From an uncultured delta proteobacterium (GTDB taxonomy: Bacteria > Desulfobacterota > Desulfobacteria > Desulfobacterales > JAHEIW01): a stretch of 64,000 nucleotides of DNA. The notes under the pieces are model-generated. The model saw nothing but the letters and a program-made list of their open reading frames with translations, ran no database searches and was not told the DNA's origin. Shown one piece after another: positions 1 to 64,000 of the stretch; the first letter of the stretch is position 1; the number at the start of each line of letters is the position of its first letter. Where the stretch lies: assembly GCA_963706575.1 (NCBI GenBank), contig CAVPNL010000005.1, positions 256,001 to 320,000 on the forward strand, in the 5' to 3' direction. The position numbers were made by a program, and so were the translations under genes.

Positions 1-1290
1 AAAAATGGCGGGAGGTTCCCCTCAGGGACAAAGCGCGGTATTTATTCGATCTGAGAGGAAAATTTGAAGAACATTATGACAGATTGTGCCGGGTGCTGGT
101 GCAGGATCACGGGCGCACCATCGGAGAAGCCCGGGGCACCCTCCGCAGATGCATCGAAAACATCGAGTCTGCCTGCTCGGCCCTGCTGTTGCTGACCAAA
201 GGGAGAATATGTAACCGAATTGGCCAGAGGGCTGGATCAGGCCTTGTACTGGGAACCCCGGGGAGTATTTTTGATTATTACGCCCAATAATATTCCGATG
301 CACGCCTGGTCGTCTTTTGTGCCCTATGCGATTGCCAGCGGCTGTCCGGTGATCGTCAGCCCCAGTAAAAATGACCCGGTGTGTCTGGATGCCATCTTTA
401 AGGTTACCGCAGAAGTTGAAGGCTTTCCGCCCGGACTGATGAACCTCGTATACGGCGGCAGTAATGTGAACCAGAAGATATTGTCCCATCCGCTGGTTAA
501 AGGGGTGGGTTTCATTGGCTCTACACCGGTGGGCAAGGAGCTTTTCGCATTGGCCGGCAAGCTGGGAAAAGAGGCGTCGATTAACGGCAACGGTAAAAAT
601 CATGTGCTGATCATGCCGGACTGTAACGTGGATGCGGTTGTAGACGGGCTGCGGCGGGGCTGTTACGGCATGGCTGGTCAGCGCTGTCTGGGTAGCGATA
701 ATTTACTTTTTGTCGGCAAAGCCTACGATGAAGTCAAAGATAAATTTATTCAGGCTTCCGCCAACATGAAACTGGGATATGGCCTCGATGAGGCTACCCA
801 GCTCGGACCGCTTGTTTCTGAAAAAGGAAAGCAGAAGGTAATCGATTTTATTGAAGCCGGCATCAAAGAAGGCGCCAAATTGACACTCGATGGACGAAGT
901 GTAAAAGTCGAAGGATTTGAAAAGGGATTTTTCGTTGGTCCCACCATCTTCGAAGATGTCCACCCGGATATGCATGTTGCCCGGGTGGAAGCTTTCGGAC
1001 CGGTGGCCAATCTGATGCGCGTCAGGGATCTGGATGAGGCCCTTGAGTGGATCAATACCAAAGACAATTACGGTCACTCCGCCTGCATTTTTACCCCAGA
1101 TGGTGCAACGGCCCGCAGATTTATGAAGGAAGCCGATGTCGGCAACATCGGCATTAATGTGCCGGTGCCGCAACCGTATGCCTTTTTCCCGCTGGGTTCA
1201 AAGAATGAATCGGCTCTGGGCGTTGCCAAATCCCGCATAGATTCTATGCGGTTATTCCTGAATCAAAAAACAGTTACCGAAAGGTGGTAG
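1..1290 (+). CDS. Aldehyde dehydrogenase, methylmalonate-semialdehyde dehydrogenase (CoA-acylating)-like; 5' truncated by window edge, one +1 frameshift at ~201-203
   Basis: Frame 3 from base 3 (KWREVPLRDKARYLF...GRTIGEARG) joins ORF 220..1290 across an extra G in AAAGGGAGAATAT; motifs FIGSTPVG, GKNH, AGQRC (catalytic Cys), EAFGPV, GNIGINVPVPQP resemble MmsA/IolA. Confidence 0.85.
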
Positions 1291-1344
1291 CAATGGTTTT
1301 TAACCCGAATTGAGCGTAAACCAAATGAGAAACAGGGGGCAAAA

Positions 1345-1938
1345 ATGAGCACGAACAAACCTCAGATACGAAAAATCTACACGATCATTGAGGAAACCCA
1401 TTCGGATGGAACAGTTCAACTGGATAAACCCAGTCGTAAAGCCGCAGCCGCTGCCGTCTTCAGTAATCCTTTTGCCGGCAAATACCAGGAAGACCTCAGC
1501 CTGCTCTATGAATGGAGCGAACAGCTTGGCGAAATGTTGACCCAAAAAGCCGTTGCCGCACTGGGGGTCGAGCCGGCAAAGGTTCACAGCTACGGCAAAG
1601 GGGCAATTGCCGGCGGCAAAGGCGAACTGGAGCACTGTGCGGCGCTGATGCACCCGGCACTCGGCAAGCCCATGCGCGACAATGTCGGCGGCGGCAAAGC
1701 GTTGATTCCATCCGCTAAAAAACTGGGATTTCCCGGTGTGGCGTTGGACGTGCCGCTGCATTTCAAGGATGCCGCCTTTGTGCGGTCTCATTTTGATGCC
1801 ATGGAAGTCCGGTTGCCGGATGCGCCCCGGGATGATGAACTGGTCCTGATTGTAGCGGTTACCGATTCCGGTAGACCGGTGGCACGGGTGGGCGGTCTGA
1901 AGCTTGAGGAAGTAAAGGGGGAAGACGGCCTGCGGTAG
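1345..1938 (+). CDS. DUF1185 / amino-acid-synthesis family protein
   Basis: 197 aa; NPFAG, SYGKGAI, GELEH, IPSAKK, DVPL..KDAAFVRSHFD, DAPRDDE motifs. Confidence 0.85.
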   Translation: MSTNKPQIRKIYTIIEETHSDGTVQLDKPSRKAAAAAVFSNPFAGKYQEDLSLLYEWSEQLGEMLTQKAVAALGVEPAKVHSYGKGAIAGGKGELEHCAALMHPALGKPMRDNVGGGKALIPSAKKLGFPGVALDVPLHFKDAAFVRSHFDAMEVRLPDAPRDDELVLIVAVTDSGRPVARVGGLKLEEVKGEDGLR

Positions 1939-1965
1939 ATGCCTTCGCAAAAATGCATTAAAAAC

Positions 1966-2090
1966 AGTGATCTAAAGTTGGAAGTGACCTAAAGTGACTA
2001 AAGTTAAGGAATTCTGTCTTTTTATAAAAGATGGAGCAAAGCGACACCTTAACTTTAGGCACTTCAAACTTTAGTTCACTTTAGTCACTT
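1966..2090. repeat. Short-unit inverted repeat element (CTAAAGTG units / CACTTTAG units); same core as inside the MITEs at 35571 and 38422
   Basis: Left arm ctaaagttg..ctaaagtgactaaagtt, spacer ggaattctgtctttttataaaagatggagc, right arm aactttaggcactt..ctttagtcactt. Confidence 0.8.
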
Positions 2091-2109
2091 GTCTTTGTGG
2101 TGAGTTACA

Positions 2110-2598
2110 ATGAAATCCAATACGATTTCCATCCATTTCACCATAAATGGAGAACAAAAGAAGCTGGATATCCCGGCAGGGATGACGGCCCTTGAACTCA
2201 TCAGAGATCGGCTTGAGCTGAAAGGAACCAAAGAGGGCTGCGGCATCGGCGAGTGCGGTGCCTGCACCATTGTCGTCGATGGTCGGGCCGTCAACGCTTG
2301 TTTGATGTTTGCAGCACAATTGGACGGCCGGGAAATTTCTACTGTTGAAAGCCTGGATCAAGCTGGGCGGCTTCACCCGATTCAAGAGGCGTTTGCTGAA
2401 CAGCATGCGGTTCAGTGCGGATTCTGTACACCGGGGCTATTGATGAGCACCCGTGCCCTGTTGAAAGAGCAATCCAATCCAGACCGCAGCGAAATCATCA
2501 AAGCGATTTCTGGCAACCTCTGCCGGTGTACCGGCTATCACAGTATTATTGCGGCCATAGAAGATGCCGCCAAAAAGCAACCGAAAGCGGATAAGTGA
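2110..2598 (+). CDS. Molybdenum hydroxylase small [2Fe-2S] subunit (CoxS/NdhS-like)
   Basis: GTKEGCGIGECGACT, QCGFCTPG, GNLCRCTGY. Confidence 0.95.
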   Translation: MKSNTISIHFTINGEQKKLDIPAGMTALELIRDRLELKGTKEGCGIGECGACTIVVDGRAVNACLMFAAQLDGREISTVESLDQAGRLHPIQEAFAEQHAVQCGFCTPGLLMSTRALLKEQSNPDRSEIIKAISGNLCRCTGYHSIIAAIEDAAKKQPKADK

Positions 2599-2620
2599 TC
2601 CGGGCAGGAGCGTAAAACGA

Positions 2621-3478
2621 ATGTTTGATGTGGCGTATATAAGACCGGATAACCTCGGCGAAGCGCTTGATTTTTTAAACGCCAAGGGGGCCGAATCTAA
2701 AATTCTGGCCGGCGGCACAGATATAATGGTCGACCTGCGATCCGGCACGCTTAACACCCGGCATCTTCTCGATGTGAGCCGCTTGAATGATTTGAAAAAA
2801 ATTGAAGTTCTTGACGATAAATTATCCATCGGTGCTGCTGTGACGATTGCCGAATTATTGGAATCTAAAACCATTGCCGCTTCAGCCCCGGCCCTCAGAG
2901 CAGCGGCGAATAAATTCGCAAGCAAGCAAATCCGCAACGTGGCCACTATTGGTGGCAATGTCGCTCATTGCTCTCCCTGTGGCGATACCATTCCGCCGCT
3001 GTTGATTCATCAAGCCCAAGCGGTGGTAGCGAACCCGCAGGGTCAACGCAATGTGACCATTGAGGAAATGGCCAGTGGGCCCTATCATTGCAGTTTGCAT
3101 CCAAATGAACTCATTACCCATTTTATTTTAGAACCCAAGCCACCGGAAGTCGATTTCGCTGATTTTCAGAAAATCGGAAGACGGCAGGAACTGGCGATTG
3201 CAAGGATGAGTATGGCCGCCATGGCTTCCAAAGAAGATGACCACTCGATTTCCTTTTTACGTTTTGCCTTGGGGTCCTGTACGCCCACACCCCACCGATT
3301 TTACGAGGTTGAAGATTTTCTGATGGGCAAAGTGCCCACTGAAGAGGCCCTGTGGCAGGCTGGGAAAATACTGGCTGAAAAAATGTTGGATATCACCGGC
3401 CGAAGACCATCGGCGATCTATAAGGAACCGGCGATCCAGGGCTTGTTTATGCGCATGATGAGCCCATTGGTTCAGTAA
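2621..3478 (+). CDS. Molybdenum hydroxylase FAD-binding subunit (CoxM/NdhF-like)
   Basis: LAGGTD, QIRNVATIGGN; ATG at 2621 after AGGAG. Confidence 0.92.
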   Translation: MFDVAYIRPDNLGEALDFLNAKGAESKILAGGTDIMVDLRSGTLNTRHLLDVSRLNDLKKIEVLDDKLSIGAAVTIAELLESKTIAASAPALRAAANKFASKQIRNVATIGGNVAHCSPCGDTIPPLLIHQAQAVVANPQGQRNVTIEEMASGPYHCSLHPNELITHFILEPKPPEVDFADFQKIGRRQELAIARMSMAAMASKEDDHSISFLRFALGSCTPTPHRFYEVEDFLMGKVPTEEALWQAGKILAEKMLDITGRRPSAIYKEPAIQGLFMRMMSPLVQ

Positions 3479-3480
3479 TT

Positions 3481-5771
3481 ATGAAAGCAACATACAAAAT
3501 CATCGGACAAAATATTCCCAAAATCGGTTTAAAAAAGCGGTTGCGGGGAGAGCCGATTTTCAGCGCCGATCTGGAGCTCGACAACCCGCTTATCCTGAGG
3601 GTTCTGAGGAGCACCCAGGCGCATGCCGATATCAAGCGAATTGATTATGAAAAGGCACTTCGGATCAGCGGCGTTGTGGGTGTGTTTACTGCCGAAGATA
3701 TTCCCGGTAAAAATTTGACCGGTATCATCAACAAAGATCAACCCTTGTTGGCCACCGGCAAAGTGCGCAGTGCCGGCGAACCGGTTGCCCTTGTTGCGGC
3801 TGAAACCCAAGCGGCTGCAGAGAGCGCCCTGAAGGCTATCGAGGTGACCTACGAAACACTGCCGGCGGTGTTTCATACCACAGAGGCCATGGCGCCCGGA
3901 GCGACGAAAATCCACGAAAAGGGCAATCTGCTTTTCAGCCGCAAGATAAAGAAAGGTGATGTCGACAACGCATTCAGACAATGTGCGGCGATTGTCGAAA
4001 AGACCTACCAGACGACCTATGTCGAGCACAGCTATCTGGAGCCGGATGCCGGTGCGGGGTATGTGGACTATGACGATACCCTCGTCATTTTCGCTTCCAC
4101 CCAAAATCCCCATTACGACCATAAAGAACTGGTCGGCCTTCTGGGGCTTGAAGATGAGCAGGTGCGAATCATTCAGGCGGCCACCGGCGGCGGGTTTGGC
4201 TCCAAACTCGATATGAATGTGCAGGGCTTTGTCGGGTCTGGCCCTTTATCATCTGAAAAGACCGGTACGAATGGTATACAGTCGGGAAGAAGCTTACCAG
4301 GCGACAGCTAAGCGTCATCCACTTGAGATGACACTTAAAACAGGCGCTGACAGCCAAGGCAGGCTTCTGGCGATGAGCGCCACCATTACCTGCGATACCG
4401 GCGCTTATGGCTCCTATGGTATTGCCGTGACGTCACGGGCGGCGGTACATGCGACCGGTCCCTATGAAATTAAAACCGTGGCGGTTGAGAGCCGCTGCGT
4501 ATATACCAATAATCCCTTTTGCGGCGCCATGCGGGGTTTCGGTACCCCGCAGATCGCCCTGGCCCACGAATCCCAGATGGATCTTCTGGCACTGGAACTC
4601 GGCCTGGATCCCTTAGAAATACGACGGATGAATGCTTTGAAGTCGGGCTCTAAAACAGGAACCGGCCAGGAGCTGACGGACAGTGTCGGGATCGGCAAAT
4701 GTCTGGATGAGATCCAGCCTTACTTTGAGCAAGCCAAGGCAGAATGGCAATCGGAACCCATTGGCCCGTACAAAAAAAGAGGCGTCGGCATCGGATGCAT
4801 GTGGTATGGCATCGGCAACACCGGTGTGCAAAATCCGTCGACCGCCAGGATCACCATGGATCGGAATGGGAACGTTACGCTGTTTAGCGGTTGTGCGGAT
4901 ATCGGTCAGGGATCCACAACCGTCCTTGCTCAGATTGCCGCGGAGGTTCTGGGATTGGCTCCCGATTCCATCCGTCTGGTTGTGGCCGACACCAAGTGCA
5001 CCACCAACGCCGGCGCCACATCCGCCAGTCGCCAGACGTATATTTCCGGAAATGCGGTCAAAGAGGCTGCTGAAAAGCTGGCCGATGTTTTGCTGACCGA
5101 GGCGGTCAACAAACTGAAAGCACCCAAAACGTCCTTGCAGCTGAGATTCTGGTTTTATCAGGGTGTTGGACAATCCCGATAAAAAGATCGGATTTTCATG
5201 GCTGGCCCGGCGCATCCGCGAAAAGGGCCTTCCGCTGACCTGGAACGGGTTTTTCGATCCGGATACGGTGCCGCTGGATCCGGATACGGGCCAGGGCGTG
5301 CCTTACGCCACCTATGCCTTTGCCTGCCAGCTGGCGATGCTCAGTGTGGACACCCTGACCGGAGAGGTAAAGGTGGAAAAAATAGTGGCAGCCCACGATG
5401 TCGGCAAGGCCATTCATCCGGAAAATGTCAAAGGCCAGATATGCGGTGGCGTGGCCATGGGAATGGGTTTTGCCCTCATGGAAGAGTTTGTTCCCGGCCA
5501 AACCCTTTCGTTTAAAGATTATCTGATCCCCACCTGTGCGGATATGCCGGAGATCATTCCCATAATCGTAGAGTCACCGGAGCCCAGCGGGCCGTTTGGC
5601 GCCAAAGGCGTTGGCGAACCCGCTTTAATACCCACCGCTCCGGCCATCATCAATGCCCTGGCGGATGCGCTGGGCGAACGAATTTATCAATTGCCGGCCA
5701 ATCTGGAACGCGTTTTAGAAACCAGTATCAAAGCCGGCCATTTTGGTCCCAAGGAGGTAGAAAATGTCTAA
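3481..5771 (+). CDS. Molybdenum hydroxylase molybdopterin-binding large subunit (nicotinate/xanthine dehydrogenase family), ~762 aa after removing two +1 insertions (~4235, ~5144)
   Basis: Pieces 3481..4311, 4217..5182 and 5163..5771 are collinear: TGGGFGSK, AMRGFGTPQ, DIGQGS, TSASRQT, GQICGG, GAKGVGE. Confidence 0.9.
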
Positions 5772-6924
5772 AGTCCTTTTAAAAAATATCGGAATCATTG
5801 TCAGTGGCGATATTGCAAATCCGATTTTAAAAGGCAATGCCATATTAATCGAAGACGGCAAGATAAAGCAGAACGGTCAGGAAGGCGACCTCGATGCCGC
5901 CGGCGCTGAAATGATCATTGACTGTGATGGCGCCACCGTCACCCCGGGATTGTTCGATTCTCACTGCCATGTTGTTCTGGGAGATTACACGCCCCGGCAA
6001 AAACAAACCGGGTTTTTAGAAAGCGAGGTGCACGGGGGCGTGACGACCTTTATTTCCGCCGGGGAAGTTCATCTGCCGGGGCGCCCCAAGGATCCGGCCG
6101 GCACCAAAGCACTGGCTATTTTAGCAGCGAAATCGTTTGGCAACTTCAGGCCGGGCGGCGGCAAGGTTGTCGGCGGCGCGGTGATTTTGGAAAAAGGGCT
6201 TGTTCAAGCAGATTTTGAGGAGATGGCAAGAGAAGGCGTCCGGACCGTCGGCGAAATCGGACTGGGAACCATCAAGAATCCCGAAGATGCCGCTCCCATG
6301 GTGAAATGGGCAAAAGCATGCGGCATGACCGTGATGATGCACACCGGCGGCACCTCCATTCCCGGCAGCAGCACAGTGACCGCCGAAATGGTCATTCAGA
6401 CAAACCCGGATATCGTGTCGCATATTAACGGCGGGCCGACGGCGGTGGCAATGGATGAGGTCAAACGCCTGGTGACCGAAACCGATCTGGCACTGGAAAT
6501 CGTTCATTGCGGAAATCCCAAAGTGGCGGTGGAGGCCGCCAATTTATGCGTCGAGCAAAATGCACTGGACCGCATTATCATCGGAAATGATGCGCCTTCC
6601 GGCACCGGGGTGGTGCCGCTGGGTGTGCTGCGGGTCATTTGCCATCTGGCCAGCCTGACGGCGATTAAACCCGAAGAGGCCATTTGCATGGCCACCGGCA
6701 ATACGGCCCGGGTTCACAAACTGCCTCAGGGAGTGATCGCTGAAGGCAAAGACGCCGACCTGGTCATTATGGATGCGCCCATGGGCTCGGTTGGCGAAGA
6801 TGCGCTGTCCGCCATTGAAGCCGGAGATGTGCCAGCGGTGGCCATGGTGCTGGTGGACGGTGAAATTGTAGTGGCCAAGAGCCGCAACACGCCGCCGCCG
6901 GTGCGGAAGCCAAAAGTCGTTTAA
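5764..6924 (+). CDS. ena: Enamidase (amidohydrolase of nicotinate catabolism)
   Basis: Closely resembles Eubacterium barkeri enamidase as recalled: KNIGxIVSGDI, GDYxPRQK, PGRPKD.AGTKALAI, GLGTIKNPEDAAPMV, MHTGGTSIPGSSTVTA, GNDAPSGTG, KSRNTPP. Confidence 0.9.
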   Translation: MSKVLLKNIGIIVSGDIANPILKGNAILIEDGKIKQNGQEGDLDAAGAEMIIDCDGATVTPGLFDSHCHVVLGDYTPRQKQTGFLESEVHGGVTTFISAGEVHLPGRPKDPAGTKALAILAAKSFGNFRPGGGKVVGGAVILEKGLVQADFEEMAREGVRTVGEIGLGTIKNPEDAAPMVKWAKACGMTVMMHTGGTSIPGSSTVTAEMVIQTNPDIVSHINGGPTAVAMDEVKRLVTETDLALEIVHCGNPKVAVEAANLCVEQNALDRIIIGNDAPSGTGVVPLGVLRVICHLASLTAIKPEEAICMATGNTARVHKLPQGVIAEGKDADLVIMDAPMGSVGEDALSAIEAGDVPAVAMVLVDGEIVVAKSRNTPPPVRKPKVV

Positions 6925-6982
6925 GCTGTGATGGTGTTATTCGAAAAGTAAAGCCTTTATGGTTCGCATTTCAGTTTGTATT

Positions 6983-7090
6983 CTGGAGTAATGGAGTACT
7001 TAAGATTTCGGAATGCGGATTTCGGATTTTGAATATACGACGTGTTTGATATTCAATCTGACAATCCGGCAATTGATTTTACTCCACTCT
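6983..7090. repeat. Composite short-unit inverted repeat (TGGAGTA outer arms, GATTTCG/CGCAATC inner arms); homologous to 36954..37098
   Basis: Shared text ggag.acttaagatttcggaatgc..atttcggattt ... caattgattttactcca in both copies. Confidence 0.85.
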
Positions 7091-7137
7091 ATTAAATAGC
7101 AAAAAGTATCTCGGCTAAAAGCCGTTGGGTAAAGACT

Positions 7138-8653
7138 ATGAAGATCAATACGGACAAATGCATCGGTTGCGGGTATTGCGTGCGCGACTGCCCGGTGGAT
7201 GCCGTTAAAATGGTCAAGAAAAAGGCGGTGATCAATGATCACGGGTGCACCCATTGCGGCGTGTGCCTGCGGGTTTGCGAAAGTGATGCGGTAATTGCCG
7301 CCGAAAGCAAGCCGCCGGACGCTATCGAATGCGATGCCTGCCCGATCAAATGCTGGATTCAACCCGGGTACGTCGGCGCCTGCCACCGTTACCGCAACGA
7401 AGCGGGCAAATTGATGCGGCTCACACGGCTGCACACTTACGCCGATGTAAAACATCTCGTCGGCCCCGAACCCGGGGCCAATATTCGCAAGCCCCTGATT
7501 ACGGCCATCGGCGCCGGGACCACCTATCCGGACTGCAAACCGGCGCCCCATATCGTGCAGGCCAAAAGGCGCGGTGTTGATGTCGTCACCGTCGTGACGG
7601 AAGTTCCGTTGAGCTACAGCTCGGTCATCGTCAAAATCGATACGGATGTCCCCATCGGCCAGGAGGGCGATCGAATCTTTGTGGGCAAAAGAGAAGTCGG
7701 TATGGTGGAGACCGAACAGTACGGTTCCAAGATGCTGCATATCGGTGGTGTCAATCGTCTGACCGGGAAAAACGGTTTTGTGATTGCCAGAACCATCACC
7801 GAAATTGCCAATCGCAAACGGGTGAAACTCAAAATCGAAAACGGCAGCCGACTTGAAGTTCAGGTGGGCCATGCCCCCATCATTGACGGTAAAGAAGTGG
7901 CCAAGATGCGCGTGGGCTGCGGCAGTGCCACCATGGGGCTGTTTGCCCCCCTGCTGATAGAGGCCGCCGATGAAGTCATTATCATCGATTCCCATATCAC
8001 CGGGCAGATGAGCCGTCATGTGGCCGGAGTCTATGCCGGCGCCAAACCCACCGGTATCCGGCTGAAGTTCAGTGAAAGCACCCCGGGCCGCTATTTCGGC
8101 GATCATGGCAACGGGTGGGGGGGGACATCCATTACCCACCCGGTTGATGTGATCAGCACGATCGATATGAAAGTTGCCCGCAGCGGCATGACCATATTGA
8201 TTACCGAGACCACCGGCCAAAACGGTGCCATGTTTAAAATCGGCAAAGGCGGCAGCCTCAAAGAAATCCCCCTTTCACAAGAAAGCCGGGGCCGCCCTGA
8301 AAGCCATCGATGACAGTTGCGAACCTTCGCGGGTGTCGGCAATTTATACCGCCGGCGCCGGCGGCAGCGCGCGGGCCGGTGCGACCAAATATCCCATTAA
8401 ACTAACCCGAGCGGTGCATGCCGGCAAGGTGCATTTGACCGTGGGCGGTTCTCCCGGATTTGTCTTGCCGGGCGGGGGGATTTCTTTTATGGTGGATGTC
8501 GAGCGGGTCAAAACCGGCGCTTTTTACTGGACACCGACTCCGGCCACCATCTGTCCGCTGGAGTACACCATGAAGCTTAAGGACTATAAAGACATGGGCG
8601 GGCACATTGAAGCCATGAAGCCATTTAAAGTCAAAAAGCACGGATCAAAATGA
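7138..8653 (+). CDS. hnr: 6-hydroxynicotinate reductase, ~504 aa after removing one +1 insertion at ~8290
   Basis: N-terminal 2x[4Fe-4S] ferredoxin (CIGCGYCVRDCP, CTHCGVCLRVC), CDACPxxC..GACxRY, GAGTTYPDCKPAP, MRVGCGSA, STPGRYFG..GxGWGGT, AGAGGSARAG, PGGGI, PTPA; directly after enamidase. Confidence 0.85.
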
Positions 8654-8656
8654 CCG

Positions 8657-9532
8657 ATGTCCTATGAACAATCCATAACGCTGCTGGATGAAGAAACCGT
8701 TTTAGCCGAATGCGGTCCCATGCGCCTGGCGATCCGCGCCTGGCAAAACAGCCGACCACAAATAGACCTGTGCCGGCAGGCTGCGGAAGCATCATTTACC
8801 TATCTGGAAGCGGTCGCAAAACACAAGACCGTCTTGAGCGATTTTGCCGGGAACATCAGGGCGTTGCCGGAAAACGACTTGGCGCAGCGGATGATTGAAA
8901 GTGTCCGGGCCATCGGTGATATTGATCTAACACCCATGGCTGCCGTCGCGGGCACGCTTGCCGATGCCGTGGCCGACTGGCTGTTTAGTCGCGGGTCAAC
9001 CAAGGTCGTGGTGGACAATGGCGGCGATATCGCCATACGACTGGCAGCGGGTGAAACAGCAACCGTTGGCATTCGCCCTCAAATAAACCGCTTGGACATA
9101 TCCCATATCGCCCAGCTGGACGACCGCAGTTCATCCTGGGGCGTGACCACCAGCGGTCTGGGCGGCAGAAGTTTTACCCGGGGGATTGCATCGGCTGTTA
9201 CGGTCTTGGCTGCCAGCGCCTCGGTTGCCGATGCGGCTGCCACGGCGATTGCCAATGCCTGCTTTGTAAGGGACAAAAACATACGTCAGGCTCCTGCTGA
9301 ACAAATCGATCCCAATACCGATCTGACGGGTAAAATGGTGACAATAAGTATCGGCAAACTTGCGGGGGACAAGCGCAAGGTTGCCCAAATCAACGCATTA
9401 CAGCGGGCCGAAGATCTGGTCGCTTGCGGTGTTATTGTCGGTGCGCTTATTTTCCAAGACTCACTCTTCTCGATGACCTCCTCGTTAGCCGCCCGGATCC
9501 GCAGGATCGATGACTGCCGAGGAGGAAGCTGA
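8657..9532 (+). CDS. UPF0280 / ApbE-like protein
   Basis: LTPMAAVAG, VDNGGDIA, TSGLGGRSFTRGIA, ADAAATAIAN. Confidence 0.88.
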   Translation: MSYEQSITLLDEETVLAECGPMRLAIRAWQNSRPQIDLCRQAAEASFTYLEAVAKHKTVLSDFAGNIRALPENDLAQRMIESVRAIGDIDLTPMAAVAGTLADAVADWLFSRGSTKVVVDNGGDIAIRLAAGETATVGIRPQINRLDISHIAQLDDRSSSWGVTTSGLGGRSFTRGIASAVTVLAASASVADAAATAIANACFVRDKNIRQAPAEQIDPNTDLTGKMVTISIGKLAGDKRKVAQINALQRAEDLVACGVIVGALIFQDSLFSMTSSLAARIRRIDDCRGGS

Positions 9533-9918
9533 AGGCACTTTTGGGGTTGCGACAGCTGCACTTAAGCTCACATCTGATCGGAAGCATGGCAATCGTTGAA
9601 AGGATTAATTGGCTTGACATGGGTTAGTGTTGTTTGCTTTAAAAAAGGATCGCGAGTAATCTCTGAGCGTTGAGGTGGCTTTTGCCGTTTCGGCGAGAAA
9701 AACAAAATTTTGGCAGCTGCCGCAGGGGCTTCAGCGGCGAATCTGCTTTGCCTGTTTTCCACACAAAGAAGCATCAATGCGTGCCAGGCAGACACGCAAA
9801 CCGCGTGTGACCGAGAGGGGGGAGGCGGTTTGCCGGTGTCTCCTTGCGGCAATTGGTTTTTGCTTGAAAATTGCAACAGGCCGTTAAACAAACCATCAAA
9901 AAACAAAGGAGGCATTCC

Positions 9919-10986
9919 ATGAAAAAACGAATGTTTTGTGCCACTGGATTCTTGGTTCTTTTCCTGGCGTTCGCTTTCCTGCTGCCAACCGCGGTGACTG
10001 CCCAGTCTAAATCAACCATGCACATCAAGTTCAGCACCTGGCATCCCCCGATGAGCCGGGAGGTTAAAACGGTGTGGATCCCCATGATGGAGGAGCTCAA
10101 AAAGAGAAGCGGCGGCCGGATTACATATACCATGTATGCTGGCGGTGCGCTGGGCAAAGGGCCGGAGCATTATGACATCGTTGCCAAAGGCCTGTCGGAT
10201 ATGGGGTATTTCACCGCCACCTGGACGCCGGGGCGCTTTCCGGTCAGCGATGTTCTGTCCCTGGCCGCCACGACCGACGGCAAGGACGTGAGCACCGAAG
10301 TCGGCAACGCGCTTTACGAGAAACAGCTGAAAAATGAATTTCCGGGGGTCAAAATGATCGAGCTGAACGGCTGTATCCAGGCGTTTCTGTGGACGACCAA
10401 GCCGATTCGCACGCTCGATGATGTCAAGGGCTTGCGGATCCGATCACCCGGCGGACACCAGACAAATTATATCAAGGCGTTGGGCGCGGAGCCCGTTTTC
10501 ATGCCTCTTGGCGACGTGTATCTTTCCATGCAGACCGGCACCATCGATGGTCTGGTGACCTGCCCGCCGCTGGTGCTGGCATTCAAACTTTACGAGGTCG
10601 CCAAGCAGGGAACCCTGGCCACCTTTGGCTGCGTCACCGAAGGGGTCATTATGAACCAGAAAAGCTGGGACAACGCGCCGGATGATTTGAAGCCGATCAT
10701 CATGGAGGTGTGCAGCAACCCCTATGCCACCACCGGCGGTTTGACCCGCGATGTTTACCAGACCATGATGGAGGAGATCGCCGACAAAGGCGTCGAGCTC
10801 TATCAGATGCCCCAGGATCAGCAGGCCCAGTGGTTTAAATTGTTCCAGGCGGAAACCAAAAAGTGGGTCAGCGAACTCCAGGCCAAAGGCCTTCCCGCCA
10901 AAGAAGCCGTCATGCTCTTTAACGAAGAGACGCATAAGCACGATGTCTCCGCTGCGGCGTTTCCAGCAGAATGGGGTAAAAAATAG
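9919..10986 (+). CDS. dctP: TRAP transporter substrate-binding protein (DctP family)
   Basis: AAGGAGG before ATG 9919; signal peptide; GLRIRSPG, LGAEPVFMPLGDVYLSMQTGTIDG. Confidence 0.9.
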   Translation: MKKRMFCATGFLVLFLAFAFLLPTAVTAQSKSTMHIKFSTWHPPMSREVKTVWIPMMEELKKRSGGRITYTMYAGGALGKGPEHYDIVAKGLSDMGYFTATWTPGRFPVSDVLSLAATTDGKDVSTEVGNALYEKQLKNEFPGVKMIELNGCIQAFLWTTKPIRTLDDVKGLRIRSPGGHQTNYIKALGAEPVFMPLGDVYLSMQTGTIDGLVTCPPLVLAFKLYEVAKQGTLATFGCVTEGVIMNQKSWDNAPDDLKPIIMEVCSNPYATTGGLTRDVYQTMMEEIADKGVELYQMPQDQQAQWFKLFQAETKKWVSELQAKGLPAKEAVMLFNEETHKHDVSAAAFPAEWGKK

Positions 10987-11010
10987 CTCGGCGCATAAGG
11001 AAGGTTATCA

Positions 11011-11502
11011 GTGGAAAAAGACGGGAAGATCAAATTCTGGATTCAGCGCGTCAACCGCTGGATTTGTTATGTGGGCATGTTTCTGATTCTTCCCTTGATG
11101 CTGTTCACGACTGCTGATGTCATCGGCCGGGCTGTCTGGGCCCGGCCGATTCCCGGCATCGTCGAGCTTTCCAGCTACGTGCTGGATGTTTTCATCCTAT
11201 TGGGCTTGGCCTACACCCAGCAGGTCAAAGGCCACGTGCGTGTTTCCATGTTGACCTCCCGCATGTCGCCGCGCGCTCAAATATTTCTAGAAATTGTCGT
11301 AACGTGTCTCAGCCTGTTCATCATCGCTCTGCTGGCCTGGCAGGGCTGGGTCGTGGGTTTAGAGGAAACCGCGGTTTCCGACATGCTTAGAGTAGCGCAA
11401 CGCCCCTTCAAGCTTCTGGTCGGTGTCGCTGCCTTTTTGCTTTGCCTGGAGTTGATGGTCGATCTGGCGACAGCCTTTAGGGCATTTAAAAGGAGCGGGT
11501 AA
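11011..11502 (+). CDS. dctQ: TRAP transporter small permease
   Basis: 4 TM segments, DVIGR, GHVRVSML. Confidence 0.88.
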   Translation: MEKDGKIKFWIQRVNRWICYVGMFLILPLMLFTTADVIGRAVWARPIPGIVELSSYVLDVFILLGLAYTQQVKGHVRVSMLTSRMSPRAQIFLEIVVTCLSLFIIALLAWQGWVVGLEETAVSDMLRVAQRPFKLLVGVAAFLLCLELMVDLATAFRAFKRSG

Positions 11503-12809
11503 TGGATCCGGTTCTCTTAGGCCTTGTTGGCACCCTTCTCGTGTTTTTCCTGCTTTCCCTGGGAATGCCGATCGCTTTCTCGATGATGCTGGTGGGCTTC
11601 CTGGGCATTTCGTTTCTTTCGTCCGTCCAGGCCGCCCTGCCGGTACTGGCCCGAACCGTCTACGAAACATCCTCGCACTATCCTTACACCGTTATCCCCC
11701 TGTTTGTGGTCATGGGGGGGTTTGCCGGCAGCTCCGGCATGACGAGGCAGTTGTACGCGGCTTTCGACAAATGGCTGCGCATGCTTCCCGGCGGTCTTGG
11801 CGTGGCGACCGTCGCCGCCTGCGCCGGGTTTGCCGGGGTATCCGGATCATCGGTTGCCACGGCGGCAGCCATGGGAACGGTGGCGATCCCGGAAATGAAT
11901 CGGTTTGGTTACAGCCCCAAGCTGTCCGCAGGCACCGTTGCGGCCGGTGGCACCCTGGGATTTCTGATACCGCCCAGCATCGGTTTCGTGGTTTATGGTA
12001 TGCTGACCGAACAGTCCATCGGGAGACTGCTGATCGCCGGGATTGTTCCGGGACTTCTGCTGGCGCTGGCGTACATCGGTATCATCGTATCGTGGGTGAA
12101 GATAAATCCGAAGATTGCTCCCAGCAGCCCCGAACCCGTGAGCTGGAAAGAAAAGTTTGCTTCCCTGCTGCCCGTGTGGGAACCGCTGATGATATTTTTG
12201 GTCGTCATGGGCGGCATTTATCTCGGATTTTTTACGCCCACGGAAGCGGGTGGCGTCGGTGCGACGGTGCTTTTTCTGGTGGCGCTGTTTAAACGCAAAT
12301 TGCATTGGACGGCTTTCAAAGCCGCTTTGCTGGAATCTGTCAGCATTTCGGTAATGGTTCTTTTCCTAGTCGCTGGAGCCAACGTCTTCAGTACGTTTCT
12401 GGCGCTCTCCACGATACCCATTCAAGTGTCTACCTGGGTGGTCTCGCTTGAGGTCTCCCGGTACATGATTCTGGCGATTGTTATTCTGATTTATCTTTTC
12501 TTGGGCTGTTTTCTGGACGCCATTTCGATGATGGTGCTGACCATGCCGGTTATTTTCCCGGTGATCATCAATTTGGGCTTTAACCCGATTTGGTTCGGCG
12601 TCATCGCAGTCTTGATGATGGAGGCCGGGCTGCTCACTCCGCCGATGGGGCTCAATGTGTTCACCGTTGCGGGCGTGGCCAAAGACGTGCCCCTGGAATC
12701 GATTTACCGCGGTATCCTGCCTTTTTTGATTTCCATATTTGGGGTGGTTCTTCTTATTATCCTCTTTCCGAAGCTGGCCACCTTCCTGCCGAACATGATG
12801 CTAAACTAG
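11502..12809 (+). CDS. dctM: TRAP transporter large permease
   Basis: SGSSVATAA, GGTLGFLIPPS, FTPTEAG, LTPPMGLN. Confidence 0.93.
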   Translation: MDPVLLGLVGTLLVFFLLSLGMPIAFSMMLVGFLGISFLSSVQAALPVLARTVYETSSHYPYTVIPLFVVMGGFAGSSGMTRQLYAAFDKWLRMLPGGLGVATVAACAGFAGVSGSSVATAAAMGTVAIPEMNRFGYSPKLSAGTVAAGGTLGFLIPPSIGFVVYGMLTEQSIGRLLIAGIVPGLLLALAYIGIIVSWVKINPKIAPSSPEPVSWKEKFASLLPVWEPLMIFLVVMGGIYLGFFTPTEAGGVGATVLFLVALFKRKLHWTAFKAALLESVSISVMVLFLVAGANVFSTFLALSTIPIQVSTWVVSLEVSRYMILAIVILIYLFLGCFLDAISMMVLTMPVIFPVIINLGFNPIWFGVIAVLMMEAGLLTPPMGLNVFTVAGVAKDVPLESIYRGILPFLISIFGVVLLIILFPKLATFLPNMMLN

Positions 12810-12904
12810 ATGGATTCCAGCTGTCACGCTAATGGATGATAGATATGGCAGATACTTTGCTGATGGTAATCAGGAAGGATATTACAATTTAGAAGGGATT
12901 ATCA

Positions 12905-12939
12905 TTCAATCCAAAATCCGCAATCTGAAATCCGCAATC
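12905..12939. repeat. Half copy of the 7-nt CGCAATC/AAAATC repeat arm
   Basis: ttcaatccaaaatccgcaatctgaaatccgcaatc matches the right arm at ~37040-37066. Confidence 0.6.
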
Positions 12940-12942
12940 CGT

Positions 12943-13653
12943 TTATTCCCCCAGATACGCTTCACGGACCATTTCGTTTTTCTCGAGGTTTTCACAGGAA
13001 TCGCTGAGCACGACCGAACCCGATTGCAGCACATAGCCGCGGCTGGCGACCTGCAGTGCCAACCGGGCATTCTGCTCGACCAGCAGGATGGTTGTTCCGG
13101 CGGCATGCAGCTGGCGAATGGTATCAAAGATGTCGTCGACCAGCACCGGTGCCAATCCCATGGACGGTTCGTCAAGCAGCAGTACCTTGGGGCTGGTCAT
13201 GAGTGCGCGGCCCATGGCCAGCATTTGCTGCTCGCCGCCGCTAAGGGTGCCGGCCACCTGCTTGCCGCGCTCTTTGAGCCGCGGGAAGAGTTGTAACACG
13301 CGTTCCAGGTTCTCTTTGTTCTTTTGGCTGTCTTTGCAGATGAAGGCGCCCATGTCCAGATTTTCCATTACCGTCAACGTGCCGAAAATACGGCGGCCCT
13401 CGGGAACCTGGACCACGCCTTTCTCGACGATTTTATGGGGCCGCAGTTTGGTGAGATCCTCATCGTTCAAGCGGATCGACCCTTTGCGGGGTTTTAACAG
13501 ACCGCTGGTGGTTTTGAGCATGGTACTTTTGCCTGCACCGTTGGCACCGATGATGGTCACAATCTCACCTTCTTCGACGCTGACCGAAACGTCTCTGAGC
13601 GCATGGATGTGTCCGTAATAGGTGTGGATTCCCTCAACTTCAAGCATTGCCAT
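12943..13653 (-). CDS. livF: Branched-chain amino acid ABC transporter ATPase
   Basis: GANGAGKST, VPEGRRIF, LSGGEQQMLAMGRAL, LLDEPSMGLAP. Confidence 0.93.
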   Translation of the reverse strand: MAMLEVEGIHTYYGHIHALRDVSVSVEEGEIVTIIGANGAGKSTMLKTTSGLLKPRKGSIRLNDEDLTKLRPHKIVEKGVVQVPEGRRIFGTLTVMENLDMGAFICKDSQKNKENLERVLQLFPRLKERGKQVAGTLSGGEQQMLAMGRALMTSPKVLLLDEPSMGLAPVLVDDIFDTIRQLHAAGTTILLVEQNARLALQVASRGYVLQSGSVVLSDSCENLEKNEMVREAYLGE

Positions 13654-13678
13654 GGCAGACTTCCTCCTGATTTCTCAT

Positions 13679-14464
13679 CTAAGCGGCGGCCTCTGCGGCG
13701 CTCGCTCCGGTTCCCAAGTACGCCTCGATCACTTTCGGGTTCTTTTGAATTTCCGCCGGGGTGCCCTCTGCGATTTTTTCACCGTAGTCCAAAACGGTGA
13801 CAATTTCGGAAATGCCCATGACGACTTTCATCTGATGTTCGATTAAAATGATGGTGATGCCGAGCTCATCCCGCAGGTGCTGAATAAAGTCCATCATTTC
13901 CTGGGTCTCACTGGGGTTCATGCCGGCGGCGGGTTCATCCAGCAACAAAATTTGCGGACGGGTGGCCAGCGCGCGGGCAATTTCCAGGCGCCGCTGTTCG
14001 CCGTAGGGCAAATTCTTGGCCAGCTGTTCTCCTTTGCCACCCAGATTAACAAAGCGCAGCAGGCGGCTGCTTTCTTCATCGGCCGTCTGTTCTTCTTTGC
14101 GGGTGCCGGGGGTTCCGATGACGATCCCCATAAAACGCGCTTTGAGATGGGAATGCAGGCCCACCAGAATATTTTCCATCGCCGTCAGGGCGGGAAACAG
14201 GCGGATATTCTGATAGGTGCGTGCAACCCCCAGGCGCACGATTTGATCCGGCAGCAATCCCACCAGTGCGTGGCCCATCAGGTCGATTTCCCCCAACTCC
14301 GGTTTATAGAAACCTGTGATGCAATTGAACAGGGTCGTCTTGCCAGCCCCGTTGGGCCCGATGACACTGTGGATGCTGCTTTCTTTGACCGTCAGATCCA
14401 GATTGTCGATGGCAACCAGACCGCCAAATTGTTTGGTGAGTCTTTTCGTTGTCAGAATTGCCAT
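13679..14464 (-). CDS. livG: Branched-chain amino acid ABC transporter ATPase
   Basis: FGGLVA, GPNGAGKTT, LPYGEQRRLEIARALA, LDEPAAGMN. Confidence 0.93.
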   Translation of the reverse strand: MAILTTKRLTKQFGGLVAIDNLDLTVKESSIHSVIGPNGAGKTTLFNCITGFYKPELGEIDLMGHALVGLLPDQIVRLGVARTYQNIRLFPALTAMENILVGLHSHLKARFMGIVIGTPGTRKEEQTADEESSRLLRFVNLGGKGEQLAKNLPYGEQRRLEIARALATRPQILLLDEPAAGMNPSETQEMMDFIQHLRDELGITIILIEHQMKVVMGISEIVTVLDYGEKIAEGTPAEIQKNPKVIEAYLGTGASAAEAAA

Positions 14465-14473
14465 GCTTTCCTC

Positions 14474-16168
14474 CTAACCGCTTGCCGGGGCGGCTTCGGC
14501 CGCCTCCGCCTCATTTTCGTCTTCTTCGATGTGCAGCTCACGCCGCCGCTTGACATCCGGCCACAGCCCTTCGGGTTTCAATAACATCATGGCCACCAGC
14601 GCGGCACCGTATACCAGCAAGCGGAACTCGGCAAATTCGCGCAGCAGTTCGGGCAAACCGACCAGGGCGAAGGACCCCACAATGACACCGGGGATGCTGC
14701 CCATGCCGCCGACAATGATCAGACAGATAATGTTGATGGAAACAATGACATTGAAGCTATGGGGATAGACCGAGCCGATTTTAGTGGCAAAAATGGCGCC
14801 GCTCAAGGCCGAAAAACCGGCGCCGGTGGCAAAGGCCATCAGTTTGGTGGCCACCAGGTTAATGCCCATGGCCTGGGCCACGTCCTCATCCTCGCGCACA
14901 GCCATCCAGGCTCTCCCCAGGCGGGAGTCCCGCAGGCGCCAGGATATAAATCCGACCAGCAGACAGCCGGCCAGAATGATATAATAGACTTGCTGCGGCG
15001 TGGTAAAGGTGTACCCGGCCAGACTGATATTGGGAATTTGGCCGATACCCTGGGCGCCGCCGATCCACGGGCGCAGCCAGTCGGACAGAACCAGAATCCG
15101 AATGATTTCACCAAACCCCAGGGTGGCAATCGCCAGGTAATCGCCGCGCATTTTGAGCACCGGCACCCCCAGCAGCACACCGGACAAAATGCCCGCGGCG
15201 ACGACAATGGGCAGGGCACTCCAGAATCCCATACTAAAGAATCCCAGCTCAGGGGATGTCAGAATGGCGACCACGTAAGAGCCCACGGCGAAAAAGGCCA
15301 CATAGCCCAGATCCAGCAATCCGGCAAAACCCACCACGATGTTGAGCCCCAGCCCCAGAAGCACGTAGAGGCCGACGATGGTCAAAACCTCACTGAGGAA
15401 CAGCCCCAGGATTTTCGGCAAAACAAGCAGGATCAACGCCATAACCAGCATGCTGGCGAGTTTTAGAGTGCGCTGCTGCCCGGCAGGCAGCCCTTCCACC
15501 CTGGTTTTAACGCTGCCGCCTTTGCTGTGCCACAAATAAACCAGTAGTGCGACCAAAACAAACAAGCCGACGGCCCCTTTGAGAGCCAAACCGTTGGCCG
15601 CAAACAGAAACAGGTTGATCTTGGCCAGCGGGCCCCACAGCGAGATGACCGGCCGCAGCATGTCCTGCAGCATGCCGGCCATGATCACAGTGCTGAATGC
15701 CGTGATGAGCATTTTGCGAACTACGGCCGGGGCCTGGTAGAGCAGGCCGGCAAAAAGACCGCTCAGGGCGCCGCTGAACAGCAGCAAGGGGATGCCGAGC
15801 TTGGGGCCGTAATAAAATGTCAATATCTGATAGAGCACCGGTGAGGCATTGATAAACATCATTCGCAGGTTGATGAGCTTGCCGATGGTAACCAGCAGGG
15901 CAATGCCGGCCGCCGTCATCACGCCGGTGAGGATGGCCGTGCCGAAGACCAACACAGTCTGGTCCCGCCCAACTTTTTTAGCAGCCAGGTAGGATAGAAA
16001 TACCGCGTTGAGCAGCAGCAGGATGTTGCCCATGGTAACAATTTGGTAAATAATATCGCGCTTGTTAAAGGACTCGACCATGCCGATCAGGGCGAGCATC
16101 ACCGCCGTCAAGGCACCGATCAGCCCGATGTTGAACGCATTCCGCCAGGGAGATTGATCCTGATTCAT
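14474..16168 (-). CDS. livM: Branched-chain amino acid ABC permease with extended N-terminal membrane region
   Basis: GLNIVVGFAGLLDLGYVAF, RGDYLAIATLGFGEI, GRAWMAVREDE; ~240 aa extra TM N-terminus. Confidence 0.9.
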   Translation of the reverse strand: MNQDQSPWRNAFNIGLIGALTAVMLALIGMVESFNKRDIIYQIVTMGNILLLLNAVFLSYLAAKKVGRDQTVLVFGTAILTGVMTAAGIALLVTIGKLINLRMMFINASPVLYQILTFYYGPKLGIPLLLFSGALSGLFAGLLYQAPAVVRKMLITAFSTVIMAGMLQDMLRPVISLWGPLAKINLFLFAANGLALKGAVGLFVLVALLVYLWHSKGGSVKTRVEGLPAGQQRTLKLASMLVMALILLVLPKILGLFLSEVLTIVGLYVLLGLGLNIVVGFAGLLDLGYVAFFAVGSYVVAILTSPELGFFSMGFWSALPIVVAAGILSGVLLGVPVLKMRGDYLAIATLGFGEIIRILVLSDWLRPWIGGAQGIGQIPNISLAGYTFTTPQQVYYIILAGCLLVGFISWRLRDSRLGRAWMAVREDEDVAQAMGINLVATKLMAFATGAGFSALSGAIFATKIGSVYPHSFNVIVSINIICLIIVGGMGSIPGVIVGSFALVGLPELLREFAEFRLLVYGAALVAMMLLKPEGLWPDVKRRRELHIEEDENEAEAAEAAPASG

Positions 16169-16206
16169 TTTGTCAAAAACGTCCTTTCTGACTTCAGAAG
16201 AGTTGA

Positions 16207-17268
16207 CTAAGCTTTCTTTATGGCCAATCGTTCGCCCAGAATTCCGGTCGGGCGGAAAATCAGCACCATCACCAGCATCGTAAAGGCAATCGCGTCCTTG
16301 AGCTGATAGGGCGCCACGATACCCAGACCATCAAGAAACAGGCTGGGGCCGACGGATTCAACCAGTCCGAGGAAGATGCCGCCCAGCATCGCACCCGGGA
16401 TATTGCCGATGCCACCCAGAACTGCGGCGGTAAAGGCTTTGATGCCGGGGATGAAGCCCATGAAAAAATGCACCTGCTTGAACATTATGGCGTACAGCAC
16501 CCCGGCCGCACCGGCGGCGGCGCCCCCGACAACAAAAGTCATGGATATCATTTTGTCCACGTCGATTCCCATCAGGGCCGAGGCTTCCTTGTCCTCGGAG
16601 ACGGACCGAATGGCCTTGCCGATGCGGCTTTTCATGACAAAGGAGTACAGGGTGAACATCAGCACGACGGCGGCCACGATGACGACGGCCTGAAATTTGA
16701 GAATACGGATACCGGCAATTATCCAGTGGCCTTCCAGCATCGCGATGTCCGGATACGCCTGGAAGCTGGAACCATAGAGCCCCCGAAACAGGTACTGCAG
16801 AAAAAAGGACGCCCCGATGGCGGTGATCAGCGGGATCAGCCGCGGTGCGCCTCTGAGGGGCCGGTAGGCAATCCGTTCCAGAAAAAAAGCAATCGTGACG
16901 GATACGGCCATGGATACGAGGAAGATGACCCCCAGGCAGAGAATGGGCTGGGCCTCCAGAAAGTCATTGCGGTAAAAATAGGCCGCCACAAAATAGGCCG
17001 TATAGGGTCCGCTCATGAAGACTTCGCCGTGCGCAAAGTTGATCATGCGCAACACGCCGTAAACCATGGTATAACCGGTGGCGATCAGCGCATACACACT
17101 GCCCTGGGCCAGGCCGAAGATGACGAAATCGATCCAGTGTCGGGTGGTATAGGTCCCTTTGATCAGGGTGGCGATCGAGCCCCAGATAATCAGGAACAGC
17201 AGCCCGCCGCCGATCAGCCACATCACCACGTCGGTGGGTGATATCCGTTCGCGAATTCGTTGCAGCAT
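16207..17268 (-). CDS. livH: Branched-chain amino acid ABC permease
   Basis: YALIATGYTMVYGVLRMINFAHGE, KAFTAAVLGGIG. Confidence 0.92.
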   Translation of the reverse strand: MLQRIRERISPTDVVMWLIGGGLLFLIIWGSIATLIKGTYTTRHWIDFVIFGLAQGSVYALIATGYTMVYGVLRMINFAHGEVFMSGPYTAYFVAAYFYRNDFLEAQPILCLGVIFLVSMAVSVTIAFFLERIAYRPLRGAPRLIPLITAIGASFFLQYLFRGLYGSSFQAYPDIAMLEGHWIIAGIRILKFQAVVIVAAVVLMFTLYSFVMKSRIGKAIRSVSEDKEASALMGIDVDKMISMTFVVGGAAAGAAGVLYAIMFKQVHFFMGFIPGIKAFTAAVLGGIGNIPGAMLGGIFLGLVESVGPSLFLDGLGIVAPYQLKDAIAFTMLVMVLIFRPTGILGERLAIKKA

Positions 17269-17397
17269 AGTTCTTTTCCTTCTTAATCCTTATGAACCTG
17301 ATGTTTGCCTTATGACAACGTGCGTTTTCTCGCAACGCGAAATGTTGCCTGCGTTGACGCACGGCAAACGGTCGGGGAGAATATGCTATTTTGCAGG

Positions 17398-17430
17398 GAG
17401 AGCCGGGTATCATTCGCATACCCGGCTCTC
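17398..17430. other. Perfect 13-bp-stem hairpin between livK and livH
   Basis: GAGAGCCGGGTAT-CATTCGC-ATACCCGGCTCTC. Confidence 0.6.
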
Positions 17431-17452
17431 ATGCAGCATTAAAGAAAAAGCG

Positions 17453-17480
17453 AAAAAGCCGGCTTCGATAGAAGCCGGCT
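17453..17480 (-). terminator. Intrinsic terminator / stabilising hairpin after livK
   Basis: Minus strand AGCCGGCTTC-TATC-GAAGCCGGCT followed by a T run. Confidence 0.7.
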
Positions 17481-17494
17481 CTGATCGATTAAAA

Positions 17495-18715
17495 TTAATA
17501 CGGTTTCCAGTAAGGCTTGCTCGGCATCTGCAGCTTCTTCACGTTTTCTGGCTCGGTCTGATAAACTGCGATTTTCGGATCGGCGCAGTCGCCGTACTGG
17601 TCACAGGTGATCGTGCCGGTCAGCCCTTTCATCTTTGAGGTGGCGTAGAGGGCATCCCGCAGCGCTTGGCGGCCGATATACAGATCTCCGCCTTCTTTGA
17701 CGGCCACTTTGTCGATCGCATTCAGGACCATCATGGTGGCGTCATAGGCATGGGCGTGGAACGGCGCGATGGGTTTTTCACCGTATTTTTTCTGGTGGGT
17801 CTTCAGAAACTCTTGATAGCCCCCCGCAAATGCTGAAAAATCCGGGCTGGAATGGAACATCCCCACGGCGGCGTTGCCGGCAGCTTTGTAGAAATCCGGC
17901 GAGAACATGCCATCGGCGCCAAACAGCATTACCTTTTCCAAACCGGACACTTCTTTGGCCTGGCGCGTAATAAATCCGCCTTCGGCAATAAAGATCGGAT
18001 AGTAGATGATCTGCGGTTTGCCGGTGGCGATCTTGGTCAAAACCGGGCGCATGTCGGTATCGTTGGGCGAAACAGCTTCCATGGCGGTAATTTCGCCGCC
18101 CTTCTCTTTAAAGGTTCTGGCAAACACCTGGGCCAGCTGTTCGGCGTAGACACTGCCGTCATGAATGGTAGCCGCTCTTTTGAGACCCTTCTCATTATAT
18201 GCAAAATTAGCCGCAATTGCACCCTGAACCTTGTCATTGTGGCAGGTGCGTAAATAGCCCGAGTAACCGTCACTGCGTTCGGGGTCGGTCAGGTACGGCG
18301 CGGTGTTTGAGGGCGACACGGTCGGAATGCCGGCCTTCCACAGGATCGGCACGCCGGGCTTGGCTTCGCTGGAGCAGTTGGAACCGATGGCCGCGACAAT
18401 GGTCGGGTCGGCCGCTAGGCGGGTTGCTGCGGCCTGGCCGCCTTCGGCACTGCAGCCGGAATCCTGGCCTGAAATTTTAATCGGCCAGCCTTTGATTGAG
18501 CCGCCGAATGTGTCCACCGCAATTTCGATACCGCGCACCGTATCGGTGCCCAGGGACGTATTCGGGCCTGAAATGACGAACCAATAGGCAATGTGGATGG
18601 GCTCACCGGGGCGCAGTTTGACCACTCCGATGGGATCTTTCACTTCTGCCTGTGCGCTAAATGCAAATGCGATCACGAACAAAAATACCAACACAATAGT
18701 TAACTTCCGGTTCAT
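17495..18715 (-). CDS. livK: Branched-chain amino acid ABC substrate-binding protein (LivK/LivJ family)
   Basis: Signal peptide, DSGCSAEGG, SPSNTAP, YLRTCHND..QG, HAYDA. Confidence 0.88.
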   Translation of the reverse strand: MNRKLTIVLVFLFVIAFAFSAQAEVKDPIGVVKLRPGEPIHIAYWFVISGPNTSLGTDTVRGIEIAVDTFGGSIKGWPIKISGQDSGCSAEGGQAAATRLAADPTIVAAIGSNCSSEAKPGVPILWKAGIPTVSPSNTAPYLTDPERSDGYSGYLRTCHNDKVQGAIAANFAYNEKGLKRAATIHDGSVYAEQLAQVFARTFKEKGGEITAMEAVSPNDTDMRPVLTKIATGKPQIIYYPIFIAEGGFITRQAKEVSGLEKVMLFGADGMFSPDFYKAAGNAAVGMFHSSPDFSAFAGGYQEFLKTHQKKYGEKPIAPFHAHAYDATMMVLNAIDKVAVKEGGDLYIGRQALRDALYATSKMKGLTGTITCDQYGDCADPKIAVYQTEPENVKKLQMPSKPYWKPY

Positions 18716-18766
18716 TTCATATCTCCTTTCTCTGTATCATTAGTGCTCAACGTATTGAGAGCTTGG

Positions 18767-18815
18767 TAGAACAGTACGGCTTGAGATCTTATTAGAACAG
18801 TACAACTTGAGATCT
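18767..18815. repeat. Two 23-nt direct repeats (period 26) in the livK upstream region
   Basis: TAGAACAGTACGGCTTGAGATCT (18767) and TAGAACAGTACAACTTGAGATCT (18793). Confidence 0.8.
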
Positions 18816-18840
18816 GATTTAGGACGGAACAACACTGTCT

Positions 18841-18876
18841 GGCTGCATCACCTCCTTTCAGCATCTGTGGAGATGC
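18841..18876 (-). promoter_or_regulatory. Hairpin plus extended Shine-Dalgarno-like site in the livK leader
   Basis: Minus strand GCATCT-CCAC-AGATGC then GAAAGGAGGTGATGCAGCC, 18/19 complementary to the usual 16S 3' end. Confidence 0.45.
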
Positions 18877-19060
18877 CGGGGATCATTAGGCCATATTTTC
18901 AAAGGCTTAAAATGTCAAACAGCCGTTGCCTGACGCTGCTGACTGTCAACCGGCTGAAATCATGGCTAAATAAGATTTAGTTGGTGATTTCGATTCAAAA
19001 GGTTTGGCGCCTATTTAAACAACATTTGAGCATTAGTCAAGAGCTAATGTTAAGAAAAGG

Positions 19061-20227
19061 TTAAACCAGCCCATTTTCGCTCAATGCCCGGTTTTCCAGT
19101 ATGCGCTGTGGGGAGAAAATGGAAAGGTCCAGTGAGACCGGTTTTTCGAGGATGAGTTCGCTCAAATAGCGGCCGACGGTCGGTCCCTGTTGCAGGCCGT
19201 GACCGGAAAAGCCGTTGGCCAGGTACAACCCGTTGAGCTCCGGCCACTGACCCAGAATGGCGTTGCCGTCCAGGGTGTTGACCGCGTAGAGCCCGGCCCA
19301 GCCGCGCACCAGTTTCAGCCGGTCGAATGCCGGGACAAATTCGGCCAATTCGGGCCACAGAAGTTCGAGGAAGCGTTTATCGTCCCAGTTGAAATCAAAT
19401 CCGACGGGATCTTCCGGCAAAGATTTACCCAGCAAAATCAATCCGCCGGTTTCGCTGCGGAAATACAACCCGGACGGCAAGATGGTCAAAGGCAGCGGGC
19501 CGGTCGGTTTTACGGCCGTATCCAGCGCAAACACCTGGCGCTTGACCGGAAGCACCGGAAGCTTAACCCCTGCCGTTTTGGCCACGTCGGCGGCCCATGC
19601 CCCGGCGCAGTTGACCACAAATGCTGCATTAAGGCGCCCAAGTGCCGCCAGCCCCGCGCCGGCGACATGCTTTTGGTTCTTTTTAATCGTGACAACCTCA
19701 TCCTGAATATAGGTTGCGCCCAGTGAGCGGGCCTTGGCCTTGTACCCCATCAGAACGGCATAGGCATCGATATAGCCGTCATTCGGACTAAAGGTTCCGC
19801 CGATAAACCCTCCGGGTTCATAAAGCGGGTAATGCTCTCTGATTGTTTGCGGCGACCACCATTGAACCTGACACCCCAGATCTTTCTGCATTTCAAACGC
19901 ACCCCGGGCGGCAGTTTCTTGGGCGGCGTCCACCAGAAACAGATTTCCTTCCTGGCGGTAATAAATTCTGGGTTTCTGGTCCTCTACGGCCATATCTTCT
20001 TCAAATCTTTTTAAAACCTGTTGGGTATAGAGAGAAATCTGAACGTTTTCTTTCAAACTGAACTGGACACGGACATTGCTCATCGAAAGGGTGGTTGAGG
20101 CTTGGGTGTAGGCGGCGTCGCGGTCCACTACGGCTACTTTGAGCGTCGGGTCCGCTTTCATCAGATAATAGGCGGTTGCGCTGCCCATGATGCCGCCACC
20201 GATGATGATGATGTCATATGTTTTCAT
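19061..20227 (-). CDS. FAD-dependent oxidoreductase, DAO / sarcosine-oxidase-beta family
   Basis: YDIIIIGGGIMG, DGYIDAY, GWAGLY, ANGFSGHGLQQGP; GGAGG 8 nt before ATG 20227. Confidence 0.9.
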   Translation of the reverse strand: MKTYDIIIIGGGIMGSATAYYLMKADPTLKVAVVDRDAAYTQASTTLSMSNVRVQFSLKENVQISLYTQQVLKRFEEDMAVEDQKPRIYYRQEGNLFLVDAAQETAARGAFEMQKDLGCQVQWWSPQTIREHYPLYEPGGFIGGTFSPNDGYIDAYAVLMGYKAKARSLGATYIQDEVVTIKKNQKHVAGAGLAALGRLNAAFVVNCAGAWAADVAKTAGVKLPVLPVKRQVFALDTAVKPTGPLPLTILPSGLYFRSETGGLILLGKSLPEDPVGFDFNWDDKRFLELLWPELAEFVPAFDRLKLVRGWAGLYAVNTLDGNAILGQWPELNGLYLANGFSGHGLQQGPTVGRYLSELILEKPVSLDLSIFSPQRILENRALSENGLV

Positions 20228-20285
20228 GCGCATTGCCTCCACAAGCACATCTAAATAAAGCTGCTGTTTTCAGGTATCCGTCATC

Positions 20286-20368
20286 GGGTTCAAAGGTTCA
20301 ACGTTCAAGGGTTCAGAGGTTCAAAAGCTGCGCAACCCTTAACGCAGAACCCCGAACCTTTGAACCTC
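20286..20368. repeat. Short-unit inverted repeat (GGTTCA units / TGAACC units)
   Basis: gggttcaaaggttcaacgttcaagggttcagaggttca ... gaaccccgaacctttgaacct. Confidence 0.75.
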
Positions 20369-21344
20369 AGAGCGGCAGCCAGGTACCGATACCCTTGTCC
20401 ACCGCCCGCTCATACAAAAGGGGGGCGACGGTCATATCATCCAGGGCCAGGCCGAGATTGGCGGTCATGGTTCGCTCATCCGGCGTTTGGCGGCCGGGTT
20501 TTTGGTCGCTGACCAGCTCACCCAGATCTGCGTAAAGATCTGGTATTTCAGGAAAATAACCCATTTTCTGATACTGCTGAAACTGAGCGGTGTCGTCCGT
20601 ACAGAATTTGGCAGCCTGCGCCATGGCATCCGGATGCCAGTAGGAATCAAAATCCACCAGCGAAGCAAAAGCACCTTCATCCAGCCAGCCGGCCTGGATG
20701 GTTGCGTGGGGTTTTTTTAACATCGGTCCGGCCGTTACCACAATATCGCAGCCGCTCACAGCTTCCCTGGGTGTGGCAACGGGTATGACTTCTAAATCCA
20801 AACGGGTGTTGATTTCAGCGGTATATTGCTGAACCGATTCCGCTTTCACATCATAGGCCCTGACTTCTTTTATGGGAAACAATACGTTCAAAGCTTCCAC
20901 GTTGCTGCGCCCCTGTACGCCGCAGCCCAGCACACCGACCACTGATGATTCGGGGCGCGCCAGATAGCGCGCGGAAAGCGCTGTAGCCGCACCGGTGCGC
21001 ATGGCGGTCATCCAGACGCCATCCATGACCGCAAGTGGCAATCCTGTGGCGACATCATTGAAAATCAACAGGCCGGTGATGTAAGGCAGATTTTTTTTGG
21101 GGTTTTCCGGAAACGCGGCAACCCATTTGATCCCGGCTGATTTCAAATCGGGGATATAGGCCGGCATGGCATGGATGAAACTGTCGCCGCTGCCGGGGTG
21201 AATGCCCGGTTTGGGCGGCATCTCCGTACGGCCCTCGCCTTTTGCGCGAAAGGTGACCGCCAAAGATTCGACAATTTCGGCCATCGTCACGCCGATGGCC
21301 TCAACATCTGCTTTTGATAAATAAAGCAACTGATTTTGCGGCAT
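20367..21344 (-). CDS. Ornithine cyclodeaminase / mu-crystallin family protein
   Basis: MPPK, HAMPAY, GIKWV, TAMRTGAA, GCGVQGR, GLALDD. Confidence 0.9.
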   Translation of the reverse strand: MPQNQLLYLSKADVEAIGVTMAEIVESLAVTFRAKGEGRTEMPPKPGIHPGSGDSFIHAMPAYIPDLKSAGIKWVAAFPENPKKNLPYITGLLIFNDVATGLPLAVMDGVWMTAMRTGAATALSARYLARPESSVVGVLGCGVQGRSNVEALNVLFPIKEVRAYDVKAESVQQYTAEINTRLDLEVIPVATPREAVSGCDIVVTAGPMLKKPHATIQAGWLDEGAFASLVDFDSYWHPDAMAQAAKFCTDDTAQFQQYQKMGYFPEIPDLYADLGELVSDQKPGRQTPDERTMTANLGLALDDMTVAPLLYERAVDKGIGTWLPL

Positions 21345-21491
21345 GATGCCTCCGTTTGGATTGCACTCGATTCTGGCTAGCTGGTTGATCTATTACGGTT
21401 TATGGCGCGCAGTGTCAAGGAATTATAGGTGGCGGGCAAGTCGGACATCAGGGCGCTTTGGTTTTGCGAACGCTGCTAATAGCATTAGCTA

Positions 21492-21581
21492 ACGAGGACG
21501 AATACGAGGACGACGACGAGTATGAAACGGAGAAATGTTCCTTTTCATCATACTCGCCCTCGTGCTCCTCCTCGCCCTCGA
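21492..21581. repeat. Short-unit inverted repeat (ACGAGG units / CCTCG units)
   Basis: acgaggacgaatacgaggacgacgacgagtatga ... tcatactcgccctcgtgctcctcctcgccctcg. Confidence 0.75.
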
Positions 21582-21603
21582 GAATGGTTTTAAAAGATGG
21601 AAT

Positions 21604-21960
21604 TTAATGCAGGCTTTTAATGCGGTTCATGCGGCTGGTAATTTCAGTTATACGAATGCCGTATTTTTTATTCTGTAAGACCACTTCTCCCCTGGCAATC
21701 AATTTTTCGTTTGCCAGAATATCAACCGGTTCACCCTCAAGTTTTGAAAGTGTGACCGCTGAGCCGGGTCCGAGGTCGAGCAATTCTTGAATTTGAATGC
21801 TGGTTCTTCCCAGTTCTACGGTTATTTCCAGCGGGATATCCAGAAGCAAATTCAGATCAAAGTCTTCCACCGCCCGCATCTCTTCAGATATCTCCTTTGC
21901 ACCTTCCGGGGATTCAGATTGTTCTTCAATATCTTTATCTTTTCCGTTATTTTCAGCCAT
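21604..21960 (-). CDS. fliN: Flagellar motor switch protein FliN (SpoA domain), isolated
   Basis: LLLDIPLEITVELGRT, LGPGSAVTL.KLEGEPVDILAN.KLIARGEVV...YGIRITEI. Confidence 0.9.
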   Translation of the reverse strand: MAENNGKDKDIEEQSESPEGAKEISEEMRAVEDFDLNLLLDIPLEITVELGRTSIQIQELLDLGPGSAVTLSKLEGEPVDILANEKLIARGEVVLQNKKYGIRITEITSRMNRIKSLH

Positions 21961-22336
21961 CCTTTTTAACCTCGGTTATGATTTTTATTGCCCTGACGAA
22001 TTAACGGGGGAATTTGGCTGCATCATCAGGTAATATGTTAGTATAAACCCGCCCAAACCTCAATATTATTTTCCACAGAGGACGGGGCCTTTACGCTGAG
22101 ATCCCTGAATTGCCTATCGATATCTACGATTTTTTTTCTGATGACGAGATGATTGTATTTCTGTTGATGGGGTGATATGAACCCGCTAAAGCTCGGAAAA
22201 ACCTTTTGGAGACCATCGATTCCTTTCAATCTTCCATTATTCCCTTGCTCCATGGCATTCTAATACGGCTAAGCCAATGATTTCTGATCTGGAATAGGGG
22301 GCCAGGAGTTCAATGTTAGAGTAAGAGGAGACCAGC

Positions 22337-24337
22337 ATGTATCGCTATTTGTTTAGCCCGATTCAAATTAATCGGCTGGAAATAAAAAACCGCATTGCCT
22401 ATCCTTCGCTGGGTCTGCTGTATTCAAAGAACGGAAAACTCAACGACCGCTATTTAAACTATTTTACGGAAAGGGCCAATGGCGGTGCCGGACTCGTAAC
22501 GGTCGGACCGGTGGGCGTTGACTTTATCGGCTCGGGGAGAATCGCCTTATCCCTGGCCAATGATGACGCCATCTCCGATTTCAAAAAACTTGCCGGAATC
22601 ATCAAGGATGGGGGGGCTCGGGCCTGGGTTCAGTTGTTCCACGCCGGTGCGTATTCGCACCCGATGTTTATTGATGGCCGGCAGCCGATTGCACCTTCGG
22701 CGGTCTACTCACGCTATTCACAGACGACACCGCGTGAAATGACAAAGGAAGATATCCATCAGGTGCAGGACGCATTCGCCCAAGCTGCCGAAAGGGTAAA
22801 GGAAGCGGGTTTTGACGGTATCGAAATTCTGGCCTCAGCGGGCTATTTGATCACCCAGTTTCTCTCCCCGCGAACCAACAAGCGCTGCGATGACTATGGC
22901 GGCAGCTTTGAAAACCGGGTGCGGTTTCCCAGGGAATTGGTTGAACGGGTCCGCAAGCGTCTGGGTTCCGATTACCCGTTGACGATTCGTATGGCGGGAA
23001 ATGATTTTGTGCGCGACAGCAATACCGATACGGAAACACCTGAATTTGCAAAAATTTATGAGCAGGCCGGAGTGGATGCAATCAATGTGACCGGCGGCTG
23101 GCATGAATCGCGCGTGCCGCAACTGCCCATGCATCTGCCCCGGGCGGCCTTTGCATTTTTAGCCCTGAACGTCAAAAAAGCGGTTTCGGTTCCGATCATC
23201 GCATCCAATCGCATCTCAGACCCGGACAGTGCTGAGCGGATTATCAAAGACGGCTATGCCGATATGGTCAATCTGGGTCGCGTCCTGATCGCCGATCCCG
23301 AGTGGCCCCGAAAGGCTATGGAAGGAAGAATGAATGAAATCCGTCCCTGTGTGGGTTGTTCCCAGGGTTGTACGGATGAGGTCTTTAACGGGCGGGCTGT
23401 GTTCTGTGTCGGTAATGCCCGGGCCGGCTTTGAGGGCGAACGCCAACTATCAAAAACAGATAATCCCAAAAAGGTTATGATCGTGGGTGCCGGAGCCGGG
23501 GGGCTTGAAGCTGCCGTTACGGCAGCGATCTGCGGCCACCAGGTCGAAATTTATGAAAAAGATTCAGATATCGGCGGGCAACTGTGGATCGCCGGTGCAC
23601 CACCGCATAAACAGGAGATTTTAGAATTTATCCGGTATTATCGGGCCCAGATAAATAAACACCAAATCCCGTTGCATCTGAACACAACCGTGGATTCCGA
23701 GGTCATCCAGAAACAAAATCCGGATTACATCATTCTGGCAGAAGGGGCCCGCCCCTTATTGCCGCAAATCGATGGCTATGATGATTCCTGTGTTTATTCA
23801 GCCTGGCAGGTCTTAAAAGGCAATCCGGTTCTCGGTAAATCGGTTGCGGTCATTGGCGGCGGCTCGGTTGGCCTTGAAACGGCCGTGTTTATTGCGGCCA
23901 AAGGCACGATAACGCCTGAAACGCTTCATTTTTTATTTGCCTACGAAGCGGTAAGTCCCGAACGACTGCGCGAGTTGATGTTTCAGGGATCTTCAAATGT
24001 CACTGTTTTTGAAATGCTGCCCAAGATCGGCCAGGATATCGGAAAATCAACCCGATGGATCCTGTTTGACAATTTAAAGCGCTATAAAATTTCAGTAAAA
24101 ACGGGGGCCAGGGTAACATCCATACGTGATGGAATTGTTAAATTCCAAAAAGACGGCCAGGAAGAACAGGTGCAATTTGACAATGTCGTCTTGGCCTCGG
24201 GCTCACAATCTGTCCCCGGTATATCAGCCGAGGTAAAAAAAATGGGATATCCGTTTGCTGCGGTGGGCGACGGTGTCCGTGCGGGGAAATTAAATGAAGC
24301 CATTCATGGGGGGTTCCTGGCGGCGCTGAATATATAG
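22337..24337 (+). CDS. NADH:flavin oxidoreductase, 2,4-dienoyl-CoA reductase (FadH/BaiH)-like
   Basis: OYE barrel (AGFDGIEI..GYLITQFLSP.TN.R.D.YGGSFENR), [4Fe-4S] motif CVGCSQGC-x11-C, two Rossmann motifs. Confidence 0.9.
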   Translation: MYRYLFSPIQINRLEIKNRIAYPSLGLLYSKNGKLNDRYLNYFTERANGGAGLVTVGPVGVDFIGSGRIALSLANDDAISDFKKLAGIIKDGGARAWVQLFHAGAYSHPMFIDGRQPIAPSAVYSRYSQTTPREMTKEDIHQVQDAFAQAAERVKEAGFDGIEILASAGYLITQFLSPRTNKRCDDYGGSFENRVRFPRELVERVRKRLGSDYPLTIRMAGNDFVRDSNTDTETPEFAKIYEQAGVDAINVTGGWHESRVPQLPMHLPRAAFAFLALNVKKAVSVPIIASNRISDPDSAERIIKDGYADMVNLGRVLIADPEWPRKAMEGRMNEIRPCVGCSQGCTDEVFNGRAVFCVGNARAGFEGERQLSKTDNPKKVMIVGAGAGGLEAAVTAAICGHQVEIYEKDSDIGGQLWIAGAPPHKQEILEFIRYYRAQINKHQIPLHLNTTVDSEVIQKQNPDYIILAEGARPLLPQIDGYDDSCVYSAWQVLKGNPVLGKSVAVIGGGSVGLETAVFIAAKGTITPETLHFLFAYEAVSPERLRELMFQGSSNVTVFEMLPKIGQDIGKSTRWILFDNLKRYKISVKTGARVTSIRDGIVKFQKDGQEEQVQFDNVVLASGSQSVPGISAEVKKMGYPFAAVGDGVRAGKLNEAIHGGFLAALNI

Positions 24338-24470
24338 CGCATAGTTCATAGCTCACAGCTCATAGCTCATAGTGGGAAGGCTTTAAAGCTGGGAAGCTGG
24401 AATGCTCGAAGGCTCTAAAGCTCGCAAACTTCCGGCTTTCAGGCCTCCCAGCTTTATAGCCTCCCAGCCT
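24336..24470. repeat. Adjacent short-unit repeats: 7-nt AGCTCAT tandem, then AGCTGGGA/TCCCAGC inverted element
   Basis: atagttcatagctcacagctcatagctcatag; aaagctgggaagctggaatgct ... cctcccagctttatagcctcccagcct. Confidence 0.75.
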
Positions 24471-24472
24471 AT

Positions 24473-24766
24473 TTAAGGTTTAATTCTTTCCAGTACCTCC
24501 CCGTTTTCGTTCAGCAGAAAAATCATAAAGCCGCCGGTTGCGGCATCTTTTGAAAGCTCTTCAAATAAGATGGCCTGCACCTCATATTTGCGTCCTTTCT
24601 GGCGGGGCATATCCATGAAGCATTGTTGCGCCTCTTCTTTTGAATGAAAAGCGGGAATAAATGAAACATTTTCCTGCTCATTATGCTGGCCCAGGAATTG
24701 CTCCTTTTCACCGGGATCCTGGACAACTACCCACACCCATTTATCTTCAACCTGTTCATTATTCAT
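24473..24766 (-). CDS. Hypothetical protein
   Basis: 97 aa, AAAGAG upstream, follows Dabb gene in the same direction. Confidence 0.7.
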   Translation of the reverse strand: MNNEQVEDKWVWVVVQDPGEKEQFLGQHNEQENVSFIPAFHSKEEAQQCFMDMPRQKGRKYEVQAILFEELSKDAATGGFMIFLLNENGEVLERIKP

Positions 24767-24787
24767 ATTTACTCTTTCTTTGGCGGA

Positions 24788-25141
24788 TTAAACCCGGCCT
24801 AAACGGCTCAGTAGTGCGCCCTCCTCGTCCTTTTCTAGATTGCCGGCATCGGTTCCTTCAAAATCGACGACTAGAATGTTTTCAGTCAGGGTTGTTATTT
24901 TTTGCAGGACCTTCAGATGCGCCGGGTGCTCCTGGTAGCGTTTCACAGCTTCCAGGTTGGCAAAAAGAGAAACCAGCGCGAAGTCATATGATTTTTCAGA
25001 ATGGACCCGGTCACGACCAAATTCGTAGGTTTGAATCTCAACAATTTTATTGGGAAGATCATTCAGGCTTTTTTCGAGATCATCGATGGCATCATCGCTG
25101 ACATCGGGTTTGAATTTCAACAGAACGACATGATTGATCAT
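24788..25141 (-). CDS. Dabb family (stress-responsive A/B barrel) protein
   Basis: MINHVVLLKFK, YDFALVSLF, YQEHPAH, VVDF. Confidence 0.9.
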   Translation of the reverse strand: MINHVVLLKFKPDVSDDAIDDLEKSLNDLPNKIVEIQTYEFGRDRVHSEKSYDFALVSLFANLEAVKRYQEHPAHLKVLQKITTLTENILVVDFEGTDAGNLEKDEEGALLSRLGRV

Positions 25142-25326
25142 CTTGACCTCTCCTTTGTTTGCACTGCATCAGACAGCAACACCTCTCTTTTAGCTTAATT
25201 TGCTGCGGTTTTTATTAGCACGAAGGGCACAAAGATGCACGAAGGTCAAAAAAAATCGTAATGTTTTTCTTAGTGAACTTCGTGGTAAGAGTTGATCTTT
25301 ATAACACTTTTCATAGTTAGGTGTAT

Positions 25327-25704
25327 TCAGGCGAACAATATATAAAATGTTACGGCTGCTTGAATCGTGGATACCCCCAGCATCAAGGCTAAAATGAACC
25401 GCGATATGGGGGTATTGAATTCATGCCGGCCCTTTCGAATAAAGGCCGTATGAATACAAAAAGCGAAAATACCACCGGCACTGAGAATCAGAGATGCGAT
25501 GAGACCGAGAAACGATTGCTCCGCAACCAAAACCAAGCCATATAAAATTAGAAAAAGAAGTGGAAAATGTAGAATCAAAAACCCGCTGATGCCGCCGGGC
25601 AATTTGAAAAGCTCCCACTCTTTCCAGAAAGCGGAGTCGATTTCATGGATAATTAATAGTATCGCATTCGTCAAGTAAAGCCAGAACAAAGCCTTTGTAG
25701 CCAT
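25327..25704 (-). CDS. Small membrane protein (DUF6713-like)
   Basis: 4 TM segments, HEIDSAFWKEWELFKLPGG; ATG 25704 after GGAG. Confidence 0.7.
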   Translation of the reverse strand: MATKALFWLYLTNAILLIIHEIDSAFWKEWELFKLPGGISGFLILHFPLLFLILYGLVLVAEQSFLGLIASLILSAGGIFAFCIHTAFIRKGRHEFNTPISRFILALMLGVSTIQAAVTFYILFA

Positions 25705-25833
25705 AAACGCTAACGCTCCACTTCTAAAAGATATTGGGCCAAAAGACATTTTTGAGATGGGTTCTGGATAAGGTACCGCTCATCATGATTTGATGCAATC
25801 GAATTTTGCAGACAGGAGTTGGAGAAATATCAA

Positions 25834-26032
25834 AACCTATCTCAAAAATGCATCTGATACCCAATGGCGGTGTTGCCCCGCTAAGCGGGATTCGCATCTG
25901 ATTTTTTTAAATTAAGGTGCAGCACAAACCTCCGTAAAATGCTCACATACTTACATGTATGCTGAGAACAACGACTTTTGCGTCGGCTTGCGCCTTGCCT
26001 TTGGGCATGATCTGCGATTTTTGAGATAGGTT
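25834..26032. mobile_element. MITE-like element, copy C
   Basis: Perfect 16-bp terminal inverted repeats AACCTATCTCAAAAAT / ATTTTTGAGATAGGTT, no coding capacity; left end shared with 59842 copy. Confidence 0.75.
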
Positions 26033-26106
26033 ATAATTTAATGAAGCAAAGCGGGTATTCAGAAATGGAGGCTGCTAATCAGTATCCGGTGGCGCGCTTG
26101 TCAATC

Positions 26107-26628
26107 CTAATTTTGCAATGCTTGTTCATACTCCGCGACAGAGTAACCTGCAATCCCCTGGCCATTAATCACGACATAGGGTACCGCCATCCGGCTTGTA
26201 AATGATCTCATGCGGGCGGCGGCCTGCTGATCCTTTTCGATATCGAAGGTAACAAAATCGATTCCTCGTGAGCGGAAAAAATTTTTGGCCTTTTTACAAT
26301 AGACGCACCAGCTGGTTTCATATATCTCTACGGTTGGGGTATTTACGGCGACTTCCTCTTCCTGAGTTTCATCCAGGATATTAAAAAAATCAGAATCCAG
26401 GGCCCCCTTTTGGGTGGCATCCGGCAATGGGGGGGTATTTACAGGGACCGGGTCGGCAGATTGAATTTCATCCTCTTCAGTTGCAGTGGATTCAATCATA
26501 TCCTGGGTTGGAGAATCTGAATAATGAGTGACCCCATTTTCATCAACCCATTTGTAAATTTCAGCTGAGGAAATTCCGAGAGCTAAAATGTAAATAAAAA
26601 TGACCCAGATAATTTTTTTGGCTTTCAT
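26107..26628 (-). CDS. Exported DUF4124 + glutaredoxin-like protein
   Basis: Signal peptide, IYKWVDENGVTHYSD, acidic linker, WCVYC and VPYVVING; GGAGGA before ATG 26628. Confidence 0.85.
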   Translation of the reverse strand: MKAKKIIWVIFIYILALGISSAEIYKWVDENGVTHYSDSPTQDMIESTATEEDEIQSADPVPVNTPPLPDATQKGALDSDFFNILDETQEEEVAVNTPTVEIYETSWCVYCKKAKNFFRSRGIDFVTFDIEKDQQAAARMRSFTSRMAVPYVVINGQGIAGYSVAEYEQALQN

Positions 26629-26776
26629 AATACCGATTCCTCCGGCGCCGGGCATGATGCACGTTTTGGCTGTTTAGCGCAGCGCAAATTATACCGCTTA
26701 ATTGTTCTATCGGCTTTATTGCAGGGATGGTTGAGAAAAACCTGGTGGGATCTGAGCAATTTAAGTCACAAATACC

Positions 26777-27247
26777 TTATTTCGTTGAAGATATGGGTTT
26801 TTTAGCTTTCTCCCGGCCATTTCGCTGCCAGTCGATTTGGTTGTTAATTTCACTCAGTATAAAAGTACTTTTGAGGCTTTGGGCGATTTCCATCGCACTG
26901 GGCTCTTCTCCCGTGGCATCTTTCACAAAGCGCCGTAGCGTAGTGATGGCGTCGTGCACGTTTTTGTAAAAAAGACCGACTCTGGCCAAACTGTTTTTGG
27001 ACGGCCCCGCCATCAGGTTTAATTTCCAAAACATATCCCGTGACACGATTTCGGCGGGTTGCGGTGAGACCTGTTTTTTTCGTTGAAATTTAATCTGATT
27101 GCCAATTTCATTCATTATAAAATAGCTTTTGAAGGCATTTGCGATCTCTTCCTGGGTGGGTTCGTCACCGGTCGTATCTCTTACGGATTTTAACACCGTC
27201 AAAATCGCATCTGTTATGGTACCCCTTAGTCGAACCAGTTTTGCCAA
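26777..27247 (-). CDS. Hypothetical protein with internal duplication
   Basis: GAGGTG before TTG; two copies of D.TG.EP...EIA...KS.FI..EI.NQI..QR. Confidence 0.7.
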   Translation of the reverse strand: MAKLVRLRGTITDAILTVLKSVRDTTGDEPTQEEIANAFKSYFIMNEIGNQIKFQRKKQVSPQPAEIVSRDMFWKLNLMAGPSKNSLARVGLFYKNVHDAITTLRRFVKDATGEEPSAMEIAQSLKSTFILSEINNQIDWQRNGREKAKKPISSTK

Positions 27248-27612
27248 AATTCACCTCTATGCGCGCCCAACACAATAGGCCCAAAATCTTTAAACTATAT
27301 ATAAAAAATATAGAAATTTTAAATAGTTGTCAAGGGTATCCTTGCACAGCATCAGGCGGTTTTAATCAGGATGTCAGGGAGGGGTACCGGCTGCGGGCAA
27401 TGCAGATACACGCCGGACAGCTGCAGGAACATACGATTCTGCCGGTAAAAACGGGCGAGAGAATCTCCCGCCCGTTTTTGATTGCGCCCGTGCAACCTTA
27501 TGCCATACGGCACCGGTGATTTGTCGTTATCGATAATGGATAGAGGATAACGGAAAATGGATAGCGGATCGACAAAAGCCTGTTTTCCTGAGATCCAGGT
27601 GAGCTTCACTTC

Positions 27613-27897
27613 TCATTGAGCCATGAGTGACCCGATGATTTGGACGATCACGGGAAAACCTGCTACCATTTCCGGTATTTTTGCTTCAATTTCAGGATTT
27701 GATGCGTCCAAACCCACGATGATCGCTTGATTGCCGTTTGGGTCCAGGCCAATCCCGACTGAAACAACGCCCGGCATATCTAAAAAACGTGCTTCGTGCT
27801 GTTTTTTAACTTCCTGAATCGATGGTGACATGCCCAGATCATCTCCCAGCGCCAGCCAGGGGGTCATGAGTACGATAGTCAGGGCGATCGTTCTCAT
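27613..27897 (-). CDS. Small exported protein resembling the N-terminal domain of the adjacent protease
   Basis: ATGA overlap with protease stop; hydrophobic N-terminus; GVVSVGIG ... IPEMVAGFPV.VQIIG. Confidence 0.7.
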   Translation of the reverse strand: MRTIALTIVLMTPWLALGDDLGMSPSIQEVKKQHEARFLDMPGVVSVGIGLDPNGNQAIIVGLDASNPEIEAKIPEMVAGFPVIVQIIGSLMAQ

Positions 27898-28892
27898 AGT
27901 GAAAGTCCCAGGGCGCTAAATACATTTTCGATGCGGTTGATAATGGTGGTTGTATCACTGCCCGCAAATAAAAGCCCGGTCAAGCGGTTATTGTCGTCCA
28001 GAACAGCCGAGCCACTATCTCCACCCTGGCTCATGGCACCGGCCAGCAGCTGATCGGTGAATACGGCAATCTGCCCCGGGCCGTACTGGACATTGGCGGT
28101 AACATCGACCTGTTGAATTTCACCGGATGTAAAGCCGGTCGTGCGCCCGCTTTTTTTGACTGTCATGCCCAGTTCCCCCTGAACGGTTGCCTGGATCGGT
28201 CCGATATTGATTATTTCATCCTTTACATCGGCTGCATTCAGCGGCGTAGCAATGGCGGCATCCACCAGATTGTCTTCAGCCTGTATTTGGGTCACTTTAT
28301 AACGAGTATTGCTGCCAATCATCCGGCACCCCAAGTTAAAAACGGAGATGACCGCATTGGCAAATTGACATTGACTGGGTTCACCCTGAAATGAAATGGG
28401 GACGAATTGCGCCAGATTTGCGATGTGATCCTGGGGGAAACTGCCGCCATCAAAGGGGCCGGGCTGTAGGATGGCGTCTCCGATTTCGGCATCATTGCTG
28501 TTTGCCAGCACGTGGTTGTTGGATAAAATAGCTTTCTGGCCGTTTTTCATCACCCAGCATCCTAGTGTCCCTGCGGTAATGGCTACATGGCCGACGCTGA
28601 CGCCACCGGGTGCCGGGCGAAAGCGATCGGTGGGTGCTTGAAGCGCTCGGATCACACCGGTTTGCACGACATCAGTGGGGGTACCCTCAACGGTTGCCGG
28701 TACCAGATCTTGCCCGGATAGCTGCGACGCCGGGACTTTTTCTTTTACCGAACAGACGATGCAAAGCGTATCTGTTTTTATGCCGCCGGTTTGTTTATAG
28801 CCGATTCCGGTGGCCACAACATGGGCCCGTTTTAAGAGCTGCTTGCGTTGGGAGCTTAAAATGACCTGGATTCGATTTAAATCATCTGCCAT
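27894..28892 (-). CDS. Trypsin-like serine protease (Nal1-like) with N-terminal prodomain
   Basis: Triad motifs LSNNHV, VDAAIA, GDSGS; TAGTLGC, KSGRTTG; AGGAGG RBS. Confidence 0.85.
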   Translation of the reverse strand: MADDLNRIQVILSSQRKQLLKRAHVVATGIGYKQTGGIKTDTLCIVCSVKEKVPASQLSGQDLVPATVEGTPTDVVQTGVIRALQAPTDRFRPAPGGVSVGHVAITAGTLGCWVMKNGQKAILSNNHVLANSNDAEIGDAILQPGPFDGGSFPQDHIANLAQFVPISFQGEPSQCQFANAVISVFNLGCRMIGSNTRYKVTQIQAEDNLVDAAIATPLNAADVKDEIINIGPIQATVQGELGMTVKKSGRTTGFTSGEIQQVDVTANVQYGPGQIAVFTDQLLAGAMSQGGDSGSAVLDDNNRLTGLLFAGSDTTTIINRIENVFSALGLSL

Positions 28893-29201
28893 GATGTCCT
28901 CCTTTCAGCATATTAAATGCATCTATATGACCATATGACGGATGGGATTGAATTCCTGTTTTGAGCACCTTAATGCGCGTGACGCCTTCAGACGGGAAAG
29001 CTATGGCTCAAAATCATAATGCCAACATAACTATATATCAACAATAATTTTGTTTGAGTTTCCGGATACGTTCAGTGATTTAATAATTTTAAATTAAGCA
29101 AGAAAAACAGGATGTTGGGCCACTGTTGATTGAAGAATTTGGAAAAGAGCCTTTGCGCAAAATTGCAAAAAAAGGCGGGATTTGGAGCGGAACCAACTGA
29201 A

Positions 29202-30452
29202 TCAGCTGTCTTGCGTTCGCCTTTTATCCGGGAGGATAAGGTTTAAAATTACGCCGGTTAGCGTTGCCAGCGCCACGCCCTTCAATGTCAGCGCTCCGGC
29301 TGAAAAAGTGATTCCTCCGATTCCGCTAACCAAAATGAACAGCACAATCAGTATGTTTCTGAATTCCATTAATTCGGACTGGACCTTCAGCAGGCATTTG
29401 ATGCCCACCACCACCAGTACACCGAAGAATAAAATCAGAATGCCGCCGCTAACCGGGTCGGGAATGGATTGGATCAGGGCGCTCAATTTACCCAAAAAGG
29501 ACAGCGCCATGGCAAACAGGGCAGCCCAAACCATTACCGCCGGCTGCCACTTTTTGAAGACGGTCACTGCGCCGGTAATTTCGGCATAAATGCGAACCGG
29601 GGGACCGCCGAAAAGGGCAGCGATTGTGTTTGCCGCGCCGTTGCCCAGCAATGTACGATGGATACCGGGTTCTTTCAGGTAATCCTTTTCTGTAGCCTCA
29701 CCAATGACCAAGATATCCCCAAAATGTGCGATGAGCGGTGCAACTGCCGCCGGTATAAGAAAAGCAACGGCATCGATGTTGAATTGCGGGACTGCAAATT
29801 TGGGGATCGCAATCCACGGTGCGTCGGCAACGATTGAAAAATCGATGATTCCAAATGGGATCGAGACCAAATATCCGGCGATCAGCCCGCAAATAACGGG
29901 GATGAGTTTAAGGATGCCCCGGGCCATCAGGAAGATTACAGTGGTTGTTGCCAGCGATATCACGGCAATCAGCAACCCGACTCTTTGCGGTATGACATAC
30001 GCGGGATTCGATTTGCCCAGGGCCATGGAAACCGCCACTGGAACGAGCATGAGCCCGATGACCATAATAATCGGTCCGACGACAACCGGCGGAAATATGC
30101 TCTGAATGATTTTACGGCCTTTCCAGTAAAAAATTCCGCCGGTAGCCATATAAACAACGCCGCCGGCGACCAGTCCGCCAAGGGTGGCTGGAATACCCCA
30201 TGTTTGGGTTGCTACCATAATCGGTGCGGTATAGGCAAATGATGACGCCAGGAAAACCGGGATTTGCTTTTTGGTGAAGAAATGAAAGACGAGAGTTGCA
30301 ACGCCGGCGGTAAATAATGCAACAGCGGGATCCAGCCCCGTGAGAATGGGTACTGTGATAAGTGCGCCAAATGCGACCAAAAGAATTTGGATGCTGAAAA
30401 GATGGTCTTGATAGCTCAGCTTATAAGCTGTGATCCAGTTTTTTGCGGCCAT
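29202..30452 (-). CDS. uraA: Uracil permease (NCS2 family)
   Basis: VAFGAL.TVPILTG, IPVFLASSFA, PPVVVGPIIMVIGL; downstream of upp. Confidence 0.88.
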   Translation of the reverse strand: MAAKNWITAYKLSYQDHLFSIQILLVAFGALITVPILTGLDPAVALFTAGVATLVFHFFTKKQIPVFLASSFAYTAPIMVATQTWGIPATLGGLVAGGVVYMATGGIFYWKGRKIIQSIFPPVVVGPIIMVIGLMLVPVAVSMALGKSNPAYVIPQRVGLLIAVISLATTTVIFLMARGILKLIPVICGLIAGYLVSIPFGIIDFSIVADAPWIAIPKFAVPQFNIDAVAFLIPAAVAPLIAHFGDILVIGEATEKDYLKEPGIHRTLLGNGAANTIAALFGGPPVRIYAEITGAVTVFKKWQPAVMVWAALFAMALSFLGKLSALIQSIPDPVSGGILILFFGVLVVVGIKCLLKVQSELMEFRNILIVLFILVSGIGGITFSAGALTLKGVALATLTGVILNLILPDKRRTQDS

Positions 30453-30526
30453 AGATGCCCTGGTCCCCTGTTGGCTTCAAAGTGGGTTTAGCGAAAGATG
30501 GCACATGGTTCATGGTATCGGACGGC

Positions 30527-31153
30527 TTATTTCGTGCCGAATATTTTATCGCCCGCATCTCCCAGGCCGGGTAATATATATCCGACGTCATTTAGTTTTT
30601 CATCTATCGCCGCCACCCATATTTCTACGTCGGGATGGGCGCTTTGCAGCTTTTCAATCCCTTCCGGTGCGGCAACCATAAATATCCCTTTGATCTGTTT
30701 GCAGCCGGATTCTTTTAAGAGGTCAATTGTTGCAATCACCGTCCCGCCGGTGGCCAGCATGGGGTCAAGAATCAGGGCAATACGTTCTTCCATCTGGCTG
30801 GTCATTTTGACGTAATACCTAACGGGCTCGAGAGTTTCCTCATTGCGGTATAATCCAACAACGCTGACTTTGGCGGTCGGTATAAGATTGAGGACGCCGT
30901 TCATCATGCCGAGCCCGGCCCGCAGGACCGGGACCACAGTGATCTTTTTACCTTTGATTTTTTCAACTTCAACAGAGCCTGCCCAGCCCTCAATGGTAAC
31001 GGCCTCTGTCTCCAAATGTTTAGTGGCTTCATAGGTTAAAAGATTGGCTAGCTCCGAAGCAAGATCTCTAAAATCTTTGGTTGTGATATTATTTTCGCGC
31101 ACAAGTGCTAATTTATGCTTTACTAGGGGGTGATCAACGACATGTACCGGCAC
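30527..31153 (-). CDS. upp: Uracil phosphoribosyltransferase
   Basis: GTG after [48 protein letters not shown]. Confidence 0.97.
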
Positions 31154-31305
31154 GGCAACCTCCTTCTGTGTCAGGTTAAGGGTGTATGAGGTAACAGGCA
31201 GGACAAAACCGTACAAAAGGTGCAACAATATTGTGAGTCATTAATTGCAGCTTCGTATATGCAATTAATACCCCTGTGTCAAGCAAGAAGAAAATTTAAC
31301 CGGGG

Positions 31306-31608
31306 CTAAAATTCGCCTAAGGGCCGTTTAAAGGTATATGCGGCGGGTTCTTTGACGAGCTTTTTAGTCGCTACATCGACATTGTCGCCCAAGGCAGAGA
31401 ATGGCAGGCTAATGAGCCAAACAGCTGATCCGACGACTGTGGCAACCAATCCGGCAGGTCGGATGATAAACATATCATACATCATCGCGTCGCCGCCGGG
31501 CTCTTGCGTCTCAAAATATTCCTGGGCCAGGGCTGAAGTTGCGAAGGGCACAGCAATCAAGGCTGTGATCACTCCGAAGACTACCCATGATTTTGCATTT
31601 TTTCGCAT
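31306..31608 (-). CDS. Hypothetical exported/membrane protein
   Basis: AGGAGG RBS; signal peptide; MMYD..IIRP.GL...LPFSALG...YTF.RPLG. Confidence 0.75.
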   Translation of the reverse strand: MRKNAKSWVVFGVITALIAVPFATSALAQEYFETQEPGGDAMMYDMFIIRPAGLVATVVGSAVWLISLPFSALGDNVDVATKKLVKEPAAYTFKRPLGEF

Positions 31609-31905
31609 AACTGCCTCCTTGTGACATGCATCGACCGGTATTGAAATTTCTTTAGAATTATTTTCGATAGAAACCGTACATGCAAATCAGATAAAGCCGA
31701 CCTGCCGGCCGCCTTCATTTTTAAGATTAGCCGTTAAGAAACAGATAGGGTTGAATCCATTTCAACTCGGCGCTATATTAGATGACATCATTATCAGTAA
31801 ATCAAATTTCTTGAAAAATTTCAACTATTAAACGTTTTTGCACATTACCGGGCAGAATCGCCCGGGCTTTTTTTCATACAAAGCCCGCTGTCCCGCTTTA
31901 TCCAG

Positions 31906-34347
31906 ATGACTGCTAAAAATTCATATATTGAAGTTGCGGTTGCAATACCCGTTAATCATACCTTCACCTACAGTGTTCCGCAGTTCCTATTGCCTTTTGT
32001 AGCGGCCGGAAAGCGGGTCCTCGTGCCATTTGGTCAACGCAGGGTAACCGGCTATATTTTGGGACCTTCGCAAGATTCCGCGACGGCTGAAATCAAGCAT
32101 ATTTTGGATGTGCTCGATGAACAACCCCTGTTTGAGTCGGCGATGATTTCTTTTTTCAAATGGATTTCAGACTACTATAAACATCCTATCGGTGATGTAA
32201 TCAAAAATGCGTTGCCGGGCGGCCTGACGCTTTATGATTATGCCTCGATAACGATTACACCGCAGGGCAAGCAGGTGTTAAAAAGCGATGTGATCAATCC
32301 ATTAGAAAGGGCGGTCCTGGAACTGATTGATTCCGGGCCATGTCGTCTGAATTATTTGAACCGCAAGCTGAATCAGGTGGTGCCCGCAGCCCTTATCCAT
32401 TCGCTTCAACGCAGTGGATATATATTAAAGACCCGAGAGTTAAGGGAAGCTTCGATAAAGACCCGTCAGGAGCGGTTTTTCGCTCTGACAGATCCTGTTC
32501 CCGCTCTGGATCGGCTTTCGAAACCCCGTAAAAAGATCATTGAGATCCTCGGCAATCAGGGCGAAATTTCGATGTCCGAACTCAAAAAGCATGTGCCAAC
32601 CGCAGCGCGTCTGGTTCGGGCGCTTGAAAATGACGGATACCTAACGGTTCGGCATAAACGGGTTTATCGAGATCCATTTGGAGAGCCTATTCGCGCTGAC
32701 ATCCCCCCCACTCTGAACACCGAGCAGCAAACGGTCGTCTTACAAATCGTTGATTCTCTAAATAAAGGGTTTTCAACCTTTCTCTTGCAGGGGGTCACCG
32801 GCAGCGGTAAAACCGAAGTCTACATGCAGGTTGCTGCTGAAACCCTCAAACAGGGAAAGTCCGTTTTAGTGCTGGTACCGGAGATTGCGCTCATCACCCA
32901 GATGGAGAGGCGATTTCGAGCCCGATTCGGCCAACGCATTGCCGTGCTTCACAGTGGTCTTTCAGCCGGTGAGCGCTATGATCAATGGAGCCGTATTTTA
33001 CAGCAAAAAGCGGATATAGCCATTGGCGCGCGATCGGCCATTTTCGCCCCGTTTCCAGAAGTGGGGCTTTTGATCGTAGATGAAGAGCACGATAGCTCCT
33101 ATAAACAGGAAAATAATTTGCGGTATAATGCCAGGGATCTTGCAGTGGTCAGGGCTAAACTCAATGATTGCGTGGCCCTGCTGGGATCAGCGACGCCTTC
33201 GATTCAGACCTGTTATAATGCTTTCGCAAAGAAATTTATTCAACTTAACCTAAAGCAGCGCATCGAAAACCGCCCGTTGCCTGATATAAAAATCGTTGAC
33301 CTTCGTGAAAACCTGGGGTACCGGGGAGTGCAGCGGTTCATTACGCCGGTGTTGCAACAGGCCATCAAAGACACGCTTGATCGTGACCAACAGGTGCTGC
33401 TCTTTTTAAACCGCCGCGGGTTTGCCAATTTTGCACTCTGTCAATCATGCGGACAGCCGCAGCGCTGCAAACATTGTGATATTTCCCTTACCTATCATCA
33501 GAAGGCCAATGCATTTAAATGTCATTACTGTGGATTTTCCCGTGCGGCAACATCCCGTTGCGACATTTGCGGATCTTCTAAAATAAGGAAATTGGGGCTC
33601 GGCACCGAAAAAATTGAGACCACGGTCCACAAACTTTTTCCCGACGCCCGGGTTGCCCGCATGGATCGGGATACCACCTCAAGGAAGGGGGCCATTGTCA
33701 AATTGCTTAAAGGTCTCAAAGATCAAACCATTGATATCCTTGTCGGAACTCAAATGGTAGCTAAAGGCCACGATTTTCCAAATATTACCCTGGTGGGAAT
33801 CATCTGCGCTGATCTTTCGCTGAACTTTCCCGATTTTAGAGCCGGCGAACGGACGTTTCAACTTCTGGCGCAGGTGGCCGGGCGGGCGGGAAGAGGGTCT
33901 TTTCCGGGGCGGGTCATTCTGCAAACCTACAATTCGGAACACTTCAGTATATTGGCTGCCAGAGATCAGGATTTTAATTCTTTTTACCATCAGGAGATCA
34001 CTTTTCGCAAAGCCTTAAATTATCCTCCGTTTTCAAGAATGATCCAACTTAAGATCTCCGGCAAAGATCCGGCGCTGACCCGAAATTACGCACACCAATT
34101 GGGCGATAGATGCCGGACGCTGAAAACGTCAAATTCATCGCTTTACGGCAGCGTTGAAATCATGGGACCGATTGAATCATCCCTGACAAAAGTCGCCCGG
34201 CGATATCGATGGCAAATCCTTTTAAAAGGCAGGTATGCCAGGGCCTTGCATCAATTTGCCAGTCAGCTTCTGGCTGAAAATTCCAGCGTGTTTCATAATA
34301 GCCGGGTGAGGGTGGTTGTAGACGTAGATCCCGTCTCTCTCCTGTAA
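31906..34347 (+). CDS. priA: Primosomal protein N' (replication restart helicase)
   Basis: GVTGSGKTEVY, DEEHDSSYKQ, four CxxC pairs, GTQMVAKGHDFP, QVAGRAGR. Confidence 0.97.
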   Translation: MTAKNSYIEVAVAIPVNHTFTYSVPQFLLPFVAAGKRVLVPFGQRRVTGYILGPSQDSATAEIKHILDVLDEQPLFESAMISFFKWISDYYKHPIGDVIKNALPGGLTLYDYASITITPQGKQVLKSDVINPLERAVLELIDSGPCRLNYLNRKLNQVVPAALIHSLQRSGYILKTRELREASIKTRQERFFALTDPVPALDRLSKPRKKIIEILGNQGEISMSELKKHVPTAARLVRALENDGYLTVRHKRVYRDPFGEPIRADIPPTLNTEQQTVVLQIVDSLNKGFSTFLLQGVTGSGKTEVYMQVAAETLKQGKSVLVLVPEIALITQMERRFRARFGQRIAVLHSGLSAGERYDQWSRILQQKADIAIGARSAIFAPFPEVGLLIVDEEHDSSYKQENNLRYNARDLAVVRAKLNDCVALLGSATPSIQTCYNAFAKKFIQLNLKQRIENRPLPDIKIVDLRENLGYRGVQRFITPVLQQAIKDTLDRDQQVLLFLNRRGFANFALCQSCGQPQRCKHCDISLTYHQKANAFKCHYCGFSRAATSRCDICGSSKIRKLGLGTEKIETTVHKLFPDARVARMDRDTTSRKGAIVKLLKGLKDQTIDILVGTQMVAKGHDFPNITLVGIICADLSLNFPDFRAGERTFQLLAQVAGRAGRGSFPGRVILQTYNSEHFSILAARDQDFNSFYHQEITFRKALNYPPFSRMIQLKISGKDPALTRNYAHQLGDRCRTLKTSNSSLYGSVEIMGPIESSLTKVARRYRWQILLKGRYARALHQFASQLLAENSSVFHNSRVRVVVDVDPVSLL

Positions 34348-34499
34348 ACCGGTTTAATAGCATTCACCCTTTGCCCGAGGGCTATGCTGCCCCGCAAGCA
34401 TTTGCGGGATTTTACATCGAGCCAACTTGACAGCAATCGTTTGAAATCATAAAATTTATAGATTGGGTAAATTTTGAATCCAGAGAAGGAGTATGGTTA

Positions 34500-35573
34500 A
34501 TGCCAAAAAAGGGACGAGTTGTTCTAATATTGTTATTGGTTGTGGTTTGTCTCAGCGCGTATGCGTATGGGGACAAAAGCGACGACGGGCGCGTCAACCT
34601 ATCAACTGTCTATTTCAAAAAAGATTCTGCGGGGATTGCAACGGAATTCGAAGATGACCTCAAGAAGGTTCAGGCAGCACTCGCAGCGGACCCAGCCATC
34701 GGTTTGCAAATAGAAGGCTATGGCCGGAATTCCGGCACACCTGAAAAAAATCGCACGATTTCGCAGAAACGAGCCGAGGCGGTGCAGCAGTGGTTTGTAA
34801 CCCACGGTGTCGATGCGAGTCGGATGGTGATCAAAAGCTTAGGCGATTCTGAGCCGGCAAGCGGGAAGGATAAGCCCGACGATCCCGCACTGGCCGAGCG
34901 CGTCGAGATTTTGCAGGTTTCTTTAAAACTGCCTTTGGCCCATCTGCCGGCCCTGCGTTATGAATTTGAGCCGATTTTGGAGGGCCGCCAAGTCACTCAC
35001 GATTTTGTCGTTCAGAACAAAGGTTCGGCAACGCTTGAGATTCAAAAAGTCAAAACCGACTGAGGATGCACGGCTGTCTCTTATACGAGGCAGATCCCTC
35101 CCGGCGGCGAGGGAAAAGTTACCCTGAAGGTTAGCACCAATCACAAAGGCGGCAAAAAAATACTAAAGAGCGCGACTATTTATACCAACGACAAAAAGAG
35201 TCCGCGACTGAAGCTTTCAATCATCGGAGAGGTTGAAAAATTTGTTACGATTCATCCCAGCCAGGTTCGATTGCATGGCGTTGCCGGACAAGTGCTAAAA
35301 AGAAGGGTGACCATCATACCCACACCAAAGTATCCTTTCAAAATCATAAAGACTCGTGTCAGGGAGGGCAAGGACATTTCCTATCAACTGTCGGAGGAAA
35401 AAAGTGAAAACGGGCACAAATATGCGCTGACCGTTGAAAATAAAAGGATACAGAAGGGGAGTTATTTCGATATCATTACGCTGGAAACCGACAGCAAGAT
35501 TCAGCCTGAACTTCAAATCCGAGTTTATGGTCAACTCCGGCAGCCAACTGAAAAAGAAAAAAAAGGTGATTAG
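34500..35573 (+). CDS. Exported OmpA-like + DUF1573 Ig-like protein; probable selenocysteine at TGA 35061-35063 (357 aa read-through)
   Basis: Frame stays open past TGA: KVKTD-U-GCTAVSYTRQIPPGGEGKVTLKV...IYTND..., in frame with ORF 35271..35573; matches the DUF1573 V.xxCGCT..I.PG.G motif; N-terminal OmpA-C motif N..ISQKRAEAV. Confidence 0.8.
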
Positions 35574-35889
35574 AAGCTATCTCAAAATTAGCAGTTGACC
35601 TCGGAAGACAGAGAAAAAAAGTTTCCACGGTGCTCTAAATTTAGAATTGCCTAAAATGCCTAAAATGATCTAAAATGCCTAAAGTTGAGGAATTCTTTCC
35701 TATTTATAATAAAAGATGTAGCGACCACCTGGCGTACACGCCGCGTAAGCGCTGGCACAGCGCGAGCGCAATCTTAATTTTAGGCATTTTAGATCATTTT
35801 TAATTTTAGCTCATTTATTGTTATAAGCACCTTTTATAGTTTTAGAACTTTACTATCGGGTGTTAAATATATTTTTGAGATAGCTTCTA
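35571..35889. mobile_element. MITE-like element, copy A, with nested CTAAAATG repeat core
   Basis: Perfect 17-bp TIR TAGAAGCTATCTCAAAA / TTTTGAGATAGCTTCTA; similar along its length to 38422..38727. Confidence 0.85.
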
Positions 35890-35899
35890 TTAGATTCGT

Positions 35900-36517
35900 A
35901 TGAAAAATCTTAAAGTAATTGTCTTTGATTGCGACGGTGTGCTTTTCGATACCGAAGCGGCCAACCGTGCCTATTACAATCAAATCTTAAAGCATTTTGG
36001 CAAACCGGTGATGACAACGGAGCAGTTTGTCTATGCCCATCAGCACACCTTAAATGAAGCCATAGCGCATTTATTTGATAATGAAGAAAACATTGCTGCC
36101 GTACACGCCTATCGCCAGACAATGGATTACAATCGATTTCTTAAATTATTGAGAATTGAGCCTCATCTGGTTGCGCTGCTCTCAAAGATCAAACCCAAAA
36201 TGAAAACCGCCATTGCCACCAACCGTTCCGACTCCATGGACCGGCTGCTGGCTGAATTTAACTTAACCGAACAGTTTGATCTGGTGGTGACTTCATTCGA
36301 TATCCCGCGTCCAAAGCCCCATCCGGACTCACTGCTTAAAATATTGTCCTATTTCAACATTGTGCCCCACCAGGCCCTATACGTCGGTGATTCGCAGGTA
36401 GACGCCGAGGCGGCCGTTGCCGCAGAGATTCCTTTTGTGGCCTATCGCAATGAAACATTGCCTACCCAATATCACATCGAAAACTTAAAAGACCTTGAAG
36501 AATTACTGGAGGTGTAA
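35900..36517 (+). CDS. HAD-superfamily hydrolase (phosphoglycolate-phosphatase-like)
   Basis: FDCDGVLFD, ATNR, KPHPD, YVGDS..D. Confidence 0.9.
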   Translation: MKNLKVIVFDCDGVLFDTEAANRAYYNQILKHFGKPVMTTEQFVYAHQHTLNEAIAHLFDNEENIAAVHAYRQTMDYNRFLKLLRIEPHLVALLSKIKPKMKTAIATNRSDSMDRLLAEFNLTEQFDLVVTSFDIPRPKPHPDSLLKILSYFNIVPHQALYVGDSQVDAEAAVAAEIPFVAYRNETLPTQYHIENLKDLEELLEV

Positions 36518-36519
36518 AT

Positions 36520-36858
36520 ATGTCGGATGAACCTGCTGAATTAAACAAAGAGGAAGAAATCACTAAGGACGATGATGACTGGGAAAACCGGGTTTTGTGC
36601 AGCGATGAAAGCTGTATCGGCGTGATCGGGCCAGATGGTCGCTGTAAAGAATGCGGCAAATCTTCCAAAGAATCGCCAGTCGGAGAAAAAGAAGCAGCCC
36701 AAAGCGACAACACGCCGCAGGAAGACCTTGATGAGCGGCCGGCGCCTCAGTTCAACGATGATTGGGAGAACCGCACTTTATGCGGTGATGAAAGCTGTAT
36801 CGGCGTGATCGGCCCCGATGGCCGCTGCAAAGAATGCGGCAAGCCATACGATGGATAA
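36520..36858 (+). CDS. Acidic protein with two Cys4 repeats
   Basis: GGAGGT RBS; twice DDWENRxLCxDESCIGVIGPDGRCKECGK. Confidence 0.8.
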   Translation: MSDEPAELNKEEEITKDDDDWENRVLCSDESCIGVIGPDGRCKECGKSSKESPVGEKEAAQSDNTPQEDLDERPAPQFNDDWENRTLCGDESCIGVIGPDGRCKECGKPYDG

Positions 36859-36953
36859 CTTTGACGAATTCACGTTATCCTGCTAAAATTTGCTTAAGGA
36901 CCTGTAGCCGAAAAGAAGCTTAATACACCGAGAGGTTTTCATTTTAAATTAAG

Positions 36954-37098
36954 TTTGGAGTATTGGAGTACTGGAGCACTTAAGATTTCGGAATGCAAAT
37001 TTCGGATTTCGGATTTTGAGCGTGCGATGCATTTGATATTTCAATCCGCAATCTAAAATCCGCAATTGATTTTACTCCATCGCTCCAGTACTCCAGTA
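36954..37098. repeat. Composite short-unit inverted repeat, homologous to 6983..7090
   Basis: tggagtattggagtactggagc..gatttcggaatgc..atttcggatttcggattt / caatccgcaatctaaaatccgcaat..tactccatcgctccagtactcca. Confidence 0.85.
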
Positions 37099-37121
37099 AG
37101 CGTCGAGGACTAAAGCAATCC

Positions 37122-38330
37122 GTGTATTTACTAGATCTCATTCCTGCACCCACCTGGCGAGATATCGTCGATATTCTTTTTCTTACCATTGTTGCCTATC
37201 AACTTTACGTGTGGTTCCGCGAAAGTCGTGCTCTGCGGGTTATCATTGGCCTGGTGGCCCTGGGCGGCATTTATTCGATTGCCAAATTCTGGGATCTTTT
37301 TCTGACGACCTGGGTCTTTCAAATTTTGTGGCAAGTACTTCTCATTCTGTTGCTGATACTGTTCCAGGCAGAAATTCGTCAGGTATTGGAAAAGGTCAGT
37401 CCGATGAGGTATCTGCGTTCTCGCCGGCGTGTCTTTAAAAAAACATTTGCGAAAGAATTAACCCAGACGTTGTTTGAAATGGCGGCAGAGCGAACCGGTG
37501 CGCTCATTGTGCTTGCCCGAAATGACAACCCCTCCGAATTTGTCCGCGCCGGCCAAACGATTATGGCACTTCCGGAGGCGGCGTTGATCAAAAGCATTTT
37601 TAACCGCTATGCCCCTGCTCATGACGGTGCGATCGTTATCGTCCAAGATCGTATCACCCAAATGGGATGCATCCTGCCGCTGTCCGAAGATGAGAGTTTG
37701 CCTGAGAAATACGGCACCCGGCATCGGGCGGCTCTGGGGCTGTCCGAAGTCACAGATGCTATATGCTTGGTGGTATCTGAAGAACGTTCGGAGGTTGCGA
37801 CAGTTGTTGAAGGAAAAATCGCAACCTGGAAGGATCCTGAGGCCCTGATTGGCCATCTCAGCAAAATCGTCAGTGGACCCGAAATCCGGGTGCCGGGCAT
37901 AAAAAGTTTTCTCAAGGGGGTTTTCGTCGAAAATTGGCGGACCAAATTAAGCGCGCTGGCGCTTGTCACCATTGCGTGGCTCGTTTTGGCCAGCCAGCAG
38001 GAAGCAGAGCTTACCATGACCGCACCGGTGCAACACACCAACTTTGAGTCCGATCTGATGTTAGGCCCGGGATCAACGCCCACGGTCGATTTAACCGTAT
38101 CCGGCCGTCGTAATACAATCCGCACCCTGAAGGAGCAGGATGTTCAGGTCAGTGTCGACTTGAGTGGCATCACTTTCGGCCGGCATTTGATCAAGGTATC
38201 AGCCAAAAATATATTTTTGCCTTTCGGCGTCAAAATCGACCGGGTAGCACCGCAAAAAATTATGGTTAATCTGCGGCAGCGCCCCAAAGATTCTGAGCAT
38301 GGCTCCGGTCAACCATCCCCTGATCTGTAG
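37122..38330 (+). CDS. Diadenylate cyclase (CdaA/DacA type) fused to a TM + YbbR-like domain
   Basis: N-terminal TMs, FQAEIR, HDGA and GTRHRAA catalytic motifs, VVSEE; then NW..KL.AL TM and V.LTVSG..V.VDLS...G YbbR-like region. Confidence 0.88.
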   Translation: MYLLDLIPAPTWRDIVDILFLTIVAYQLYVWFRESRALRVIIGLVALGGIYSIAKFWDLFLTTWVFQILWQVLLILLLILFQAEIRQVLEKVSPMRYLRSRRRVFKKTFAKELTQTLFEMAAERTGALIVLARNDNPSEFVRAGQTIMALPEAALIKSIFNRYAPAHDGAIVIVQDRITQMGCILPLSEDESLPEKYGTRHRAALGLSEVTDAICLVVSEERSEVATVVEGKIATWKDPEALIGHLSKIVSGPEIRVPGIKSFLKGVFVENWRTKLSALALVTIAWLVLASQQEAELTMTAPVQHTNFESDLMLGPGSTPTVDLTVSGRRNTIRTLKEQDVQVSVDLSGITFGRHLIKVSAKNIFLPFGVKIDRVAPQKIMVNLRQRPKDSEHGSGQPSPDL

Positions 38331-38421
38331 CGCGATTTTAGGCTACCAGATCCACAAACTCTCGCCCTATATTCATTATCCTATTCTATAGCTAATCCAA
38401 AAACTCAGATCTCAGTAAATC

Positions 38422-38727
38422 TATAAGCTATCTCAAAATTAGCAGCTCATCTTGGAAGACAGAGAAAAAAGTTGCAGAGGTGCTTGAAAGTTAGAAGTGC
38501 CTAAAGTGACTAAAATGATCTAAAATGTCTAAAGTTGAAAAATTCTGTCATATTTATAATAAGAGAGGTAGCGCCACGCGGCGCAAACGCCTGCGCTGCG
38601 CGAGCGCGACCATAATTTTAGGCATTTTAGATCATTTTTAATTTTAGCCCATTTGGTGTTGTACAAACTTTTTTTCGATTTAAAACTGTACCATCGGGTG
38701 TTAAATGCATTTTTGAGATGGCTTCTA
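38422..38727. mobile_element. MITE-like element, copy B
   Basis: TATAAGCTATCTCAAAA / TTTTGAGATGGCTTCTA ends; internal similarity to copy A. Confidence 0.85.
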
Positions 38728-38762
38728 ATATATTTATAATCTCTTATAGAAATTTCGGGATG

Positions 38763-40451
38763 TTAATTTGCGGGCAGCCGAATCGTAAAAATCGCTCCAC
38801 CGTCGTTGGAATTTTCAGCAACAATGTAGCCTTTGTGATCCTCAATGATACCATGGCATATGGATAAGCCCACGCCCATACCCATGGTTTTTTTCTTGGT
38901 GAAAAAGGGATCAAAAATGTGCTCCAAATCTTTTTTGGAGATACCCGGCCCGGAGTCTTTGACTTTGATAATCAGTTCCTCATCCTGATTGAAGGTGTCG
39001 ATAAAGATATTTCCGCTATGGGTCGGAACCTCTTTTAGCTTTTCCTGAAATTCCGGAGCCCCGGTAATGGATTCGACCGCATTATTAATCAGATTCATAA
39101 GGACCTGCCCCAGTTGTTGCGGTGAACCCGTCAACCTGGGGAATTTAGCCGCTAGATTCAGATTGATTTTTACGCGGCTTTTTGTCAGATAACTGCGAAC
39201 CAGCATGGAGGTATTCTCGATAATCTGATTGATATCGATCGGTTGTTTTTTCTCTTTGCCCGGCCGATTCAGATCGATCAGGTTTCGTACCGTGTCACGA
39301 ATGCTTTCAAACGCACTTTTAACCAGATCCAGCTTTTCCAATAACTTCTTATCCTTTTTGTATTTTGTTTGAATAACATTGAGCAGCGCTGTAATTCCCT
39401 GAAGCGGTGAATTGATTTCGTGTGCAATAGAGGCCGCCAGCTGGCCGGTGGCTGCCAGCCTTTCGGAGCGGATCAGCTGATTTTGAAGCATTTTCGTCTG
39501 GGTGACATCACGGGCGACACATAGAAAACAAAATTCACCCAGATAGGAAACGTATCGGCAATTGATTTCATTGGGAATAAGACTTTCGTCTTTGGCTTTC
39601 AGGCTCAGTTCAAATCGGTCTTCCTTTTCCCGGCTGACCTGCTTCATCATTTTTTGCACAAAGGGGACTTGATCGGTTTCGACCAGATCGGTGATATTAA
39701 GAGCCAGGAGTTCTTCTTTGCTATATCCCGTGCTTTCAAGAACCCGTTCGTTTGATTCAATCAGCTGTCCGTCGCGATTGAATATAAAAACACCCTCGGC
39801 GACATTGTCAAAAAGTTCTTTATATCGCATGAGCTCTTCGGCTTGCTTGAACTCGGTTGTATTGGTTGCAATGATGGTTGCCGCAACGACTCTGCCGCTG
39901 ATTCGCAGCGGACCGACGCGGTAGGTATGCCAGACGAGGTCGTTGCTTTCGCCCGCCCGGACTTCGAAACTATCGGTTTCTCCAGTGCGAAACACACTTT
40001 CGACACTGTCGATTGCCATCTCCTGATATTCCAACGGCAGAAATTCATAGAAACATCTGCCGATGGTTTGATCTGTTGAAAGCACGCCGGTGGACTGATT
40101 GACAAAGCGGATGATGCCATCGCGATCGACAGTGGTGATGATGTCCGGTGCAGTTTCCACCAGCGAGCGCCACAGTTCTTCTGATTCATCCAACTTTTTT
40201 TTGGCCAGTTTCAGCTTATTGATGATCGACTGCGCATGTGATCCAAAAATAATGAACAGGCATAGCACGACCACCCGGATATAAACATCATAAAGGTCCG
40301 GGCCGAAGAGTTCCGCGATTAAATTAAACTTATTGGAAAAAAACAGATTCAATATCGAATCCAGAACCCAGTAAATGGTCGCAATTAGAGCTACGGCCAG
40401 GACCATATTATCTGATAAACTTTCGCTATCAAATATAAGTTCGGTTTTCAT
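38763..40451 (-). CDS. Membrane PAS-PAS sensor histidine kinase
   Basis: 2 TM, two PAS, IAHEINSPL, NLINNA, DSGPGI, FDPFFT, GVGLS. Confidence 0.92.
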   Translation of the reverse strand: MKTELIFDSESLSDNMVLAVALIATIYWVLDSILNLFFSNKFNLIAELFGPDLYDVYIRVVVLCLFIIFGSHAQSIINKLKLAKKKLDESEELWRSLVETAPDIITTVDRDGIIRFVNQSTGVLSTDQTIGRCFYEFLPLEYQEMAIDSVESVFRTGETDSFEVRAGESNDLVWHTYRVGPLRISGRVVAATIIATNTTEFKQAEELMRYKELFDNVAEGVFIFNRDGQLIESNERVLESTGYSKEELLALNITDLVETDQVPFVQKMMKQVSREKEDRFELSLKAKDESLIPNEINCRYVSYLGEFCFLCVARDVTQTKMLQNQLIRSERLAATGQLAASIAHEINSPLQGITALLNVIQTKYKKDKKLLEKLDLVKSAFESIRDTVRNLIDLNRPGKEKKQPIDINQIIENTSMLVRSYLTKSRVKINLNLAAKFPRLTGSPQQLGQVLMNLINNAVESITGAPEFQEKLKEVPTHSGNIFIDTFNQDEELIIKVKDSGPGISKKDLEHIFDPFFTKKKTMGMGVGLSICHGIIEDHKGYIVAENSNDGGAIFTIRLPAN

Positions 40452-40654
40452 TTTTCATCTCGCTTTAAAATAATTCCAGATTCTTTTTTTTGTTCGTGTT
40501 TTCCTGCTGGCGGTCAATAAAAATTTTTATGACTGATTTGTTGTACCGGATGGCATAGAATATAGCTTAGATAATAATCGTTTTAGCCTAATTTGAATTT
40601 GATGGAAAATCAATTAAAATAAAAAAGGGAAACCATGCTTTATCGGCTCCGCAT

Positions 40655-40930
40655 TTATTTTCGCGAATTCATATAAAATAACATACGCGCTGCCCACTTT
40701 TCCTTATGCGTCACACACACATCCCCTTGGTCGTCCCGCGTGGCAATGACGACACCAAAATCTTCCGGCGACAGATGGCCGCATGCATCGCCCGACCACT
40801 CAGAAAAGTCCGGGTTCACGGAAATGAATTTTTCCAGGACATCAGCCGTTACTGAGATGCTGCAGCCCATTTCCGGTATTACAATCGTATCATTTTCTTT
40901 TTTATCATCGTGAACGTAAAAGGCAATCAT
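40655..40930 (-). CDS. Hypothetical protein
   Basis: 91 aa, AGGAGGA RBS. Confidence 0.65.
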   Translation of the reverse strand: MIAFYVHDDKKENDTIVIPEMGCSISVTADVLEKFISVNPDFSEWSGDACGHLSPEDFGVVIATRDDQGDVCVTHKEKWAARMLFYMNSRK

Positions 40931-41115
40931 GATTCCTCCTTGTTTGGAAAATGACGGGTTAACTTATTATAAGTCAGGCAGGGTCCAATTGCGAGATCCG
41001 GATCGATCCGATCACCCATCGGTTCGTTTTTGGCAAAGAGAAAAGAAATTTCAGTTGATTTTTGGCGCGAGATGGAATAAAAGAGGCCGTGGTACTTTAA
41101 TGATTGGAGGATTCA

Positions 41116-41298
41116 ATGGGTTTATCGATGGCTGCTGAGAAAACTTCAGATAAAAGGGACCCCGCAAAAGAAAATCGTCGTTCGAAGGTCGATCGGCGTA
41201 GATTTTCTTATACCGAATATATTCCCGAAAGGCGCTCCAACGGGGATCGACGTAAGGATGAAGAGACAAAAACTGAAAAGGTCCAAAACAGGGAGTAA
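41116..41298 (+). CDS. Small basic protein with repeated RRSxxDRR motifs
   Basis: GGAGG before ATG 41116; ENRRSKVDRRR...PERRSNGDRRK; followed by terminator. Confidence 0.65.
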   Translation: MGLSMAAEKTSDKRDPAKENRRSKVDRRRFSYTEYIPERRSNGDRRKDEETKTEKVQNRE

Positions 41299-41325
41299 CC
41301 GGACGTCACTTTTTTTCATCCGCAA

Positions 41326-41367
41326 AATTAAAAAGGGAACCCGTCTAAGCGGGTTCCCTTTTTAATT
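41326..41367. terminator. Bidirectional intrinsic terminator
   Basis: AATTAAAAAGGGAACCCG-TCTAAG-CGGGTTCCCTTTTTAATT, perfect 18-bp stem. Confidence 0.85.
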
Positions 41368-41387
41368 GTAATTTTGTGAATCTGTAA

Positions 41388-41999
41388 ATGAGAATTTTAA
41401 CACTTTCAGATCGGGTTGAGCCCGTTTTGCATGATCAATTTGATCAACGGCAGTTTGAAGACGCCGACCTGATTCTCGCCTGCGGCGATCTACCACCGGA
41501 ATACCTCTCTTTTGTTTCCGGCAAATTGAACGTACCGCTTTATTTTGTGCGCGGCAACCATGACCTGCGTTATGATGCCGGCCCGCCGCCGGGCTGTGTC
41601 AATCTGGCAGATAAACTGGTTCAATTCAGGGGGAAAAATATTCTCGGGCTGGAAGGTTCTCGCTGGTACAATGGTGGGCCGCACCAGTATACCGAAAGGG
41701 AAATGCACCGGAAGATAAGAGGCTTGCGTCCCCGGATCTGGTGGAAAGGCGGAGTCGACATCGTCATTACGCATGCACCGCCACGGCACATCCATGATGC
41801 AGAAGACAGGTGTCACAGAGGCTTTAAGAGTTTTCGCTGGTTGATTGACAAATATTCACCGCATTATTTCATTCATGGACACATTCACGCGAATTTTAAC
41901 GAGCCGTCCGATCGGGTAACGATCGTTAACCGCACACGCGTTATTAATACCTATGGATATCATCTGTTTGATTTTGACGGCACCGCGGATGCAGAATAA
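41388..41999 (+). CDS. Calcineurin-like metallophosphoesterase
   Basis: LSD, CGD, RGNHD, THAPP, HGHIH. Confidence 0.9.
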   Translation: MRILTLSDRVEPVLHDQFDQRQFEDADLILACGDLPPEYLSFVSGKLNVPLYFVRGNHDLRYDAGPPPGCVNLADKLVQFRGKNILGLEGSRWYNGGPHQYTEREMHRKIRGLRPRIWWKGGVDIVITHAPPRHIHDAEDRCHRGFKSFRWLIDKYSPHYFIHGHIHANFNEPSDRVTIVNRTRVINTYGYHLFDFDGTADAE

Positions 42000-42036
42000 T
42001 TATTGAATCGGCGTTGGATACCACTGGATTACCGAA

Positions 42037-43071
42037 ATGCTAAAATCTTTCAAGGAAGTTCAGGAGCAAGAGGCGGCTTTTGATACCCGCGATCGCGGAA
42101 CCCGTATGGTTCCGTTGGACCGAATCGTCGGTAGCGTTGGCCGTTATCAAGATTTTGACGAACGCTTCCGGATCCGGTCCCATCTCCCCCCTGAAAGGCT
42201 GGAAAAAATAAGAAGCAAAATGAGAGCGGGTAAAACGCTGCCGCCGGTTAAGCTGTATCAAATCAAAAATGATTACTATGCCCTGGACGGCAATCATCGA
42301 ATCGCGGCTGCCAATGATCTCGGCTACGGGGAAATCCAAGCTCAAATTCTCGAGTTTCTGCCTTCGAAAGGCTCTAAAGAAAACCTGCTCTACCGTGAAA
42401 AAGCCCAGTTCGACGATCATACCCAGTTACCGTATTCCATTGAGCTGACTGATTTCGGCCAATACGAACACTTAATTGAGCAGATATCCAGACACCGGGA
42501 TTATCTTGAAAAGAACGCCGCCACACCGATTGCTCTTCAAAAAGCGGCCAAAGACTGGTATGAAACCATTTATAAACCGCTAATTGCCATTATTAAAAAA
42601 GGAGATCTGATCGGACACTTCCCGGGCAGAACCCTGGCGGATCTTTATACCTTCATATCCGCTCACCAATGGGAGCGCAAAGACCACGGACTCAGATATG
42701 GAATTGGAATCAGTCAACTGGTTCCCAAGAACATGGAGGATTTTCGGAAAAAAATGGCTAAATTAAAAGAGACCGAATACCCTGAAATGCTGCGGGAGAT
42801 TACCGCTTTTGTGCTGATAAACGCGTCGGCTAAAAAAGAGGTTCGTCTTGTCGACAAACTCATCAACCTTGACGAAGTAAAAGAAGTGCATTCAGTCCAC
42901 GGCAGTGTGGATATTATTGCCAAAATCGTGTTGAGGCGCGATCTGGTCTCCTCGGATGCTGAAACCATCGGAGATTTTATACATAACAAGATCCGGCAAC
43001 TTTCCGGTGTGATCAGTACCCAGACCTTAATCCCGGGCTACTCCAAAATAAAGAAGAAAGATGAAAATTAA
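42037..43071 (+). CDS. ParB/Srx-like N-terminal domain + DUF4032-like middle + Lrp/AsnC ligand-binding C-terminal domain
   Basis: IVGSVGRY.DFD, LPPVKLY..YY..DGNHR; WYE.IY.P..FPGRT.ADLY; AFVLIN...EVHSVHGSVDIIAKI...IRQLSGVISTQTLI. Confidence 0.8.
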   Translation: MLKSFKEVQEQEAAFDTRDRGTRMVPLDRIVGSVGRYQDFDERFRIRSHLPPERLEKIRSKMRAGKTLPPVKLYQIKNDYYALDGNHRIAAANDLGYGEIQAQILEFLPSKGSKENLLYREKAQFDDHTQLPYSIELTDFGQYEHLIEQISRHRDYLEKNAATPIALQKAAKDWYETIYKPLIAIIKKGDLIGHFPGRTLADLYTFISAHQWERKDHGLRYGIGISQLVPKNMEDFRKKMAKLKETEYPEMLREITAFVLINASAKKEVRLVDKLINLDEVKEVHSVHGSVDIIAKIVLRRDLVSSDAETIGDFIHNKIRQLSGVISTQTLIPGYSKIKKKDEN

Positions 43072-43079
43072 ATCGGAGT

Positions 43080-43468
43080 TTACGATTCAGGCCATTTAAT
43101 GCCGTTGGACGGTTTGACGAGCTGTTTCCGAATAAACTCGTGAATCTGATCTGAAACATCTTTTGTCCAGGTAGCGAGCGACCCCGGCGCCGGTGCCAAC
43201 GGCGACCTGGGTAAAATTTCGATCCACCCGTTTAACTTCCACCGTGACGGGAGTACCATTCCCACGTCTTGCCAATATTTCGGTTCTTAATTCATCCGCT
43301 TTTTTCATTTAAAATAGATATTTCAAGATTTTCCAATGCATCCGTGCTGGCCTGAACCGCTTCATTATATTGCAATTGGTACGTTTTTATTAATTTGCCC
43401 TGAAGTTCGGCACAGCCGCCGGTCAACAGTGAAACAGACAGGCAGATGATGAGAAAGGCAGATTTCAT
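43080..43468 (-). CDS. DUF3568-like lipoprotein, ~128 aa after removing two +1 insertions
   Basis: Lipobox LTGGC; three overlapping minus-strand ORFs join (…ISILNEK/KADELRTEI…RYLDK/DVSDQIHEFI…). Confidence 0.6.
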
Positions 43469-43564
43469 GTAATTATAATATCTTATTTTTGTCACGGAGT
43501 CAAAAATGATGCCATTCGAATTTCCAACTGGTTCGCGATCGTGATCTATTTTGTTGCGGTGAAG

Positions 43565-43604
43565 TGTTAACTTGTTAACTTTACACTTGTTAACATATGT
43601 AAAC
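43565..43604. promoter_or_regulatory. Clustered TGTTAAC sites, candidate enhancer
   Basis: TGTTAAC at 43565, 43573, 43588 and TGTAAAC at 43598, 75-115 bp upstream of a sigma-54 site across an AT-rich spacer. Confidence 0.45.
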
Positions 43605-43678
43605 TAAATGAATCGGCAAGATCACCCCAATAATTAAATTTATATAATAAATACAAATAGATATAATGTTAACAGGGT

Positions 43679-43694
43679 TGGCACGATGATTGCT
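43679..43694 (+). promoter_or_regulatory. Sigma-54 (-24/-12) promoter
   Basis: TGGCACGATGATTGCT matches TGGCACG-N4-TTGCW. Confidence 0.85.
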
Positions 43695-43819
43695 ATTTAT
43701 TTTCTTATTTATAAGGTAGCAGCTATGAACCATCCTGCAAACTAGGCGATTGGCATTTAAATTTTCTACTTAAACTCAACAATTATAAATAAACAGAAAT
43801 TTCATTAAAAGGAGGAACC

Positions 43820-44165
43820 ATGTTCAAAAAGATATTTTTAACCATGTTGGCACTTGTTTTTTGTTTTCAGCACCGTGGGGGTCAGCTTTGCGCTGGATAA
43901 AGGCAACAAGCGCAAAGGCAAATACACCTACCGCAAAGTTTACAAGGCCTGTTTTGAGCGCGGAGAGGTTGAATCCAAGGTGCCGCCCATCAGCCCGGCC
44001 GACAAGACCCAGGCGGAGTGGACATCTGTTTTCGAGTCAAAGAAATTTGAGATGTTTGGATGCGATGAAGAGTGGGCACAACTGTCGGAAATTGAAGTTA
44101 CTGATATCTATACGTATTTGCATGATCATGCCTTTGATTCACCCACACCGGCGAAATGCAAATAA
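43820..44165 (+). CDS. Exported cytochrome-c-like protein lacking CXXCH (~114 aa; +1 insertion in T run ~43860)
   Basis: AAGGAGG before ATG 43820; signal peptide; GNKRKGKY.YRK, SP..KTQAEW, YLHDHAFDSPTPAKCK. Confidence 0.65.
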
Positions 44166-44245
44166 CTGCAGGATTCCATCAGGGTCAATTAAAGGAGGGG
44201 GCGTTAATTCCGCTTTCAAACCCATAGAAAATAAAGAAGGAGGTT

Positions 44246-45366
44246 ATGATGCGTTTAACAAAATTGACGGCATTATCTTTTGTGCTCTGCCTAGTTCTGG
44301 CATTCGCTTTTGGATGTGCCGGCACCCAGAAGACAGCCGAGCCGGCCAAAGCCGACTGGCAGTTTCACGACATTGTGGATGTGGGGTTTGTGCAGCCGTA
44401 CGCCACGGTGCCCCAGCCCGAAGGGGTGATGATCATTGATGCGCGGCCCTATCAGCCCAAATACGCCAACGGTCACATTCCCACGGCCATCAGTATTCCG
44501 GACAGCCAGTTTGACAAAATGACCGACAAACTGCCCGAGGATAAGAATGCGCTTCTGATCTTTTATTGCGACGGCCCCACCTGAAAGCTGAGTCACAAAT
44601 CCGCCTGGAAGGCGGAAAAACTGGGTTACAGCAACGTTAAGGTGTTTGCCGCGGGTTTTCCGGCCTGGATGAAAGCCAAAGGCAATTATGCGGCGGTTTC
44701 CGTTGAATACGTGGCCAAACAGGTCGAGTCCAATGCAGGCCATCGTCATCGATTCACGGCCCAAAAAACCCAAGTATGACAAGGGCCATATTCCTTCGGC
44801 CATCAGCATTCCCGACAGCGAGTTTGACAAGCTGCAGGGCAAGTTGCCCCGGGACAGCGAAACACCGCTGATTTTTTACTGTGACGGTTTTACCTGAAAG
44901 TTGAGCCATCAATCCGCCCGGAGGGCGGTCCAGCTGGGCTATACGAATGTCAAGGTGTTTGCCGCGGGCTATCCGGCCTGGAAAAAGGCATACGGTGCAG
45001 CGCCGGCAGCCGTTGCGGTTAAGGCCGGCAGCGCAGAAGGCTCGATCGACATCGCCACCTTTGAAAAGATCATAAAAGAAAATCCGCAGAGCATTATGCT
45101 CATCGATGTGCGCGATCCCGATGAGTTTGCGGCCGGGTCGTTTAAAACCGCCGTTAATATTCCCACCGACGAACTGGAGAAAAAAATTCGCCACCCTGCC
45201 GGCAGATAAACCCATCGTGTTTGTCTGTAACACCGGTGCCAGAAGCGGTGAGGCGTTTTACATGGTCCAGGATATCCGGCCGGAGATGAAAAAGGTCTAT
45301 TACCTGGAAGCTGAAACGATCTATAACAAGGACGGATCGGTTAAGATTACCAAGCCGGCTTCCTAA
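44246..45366 (+). CDS. Three-domain rhodanese lipoprotein, probable double selenoprotein (TGA 44582-44584 and 44895-44897); ~372 aa after removing two +1 insertions (~44736, ~45185)
   Basis: AAGGAGG RBS, lipobox AFGC; LIFYCDGPT-U-KLSHKSA..LGYSNVKVFAAGFPAW and LIFYCDGFT-U-KLSHQSA..LGYTNVKVFAAGYPAW; third domain IVFVCNTGARS. Confidence 0.88.
44600..44616 (+). promoter_or_regulatory. Candidate bacterial SECIS hairpin 1
   Basis: TCCGCCT-GGA-AGGCGGA; G-initiated loop after a 22-nt spacer from TGA. Confidence 0.7.
44914..44928 (+). promoter_or_regulatory. Candidate bacterial SECIS hairpin 2
   Basis: CCGCCC-GGA-GGGCGG; same 22-nt spacing, compensatory T-A to C-G pair relative to hairpin 1. Confidence 0.7.
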
Positions 45367-45400
45367 CGTTTAATTGAATACAAGAATGCATAGAGACGAT

Positions 45401-45429
45401 TGCAGCCGTTCCTTCCGGGGACGGCTGCA
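45401..45429 (+). terminator. Stem-loop after rhodanese gene
   Basis: TGCAGCCGTTCC-TTCCG-GGGACGGCTGCA; no clear U tract. Confidence 0.45.
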
Positions 45430-45460
45430 TTCACTGATAAGCATAGGGGCTTTGCCCCAG

Positions 45461-45580
45461 TTGGAATGATGGAACAATGGAATGTATGGGATAATGGGTT
45501 TAAAAAAACTGAATTCAGAACGGCAAATTAAGCTTCTTTTCTTACCCAGTATTCCAATTTTCCACTATTCCATTATTCCA
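45461..45580. repeat. Short-unit inverted repeat (TGGAA units / TTCCA units)
   Basis: ttggaatgatggaacaatggaatgtatgggataatggg ... cccagtattccaattttccactattccattattcca. Confidence 0.75.
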
Positions 45581-45671
45581 TGTGGCTGACAAAAACAGAT
45601 AGCCACAAAAAGTATTACAATTCCAAAAAGTTATAGAAATTCCGAGACGTTTAATTACAGGGGAGTCAACA

Positions 45672-47322
45672 ATGAAAGCAGTAGAAAAGAAGAATTCTTT
45701 TCTTAAATATATTATCCTGATAATGGCCGGGTTGATGCTGTGGTGTACCGTGTTATTTGCTGCACAGAGCGATGAGAGCCAGGCGCCCGGGCGCACCATG
45801 GCCCAGCAGGCCACCAAGGGCCAAAAGGTCTGGAATACCACCGATCATACCAAACACAAAGCCTTGCAGCAAGGATTTTAAATCCGGCCTGGAGGTCACC
45901 CAGGCCTGTCTTTCCTGTCATTCCGAAGCCGAAGCCCAGTTTCACAAAACCGATTCACTGGACCTGGCTGGCCGATCCGGCGGACAAAAACAAACAGTTC
46001 GGCAAAGCCGGAAATTCTCTCAATAATTTCTGTATTTCAACCAACAAAACCAAAGACAAGGGCTGTCTGTCCTGCCATCCGGGATGGGGCACCTCCAGGG
46101 ATAAGGGGATCAACTGTCTGGTCTGTCACAGTCGAAAAGGAAATGAACTGGGATGAAGCCATGACAGATATCAAGGCTTTTCTCGAAGCCGGCGATGAGG
46201 ATTCGCTGGAAATTGCCAGAGAGATCCAGGCCGAGCTGCGCGAAGCGGCCCAGAGCATGTGGTCGACCCGGCCGCAAAAATTGCGGGTCCTGCCATTTTT
46301 ACGGCGGCGGCGGTGACGGGGTGAAACACGGCGACCTGGATACCTCTCTGGCCAAACCCAATAAGGCCCTGGATGTCCACATGGGCGTCGACGGCCGCAA
46401 TTTTGACTTGTGTGCGCTGTCACACCACCAACCTGCATAATATTGCCGGTCGGGTTTATACACTGCCGGCGGCAGCGGAGCGCAAGAGCCTGGTGGAAGA
46501 TGATTTGGCCTCCAAGATCACCTGCGAATCCTGTCACACCCAGTACGCCCCACAAAGCCGGGTCCAAGGCCAACGATCATACGGACAAGGTGGCCTGCCA
46601 GAGCTGTCATATTCCGGAGTTTGCCCGGGTGAATCCCACCAAGATGTCCTGGGATTGGGCCCAGGCCGGCAGAAAAAAAGACGGCAAAAAATACAAGACC
46701 AAAGACGAGTTCGGCAAATTCGATTATATGACCATCAAGGGTCAGATGAAGTGGGCCAAAAATATCAAACCTGAATATCTCTGGTATAACGGCATCATTA
46801 AATCAGTGACGGCCAAGGATCAAATTGATCCCGGCCAGCCGGTAAAAGTTTCCTGGCCAGAGGGCAGCCGGTTGGATCCCAACGCCCGCATCTATCCGTT
46901 TAAAGTCCATCGCGGCAAACAGCCATACGACAAGGAGCACAATACACTGCTGGTACCGCTGCTGTCCGGCAAAGATGGTTACTGGACGACCCTGGATTGG
47001 AATCGGGCCCTGAGTAAAGGCCAGGAAGCTGTGGATCTGCCTTTTTCAGGCCGGTTTGATTTTGTGGAGACCACCTATGTATTTCCGATTACCCATATGG
47101 TGGCGCCCAAAGAAAACGCCCTGGCCTGCAGCGAGTGCCACAGTCGACAGGACAGCCGTCTGGCGAATCTGGGCGGTTTCTACATGCCCGGGCGGGATCG
47201 GGGTCAATTGGCTCGATATCTTGGGCTGGATCGCTGTGTTAGGCGCTTTAGCCGGGGTGGTTCTGCACGGCGCGGGTCGATTTTTTGCCAACGGCAAAAA
47301 CAACAAAAACAGCGCGAAATAA
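45672..47322 (+). CDS. Octaheme c-type cytochrome, tetrathionate reductase (OTR) family, ~547 aa after removing seven +1 insertions
   Basis: Reconstructed frame has eight CXXCH (CLSCH, CLSCH, CLVCH, CGSCH, CVRCH, CESCH, CQSCH, CSECH) plus IHWTW, NNFC, FYGGGGDGVKHGDLD, DVHMG, HMVAPKE; signal peptide and C-terminal TM anchor. Confidence 0.88.
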
Positions 47323-47362
47323 TTCATCGCCGTAAAAGGCTTGTCCTAATGGAACGCGGTAC

Positions 47363-47403
47363 AAAAAGGGGGTCCGCCCGAGGCGGATTCCCTTTTTTCT
47401 TTT
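47363..47403 (+). terminator. Intrinsic terminator after OTR
   Basis: AAAAAGGGGGTCCGCC-CGA-GGCGGATTCCCTTTTT followed by more T. Confidence 0.75.
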
Positions 47404-47481
47404 CTGCTTGCAGATTTAATCAAATTGGTTCAAAATTAATCCGCCCGTAAACATCTGACCCCGAAGCATGGAAGCTAAAAA

Positions 47482-47889
47482 ATGGGAAAACCAAAAATCC
47501 TGGTGGTGGATGACGAGCGTGACATGCGCATATTTGTCTCGACAGTCGCCGAAACCCTGGGTTTTGAAGCCATTGTTGCCAAAGATGGAGCCGAAGCGCT
47601 GCTGAAGGCGGGTTCGAACCCGCCCGCGCTGGTCATCCTTGATGTCATGATGCCGAAAATCGACGACGGCATCCAAACCTATCGGCAATTTAGAACCGAC
47701 CCAAATCTTTCGCATATACCGATAATCATGCTGTCGGCCATTGCAGAAAAAACCTTCTTGCACTCCATTAAAATGTTAAGCCCCCAGCAAGGCCATCAGC
47801 TGCCCGACCCCGAGGCCTATATGGAAAAACCACCGGATGCAAATGAGCTAAGCCGGCTGATAAGCACGCTGTTACCGGCCGATACTTAA
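47482..47889 (+). CDS. Single-domain response regulator
   Basis: ILVVDDE, LDVMMP, MLSA, EKP. Confidence 0.9.
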   Translation: MGKPKILVVDDERDMRIFVSTVAETLGFEAIVAKDGAEALLKAGSNPPALVILDVMMPKIDDGIQTYRQFRTDPNLSHIPIIMLSAIAEKTFLHSIKMLSPQQGHQLPDPEAYMEKPPDANELSRLISTLLPADT

Positions 47890-47919
47890 ATTTTTTGAAA
47901 CACCCCAAACGGTATAACC

Positions 47920-50196
47920 ATGGTCGCTGCATTTAAAAAAATTCGCAATAGTATTGTTTCAAAACTCACGATTCTGGTCGGTTTTGTCTTGCTGATCAGC
48001 ATATCGGTGTGGTCCTATTTTAACATCGACTATCAACAAAAGAAGGCGATGGCGGGCATCTTTGAAGCGGCTGATGGATTATCCCACGCCATCAAGCTCG
48101 GCACCCATTATGCCATGATGAACAATTTAAGGGATGATCTGACCCAGATCATCAAAAACATCGCCAGAGAAAAAAAGCTTAAAAACATACGGATTTACAA
48201 TAAAAACGGGGAAATAAAATTTTCAAACATGGATTCGGAACTGGATCGGATGACCAACATAAAAGATGAAGCCTGTTACATCTGCCACCGCACGGATCCG
48301 CCCCTTTCCGAACTGAACCTGTTGGAAAGAACGCGCATTTTTACCTCCCCTCAGGGCTATCGACTTCTGGGTATCATCAGCCCCATATACAGCGAGCCGG
48401 GGTGCGCATCGAGTGCTTGCCACGCCCATCCGGCTGACAAAAAGGTTCTAGGCGCCCTGGATCTGGTGATATCGCTGGACCAGACCGATAAAGAAATAGC
48501 CTTGTTTAAAAACTGGCTGATTGCTTTTGCGGTTTTTGTCTTTGTGATCACTTCGGCGGTGATCATCTTTTTTGTTTTGCGATTTGTGAAACGGCCCATC
48601 AAGCAAATGATAAACGGCACGCACCTGATTGCCAACGGCGAGTATTTGAATCAGATCGATGTGGATCAGGGTGATGAAATGGGGCAGCTGTCGGTTGCGA
48701 TTGACAAGATGGGCAAAAAAATCGGCGAAAAACAGGCCGAACTGAACCGGCAGCGCAATGAATACCAGAATCTGTTCGAACGGGTTCCCTGCATCATCAC
48801 GGTTCAGGATCGCGACTATAAACTGGTCCGGTATAATAAAGAATTTTATGAAAAATTCAAACCCAAGAACGGCGATTATTGTTACGCTGCCTATAAAGGT
48901 CGTAAGGAAAAATGCGTGATCTGCCCGGTTGAAAGAACCTTTGAAGACGGTTTATCGCACTTCAGCGAGGAAAGGGGGGTCAACAAGGATGGGACCCCTA
49001 CCCATTGGATTGTCAATACTTCTCCGATAAAAGATGAAAATGGTGAAATTGTGGCCGCCATGGAGATGAGTCTCGATGTCACCCAAACCAAAATACTGGA
49101 GGAACAACTCGAAAAATCCGAAAAAAAATACTACGCCATATTTGATAACATACCCAATCCGGTTTTTGTTCTGGATATGGATACCCTCAAGATCCTGGAT
49201 TGCAACACCAGCGTTGAAGGGGTTTATGGGTATACCAAGGATGAGATGATTGAAAGATCCTTTTTGGAACTGTTCAGGCAAGAAGAACACGATCATTACA
49301 GGACATTGATAAAAACGACCTCCGTCATAAACCAGGTCAGACATCTGAACAAAAATGGTGGCTCACTTTTCGTTGATATCCGGATATCACCCTCTGAATA
49401 TCCTGGAGAAAAAGTCTATCTGGTAACGACCAGCGATATTACCCAACGGCTGGAAACCGAACAGCAACTCATACAGGCCAGCAAAATGGCAACTTTGGGC
49501 GAAATGGCCACAGGCGTGGCGCATGAGCTCAATCAGCCCCTTTCTGTCATCAAGACGGCCAGTCAGTTTTTTATGAAAAAGATCCGCAAAAAAGAAAAGA
49601 TCGAAGATGATATTCTGTTTAGCATGACAGAGGAGATCGATGCCTATGTTGACCGTGCCGCCAAAATCATCAATCACATGCGCCAATTTGGACGAATGTC
49701 GGATATCACCCTGGAAAAAATTCAGGTTAACACGGTGCTGAAAAATGCGCTCGAAATCCTGGGACAACAGCTGAAAGTCAGGGGAATCGAGGTGATCTGG
49801 GATCTTGAGGATGATCTTCCTTTGATCATGGCGGACTCTGATCGGCTGGAACAGGTTTTTGTCAATCTATTGATTAATGCGCGGGATGCCATCGATGAAC
49901 GCTGGCAATCGCAACCCCATCAAAAGGGTGACAAAAAAATTATTTTGAAAACGAAATCAGGTCCCCGTGAGATTGCCGTGGAGATCAGAGATACGGGAGC
50001 GGGGATCCCGGATCCTATTTTAGAGCGAATATTCGAGCCGTTTTTTACGACCAAAAAAGTGGGGCAGGGTACCGGTCTGGGTCTTTCCATAAGTTACGGA
50101 ATCATCAAGGATTGTAAAGGCCGCATTCAGGCCGTCGCCCGCAAAGATGGCGGCGCCGGTTTTATTATCAAATTTCCCATTGCGGAAGAAGACTGA
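47920..50196 (+). CDS. Membrane sensor histidine kinase with periplasmic heme-c motifs, HAMP and two PAS domains
   Basis: TM-periplasm (CYICH, CASSACH)-TM, DEMGQL, PAS with CY..YKG....[18 protein letters not shown]. Confidence 0.92.
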
Positions 50197-51335
50197 TGGA
50201 AAAATCCATTTTACTCGTTGATGATGAAGGCGGCATTCGCAAGGTGCTCGGCATCGCCCTGGCGGATATGGGGTACCAGGTGCGTACTGCCGAAAATGGT
50301 GTGGAAGCCCTGCGCATATTCAAAGATGAGCTGCCGCCGATTGTGCTGACCGATATTAAAATGCCCGAGATGGATGGTATTGAGCTTTTGCGCCGCTTAA
50401 AAAAAATAAGCCCGGATACGGAAGTCATCATGGTTACCGGTCACGGCGATATGGATCTGGCCATTAAAAGCGTTAAATATGAAGCCACCGATTTTGTCAC
50501 CAAACCCATCAACGCTGAAGTGCTGGAAATTGCCTTAAATCGCGCGCAGGAACGAATTGCCATGCGTCGAAAAATCAATGAATACACCCAAAATCTTGAA
50601 CAGCTGGTGCGGGATAAGACCCAAAAACTTCTTGAAGCCGAGCGGCTGGCGGCTGTCGGGCAAACGGTAGCGGGGCTTTCACATGCCATAAAGAATATTA
50701 CCGGGGGTCTTAAAGGGGGTGCATTTGTACTGGAAAAAGGGATCGAGCTCAGTGATCAAAAATATTTGCTGCAGGGCTGGGAAATGATCAGGGGTAATGT
50801 CGATAAGATTACCAACCTGTCTATGGATTTGCTCAATTATGCCAAAGCGACCGACCTGAATGTTCAGCCCTGTGATCCCAGGCAACCGGCTCAGGAAGTC
50901 ATTGATCTCATGCACCCGCGGGCGCAGGAACTGGGCATTGAACTGGTCAGCGATTTTTCGCAAAATCTTAGTCCCTGTCAGTTTGATTCGGATCTCATTT
51001 GCCGCTGCCTGCTGAACCTGGTGACCAATGCCATTGATGCCTGCAGGAATGATAGCCCGGACGCCCCAGCCAAAATGGTGACTGTCCGCATAAAAAAAAC
51101 CCGCGGCTGGGGGGTTGAATACCAGGTGCTGGATAATGGCTGCGGCATGAACGCTGCCACCCAAAAGAACATCTTCAAACAGTTTTTTTCGACCAAAGGG
51201 TCTGAGGGTACCGGCATTGGGCTGATGATCACCAAGAAAATAGTCGATGAACATAACGGTGTGATCAAAGTTGAATCGAAAGAAGGTGCCGGTTCCAAAT
51301 TTTTCATCAAACTCCCCAAAAAGCCAGATGAATGA
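50196..51335 (+). CDS. Hybrid receiver-histidine kinase
   Basis: REC (LVDDE, TDIKMP), SHAIKN, NLVTNA, DNGCGM, GTGIGL. Confidence 0.92.
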   Translation: MEKSILLVDDEGGIRKVLGIALADMGYQVRTAENGVEALRIFKDELPPIVLTDIKMPEMDGIELLRRLKKISPDTEVIMVTGHGDMDLAIKSVKYEATDFVTKPINAEVLEIALNRAQERIAMRRKINEYTQNLEQLVRDKTQKLLEAERLAAVGQTVAGLSHAIKNITGGLKGGAFVLEKGIELSDQKYLLQGWEMIRGNVDKITNLSMDLLNYAKATDLNVQPCDPRQPAQEVIDLMHPRAQELGIELVSDFSQNLSPCQFDSDLICRCLLNLVTNAIDACRNDSPDAPAKMVTVRIKKTRGWGVEYQVLDNGCGMNAATQKNIFKQFFSTKGSEGTGIGLMITKKIVDEHNGVIKVESKEGAGSKFFIKLPKKPDE

Positions 51336-53052
51336 AATTCTCATAAAATACCGCCAGCTCGGCGACATTTTCGACACCTTTTCTATGGGGGTGATGGTCG
51401 TGGGGGCGGATCACAAAATCATCTCGTTGAACCATTCCGCCGAACTGATTACCGGTTACAACGAGTCTGATCTGCGCGGTAAATACTGCAACCAAATATT
51501 GCTTGATCCTTTATGCGGTGGTGAGTGTCAGTACTTGGCGGCAGTTGAAAGCAGCCGGCAGGCCAGCAGCGTGGATTTTGAGGTCAGCGATCAAAGTAAT
51601 GACAAGCACAGTATCACCCGGATCGTATCCCCCATTTATGGTTCGGACCACACGCCTCTGGGCTGCATCGAAGTTTTTCAGGATCATACCGTCTTCAAGG
51701 ATCTTCTTGAACGCGTCAGGCATGATGACCGGCGCCTAAAAATCATCCTGGATAACCTTGACCTCGGCGTGTTGACCGTTGATCGTGGGGGTCATATTAC
51801 CTTTTTCAATAACCGGGCTGAAACCATCACCGGATTTAACCGGGGGGATGTCCTGGGAAAATCCTGCAGCATGATCTTTGGTAAAACCGCCAGTCAGGAC
51901 CTGTTGCTGCTTAACGAAACCATTGCCGACGGCCGTGCGCGTTCGACCACCGAAGGAGAGATCAAGACCCGAGAAGGGCAGGCCATTCCCATGCGCGCCA
52001 ATTACATGGCGCTTAAAAATGAAGATGGACGCATTGTCGGTGGCCTGGCAACCGTTGCTGATTTATCGTTGAAGTATCAATTTAACAGCGAAATAAAAGG
52101 CCGCTATACCTTTTATGATATGGTTGGCAAAGATCCGGCCATTCAGAAAATTTTTGAAATTGTGCCCGTAGTGGCTTCAAGCGATGCCACCATCCTGATC
52201 GAAGGCCCGACCGGCACCGGAAAAGATGTTTTAGCGAAGGTCATTCACAACGCCAGTCAGCGTTCAAAAAAGCCGCTGGTCAAAGTAAACTGCGCGGCAT
52301 TGCCGGATAATCTTCTCGAATCAGAGATGTTTGGTTATGTTAAAGGGGCCTTTACCGGAGCAGAAAAGGATAAACCGGGCAGATTCCAGGAAGCAGACGG
52401 CGGGACTATTTTTCTGGATGAAATCGGAGACCTGCCTCTATCGCTGCAGGCCAAGTTGTTGCGGGTGCTGGAAGACAAAGAATTTTATCCCCTGGGCAGC
52501 AGAAAAACCACCAAAGTGGATGTGCGTATCATTTCAGCCACCAACCAAAACCTGGGGCAGCTGGTTGCAGAAAAACGCTTTCGCGAAGATCTTTTCTACC
52601 GGCTGAATGTGATGCGGCTGGATTTGCCCCCTCTGAAAGATAGGAGGGGTGATATTCCGCTTTTAATATCCCATATTTTAAAGCGGCTGTGTGCAACCCG
52701 GGATACGATGGTTGAAAAATTTTCCAACGATGCCATGGAAGTGCTTCTGAATTACGATTATCCCGGAAATGTCAGAGAACTTGAAAACATCATCGAGCAT
52801 GCCCTGATTGTCTGTCAGGATAAAATCATTGAACGAATCCATCTGCCCCTTTCACTCCAGGACGGCATTTCATCTCCGTTGCCGGCAGAAGAAAAACGAC
52901 CGTTTGATAGAGAAATCGAATTCAGCGAGAAAACCCTCATTTTAGATACGCTGAGAAAATACAACTGGAATAAAGGCAAAACCGCCTCGGCCCTCGATAT
53001 CAACCGCACCACCCTGTGGCGTAAGATTAAAAAATACAATATTTCCTATTAA
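51328..53052 (+). CDS. PAS-PAS sigma-54 enhancer-binding protein
   Basis: GPTGTGKD, ESEMFGY.KGAFTGA, FLDEIG, YPGNVREL, Fis-type HTH. Confidence 0.95.
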   Translation: MNEILIKYRQLGDIFDTFSMGVMVVGADHKIISLNHSAELITGYNESDLRGKYCNQILLDPLCGGECQYLAAVESSRQASSVDFEVSDQSNDKHSITRIVSPIYGSDHTPLGCIEVFQDHTVFKDLLERVRHDDRRLKIILDNLDLGVLTVDRGGHITFFNNRAETITGFNRGDVLGKSCSMIFGKTASQDLLLLNETIADGRARSTTEGEIKTREGQAIPMRANYMALKNEDGRIVGGLATVADLSLKYQFNSEIKGRYTFYDMVGKDPAIQKIFEIVPVVASSDATILIEGPTGTGKDVLAKVIHNASQRSKKPLVKVNCAALPDNLLESEMFGYVKGAFTGAEKDKPGRFQEADGGTIFLDEIGDLPLSLQAKLLRVLEDKEFYPLGSRKTTKVDVRIISATNQNLGQLVAEKRFREDLFYRLNVMRLDLPPLKDRRGDIPLLISHILKRLCATRDTMVEKFSNDAMEVLLNYDYPGNVRELENIIEHALIVCQDKIIERIHLPLSLQDGISSPLPAEEKRPFDREIEFSEKTLILDTLRKYNWNKGKTASALDINRTTLWRKIKKYNISY

Positions 53053-53341
53053 TTTTGATTTCCCATGTCCGTGTTCTGATAATCCCGCTCTGAGGGTATC
53101 ATACCAATCCCGCTGTCATATCCCAAAGATATTGCTGAAAATGAATCAAAAGATAGAATAGCGCATTAAAATGATGCATAATGATGCATTGAGTGTTGCA
53201 TTTCATTGCAATCATTCTTTTTATGTTGTTTAAGATCAAATAAAAATTATAACTTACTATAAATATTAAATAATAAGTTATAAGTGCACATAATTACTCG
53301 CATAATTAGAACCGTTAATCGATCCCACTAGGCAAACTGGT

Positions 53342-53357
53342 GTTGCATTTATGCAAC
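53342..53357. promoter_or_regulatory. Palindrome GTTGCAT-TT-ATGCAAC, candidate enhancer; related TGCA pairs at 53172-53211
   Basis: Perfect 7-bp arms ~100 bp upstream of a sigma-54 site with AT-rich spacer. Confidence 0.55.
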
Positions 53358-53457
53358 GTTTGTCTCAGCCATTTTATCCTAACCATCAGGTCAGCTTTAT
53401 ATTTAACATATTAAAATTATTATTTAATTTAATATTTTGGTTTCAAAAAAGACTTTC

Positions 53458-53473
53458 TGGCACGTTTGATGCT
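53458..53473 (+). promoter_or_regulatory. Sigma-54 (-24/-12) promoter of the usp-tmc operon
   Basis: TGGCACGTTTGATGCT (GG-N10-GC), directly downstream of a sigma-54 activator gene. Confidence 0.75.
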
Positions 53474-53552
53474 CAGGGTATTGACAGGCAGTTGATCAAA
53501 TCGATCAAAACAGAAACCATAAACCGCAGGTTGCAACAATTGAGAGACCGCC

Positions 53553-54086
53553 ATGAATGCTGTTACCCTAAAAAAAGATGGCGCCATTAACCTCAACGGA
53601 AAAACAGTGGCAACTGAGGCGCTCGATTTACTCAGCTGCCAGATCGCGCTTGAAGACGTTTACACCCTGAGAAGTTTCTTTAAGATGCTAAATAAATATA
53701 CGCTGCTTGCAAAGCTGAATGCTTTTTCTCCCTCCTCTATCGAGCAGTACGATAGCTGTCCGGAACAGGGATGCGATGCGGGTTTGCTCGACTATCTTGA
53801 ATTCGGCAAAACGGTCGAGATGATCGGCGTTCCGGACAAGCGCCTGGAGATCTACAACTCTCTTTTTGGCGTCCAGGCCGGGGAGACCACTGAGATTAAG
53901 TCCATGCAGTTAGCCAGTCTGCTGGATTTACCGCTCAAGCTCGGCAAACTGAAACACATCGTTTTCGGAGACCGCGTCGACATCTTCGAATTTGACACGG
54001 TGTACACGCTGTTTGAATTCATCGATGGGATTGCGTGGCAACTGGGCTTCCACGCCACCCCGGAACAATGCGAGTTAAGGAGGTAA
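53553..54086 (+). CDS. Hypothetical protein, first gene of the tmc-associated operon
   Basis: 177 aa, ends 3 nt before usp start. Confidence 0.75.
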   Translation: MNAVTLKKDGAINLNGKTVATEALDLLSCQIALEDVYTLRSFFKMLNKYTLLAKLNAFSPSSIEQYDSCPEQGCDAGLLDYLEFGKTVEMIGVPDKRLEIYNSLFGVQAGETTEIKSMQLASLLDLPLKLGKLKHIVFGDRVDIFEFDTVYTLFEFIDGIAWQLGFHATPEQCELRR

Positions 54087-54089
54087 GCT

Positions 54090-55013
54090 ATGTTTAAAAA
54101 AATCCTTTTTGCCACAACGGCTTCCCCCACCTGCGATAATGCCGCCAAGGTGGCCTTTGATCTGGAATTGAAATGGGACGCGAAGCTTTATGTCTTTCAC
54201 GTACTGGGCATCCCGAGTCGCGGTTATAGCCCATTTGTTACCGACGTGAGAACCGGTGAGCTCATGGAGCCGGATGCGGATTATATCGAGTGGGTCAGAG
54301 AAGAAATGAAAAACACCTACGGCGCATTGCTGGCCGACAGTGAAAATTCCGTGATTGAAGCTGCCGTCGGGGTCCCCTACCGGGAAATCCTAAGAAAGGC
54401 CCGCAAGGAAGACATTGATCTCATCATTATGGGGGCGCATACCCGGCAGGAGGATGTCGGTGCGACGCGCTACCGCAGCATCGTTGGAAGTACGATGCAA
54501 AAGGTCGCCAAATCCGCCCGCTGCCCGGTGGTTATCATCAGCCGGCCGTGCACCACCTGTTGGAAGTTGTTTTCCAATATTGTTTTCGGAACCGATTTTT
54601 CCAAGGCCGCGGATTATGCTTATAAGTGGGCTTACGGCTTAGCCAAACAAGTCGGTGCCAAGCTGCATCTTTTTCACGCCTGCGATATCAACACGAGCGC
54701 GGCCGGAGTGGTGATGGGGCAAGCGGAGATTGAAAATCAGATTCAAACGGCCAAGCAAAAGATAGAAAAGCGCTATATCGCCAAGATGAATGGATATGAC
54801 AATTTTGAAGTCGAAGTCCGTGAAGGAATTCCGTATGTTGAAATATTGAAGTTCGCTCGTGAAAAGACAGGCGATCTCATTGTTATGGCCCATCATACCC
54901 GGGAGATCGATCCCGAAAAAGCGGTATTGGGAAGCACGGTCGAGCAGGTGGTGTTGCGATCCGCCTGCCCGGTGGCCAGCGTTAATCATCCTGACAAAGT
55001 CGCTGATCTATAA
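54090..55013 (+). CDS. Tandem universal stress protein
   Basis: MFKKILFAT, G.P..EIL..A...DLI.MG twice, LGSTVEQVV..S.CPV. Confidence 0.92.
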   Translation: MFKKILFATTASPTCDNAAKVAFDLELKWDAKLYVFHVLGIPSRGYSPFVTDVRTGELMEPDADYIEWVREEMKNTYGALLADSENSVIEAAVGVPYREILRKARKEDIDLIIMGAHTRQEDVGATRYRSIVGSTMQKVAKSARCPVVIISRPCTTCWKLFSNIVFGTDFSKAADYAYKWAYGLAKQVGAKLHLFHACDINTSAAGVVMGQAEIENQIQTAKQKIEKRYIAKMNGYDNFEVEVREGIPYVEILKFAREKTGDLIVMAHHTREIDPEKAVLGSTVEQVVLRSACPVASVNHPDKVADL

Positions 55014-55058
55014 GTCTTCAATTTCAGCAACGGTCATAGTCAGGGATGGAGTTTGTAT

Positions 55059-55454
55059 ATGAAAAAGAAAACGGTTCTTATCGTCGAAGATGAATTGGAT
55101 ATGAGAATTTTCATATCCACCCTGCTTGAAACCAGCGGATATCAACCGATTATGACCCGAGATGGAACCGAAGGCCTGCTCAAAGCCAAAGACATTAGAC
55201 CGGATCTGATCATTTTAGATGTGATGATGCCCGGAGAGGGCGGAGTTCAGATGTACCGGCAGCTAAAAACCGATAAGACCCTGTGTGACATACCGGTGAT
55301 CATGCTTTCAGCCGTGACCCGCAAAACATTTGCCCATTATTTAAATATGGTCAACGCACGGCTGAAAGATGCCATACCGGATCCGGACGCCTATATCGAA
55401 AAACCGCCGGAAGCAGAAGATTTGCTGAAAATGACCACCGCTCTCATCGGTTAG
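55059..55454 (+). CDS. Single-domain response regulator
   Basis: VLIVEDE, PDLIILDVMMP; paralog of 47482..47889. Confidence 0.9.
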   Translation: MKKKTVLIVEDELDMRIFISTLLETSGYQPIMTRDGTEGLLKAKDIRPDLIILDVMMPGEGGVQMYRQLKTDKTLCDIPVIMLSAVTRKTFAHYLNMVNARLKDAIPDPDAYIEKPPEAEDLLKMTTALIG

Positions 55455-55523
55455 CATCATCTTTACCAAAGCGGGCTACACAGGGTGGTCCTAAAGCCAA
55501 ACCAAGCAAAGAGGAGTCGATCA

Positions 55524-56783
55524 ATGCTTACACGAATTGACTGGGATTGGGAGCCCGGCAGCAGAGATATTGCGAATATCAGCCAGTGGCAAAGAAAGTT
55601 TAACTGGGTCGAGGAACCCTATGCCAGTCCGAATGGTGAAAAAATAGCCGCCATTGTTAACCTGGCAGAAGGCGAATTCAATGTCTGTGTTAACGGTGAT
55701 ACCTGGCAGACGGTTTTTGATAAAATCTGGAATCTGCGGTTTGCGCCCGATGGCCGGCTAACTGCCATTGTGTCTGAAACGGGTGAATGGACCGTGGCGG
55801 TGGACGGCACACCCTGGGATAATAGATTCGGATATGTCTGGAATCTGATGTTTAGCCCCGACGGGAACAACATCGCTGTCGCGGTGCAGCAGGATATGGC
55901 TTACGGCATGGCGTTAAATAACGCCGTCTGGGAGGAAACCTTTTCCAATATGACCCACCCCACCCTCAGTCCGGACGGCACCCGGACCGCAGCCGCCGTT
56001 CAGGTGGCCGATTTTGGCGAAGGCGAAATTCATAAATTCCAGGAGGGCGTTTTCAGCGCTGCCCTGGACGGCACACCCTGGGACACGCAGTTTGTCAATG
56101 TCTGGGAAATGGCCATTAGCGCTGACGGCCAAAAACTGGCGGCCGAGGTCCGGCTCAATCTTTACGATTATACGATTGCCGTCAATGGAATACCCTGGGA
56201 ACAAACCTTTGATTGTGTCTGGCAGCCGATTTTTCATCCGCAGAACGGTGCCGTGATCGCTCCCGTCAGGACCGGTGGCGGTTGGTTTCTGGCGCAGGAC
56301 GGACAGATTATCTGGGATCGGAAATTCGTGCAGCTCTGGCATCCGATGGTCAGCAAAAACAGCAAAAAACTGGCGGCCATCGTTGCGCCCAAATATGGCA
56401 AATGGACCATCGCGGTCGACGGCAAGCCCTGGTCCGTTTTATTTGGGGATTTGCTGACGGATCCGGTTTTTAGCCCCGATGGCAACCGGGTAGCGGCGGT
56501 CGCCAAAAATGATGGGCACTGGCGGGTTGTCGTCGACGGCGTGGTTTGGCAAAATACTTTTGATCGCGTCTGGCCGCCGGTCTTCAGCGCCGGCAGCGAA
56601 GCGGTTGCCGTGAAAATCGAAAGAAACGGTAAATACAGTATCGCCCTAAATGATCGCGTATGGGATCAAGCGTGCGATGCCATCTGGGATCCCGTATTCA
56701 GCCCTGAGGGCGATAAAATTTTGCTGCGGACTTTGCAGGATGGCATCTATATGCGCAGCGTTTTATCCGTCGAAGATATTTGA
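55524..56783 (+). CDS. tmcD: Tmc complex subunit D (Trp-rich beta-propeller)
   Basis: Repeats W...F..VW...FSPDG..AA; GAGGAG RBS; context. Confidence 0.82.
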   Translation: MLTRIDWDWEPGSRDIANISQWQRKFNWVEEPYASPNGEKIAAIVNLAEGEFNVCVNGDTWQTVFDKIWNLRFAPDGRLTAIVSETGEWTVAVDGTPWDNRFGYVWNLMFSPDGNNIAVAVQQDMAYGMALNNAVWEETFSNMTHPTLSPDGTRTAAAVQVADFGEGEIHKFQEGVFSAALDGTPWDTQFVNVWEMAISADGQKLAAEVRLNLYDYTIAVNGIPWEQTFDCVWQPIFHPQNGAVIAPVRTGGGWFLAQDGQIIWDRKFVQLWHPMVSKNSKKLAAIVAPKYGKWTIAVDGKPWSVLFGDLLTDPVFSPDGNRVAAVAKNDGHWRVVVDGVVWQNTFDRVWPPVFSAGSEAVAVKIERNGKYSIALNDRVWDQACDAIWDPVFSPEGDKILLRTLQDGIYMRSVLSVEDI

Positions 56784-56801
56784 CGCTAAAGAGGGGGGTG
56801 C

Positions 56802-57461
56802 ATGAACACGATATACAATTTTGTGAGTGGCCCGTTAGCCTGGCTGGCATTTATTCTTTTCATCGGCGGCAGCCTTTACCGGCTCATAAGCCTGATGGTG
56901 CTGGTCCATAAAAAAGAAAAATTTATTTACTCTTACATGAGCTTGAAATACGGCCTGCGTTCCATTCTTCGCTGGAGTACGCCCTTTGCCACCGAAAATA
57001 TGCGAAGGCATCCGGCGTTGACGATCGCCACCTTTGCCTTTCACATCTGCCTGATACTGACGCCGATTTTTTTACTGGCACATGTGACCCTGATCGATGA
57101 ATCCTGGAACCTCAGCTGGTGGACGCTGCCCGACGGTGCGGCGGAGATCATGACCTTGATCGTTATTGCCGCTTGTGTTTTTTTCCTTGTACGGCGCTTG
57201 GTCAATCCGGAAGTTCAATATGTCACCTCAGCATCGGATTATATTATCCTGGGTATCGTGGCGGCACCGTTTATTACCGGATTTTTGGCCTATTACCAGT
57301 GGTTTGGGTATCAGGTATTTCTGATTCTGCATATCCTTTCAGGAGAAGTTATGCTGGTGGCCATTCCGTTTACGCGGTTGAGCCACATGCTGTTTGCACC
57401 GCTGACCCGGGCTTATATGGGCTCGGAATTCGGGGGGATCAGGCATGCTAAAGACTGGTAA
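56802..57461 (+). CDS. tmcC: Tmc complex membrane cytochrome b subunit (NarI-like)
   Basis: GPL.W, FH, H, LHIL, IPFTRLSHM. Confidence 0.85.
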   Translation: MNTIYNFVSGPLAWLAFILFIGGSLYRLISLMVLVHKKEKFIYSYMSLKYGLRSILRWSTPFATENMRRHPALTIATFAFHICLILTPIFLLAHVTLIDESWNLSWWTLPDGAAEIMTLIVIAACVFFLVRRLVNPEVQYVTSASDYIILGIVAAPFITGFLAYYQWFGYQVFLILHILSGEVMLVAIPFTRLSHMLFAPLTRAYMGSEFGGIRHAKDW

Positions 57462-57469
57462 GTGCAAAG

Positions 57470-57569
57470 ATGAATATCGAATATCGAACAAGGAATGTAG
57501 AAGTAAGAAGTATTTTGGTTCGTCAATACTTCGACATTCATAATTCCTTGTTCGGTGTTCTGCGGTTCA
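57470..57569. repeat. Short-unit inverted repeat (GAATATC-like units) inside the tmc operon
   Basis: gaatatcgaatatcgaacaaggaat..gaagtatt / aatacttcgacattcataattccttgttcggtgttc. Confidence 0.75.
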
Positions 57570-57602
57570 ACTAAAACAGATTAAACAAAAGGAATTGAGA
57601 CA

Positions 57603-58940
57603 ATGGCTGAGCCTGCAAAGCAAATTGAAAGGAAAATCGTGGATGAAGGCCTGGAAGTCGGTGTACAAAATCTGACCGAAGAACGGATCACAAAAGTGAT
57701 CAACCGCGTTTTAAAGGGTGAATCCGGCGCGCGCCTCAAAGCCTATGTCAATACCTGTATCCACTGCGGTCTGTGTTCCGAAGCCTGCCACTATTATCTT
57801 TCCCACGATAATAACCCGCAATATTCACCGGTGGGGAAAGTCAAACAAACCCTGTGGGAAATGCTAAAAACCAAAGGCAAAGTCAGTGCCGATTTTATCA
57901 AAAGAGCCTCTCTGATTGCCTCCACGGAGTGCAACGCCTGTAAGCGCTGTGCCATGTATTGTCCCTTTGGAATTGATATCGCCTACATGATGCTTACCGT
58001 AAGGCGCATCTGTCATCTACTGGGCGTAACCCCACTGTATATTCAAGATACGGCCCACAGTCATGCGGTTACCATGAACCAGATGTGGGTCAAAGATGAC
58101 GAGTGGATTGATACCCTGCAGTGGCAGGAAGAAGAGGCCCAGGACGAAATCCCCACCCTGCGGATCCCGCTTGAAAAAGAAGGGGCAGATATCATGTATT
58201 CGGTCATCGGCCCGGAACCCAAATTCCAGGCCCAGCTGATTTATCAGGCCGCGGTCATTATGGATGTGGCCGGTGTCAACTGGACAATGCCTGCCACCCC
58301 CGGCTGGGATAATAGCGATATGGCCATGTATACCGGCGACAATGAAATTATGGGGCGCGTAAAGCGGACTCATTTCGAAACCGCTCTTCGATTAAGGGTT
58401 AAACGGATTGTCATGGGTGAATGCGGCCATGCGTTTCGCTCGGTTTATGATATGGGCAACCGCTGGCTGGGATGGCGCATGCCCCCCATACCCGTCGTGC
58501 ATGCCATTGATTTCTACTATGAATTGATCAAAGACAAAAAGATCACGATTGCTGAAAAATTTAAAGAGCCCGTTACCCTGCACGATCCGTGTAATGTGAT
58601 TAGGGGCGGCGGTCTGGCAGAAAAGGCCCGCTATGTGGTCAATGCCATCTGTGAACAACTGATCGAGATGCACCCCAACCGCGAACACAATTACTGCTGC
58701 TGCGCCGGCGGTGGGGTCATCAATTGCGGGCCGCCTTACAAAAACACCCGCATGGATGGCAACCGCATTAAGGCCGAACAGTTATTTGCGGCCAAATCCA
58801 GGGGCGCCAAGATACTGATCGCGCCCTGTCACAATTGCCACAGCGGCCTTGAAGATATCAACCATCACTATGGCCTCGGTTATGACATTAAATTTATCAG
58901 CGATATTCTTTATGATGTTATGGAAAAGGAGACCGCATGA
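57603..58940 (+). CDS. tmcB: Tmc complex Fe-S subunit (CCG/HdrD-like)
   Basis: [44 protein letters not shown]. Confidence 0.88.
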
Positions 58941-59320
58941 TGAAAAAGGGAATATTCCTCCTGATGGCTCCCCTGCTTGTTGGTATTTTACTGATACCCG
59001 CATTTTCACAGGAAGACATGGAAGTGGTGGATAATGAAGGGTTTAGCAAAAAACAGCGTCCGCCGGCTGTTTTCCGACATGATGAACACAACGAGAAAGC
59101 TGAAATAGAAGATTGTCGTGAATGCCACCATATTTATGAAGATGGAGAGAAATTGGAAGACGAGTCATCGGAAGACCAAAGTTGTTCTGATTGCCATGAC
59201 GAAAAAAGCAGGGATCAGAAACCGGGTTTGAGAAAGGCCTTTCATACAAACTGCAAAGGGTGTCACCGCACAAAAAACCAAGGACCTGTTATGTGCGGCA
59301 AATGCCATGTCAGGAATTAG
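58937..59320 (+). CDS. tmcA: Acidic tetraheme type II cytochrome c3
   Basis: Signal peptide, F.HDEH, CRECHH, CSDCH, CKGCH, CGKCH. Confidence 0.9.
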
Positions 59321-59492
59321 AAGTTATTTGTTATGGGTTGATCGTTCGCAAGGGACAAACTCGGTTGATGTTTGCTCTCAATTGCCAAATTATAGTATAA
59401 AAAAATTGATAAATTCTAATGACGAATAACAAATAACGATTAACTCCGGATCGAGTGCTTGAACTCGATCCGGCCTGAAAGAGAGGAAAGCC

Positions 59493-59843
59493 ATGCCCAA
59501 GAAGATTTTGATTGTTGACGATGATCCGGCGATTGTCAAATATCTGAAGGCTGTATTTAGCGACAATGGATATGCAACCTGCAGTGCCTCGAGCAGCATG
59601 GAAGGGCTGGATGTTGTCAGAACCGAAAAACCGGATCTGATCTGCCTTGATTTACAGATGCCCGGTGAATGGGGCCCCCGGTTTTACCGCAAGCTCAGAA
59701 AAGATAAAGTGTTAAGGGATACACCGGTTATCGTGGTCAGCGGGATTGACGGTGACCATGCCATTAAAGATGCGGTGGCCTTTGTTAAAAAACCCTTTGA
59801 TCCGGAGAAACTGATAGGCATTGTTAAAAATACAATCGGCTAA
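59493..59843 (+). CDS. Single-domain response regulator (DVU0259/DivK-like)
   Basis: KKILIVDDD, LDLQMPGEWGPRFYRKL, KPFD. Confidence 0.88.
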   Translation: MPKKILIVDDDPAIVKYLKAVFSDNGYATCSASSSMEGLDVVRTEKPDLICLDLQMPGEWGPRFYRKLRKDKVLRDTPVIVVSGIDGDHAIKDAVAFVKKPFDPEKLIGIVKNTIG

Positions 59844-60044
59844 AACCTATCTCAAAAATGCATCTAAGCGCCCAGGGCCGCGTTGCCCCGCGAATTGAAA
59901 TACTCACCTACTCCGTGTACGCTCGGACAAACGGGTTTCAATTCGCGGGACGCCTTGATGCATACAATAACTTTTTAAGATAAGATATGTAATCCCGCTA
60001 TCGCGGGGCCCTGAACCCTTAGCCACAGTTTTGAGATAGGTTTT
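59842..60044. mobile_element. MITE-like element, copy D
   Basis: Perfect 16-bp TIR AAAACCTATCTCAAAA / TTTTGAGATAGGTTTT; first 24 nt identical to copy C. Confidence 0.78.
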
Positions 60045-60108
60045 CGAAAATCATCGGGTTTCATAGAACAGTGTAGACCATCGAGTTTGCTTTTTTTGGA
60101 TGATAACT

Positions 60109-62055
60109 ATGGATAAGAAACTTTTACTCGTCGATGATGAAGAAGGTATTCGCAAAGTCCTCGGCATTGCATTATCCGACGCCGGATATACGGTTTTTAC
60201 CGCAAAAAATGGTGCAGAAGCCCTCGAAATCTTCCGCAAAGAAATCCCGCCGATTGTCCTGACCGATATAAAAATGCCGGGAATGGACGGCATCCAACTA
60301 TTGCAAAAGATAAAACATGAAAACCCCGATACCGAGGTCATCATGATCACCGGTCATGGGGATATGGACCTGGCCATTAAAAGCCTCAAGTATCAGGCCA
60401 TTGATTTTGTCACCAAACCGATCAACGATGATGTTTTAGAAATTGCACTCAACCGGGCGCACGAAAAGATCCGCATGCGTCAGCAGCTGCGGGAATACAC
60501 TGAAAACCTTGAAACCCTGGTCAGTGAAAAATCAGCAAAGCTGATAGAAGTCGAACGTCAGGTTGCCGTCGGCCAGGCGGTTGAAGGTCTGTCTTCAGCC
60601 ATGCGCAATATTGCCGGGGACCTGGAAGGGGGGTTGACCTATTTCAACGAAATGCCATGCTTTGTCTCGGTTCACAATCCCAAGTTAAAGATTATTGCGG
60701 TAAACCCCCTGTATAAGGAACGTCTGGGGGATAAGGTCGGTCATAACAGTTGGGATGTTTATACGGCGAAAAGCGGTGCCGGGTTCACCTGCCCTGCTGA
60801 AAAGACATTTAAAACCGGCAAAGGCCTGCGAACGAAAGCAACCGTTAATACTGCAAATGGTGATAAGGCTCCGGTGATCGTGCACACCGCACCGATTCGC
60901 AATCAGGACGGTGCGGTGGAACTGGTCGTAGAGATATCGGCTGATATTACCGAAGTCAAGCGTCTGCGGGAAGAATTGCACCGCACCCAGCAGCGCTACC
61001 AGCAGCTTTTTGATGAAGTGCCCTGTTATATATCGGTTCAGGATCGGCAGTTCCAGCTGACGGCAACCAACCGACGGTTTAAAGAAGATTTTGACGTCGA
61101 AATCGGTGCCTTCTGTCATGAAGTTTACAAGCATCGGGGTGAGCCCTGCCCCAACTGCCCGGTTGCCAAAACATTTGAAGACGGGCAGTCCCACCAGACA
61201 GAAATGGTGGTCACCGCCAAAACCGGTGAGCAATACAACGTGTTGATCTGGACGGCGCCGTTAAGGAATCCGGCCGGAGAGATCACCCACGTCATGGAAA
61301 TGTCCACTAACATTACCGAGATTCGCAAGCTGCAAGATAATCTGTCATCCTTGGGGTTGAAAATTAGCTCGATCTCACACGGCATCAAAGGCATGCTGAC
61401 GGGCCTGGACGGTGGTATGTATTTGATGGAGACTGGTTTTGCCGAAGCAAAACCCGAAAGAGTCGAAGCGGGTTGGGAGGATTTAAAAACCATCGTCAGA
61501 CGCATCCGCAAGTTGGTTCAAAATATCCTGTTTTTTGCCAAGGAAAGAGAGTTGAAACGCGATCGTGTCGATGTATTGAACTTCGTTGAAGATGTGGCTT
61601 CAACGGTTGAACCCAAAATAAAAGCTGACGGAATCGAATTAGTCCGTGACTTCGACACCCTGCCGGCAGAGATTGAAATTGATGCCGGCGTTTTGCGCCT
61701 GGCGTTGATCAATATTTTGGAAAACGCGTTAGACGCTTGTGCCGAAGATGCTGCCCGCAAGCGTCATAAGATCGTTTTCAGCGTTCAAGGGGACGATAAT
61801 CAGATTAGATTTGAAATAAAGGACAATGGCATCGGAATGGATCGGGAGACGCGTGAAAGTTTGTTCACGCTGTTTTTTTCATCTAAAGGCAACAAAGGAA
61901 CGGGCCTCGGGCTTTTTATTGCCGACAAAATTATTGATCAGCACGGCGGTAAAATAGCTGTAGCGTCCAGTCCCGGTCAGGGATCAAACTTTAAAATTAC
62001 GATTCCGGGATCTGTTCGAAACGACATCCGGAATCCCAAGGAGAAAACCGAATGA
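60109..62055 (+). CDS. Receiver-PAS-PAS histidine kinase
   Basis: REC similar to 50196 gene, PAS with CHEVYK....CPNCP, SHGIKG, DNGIGM, GTGLGL. Confidence 0.9.
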   Translation: MDKKLLLVDDEEGIRKVLGIALSDAGYTVFTAKNGAEALEIFRKEIPPIVLTDIKMPGMDGIQLLQKIKHENPDTEVIMITGHGDMDLAIKSLKYQAIDFVTKPINDDVLEIALNRAHEKIRMRQQLREYTENLETLVSEKSAKLIEVERQVAVGQAVEGLSSAMRNIAGDLEGGLTYFNEMPCFVSVHNPKLKIIAVNPLYKERLGDKVGHNSWDVYTAKSGAGFTCPAEKTFKTGKGLRTKATVNTANGDKAPVIVHTAPIRNQDGAVELVVEISADITEVKRLREELHRTQQRYQQLFDEVPCYISVQDRQFQLTATNRRFKEDFDVEIGAFCHEVYKHRGEPCPNCPVAKTFEDGQSHQTEMVVTAKTGEQYNVLIWTAPLRNPAGEITHVMEMSTNITEIRKLQDNLSSLGLKISSISHGIKGMLTGLDGGMYLMETGFAEAKPERVEAGWEDLKTIVRRIRKLVQNILFFAKERELKRDRVDVLNFVEDVASTVEPKIKADGIELVRDFDTLPAEIEIDAGVLRLALINILENALDACAEDAARKRHKIVFSVQGDDNQIRFEIKDNGIGMDRETRESLFTLFFSSKGNKGTGLGLFIADKIIDQHGGKIAVASSPGQGSNFKITIPGSVRNDIRNPKEKTE

Positions 62056-62564
62056 AACTAACCGACATCGCACCGTTGGACAAATGGCTTGAACTCGAAC
62101 AAAAGATCAATGAACGCACCGGTTTAAATGCTTCGGTATTTAATGACGACGGGATGCGCATTACCAATTTTAAACGCTGGGCCAACAAACTCTGCCCGGT
62201 CATCAAAGCCGATGAAAAAGGGCAGAATTATATCTGTGCCGTTGCGCACCAAAATATTGCGGCCGAAGCTCAACGCTCGCACCAGCCGGTCATCGCTGAA
62301 TGTGATGCCGGTTTGATGAAAATGGTGGTCCCTATTTTCGTAAATGATGAATTCCTGGGGGTTGCCGGTGGTTGTGGTTATATAATGGAAAATGGTGAAG
62401 TCGATACCTTTATGGTCAACAAAACCATCGGCATTGCAGATGAGAAGCTAAAGAATCTGCTAGATGACATTCCCGTAATGACCCCGGATGAGGCCCAATC
62501 CCACACCGGGTTTATCCAAAATGAAGTGGACCAAATTTTAAAAGCATACGAGAATACTTCATAA
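62052..62564 (+). CDS. Stand-alone PocR sensory domain protein
   Basis: LCPVIK, IC, ECDAGL...VPI. Confidence 0.82.
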   Translation: MKLTDIAPLDKWLELEQKINERTGLNASVFNDDGMRITNFKRWANKLCPVIKADEKGQNYICAVAHQNIAAEAQRSHQPVIAECDAGLMKMVVPIFVNDEFLGVAGGCGYIMENGEVDTFMVNKTIGIADEKLKNLLDDIPVMTPDEAQSHTGFIQNEVDQILKAYENTS

Positions 62565-62722
62565 ATCGAGATCCATTTTCTTTGAGAGCAGCTGCCGAAG
62601 CGGTTTCACATGAGATCTGCTTTTCATATCCACGGCAACATCGCCAACGCAACATCCATTGCTGAAAACTTTCGCGCTCCTAAAAGAATGAGTTTGATAA
62701 AACCACTCAGAAAGGAAAAAAA

Positions 62723-64000
62723 ATGGCTTTAATGACACCGGATCAGTTTGAAGAGAGTTTGAAAGCGCTCAAGCCAAGGGTATTTATGAATGGGAAACAG
62801 GTAAAGAATATCCTTGAAAACCGAAACACCCGAACCGTAGTAGAAGCAAACAAGGCCAGCTATGCCTGGGCGCTGGATCCGCAATATAAGGATATCATGT
62901 CCTGTTATTCCCCGCTGATAGACGATCAGGTCAACCGCTACACTCATATAAGTGCCAGCACCGACGATCTGGTCAAAAAGGCTCAAGCCGGTACGTTTAC
63001 TGCTGAAATGCTGGGGACGTGCATCTACCGGTGTGTCGGATACGATGCGTTTCATTCCCTGGCCAGTACCTGCTGGGAGATGGATAACGATCTGGGGACC
63101 GATTATCATCCGCGCTTTATGGAATACCTTAAAATGGTGCAGACAAAGGATCTCTCCGTCGCCGGAGCGCTTACCGAGCCAAGGGGTAAACGCAGCCAAA
63201 AGACCTTGGACTGGCCGGATCCCTATCTTTCATTAAAGTTGGTGGATAAAAACAAAGACGGTATCATTGTCCGTGGGGCTAAAATAAACATCAGTGGTGC
63301 CTATGCCAGCCATGAGCTTGTGGTTTTACCGCAGGCCGCGCATTTCGAGGGTGAGGAAGACTATGCCATCGCATTTGCGACACCCAGCGATGCAGACGGG
63401 ATTACTTATGTGTGCCAGTATTCACCCTATTCCGCGGAGAGGGATTTAGCCGATGATCTCTCAGAACTTGGAAATCCCGTGTTTGGTCAGAGAGAGACAG
63501 CCATGGTCATTTTTAATGACGTATTTGTTCCCTGGGAAAGGGTTTTTCACTGTGGCGAGTGCAACTATTCTTTAAAGCTCGTTAGCCGATTTGCCAAGAC
63601 CCACCGGATGACATGTGGCGGCACCTGTAAGGTGGGTTTCCTGAATCAGATTATCGGGGCCTCGAAATTGATACAGGAATACAAAGGGCTTGAAGAGGCC
63701 ACCCATATCAATGATCAGTTGATGGAGATGGTCGTTTTACGGGAAACCGGTCGAGCCTGCGGCCTGGCCTCTGCCACCGAGGGTGCAGAGGAACCCCTCG
63801 GCTCGGGCGTATTCTTGCCGGATGAACTCATGAGCAATGTGGCCAAATTAAATATTTGCAATGCCTTCTGGCGGGTTATGGCACTGGCAGGTGATATCGG
63901 GGGGGGATTGATTGTCACCCTGCCCTCTCTAAAAGAGCTGAAAAATCCTGAAGTTAAGGACTATGTGAAGGAGTTTTACAGCTTTGGCTCCGATGTGCCC
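62723..64000 (+). CDS. 4-hydroxybutyryl-CoA dehydratase / HpaB family protein, 3' truncated
   Basis: Open frame from ATG 62723 to window end (missing from ORF track): MALMTPDQFEESL..., VNRYTH, CIYRCVGYDA (AbfD-like Fe-S Cys pair), ALTEPRG, VRGAK, VFVPWERVF. Confidence 0.85.
   Translation, partial: MALMTPDQFEESLKALKPRVFMNGKQVKNILENRNTRTVVEANKASYAWALDPQYKDIMSCYSPLIDDQVNRYTHISASTDDLVKKAQAGTFTAEMLGTCIYRCVGYDAFHSLASTCWEMDNDLGTDYHPRFMEYLKMVQTKDLSVAGALTEPRGKRSQKTLDWPDPYLSLKLVDKNKDGIIVRGAKINISGAYASHELVVLPQAAHFEGEEDYAIAFATPSDADGITYVCQYSPYSAERDLADDLSELGNPVFGQRETAMVIFNDVFVPWERVFHCGECNYSLKLVSRFAKTHRMTCGGTCKVGFLNQIIGASKLIQEYKGLEEATHINDQLMEMVVLRETGRACGLASATEGAEEPLGSGVFLPDELMSNVAKLNICNAFWRVMALAGDIGGGLIVTLPSLKELKNPEVKDYVKEFYSFGSDVP

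Follow-up and report, generated by a model that had tools for sequence, protein, structure and literature searches.

A probable nicotinate degradation cluster in a Desulfobacterales genome with a dedicated MMSDH-like dehydrogenase as a possible entry to glutaryl-CoA

Nicotinate fermentation in Eubacterium barkeri is reportedly encoded by a gene cluster, described by Alhapel et al. in 2006, that comprises NdhFSLM, Hnr, Ena, Hgd, Hmd, Mgm, Mii, DmdAB and Dml. We take the PDB entries 3HRD, 2VUN and 3CKY to be proteins of this cluster. For Azorhizobium caulinodans, a route via free glutarate is reported in an excerpt of PMC3511419. A literature search on a shortcut to glutaryl-CoA returned nothing beyond that source, though the papers of Alhapel (2006), Kitts (1989 and 1992) and Wagener (2009) may already propose one.

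Here we describe a cluster in genome G000 (91.8% complete, 6.4% contamination), located in a window of 64,000 nucleotides, the whole stretch that was analyzed. On balance, we favor the view that this cluster would import nicotinate and convert it to 2-formylglutarate, from which a dedicated aldehyde dehydrogenase (ALDH) would form glutaryl-CoA by oxidative decarboxylation, as predicted from sequence. The upper pathway is known, and the lower step via the dedicated ALDH is likely to represent a new variant.

Gene order and integrity of the cluster

The genes encoding a methylmalonate-semialdehyde dehydrogenase (MMSDH)-like ALDH, the Mo-hydroxylase subunits S, F and L, enamidase (Ena), 6-hydroxynicotinate reductase (Hnr) and a TRAP transporter (DctPQM) were all identified on the + strand between positions 1 and 12809, in agreement with the initial annotation, which had described the hydroxylase, Ena, Hnr and transporter genes as co-oriented. 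Two genes had been missed, encoding a DUF1185/PF06684 protein (1345..1938, +; PF06684 E 2e-71) and a UPF0280/ApbE-like protein (8657..9532, +). The cluster had also been said to continue past the left edge of the window. It does so for ~1.1 kb only, consisting of a GntR/FCD regulator gene (G000:C5:254944-255639; PF00392 and PF07729), which precedes the ALDH, and the start of the ALDH itself. The ORFs further left of the regulator resemble NAD kinase, AhcY and MetK, judging from the translations alone, and no hgd, hmd or mgm was seen among the ORFs left of the window. Among 38 related loci with wide flanks, Hnr, NdhL and DUF1185 were each located beside the enamidase in 37, therefore the arrangement is not due to chance. 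A promoter and terminator scan of the cluster yielded consensus matches only, little above shuffle level. The contigs of one RNA run match the cluster, which does not in itself demonstrate expression. The host had been regarded as a sulfate reducer, and this is borne out by a dsrA scoring above cut-off in the genome and by the closest related loci, which belong to Desulfobacterales.

The cluster contains four frameshifts, each caused by one extra base relative to relatives and environmental contigs, near 196-201 in the ALDH, 4234-4238 and 5143-5144 in NdhL and 8277 in Hnr. These are likely to be errors of this assembly. That the frameshifts are real and the cluster in this strain is a decaying relic appears quite unlikely. 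The breaks in three key genes (4 in ~12.3 kb) do exceed the genome background (16 in 352 kb; Poisson P ~0.003) about 7 times, but among 24 gaps that break the frame of 14 other genes in the assembly, 20 are this same single extra base. The broken genes have no premature stops, and their dN/dS (0.07-0.13) equals that of the intact Ena (0.07-0.10), again arguing against decay. At each of the four places the extra base is missing from the environmental contigs, which come from four runs; they represent related strains rather than reads of the source strain, a point that leaves some room for a relic.

The upper pathway and its accessory genes

NdhS (2110..2598, +; PF00111 and PF01799) is the subunit with two [2Fe-2S] clusters, and the FAD subunit NdhF (2621..3478, +; PF00941 and PF03450) starts with ATG at 2621 after AGGAG. 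The molybdopterin subunit NdhL (3481..5771, +) displayed 3HRD_A and 3HRD_B as best PDB matches. In relatives it is one ORF of ~760 aa that corresponds to a fusion of the E. barkeri L and M subunits. A split into NdhL and NdhM was not found, as the relatives encode a single chain and the breaks in the window lie off the L/M junction. Tyr13M of nicotinate dehydrogenase is described as a nicotinate-binding residue in an excerpt of PMC5746545; this NdhL retains its equivalent, as do 81 of 82 orthologs, and nine paralogs in the genome lack it. By its chemistry in E. barkeri, NdhSFL would hydroxylate C6 of nicotinate. Its active site is probably of the Mo-Se type, since homologs of selD, YqeB, YqeC, XdhC and MocA are present elsewhere in the genome.

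Hnr (7138..8653, +), which carries Fer4 domains for an N-terminal 2x[4Fe-4S] region and is one ORF of ~504 aa in relatives, would reduce the ring to THON. It was assigned from the names that close homologs carry in databases and from gene context. The name 6-hydroxynicotinate reductase is given by JGI to a homolog 92% identical to the Hnr ortholog of locus L004, and likewise by NCBI to another (73%). The enamidase (5764..6924, +) aligned with residues 1-385 of 386 of E. barkeri 2VUN (E 9.7e-154), its sole PDB match at E<=1e-8. It keeps H67, H69, E164, H193, H220 and D276, presumably the ligands of the binuclear metal site, and would open the THON ring with release of NH3 to give 2-formylglutarate. 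Uptake of nicotinate is the likely function, as judged from sequence, of the TRAP importer encoded by dctP (9919-10986; PF03480), dctQ (11011-11502; PF04290) and dctM (11502-12809; PF06808), all on the + strand. Its orthologs were detected at 17 of 80 related loci, while others, including the two closest, have ABC systems instead.

The initial annotation had compared these enzymes to those of E. barkeri, and no grouping of Ena or Hnr with enzymes for other heterocycles was seen. It is very improbable that the substrate of the cluster is another pyridine or N-heterocycle, with the ALDH acting on a different aldehyde. Such a function could be suspected from enamidase homologs of 44-52% identity that occur without Hnr in other contexts, and from the whole-chain score of NdhL to 4-hydroxybenzoyl-CoA reductase, which is about its score to the 3HRD_A chain alone. 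It is at odds, however, with the full-length enamidase match and its kept ligands, with the kept Tyr13M, with nicotinamidase-like genes at 24 of the 80 related loci, and with relative G063, where the same upper genes (59-75% identical) feed an E. barkeri lower branch.

DUF1185 was also present near the enamidase homologs on all three plasmids viewed and in G063, and possibly helps to hydrolyze the enamine intermediate. UPF0280, encoded in 35 of the 38 wide-flank loci, matched PRK04334 models and, weakly, PF02424 (E 5e-4), all below cut-off. A role as flavin transferase for Hnr is possible; the 76 Hnr rows displayed no conserved [ST]GA[ST] flavinylation motif, so the idea is without motif support, and the matches listed from the flavinylation literature did not mention Hnr or UPF0280.

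The MMSDH-like dehydrogenase and the lower pathway

The ALDH (1..1290, +, with its start 192 bases before the window) was assigned to the CoA-acylating MMSDH-like enzymes. Its best NCBIfam model was TIGR01722, to which the pieces split by the frameshift score 73.5 and 280.5, a sum below the curated cut-off of 448.5, and its best PDB matches were all MMSDHs (1T90 among those aligned). Phylogenetic analysis placed it in a long-stemmed clade of its own, type A (SH-aLRT 100), which is intact in relatives (493 aa) and ~40% identical to the housekeeping MMSDH copies. A separate housekeeping MMSDH in G000 scored above the TIGR01722 cut-off and adjoins an aminotransferase-like ORF.

A total of 301 genomes of the phylum were profiled, of which 55 were Ena-positive and 246 Ena-negative; a close enamidase (at least 54% identity) was found in 53, about 1 in 6. 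Type A was detected in 36 of the Ena-positive and none of the Ena-negative genomes. A second MMSDH-like type, type B, occurred in 13 further Ena-positive genomes, never together with type A, and was likewise absent from all 246 Ena-negative ones. The monophyly of type B was not supported (SH-aLRT 79), therefore independent origins of the two types are not established. Mgm was found in none of the 301 genomes. G063 encodes the E. barkeri lower branch in full (hgd, hmd-like, mgm, mii, mgmL, LeuCD-like and dml-like), and neither the type A clade nor a 3MPI-type dehydrogenase nor GcdA was detected there. The restriction of the ALDH to Ena-positive genomes and its absence from G063 make it very likely that it acts directly after the enamidase. 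G063 is the one genome on which the exclusivity of ALDH and B12 branch rests.

The absence of hgd, hmd and mgm from the window, as initially annotated, extends to the region just upstream. Searches of this 91.8%-complete genome with the G063 proteins returned no match for Mii, MgmL, Hmd-like and Dml, and Mgm matched B12-binding domains only, for which reason six methylmalonyl-CoA-mutase-family genes were rejected as Mgm. The result for Hmd comes from tblastn with the G063 Hmd-like protein and not from PF03313, which gives no valid Hmd negative because no Pfam model matches that protein. The best Hgd-like match (40%) lies in an unrelated context. One LeuCD-like pair is located on C8 of the genome. 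The search for glutaryl-CoA dehydrogenase that the initial annotation had suggested revealed a 3MPI-type enzyme (E 9e-197) and, in addition, GcdA (E 6e-217), both on other contigs. We take 3MPI to be the non-decarboxylating glutaryl-CoA dehydrogenase of Desulfococcus multivorans. GDH-like matches at E<=1e-94 (52 of 55 Ena-positive and 88 of 246 Ena-negative genomes) were rejected as support, since many lack the equivalent of Arg87, presumably a functionally significant residue of this dehydrogenase; it is missing in 7 of 10 sampled 44-51% homologs.

All 56 type A rows have R114, N161 and R292-C293. R114 and R292 are presumably the Arg pair with which MMSDH binds the carboxylate of its substrate; all 22 type B rows keep this pair as well. 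Types A and B have the MMSDH-type G.xKNH motif (GNGKNH in type A, where the general-base Glu is absent) and share C285, H423, K/R474 and R476, compared with 19 housekeeping-type rows. By analogy with MMSDH, the Cys would attack the formyl group with transfer of hydride to NAD(P)+, the beta-carboxy acyl-enzyme would release CO2 from its C7 carboxyl, and the glutaryl group would pass to CoA. The non-decarboxylating glutaryl-CoA dehydrogenase and GcdA could then lead to crotonyl-CoA and acetyl-CoA, to be oxidized with sulfate. A shortcut to glutaryl-CoA had been proposed in the initial annotation; it is supported by the Ena-only distribution, the absence from G063, the missing lower branch and the sink genes, while for the exact chemistry we infer from the residues a direct, CoA-dependent oxidative decarboxylation. 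The type A changes F162I, M165H, W169S and K184S at conserved MMSDH residues count against MMSDH-like chemistry; the FNFP..M...W pocket and the KPSE cofactor motif are not kept, being NIPMHAWSS and SPS(R/K). A literature search on the MMSDH Arg residues found nothing.

The same product would be reached in another order if 2-formylglutarate first decarboxylated, spontaneously or via DUF1185, to glutarate semialdehyde, on which ALDH and CoA would then act. Beta-aldo acids readily decarboxylate, and decarboxylation followed by oxidation is reportedly the order given by Kitts in 1992 for A. caulinodans; the near-constant DUF1185 and the remodeled type A pocket would also fit. We nevertheless consider this order unlikely, as the carboxylate Arg pair is invariant in both types and accompanied by extra basic residues at 474 and 476, as a dicarboxylate needs, and as DUF1185 is also present in G063, where Hgd requires intact 2-formylglutarate. 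It is distinctly improbable that the ALDH product is not glutaryl-CoA, but free glutarate formed by hydrolysis or 2-carboxyglutaryl-CoA decarboxylated by another enzyme. The A. caulinodans intermediate and 17 of the 55 Ena-positive genomes would agree with this and speak against the favored reading, the 17 genomes having neither GcdA nor a clear (at least 63%) 3MPI-type dehydrogenase in a count of these two enzymes. However, the Glu for hydrolytic deacylation is absent, the G.xKNH motif is present in both types, and no CoA-transferase, ligase or carboxyltransferase cluster recurring beside the operon was seen among related loci.

Direct formation of glutaryl-CoA by the ALDH would also have a broader meaning. 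We tentatively suggest that Desulfobacterota hold a widespread, undescribed lower branch of anaerobic nicotinate degradation, in which a decarboxylating, CoA-acylating 2-formylglutarate dehydrogenase takes the place of the six-step B12 route in a single step; in type A this enzyme may be NADP-linked. Its two exclusive types would derive from MMSDH-like ancestors and have four pocket changes in common, and DUF1185 would be an enamine-hydrolyzing helper of the enamidase. If so, the dehydrogenase would supply the step that has been missing, in sulfate reducers and related anaerobes, from the ring-opening enzymes to central metabolism, and would represent a new EC activity at present mis-annotated as methylmalonate-semialdehyde dehydrogenase. 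Vitamin B3 would then commonly serve as a source of carbon and nitrogen in anoxic sediments, and testable roles would be at hand for DUF1185 and UPF0280. This would extend known chemistry rather than reveal a new kind of system.

Comparison with known systems

The first three enzymes are orthologous to those of the E. barkeri cluster, Tyr13M and the enamidase ligands are kept, and the selenium-hydroxylase maturation genes are located elsewhere in the genome. Unlike in E. barkeri, the Mo subunit is a single chain, the lower branch was not found, an MMSDH-like ALDH is part of the operon, and the host has dsrA, glutaryl-CoA dehydrogenase and GcdA. The proteobacterial THON clusters (A. caulinodans, Bradyrhizobiaceae) differ in belonging to aerobic hosts, according to the excerpt of PMC3511419. 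No MMSDH-like ALDH was present within 12 kb in the aerobic clusters viewed, such as the Sulfitobacter plasmid cluster, a result that, like the free-glutarate route of A. caulinodans, weighs against the favored reading. The genome has clear orthologs of 3MPI and of glutaconyl-CoA decarboxylase (3GF3/1PIX), though unlinked to the cluster. Like MmsA/IolA (EC 1.2.1.27/1.2.1.18; TIGR01722; 1T90, 4ZZ7, 5TJR), the type A ALDH has the catalytic Cys, the preceding Arg, the helix Arg and the oxyanion Asn, with no general-base Glu; unlike them, it displays F162I, M165H, W169S and K184S and the added K474/R476, forms its own clade and occurs in Ena-positive genomes only.

Layout and integrity of the nicotinate cluster

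The cluster genes were all located on the + strand in the order ALDH (an MMSDH-like CoA-acylating aldehyde dehydrogenase), PF06684/DUF1185, NdhS, NdhF, NdhL (nicotinate dehydrogenase subunits), Ena (enamidase), Hnr (6-hydroxynicotinate reductase), UPF0280 and DctPQM, confirming the co-oriented Mo-hydroxylase S/F/L, enamidase, Hnr and TRAP genes of the initial annotation. The window spans G000:C5:256001-320000. The expectation that the cluster extends past its left edge held for the start of ALDH and for a GntR gene; nothing more of the cluster lay there, and the ORFs beyond GntR read as NAD kinase, AhcY and MetK (names from translations). The right side was bounded by a convergent ABC transporter. 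The transporter is of branched-chain type; after it come a DAO-family oxidoreductase and an ornithine cyclodeaminase-family gene (window 12943-21344), a set that suggests a separate amino-acid catabolic unit. Short palindromic intergenic repeats within the operon (window 1960-2100 and 6970-7090; 114 and 21 BLAST pieces genome-wide) are probably small mobile or REP-like elements. The assembly (G000; 5.67 Mb, completeness 91.8%, contamination 6.4%) encoded a dsrA scoring over the cut-off, in agreement with the sulfate-reducing host assumed earlier. Nicotinate-oxidising sulfate reducers exist (Desulfobacterium niacini); no paper naming this organism was among the matches listed.

Compared with relatives 76-94% identical, ALDH carried one extra base, NdhL two and Hnr one. 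When 448 proteins of the two closest genomes were compared with G000, 14 of the 281 usable ones were broken (16 breaks in 352 kb), with 0 of 31 broken in a smaller set; the four cluster breaks were above genome background (P about 0.003). Of 24 frame-breaking gaps in the 14 broken genes, 20 were single extra bases. The tested genes of the cluster had no stops, and for the broken ones dN/dS was 0.07-0.13, like intact Ena. The extra base was also missing at all four places from contigs of four public runs, where covered (related strains; likeness threshold 88%). Despite the excess over background, these features point to assembly error as the probable source of the four frameshifts. About 5% of tested genes across the whole assembly were split by single extra bases, so that its annotation would be expected to under-call genes; ORFs resembling ATP synthase and DsbD, to the left of the window (L001, G000:C5:236001-256000), also look split.

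Genes of the upper pathway

The comparison with E. barkeri enzymes proposed in the initial annotation was run for Ena and NdhL, and both matched. Enamidase 2VUN was the sole match of Ena at E<=1e-8, at full length, and the NdhL halves best matched 3HRD_A and 3HRD_B. Tyr13M, modelled as binding the ring nitrogen (PMC5746545), was kept in 81 of 82 NdhL orthologs and 0 of 9 genome paralogs. Among close Hnr homologs, two bear the name 6-hydroxynicotinate reductase, given by JGI and NCBI, and most have generic names. Homologs of selD, YqeB, YqeC, XdhC and MocA were present in G000, and nicotinamidase-like genes occurred at 24 of 80 related loci (best 80 of 147). The cluster is very probably real and an anaerobic nicotinate upper pathway, as first annotated; PMC9304392 describes how this pathway leads to (S)-2-formylglutarate.

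An MttB-family methyltransferase adjoined nicotinate clusters at 5 of these 80 loci (best 80 of 147; e.g. L045:13024-14469, L152:9479-12580) and may demethylate trigonelline (N-methylnicotinate); a copy 65% identical was located on another contig than the cluster (G000:C1:273948-275375). At three loci (L072, L075, L077), a 645-aa NADH:flavin oxidoreductase (OYE family) was encoded directly 5' of ndhS, with ALDH on another contig.

Distribution and residues of the aldehyde dehydrogenase

The phylum set comprised 301 genomes (G000 and 300 at least 90% complete), with Ena at E<=1e-80 in 55. The cluster ALDH (type A) was returned from 37 genomes, 36 at >=55% identity and all Ena-positive, one at 44% being left out. 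A second type (B), sharing 36% identity with type A, was returned from 22, of which 13 at >=58% were all Ena-positive and A-negative (e.g. L037:1486-2982, L158, L164, L175) and nine at 41-44% were left out. Cut-offs for both types were placed at visible gaps after the results were known, with about five candidates scored per genome; kin among the counted genomes are not independent, and some of the 301 overlap with the 80-locus set. Type A was distributed in 15 families and type B in five, four families having both in different genomes. Among the six Ena-positive genomes with neither, two carried an incomplete type A gene next to Ena and one carried such a gene on another contig; in a further one the contig ended where relatives carry type A, and in the last two the Ena homologs were divergent (45-52%) and the stretch covered held no Hnr. 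Across 38 loci with wide flanks, 24 carried type A, nine type B, none both and five neither. In a tree of 101 rows, type A formed a clade with a long stem (SH-aLRT 100) and type B formed no supported clade. A housekeeping MMSDH was encoded separately in G000.

Residues (numbered after ortholog L027) were compared between rows of type A (56), type B (22) and the housekeeping type (19), four more distant rows being excluded. R114, N161, R292 and C293 were invariant throughout. No general-base Glu was found in ALDH by this comparison, so CoA-dependent deacylation fits. Residue roles presumably follow the MMSDH and ALDH2 literature. C285, H423, K/R474 and R476, common to both types, could bind a second carboxylate. 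In type A, the further changes F162I, M165H and W169S would make for a wider pocket, and K184S together with R/K187 hints at NADP+ use. The window's own ALDH pieces also carried the type A residues.

Lower branch and comparison with known pathways

One Desulfobulbaceae-titled relative, G063 (locus L065), encoded Ndh, Ena and Hnr as in the cluster, 59-75% identical. Its contig (G063:C33; L152:6393-20000, L065, L252:1087-9403) further carried Hgd (3CKY best), an Hmd-like ORF (named by position, no Pfam match), a B12 protein of 624 aa interpreted as Mgm, a PrpF-family Mii, a MutL-family MgmL, LeuCD-like genes and PEP-mutase/ICL-family genes, and by gene content looks like a complete E. barkeri nicotinate fermentation cluster. 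MttB/corrinoid/pterin methyltransferase and selenium-hydroxylase maturation genes were also present on it. In G063, no ALDH above 35% identity, no match to the 3MPI-type (non-decarboxylating) glutaryl-CoA dehydrogenase and no GcdA (glutaconyl-CoA decarboxylase) were found. Mgm was detected in one of 80 genomes of the related-locus set (best 80 of 147 loci), namely G063, and in none of the 301 genomes of the phylum set. Searching G000 (91.8% complete) with G063 proteins did not find Mgm, Mii, MgmL, Hmd-like or Dml, family searches agreeing, and the best Hgd-like match was 40% identical in unrelated context. The initial annotation placed no Hgd/Hmd/Mgm in the window, and none lay just upstream, where the genes were GntR and the NAD kinase-, AhcY- and MetK-like ORFs. 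DUF1185 accompanied enamidase whichever lower branch was present; a role in the enamidase step is therefore more likely for it than one as the decarboxylase.

The glutaryl-CoA dehydrogenase sought in the genome was found as a 3MPI-type ortholog adjoining ETF-like genes, together with GcdA, both unlinked to the cluster. GcdA was present in 37 of the 55 Ena-positive genomes and a clear 3MPI-type ortholog in 17. Neither was found in 17 of the 55, two of them without the cluster, and this is the main point left unexplained by the glutaryl-CoA reading. A widespread acyl-CoA dehydrogenase group (L240-L249) was 44-51% identical to the 3MPI-type, the Arg87 equivalent missing in 7 of 10 sampled.

We consider it likely that ALDH acts right after enamidase and yields glutaryl-CoA; that it does so directly from 2-formylglutarate is favoured more modestly. 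No publication on the CoA-acylating step was found in the literature searched. The cluster is a variant of the known nicotinate pathway. According to PMC3511419, the first three steps in proteobacteria are published, and A. caulinodans follows a published route via glutarate.

Follow-up and report, generated by a model that had tools for sequence, protein, structure and literature searches.

Predicted double-selenocysteine triple-rhodanese proteins, with SECIS elements that follow their codons, encoded beside octaheme cytochromes in Desulfobacterales

The window, a stretch of 64,000 nucleotides from the genome of an uncultured member of the Desulfobacterales, carries a triple-rhodanese gene at 44246..45366. 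The gene, its parts and the two neighbouring genes described next lie on the forward strand. Going by its orthologs the product would be about 372 amino acids long, with intact orthologs that contain two in-frame TGA codons ranging from 369 to 386 aa. Upstream is the gene of a small exported cytochrome c-like protein that has no CxxCH (43820..44165), with a +1 shift near 43853. Downstream is a cytochrome of the octaheme tetrathionate reductase family (OTR; 45672..47450, 3′ end approximate), which scores over the TIGR04315 cut-off and has its eight CxxCH motifs distributed over three frames. The gap between rhodanese and OTR holds an intergenic repeat (45460-45660) with similar copies on several contigs, and it is skipped in the contigs of relatives. 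Further along the window (56802-58940), the Tmc electron-transfer complex is represented by TmcC and TmcB, both over their NCBIfam cut-offs, after a cluster of sigma-54 and two-component regulators.

The preliminary description treated 44246-45366 as one continuous gene. This did not hold for the window copy, which the assembly splits over three frames: the first holds domain 1, the second domain 2 and the beginning of domain 3, and the third the remainder of domain 3. The division results from one extra base near 44736, in the linker between domains 1 and 2 (44734..44738), and one near 45187, within domain 3 (45179..45190), each a single-base +1 shift relative to the orthologs. Approximately ten net +1 shifts span 43853-47198, across the small upstream gene, the rhodanese and OTR, and at eight places among the matches listed the extra bases are absent from relatives' contigs derived from public runs. 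With the coding DNA of the relative G012 as reference (145 kb), the window's genome has 21 net shifts, some of them clustered, of which 16 are net +1; multi-frame genes number 13 of 238. None of the public sequencing runs checked for reads of the window's strain matched (best share 0.28). RNA run X15 covers parts of the locus only as relatives' contigs at 90-95% identity, and so provides no expression evidence for the window's copy.

The frameshifts are probably assembly errors, in the form of long-read insertions, and the double-selenocysteine (double-Sec) orthologs are intact in reading frame. An alternative, which is compatible with the family reading, is that the three-gene cassette is a decaying pseudogene in the window's organism. 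The shift density in the operon, at about 20 times that of the genome sample (some ten frameshifts in 3.35 kb as opposed to 21 in 145 kb elsewhere), would fit decay. So would the distance of the cassette from the activator and cytochrome b that normally accompany it, here placed back to back on contig C6, and an in-frame TAG in the domain 1-2 linker of the close relative G011. This alternative is nevertheless unlikely, as every shift is net +1, the same bias as genome-wide, and both SECIS elements, the three active-site loops and all eight heme motifs are intact. Furthermore, dN/dS of the window copy is not raised (0.09-0.17 against five relatives; 0.11-0.15 among intact relatives), and L014 and L026, which share the upstream context of the window, have intact rhodanese genes.

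The TAG in G011 lies at a variable codon of its double-TGA ortholog (L013), and G011 encodes a PylS scoring over the cut-off. It is either a nonsense mutation or a pyrrolysine codon in a gene whose product would also contain two Sec; it is a single case. The window's genome also has a PylS (G000:C15:118663-119394), which places machinery genes for both Sec and pyrrolysine in the same genome.

The N-terminus of the rhodanese looks exported. A putative signal peptide ending in a lipobox-like AFGC (44246..44317; Cys24) was read from the sequence by eye. The earlier label of lipoprotein is tentative for the window copy: AFGC is non-canonical, and several orthologs, double-Sec forms included, have no lipobox cysteine. 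Its equivalents are LLAGC, VMAGC or LLTGC in some orthologs, with no Cys in others, and a regular expression for the lipobox pattern matched at least 23 of 28 orthologs of the U/U type (Sec in both domains; L074, L077 and L084 were left out of this count). Within the family, a lipid anchor appears to be usual but not essential.

Domain 1 (44423..44674; PF00581, E 3e-15) has the canonical-position Cys codon at 44567-44569 and the Sec codon at 44582-44584. Domain 2 (44745..44990; PF00581) has these codons at 44880-44882 and 44895-44897. Domain 3 (45040..45345, boundaries approximate) retains the normal six-residue loop already reported for it, CNTGARS (45226-45246). In 19 orthologs the canonical Cys of each domain (C105, C209 and C324) and the C-x-TGARS columns of domain 3 are invariant. 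The intact ortholog L010 yields three PF00581 stretches (161 bits), and an AlphaFold model of an ortholog (pLDDT 82.8) has three rhodanese domains, with fold matches to GlpE (Z 13.9), BH2092 (Z 13.3) and Sud (Z 11.8). Foldseek with the whole model returned generic multi-rhodanese matches only, with poor domain packing (TM ~0.25). The loop of domains 1 and 2, C-x-G-x-x-U, is two residues longer than that of domain 3, and the motif UKLS, of the UxxS type, is present in both. The CxxxxU active loops initially proposed are thus there in the form CxGxxU, but the Sec is located five residues past the canonical nucleophile and not at it. It would therefore be a second nucleophile as opposed to a substitute for the usual one.

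The two in-frame TGA codons occupy matching positions, FYCDGPT-TGA-KLS and FYCDGFT-TGA-KLS, and conservation of the protein runs past the site. Each is followed after 22 nt by a GGA loop within the upper stem-loop of a putative SECIS element: CCGCCT-GGA-AGGCGG for SECIS 1 (44601..44615) and CCGCCC-GGA-GGGCGG for SECIS 2 (44914..44928). In 45-nt folds, both hairpins form the upper stem of the minimum free energy (MFE) structure, at -14.8 and -15.9 kcal/mol with z values of -2.46 and -1.03, the latter making folding energy alone weak for hairpin 2. The bSECIS model, as given in the accessible part of PMC13188914, describes a loop of 3-9 nt, a stem of 4-16 bp, a G in the first two loop positions, a spacing of 16-37 nt and an MFE of at most -7.5. 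When checked by hand, both hairpins fell within it (loop GGA, stem 6-7 bp, spacing 22 nt, MFE as above). The genome contains 209,610 TGA triplets, counting both strands. A hairpin with the geometry of the window's accompanies 14 of them, and only two of these have frames open on both sides, namely the two sites in question; since the search pattern was modelled on these sites, the result shows rarity and not independent discovery. An Rfam scan of 43700-47500 gave no match near the gathering score. A loose motif scan for further SECIS elements genome-wide was discarded as far too permissive.

The Sec machinery, without which the recoding proposed earlier would not stand, was found: selA, selB, selD (with TGA) and tRNA-Sec are present in the window's genome, all over curated cut-offs. 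There are two copies of selD (G000:C5:349796-350719 and C3:438965-439886), both with an in-frame TGA, the C3 copy being in two pieces. Across the genomes searched, selB was detected in 26 of 30, including all 17 whose matched rhodanese is all-Cys, which ruled out loss of the Sec machinery as the origin of the Cys forms. Among the 13 TGA-bearing genomes searched, selB was not detected in four (metagenome-assembled genomes, 79-87% complete), and selA was found in all four.

Orthologous segments were collected from 61 related genomes (46 with a match) and from 79 GTDB loci, drawn from the best 80 of 388 confirmed stretches; L033 was left out as the motif was absent. The resulting 208 domain segments reduce to 181 unique ones, the window's two included, and counts describe the closest relatives only. 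Among the matches listed, the codon at the site is TGA in 75 of the 181 and TGC or TGT in 106, with nothing else, neither TAA nor TAG; the Cys opposite TGA that was anticipated from homolog alignment is therefore the state of the latter 106. At the level of the 91 unique genes listed, 31 are U/U, 12 U/C, 2 C/U and 46 C/C. In a sample of 401 genomes from the phylum, 55 had a match; one besides the window has two TGA codons, and many distant matches have one.

The hairpin follows the codon closely. A five-pair stem with a loop G at +23 is present in 73 of the 75 TGA domains and in none of the 106 Cys domains among the matches listed, the two remaining TGA domains missing a stem pair. The same holds within single genes, as in all 16 rows from mixed genes listed the hairpin is on the TGA domain and absent from the Cys domain. 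It was previously proposed that the T-A to C-G swap, which changes WK to RR, pointed to selection on RNA structure. The swap exists in the sequence, but it is poor evidence since it involves the weakest stem position, +22/+26. Among the matches listed, this position is unpaired in 33 of 75 TGA domains, for which it was dropped as main evidence, and is A·A in 30 of the 75, making pairing there optional. As judged from the sequence comparison, the true compensatory signal is instead the synonymous pair +18/+30, which in the TGA domains listed is C-G in 65, T-A in 6, A-T in 2, T-G in 1 and G-A in 1, and is C-G in only 8 of the 106 Cys domains listed. Likewise, among the matches listed, 74 of 75 TGA domains use GCC for the Ala at +19 to +21, as against 55 of 106 Cys domains. 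The stem pairs +19/+29 and +20/+28 are set by invariant Ala codons, in the Cys forms too.

In a quick tree of 79 proteins (best 80 of 388; Sec/Cys site masked), the four states require 13 changes. L084 was excluded from this tree. For domain 1, the phylogenetically independent pairs all point in the same direction (7/7, p 0.016); for domain 2 there are three pairs only and the comparison is underpowered (p 0.5). Partial hairpins persist behind Cys codons in L054, L087 and L095, and a complete one in L147, one of 30 more distant Cys domains, which breaks the perfect correlation. These remnants suggest recent Sec-to-Cys changes. Immediately ahead of the site, Sec domains mostly have Thr (69 of 75) and Cys domains mostly Lys (88 of 106) among the matches listed; compensation of charge for a thiol, or the codon context, may account for this preference.

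Collectively, Cys opposite TGA, the presence of the sel genes and the tracking of SECIS elements both across and within genes indicate that Sec is almost certainly inserted at both TGA codons, as the preliminary description had it. That the TGAs are instead true stops or misread Cys codons, with the hairpins as by-products of a conserved helix sequence, can draw on the error-prone assembly around the gene, the pairs +19/+29 and +20/+28, which invariant Ala codons hold in place in Cys forms as well, and the full hairpin on one Cys domain, but it is largely refuted and highly improbable given the same TGA in 75 unique segments over many genomes among the matches listed, synonymous positions constrained in TGA domains only, and protein conservation extending past a site that never shows TAA or TAG. 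The comparison thus describes what is, on present sequences, a real double-selenoprotein family with unusually clean SECIS evidence.

The gene neighbourhood is conserved. OTR or Phs/Psr-type genes occur at 74 of the 79 ortholog loci (best 80 of 388). By family, and within the same best 80 of 388, these 79 loci contain the small cytochrome c-like protein at 68, OTR at 65, a sigma-54 activator at 49, a PhsC-like cytochrome b at 45, TtrB/NrfC-like and TorD-like proteins at 13 each and a PhsA-like protein at 11. In a second arrangement (16 of 79 loci, best 80 of 388) the rhodanese directly follows genes for a PhsA-like and an Fe-S subunit, beside a TorD chaperone. The loci are mostly from Desulfobacterales, and the Delta 1 and Delta 4 symbionts of Olavius have U/U forms among the matches listed. 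In relatives the activator and cytochrome b flank the cassette. In the window's genome the three middle genes lie in the window, and activator and cytochrome b are on the other contig (G000:C6:946973-949350), about 318 bp apart with nothing between them. No close PhsA ortholog was seen in the window's genome, the best having about 30% identity.

Each part of the exported, double-Sec, triple-domain form adjoining OTR was borne out, with PF00581 domains, an exported-looking N-terminus and an OTR neighbour. OTR adjacency had been singled out as notable. The adjacency itself is confirmed, but OTR is found beside the all-Cys forms as well, and the link is therefore not special to the Sec form. An association of the domain-2 Sec with the Phs-type arrangement (14/30 versus 2/49 among the matches listed) is not claimed, being confounded by kinship. 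The neighbours (OTR, PhsA, PhsC and the small protein) have no internal TGA across loci L044-L122 among the matches listed, and Sec in these proteins was therefore rejected. The small cytochrome c-like family has 58 of 69 listed members without CxxCH and 11 with it, and other Cys are kept, including the C-terminal PAKCK tail; Atlas look-alikes, with the L108 ortholog as query, are monoheme cytochromes c. Locus L075 carries two U/C rhodanese copies with OTR next to each, and the rhodanese match of L084 lies in an open frame of about 1459 codons (TGA read through), possibly a fusion.

While Sec/Cys interchange, SECIS tracking, machinery, fold and neighbourhood come from sequence comparison, function is read from neighbourhood and fold. 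The reading favoured here, with moderate confidence, is that the protein carries sulfane sulfur in the periplasm for the co-encoded sulfur-compound reductase, or acts as its redox partner. The gene would encode a three-domain rhodanese of Desulfobacterales that is exported and usually has a lipid anchor, with Sec inserted by SelB bound to the SECIS downstream of each UGA. The canonical Cys would form a persulfide with sulfane sulfur taken from polysulfide or thiosulfate, and the neighbouring selenolate would cleave S-S bonds or resolve the persulfide through a Cys-S-Se intermediate. The sulfur would then be passed to the periplasmic reductase, or the protein re-reduced by it, the reductase being either OTR, paired with a PhsC-like cytochrome b, or PhsA/PsrA, paired with its Fe-S subunit. 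The mode of action would resemble that of Wolinella Sud, with Sec/Cys pairs added, and Sec would be an optional upgrade, swapped repeatedly with Cys. Nitrite and thiosulfate have both been discussed as candidate physiological substrates of OTR, and the MccSep authors allow for periplasmic sulfur-transfer partners (accessible text of PMC13510729).

A second possibility accepts the Sec but gives domains 1 and 2 another task: instead of carrying sulfur in respiration, they would form a periplasmic thiol/selenol-disulfide redox or detoxification module, acting against oxidant, nitrosative or selenite stress. The loop lengthened by two residues and its additional nucleophile, features shared with BH2092 (CWGPAC) from structural genomics, would suit such a module, as would the thioredoxin-fold gene found in 8 of 79 loci (best 80 of 388), the rhodanese/DsbD-like fusion of the TsoB model, and nitrite, on which OTR also acts (accessible text of PMC13510729). 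This seems doubtful given that domain 3 keeps the invariant sulfurtransferase-type loop and that the PhsA-like/Fe-S/TorD arrangement in 16 of 79 loci (best 80 of 388) points to sulfur-compound reduction. Returning to the sulfur-carrier reading, a bolder extension of it would make the selenium rhodanese the substrate-handling subunit of the OTR module, with OTR acting on protein-bound per- or polysulfide on the Cys/Sec pairs instead of free tetrathionate. This is speculative and on balance improbable. If true, MccSep chemistry would here be divided between two proteins, with Sec on the partner and hemes on the cytochrome, and marine-sediment Desulfobacterales would have a selenium-tuned route for respiring or disproportionating intermediate sulfur species.

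Among known systems, Sud is a periplasmic sulfur supplier that works with Psr. Sud, the polysulfide-sulfur transferase of Wolinella succinogenes (PDB 1QXN), shares the rhodanese fold (Z 11.8) and has a profile match to domain 3 (E 3.7e-6). A comparable case is SbdP of Aquifex aeolicus, a rhodanese sulfur supplier to a respiratory sulfur reductase (accessible parts of PMC6378623 and PMC10507020). Both differ in being single-domain, Cys-only proteins with a canonical loop, whereas the window protein has three domains, two extended Cys/Sec loops and the OTR link. BH2092 of Bacillus halodurans (PDB 3NHV, 3O3W) is the closest solved sequence to domain 1 (E 9.8e-12) and has the same CxGxxC loop, but has one domain with Cys only, and its PDB title gives no function. 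In Geobacter sulfurreducens, ExtH (GSU2940) is a 49 kDa rhodanese-like lipoprotein encoded with a multiheme cytochrome and a cytochrome b (accessible text of PMC5877670), and MccSep reduces polysulfide by Sec/Cys chemistry (likewise PMC13510729). ExtH, compared by description, together with MccSep/ExtKL resembles the present locus in placing a rhodanese-like protein beside a multiheme cytochrome; there the Sec is in the cytochrome, while the present loci have it in the rhodanese, with no internal TGA in the OTRs listed.

Sec-containing rhodaneses were already known, as the preliminary description stated, having been predicted in print (accessible parts of PMC13188914 and of Zhang and Gladyshev 2007). 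As far as its accessible text goes, the latter counts Sec sulfurtransferases in Olavius symbionts and mentions a UxU form, not the CxGxxU double-Sec form. A selenoproteome inventory of 2026 includes five rhodanese selenoprotein forms, all in predicted families (accessible parts of PMC13188914 and PMC9312934). Form 1 has the motif UxxS and one Sec (WP_010941598.1; Table 1 of PMC13188914, seen in part), and form 5, TsoB, is UxxxxU with two Sec in one loop (same partial source). Form 1, likewise predicted only, shares the PF00581 domain and Sec followed by xxS, as in the U-K-L-S of the window. By its partial description it is listed with one Sec, in contrast to two in tandem domains with their own SECIS elements, a state found in the window gene and in 31 of the 91 unique genes among the matches listed. 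The accession WP_010941598.1 is absent from the named matches of the protein searches. Presumably it corresponds to locus tag GSU0930, for which a literature search found no paper.

No NCBIfam rhodanese model reached its cut-off. The best match was TsoB (NF045694; score 107.7, cut-off 805), which is also a two-Sec rhodanese with the same x4 spacing of loop nucleophiles. It differs in its 572-position model, thioredoxin-like C-terminal part and both Sec in one loop, as opposed to CxxxxU twice plus a third rhodanese, and rhodanese domains only, in the window gene. The model rhodanese_LYCAU (NF041203) gave 89.5 bits against a cut-off of 115, and its CxU motif differs. In the accessible literature outside subscription papers, no description of a two-domain double-Sec rhodanese or its OTR link was found, and the accessible parts of PMC1794560, PMC12998232, PMC2702500, PMC5877670, PMC1914089, PMC12013277, PMC5317091 and PMC8780430 contain neither. 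From these sources, UxxS rhodaneses with a single Sec and TsoB with its two Sec have catalogue entries already, and the two-domain double-Sec form was not found described. BSepDB, according to its accessible description, covers GTDB genomes, Olavius Delta 1 among them, and may well hold these double-Sec genes.

Standard gene callers cut genes at TGA codons, and the form is therefore under-annotated in sediment Desulfobacterales and in the symbionts of Olavius (L062, L073). Identity to a double-Sec ortholog stays at or below 70% in all of the 120 best full-length protein matches, whereas DNA loci reach 80-99% among the matches listed. The natural series U/U, U/C, C/U and C/C, mostly in genomes that keep selB, offers a ready test of the benefit of Sec to a sulfurtransferase, and shows SECIS elements arising and decaying together with their codon. 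The conserved rhodanese-OTR link provides a testable partner for OTR.

A longer triple-rhodanese family of about 455-467 aa was also observed, with Sec forms (L034, L035, L168) and Cys forms (L162, L163, L170). Its members have an N-terminal extension that is absent from the window gene and frequently a single CxxCH; the Sec forms carry one Sec, with loop and SECIS geometry like those of the window gene. The single-Sec members may be form 1 of the inventory. In public protein sets the longer family is mostly represented by a 250-aa C-terminal fragment.
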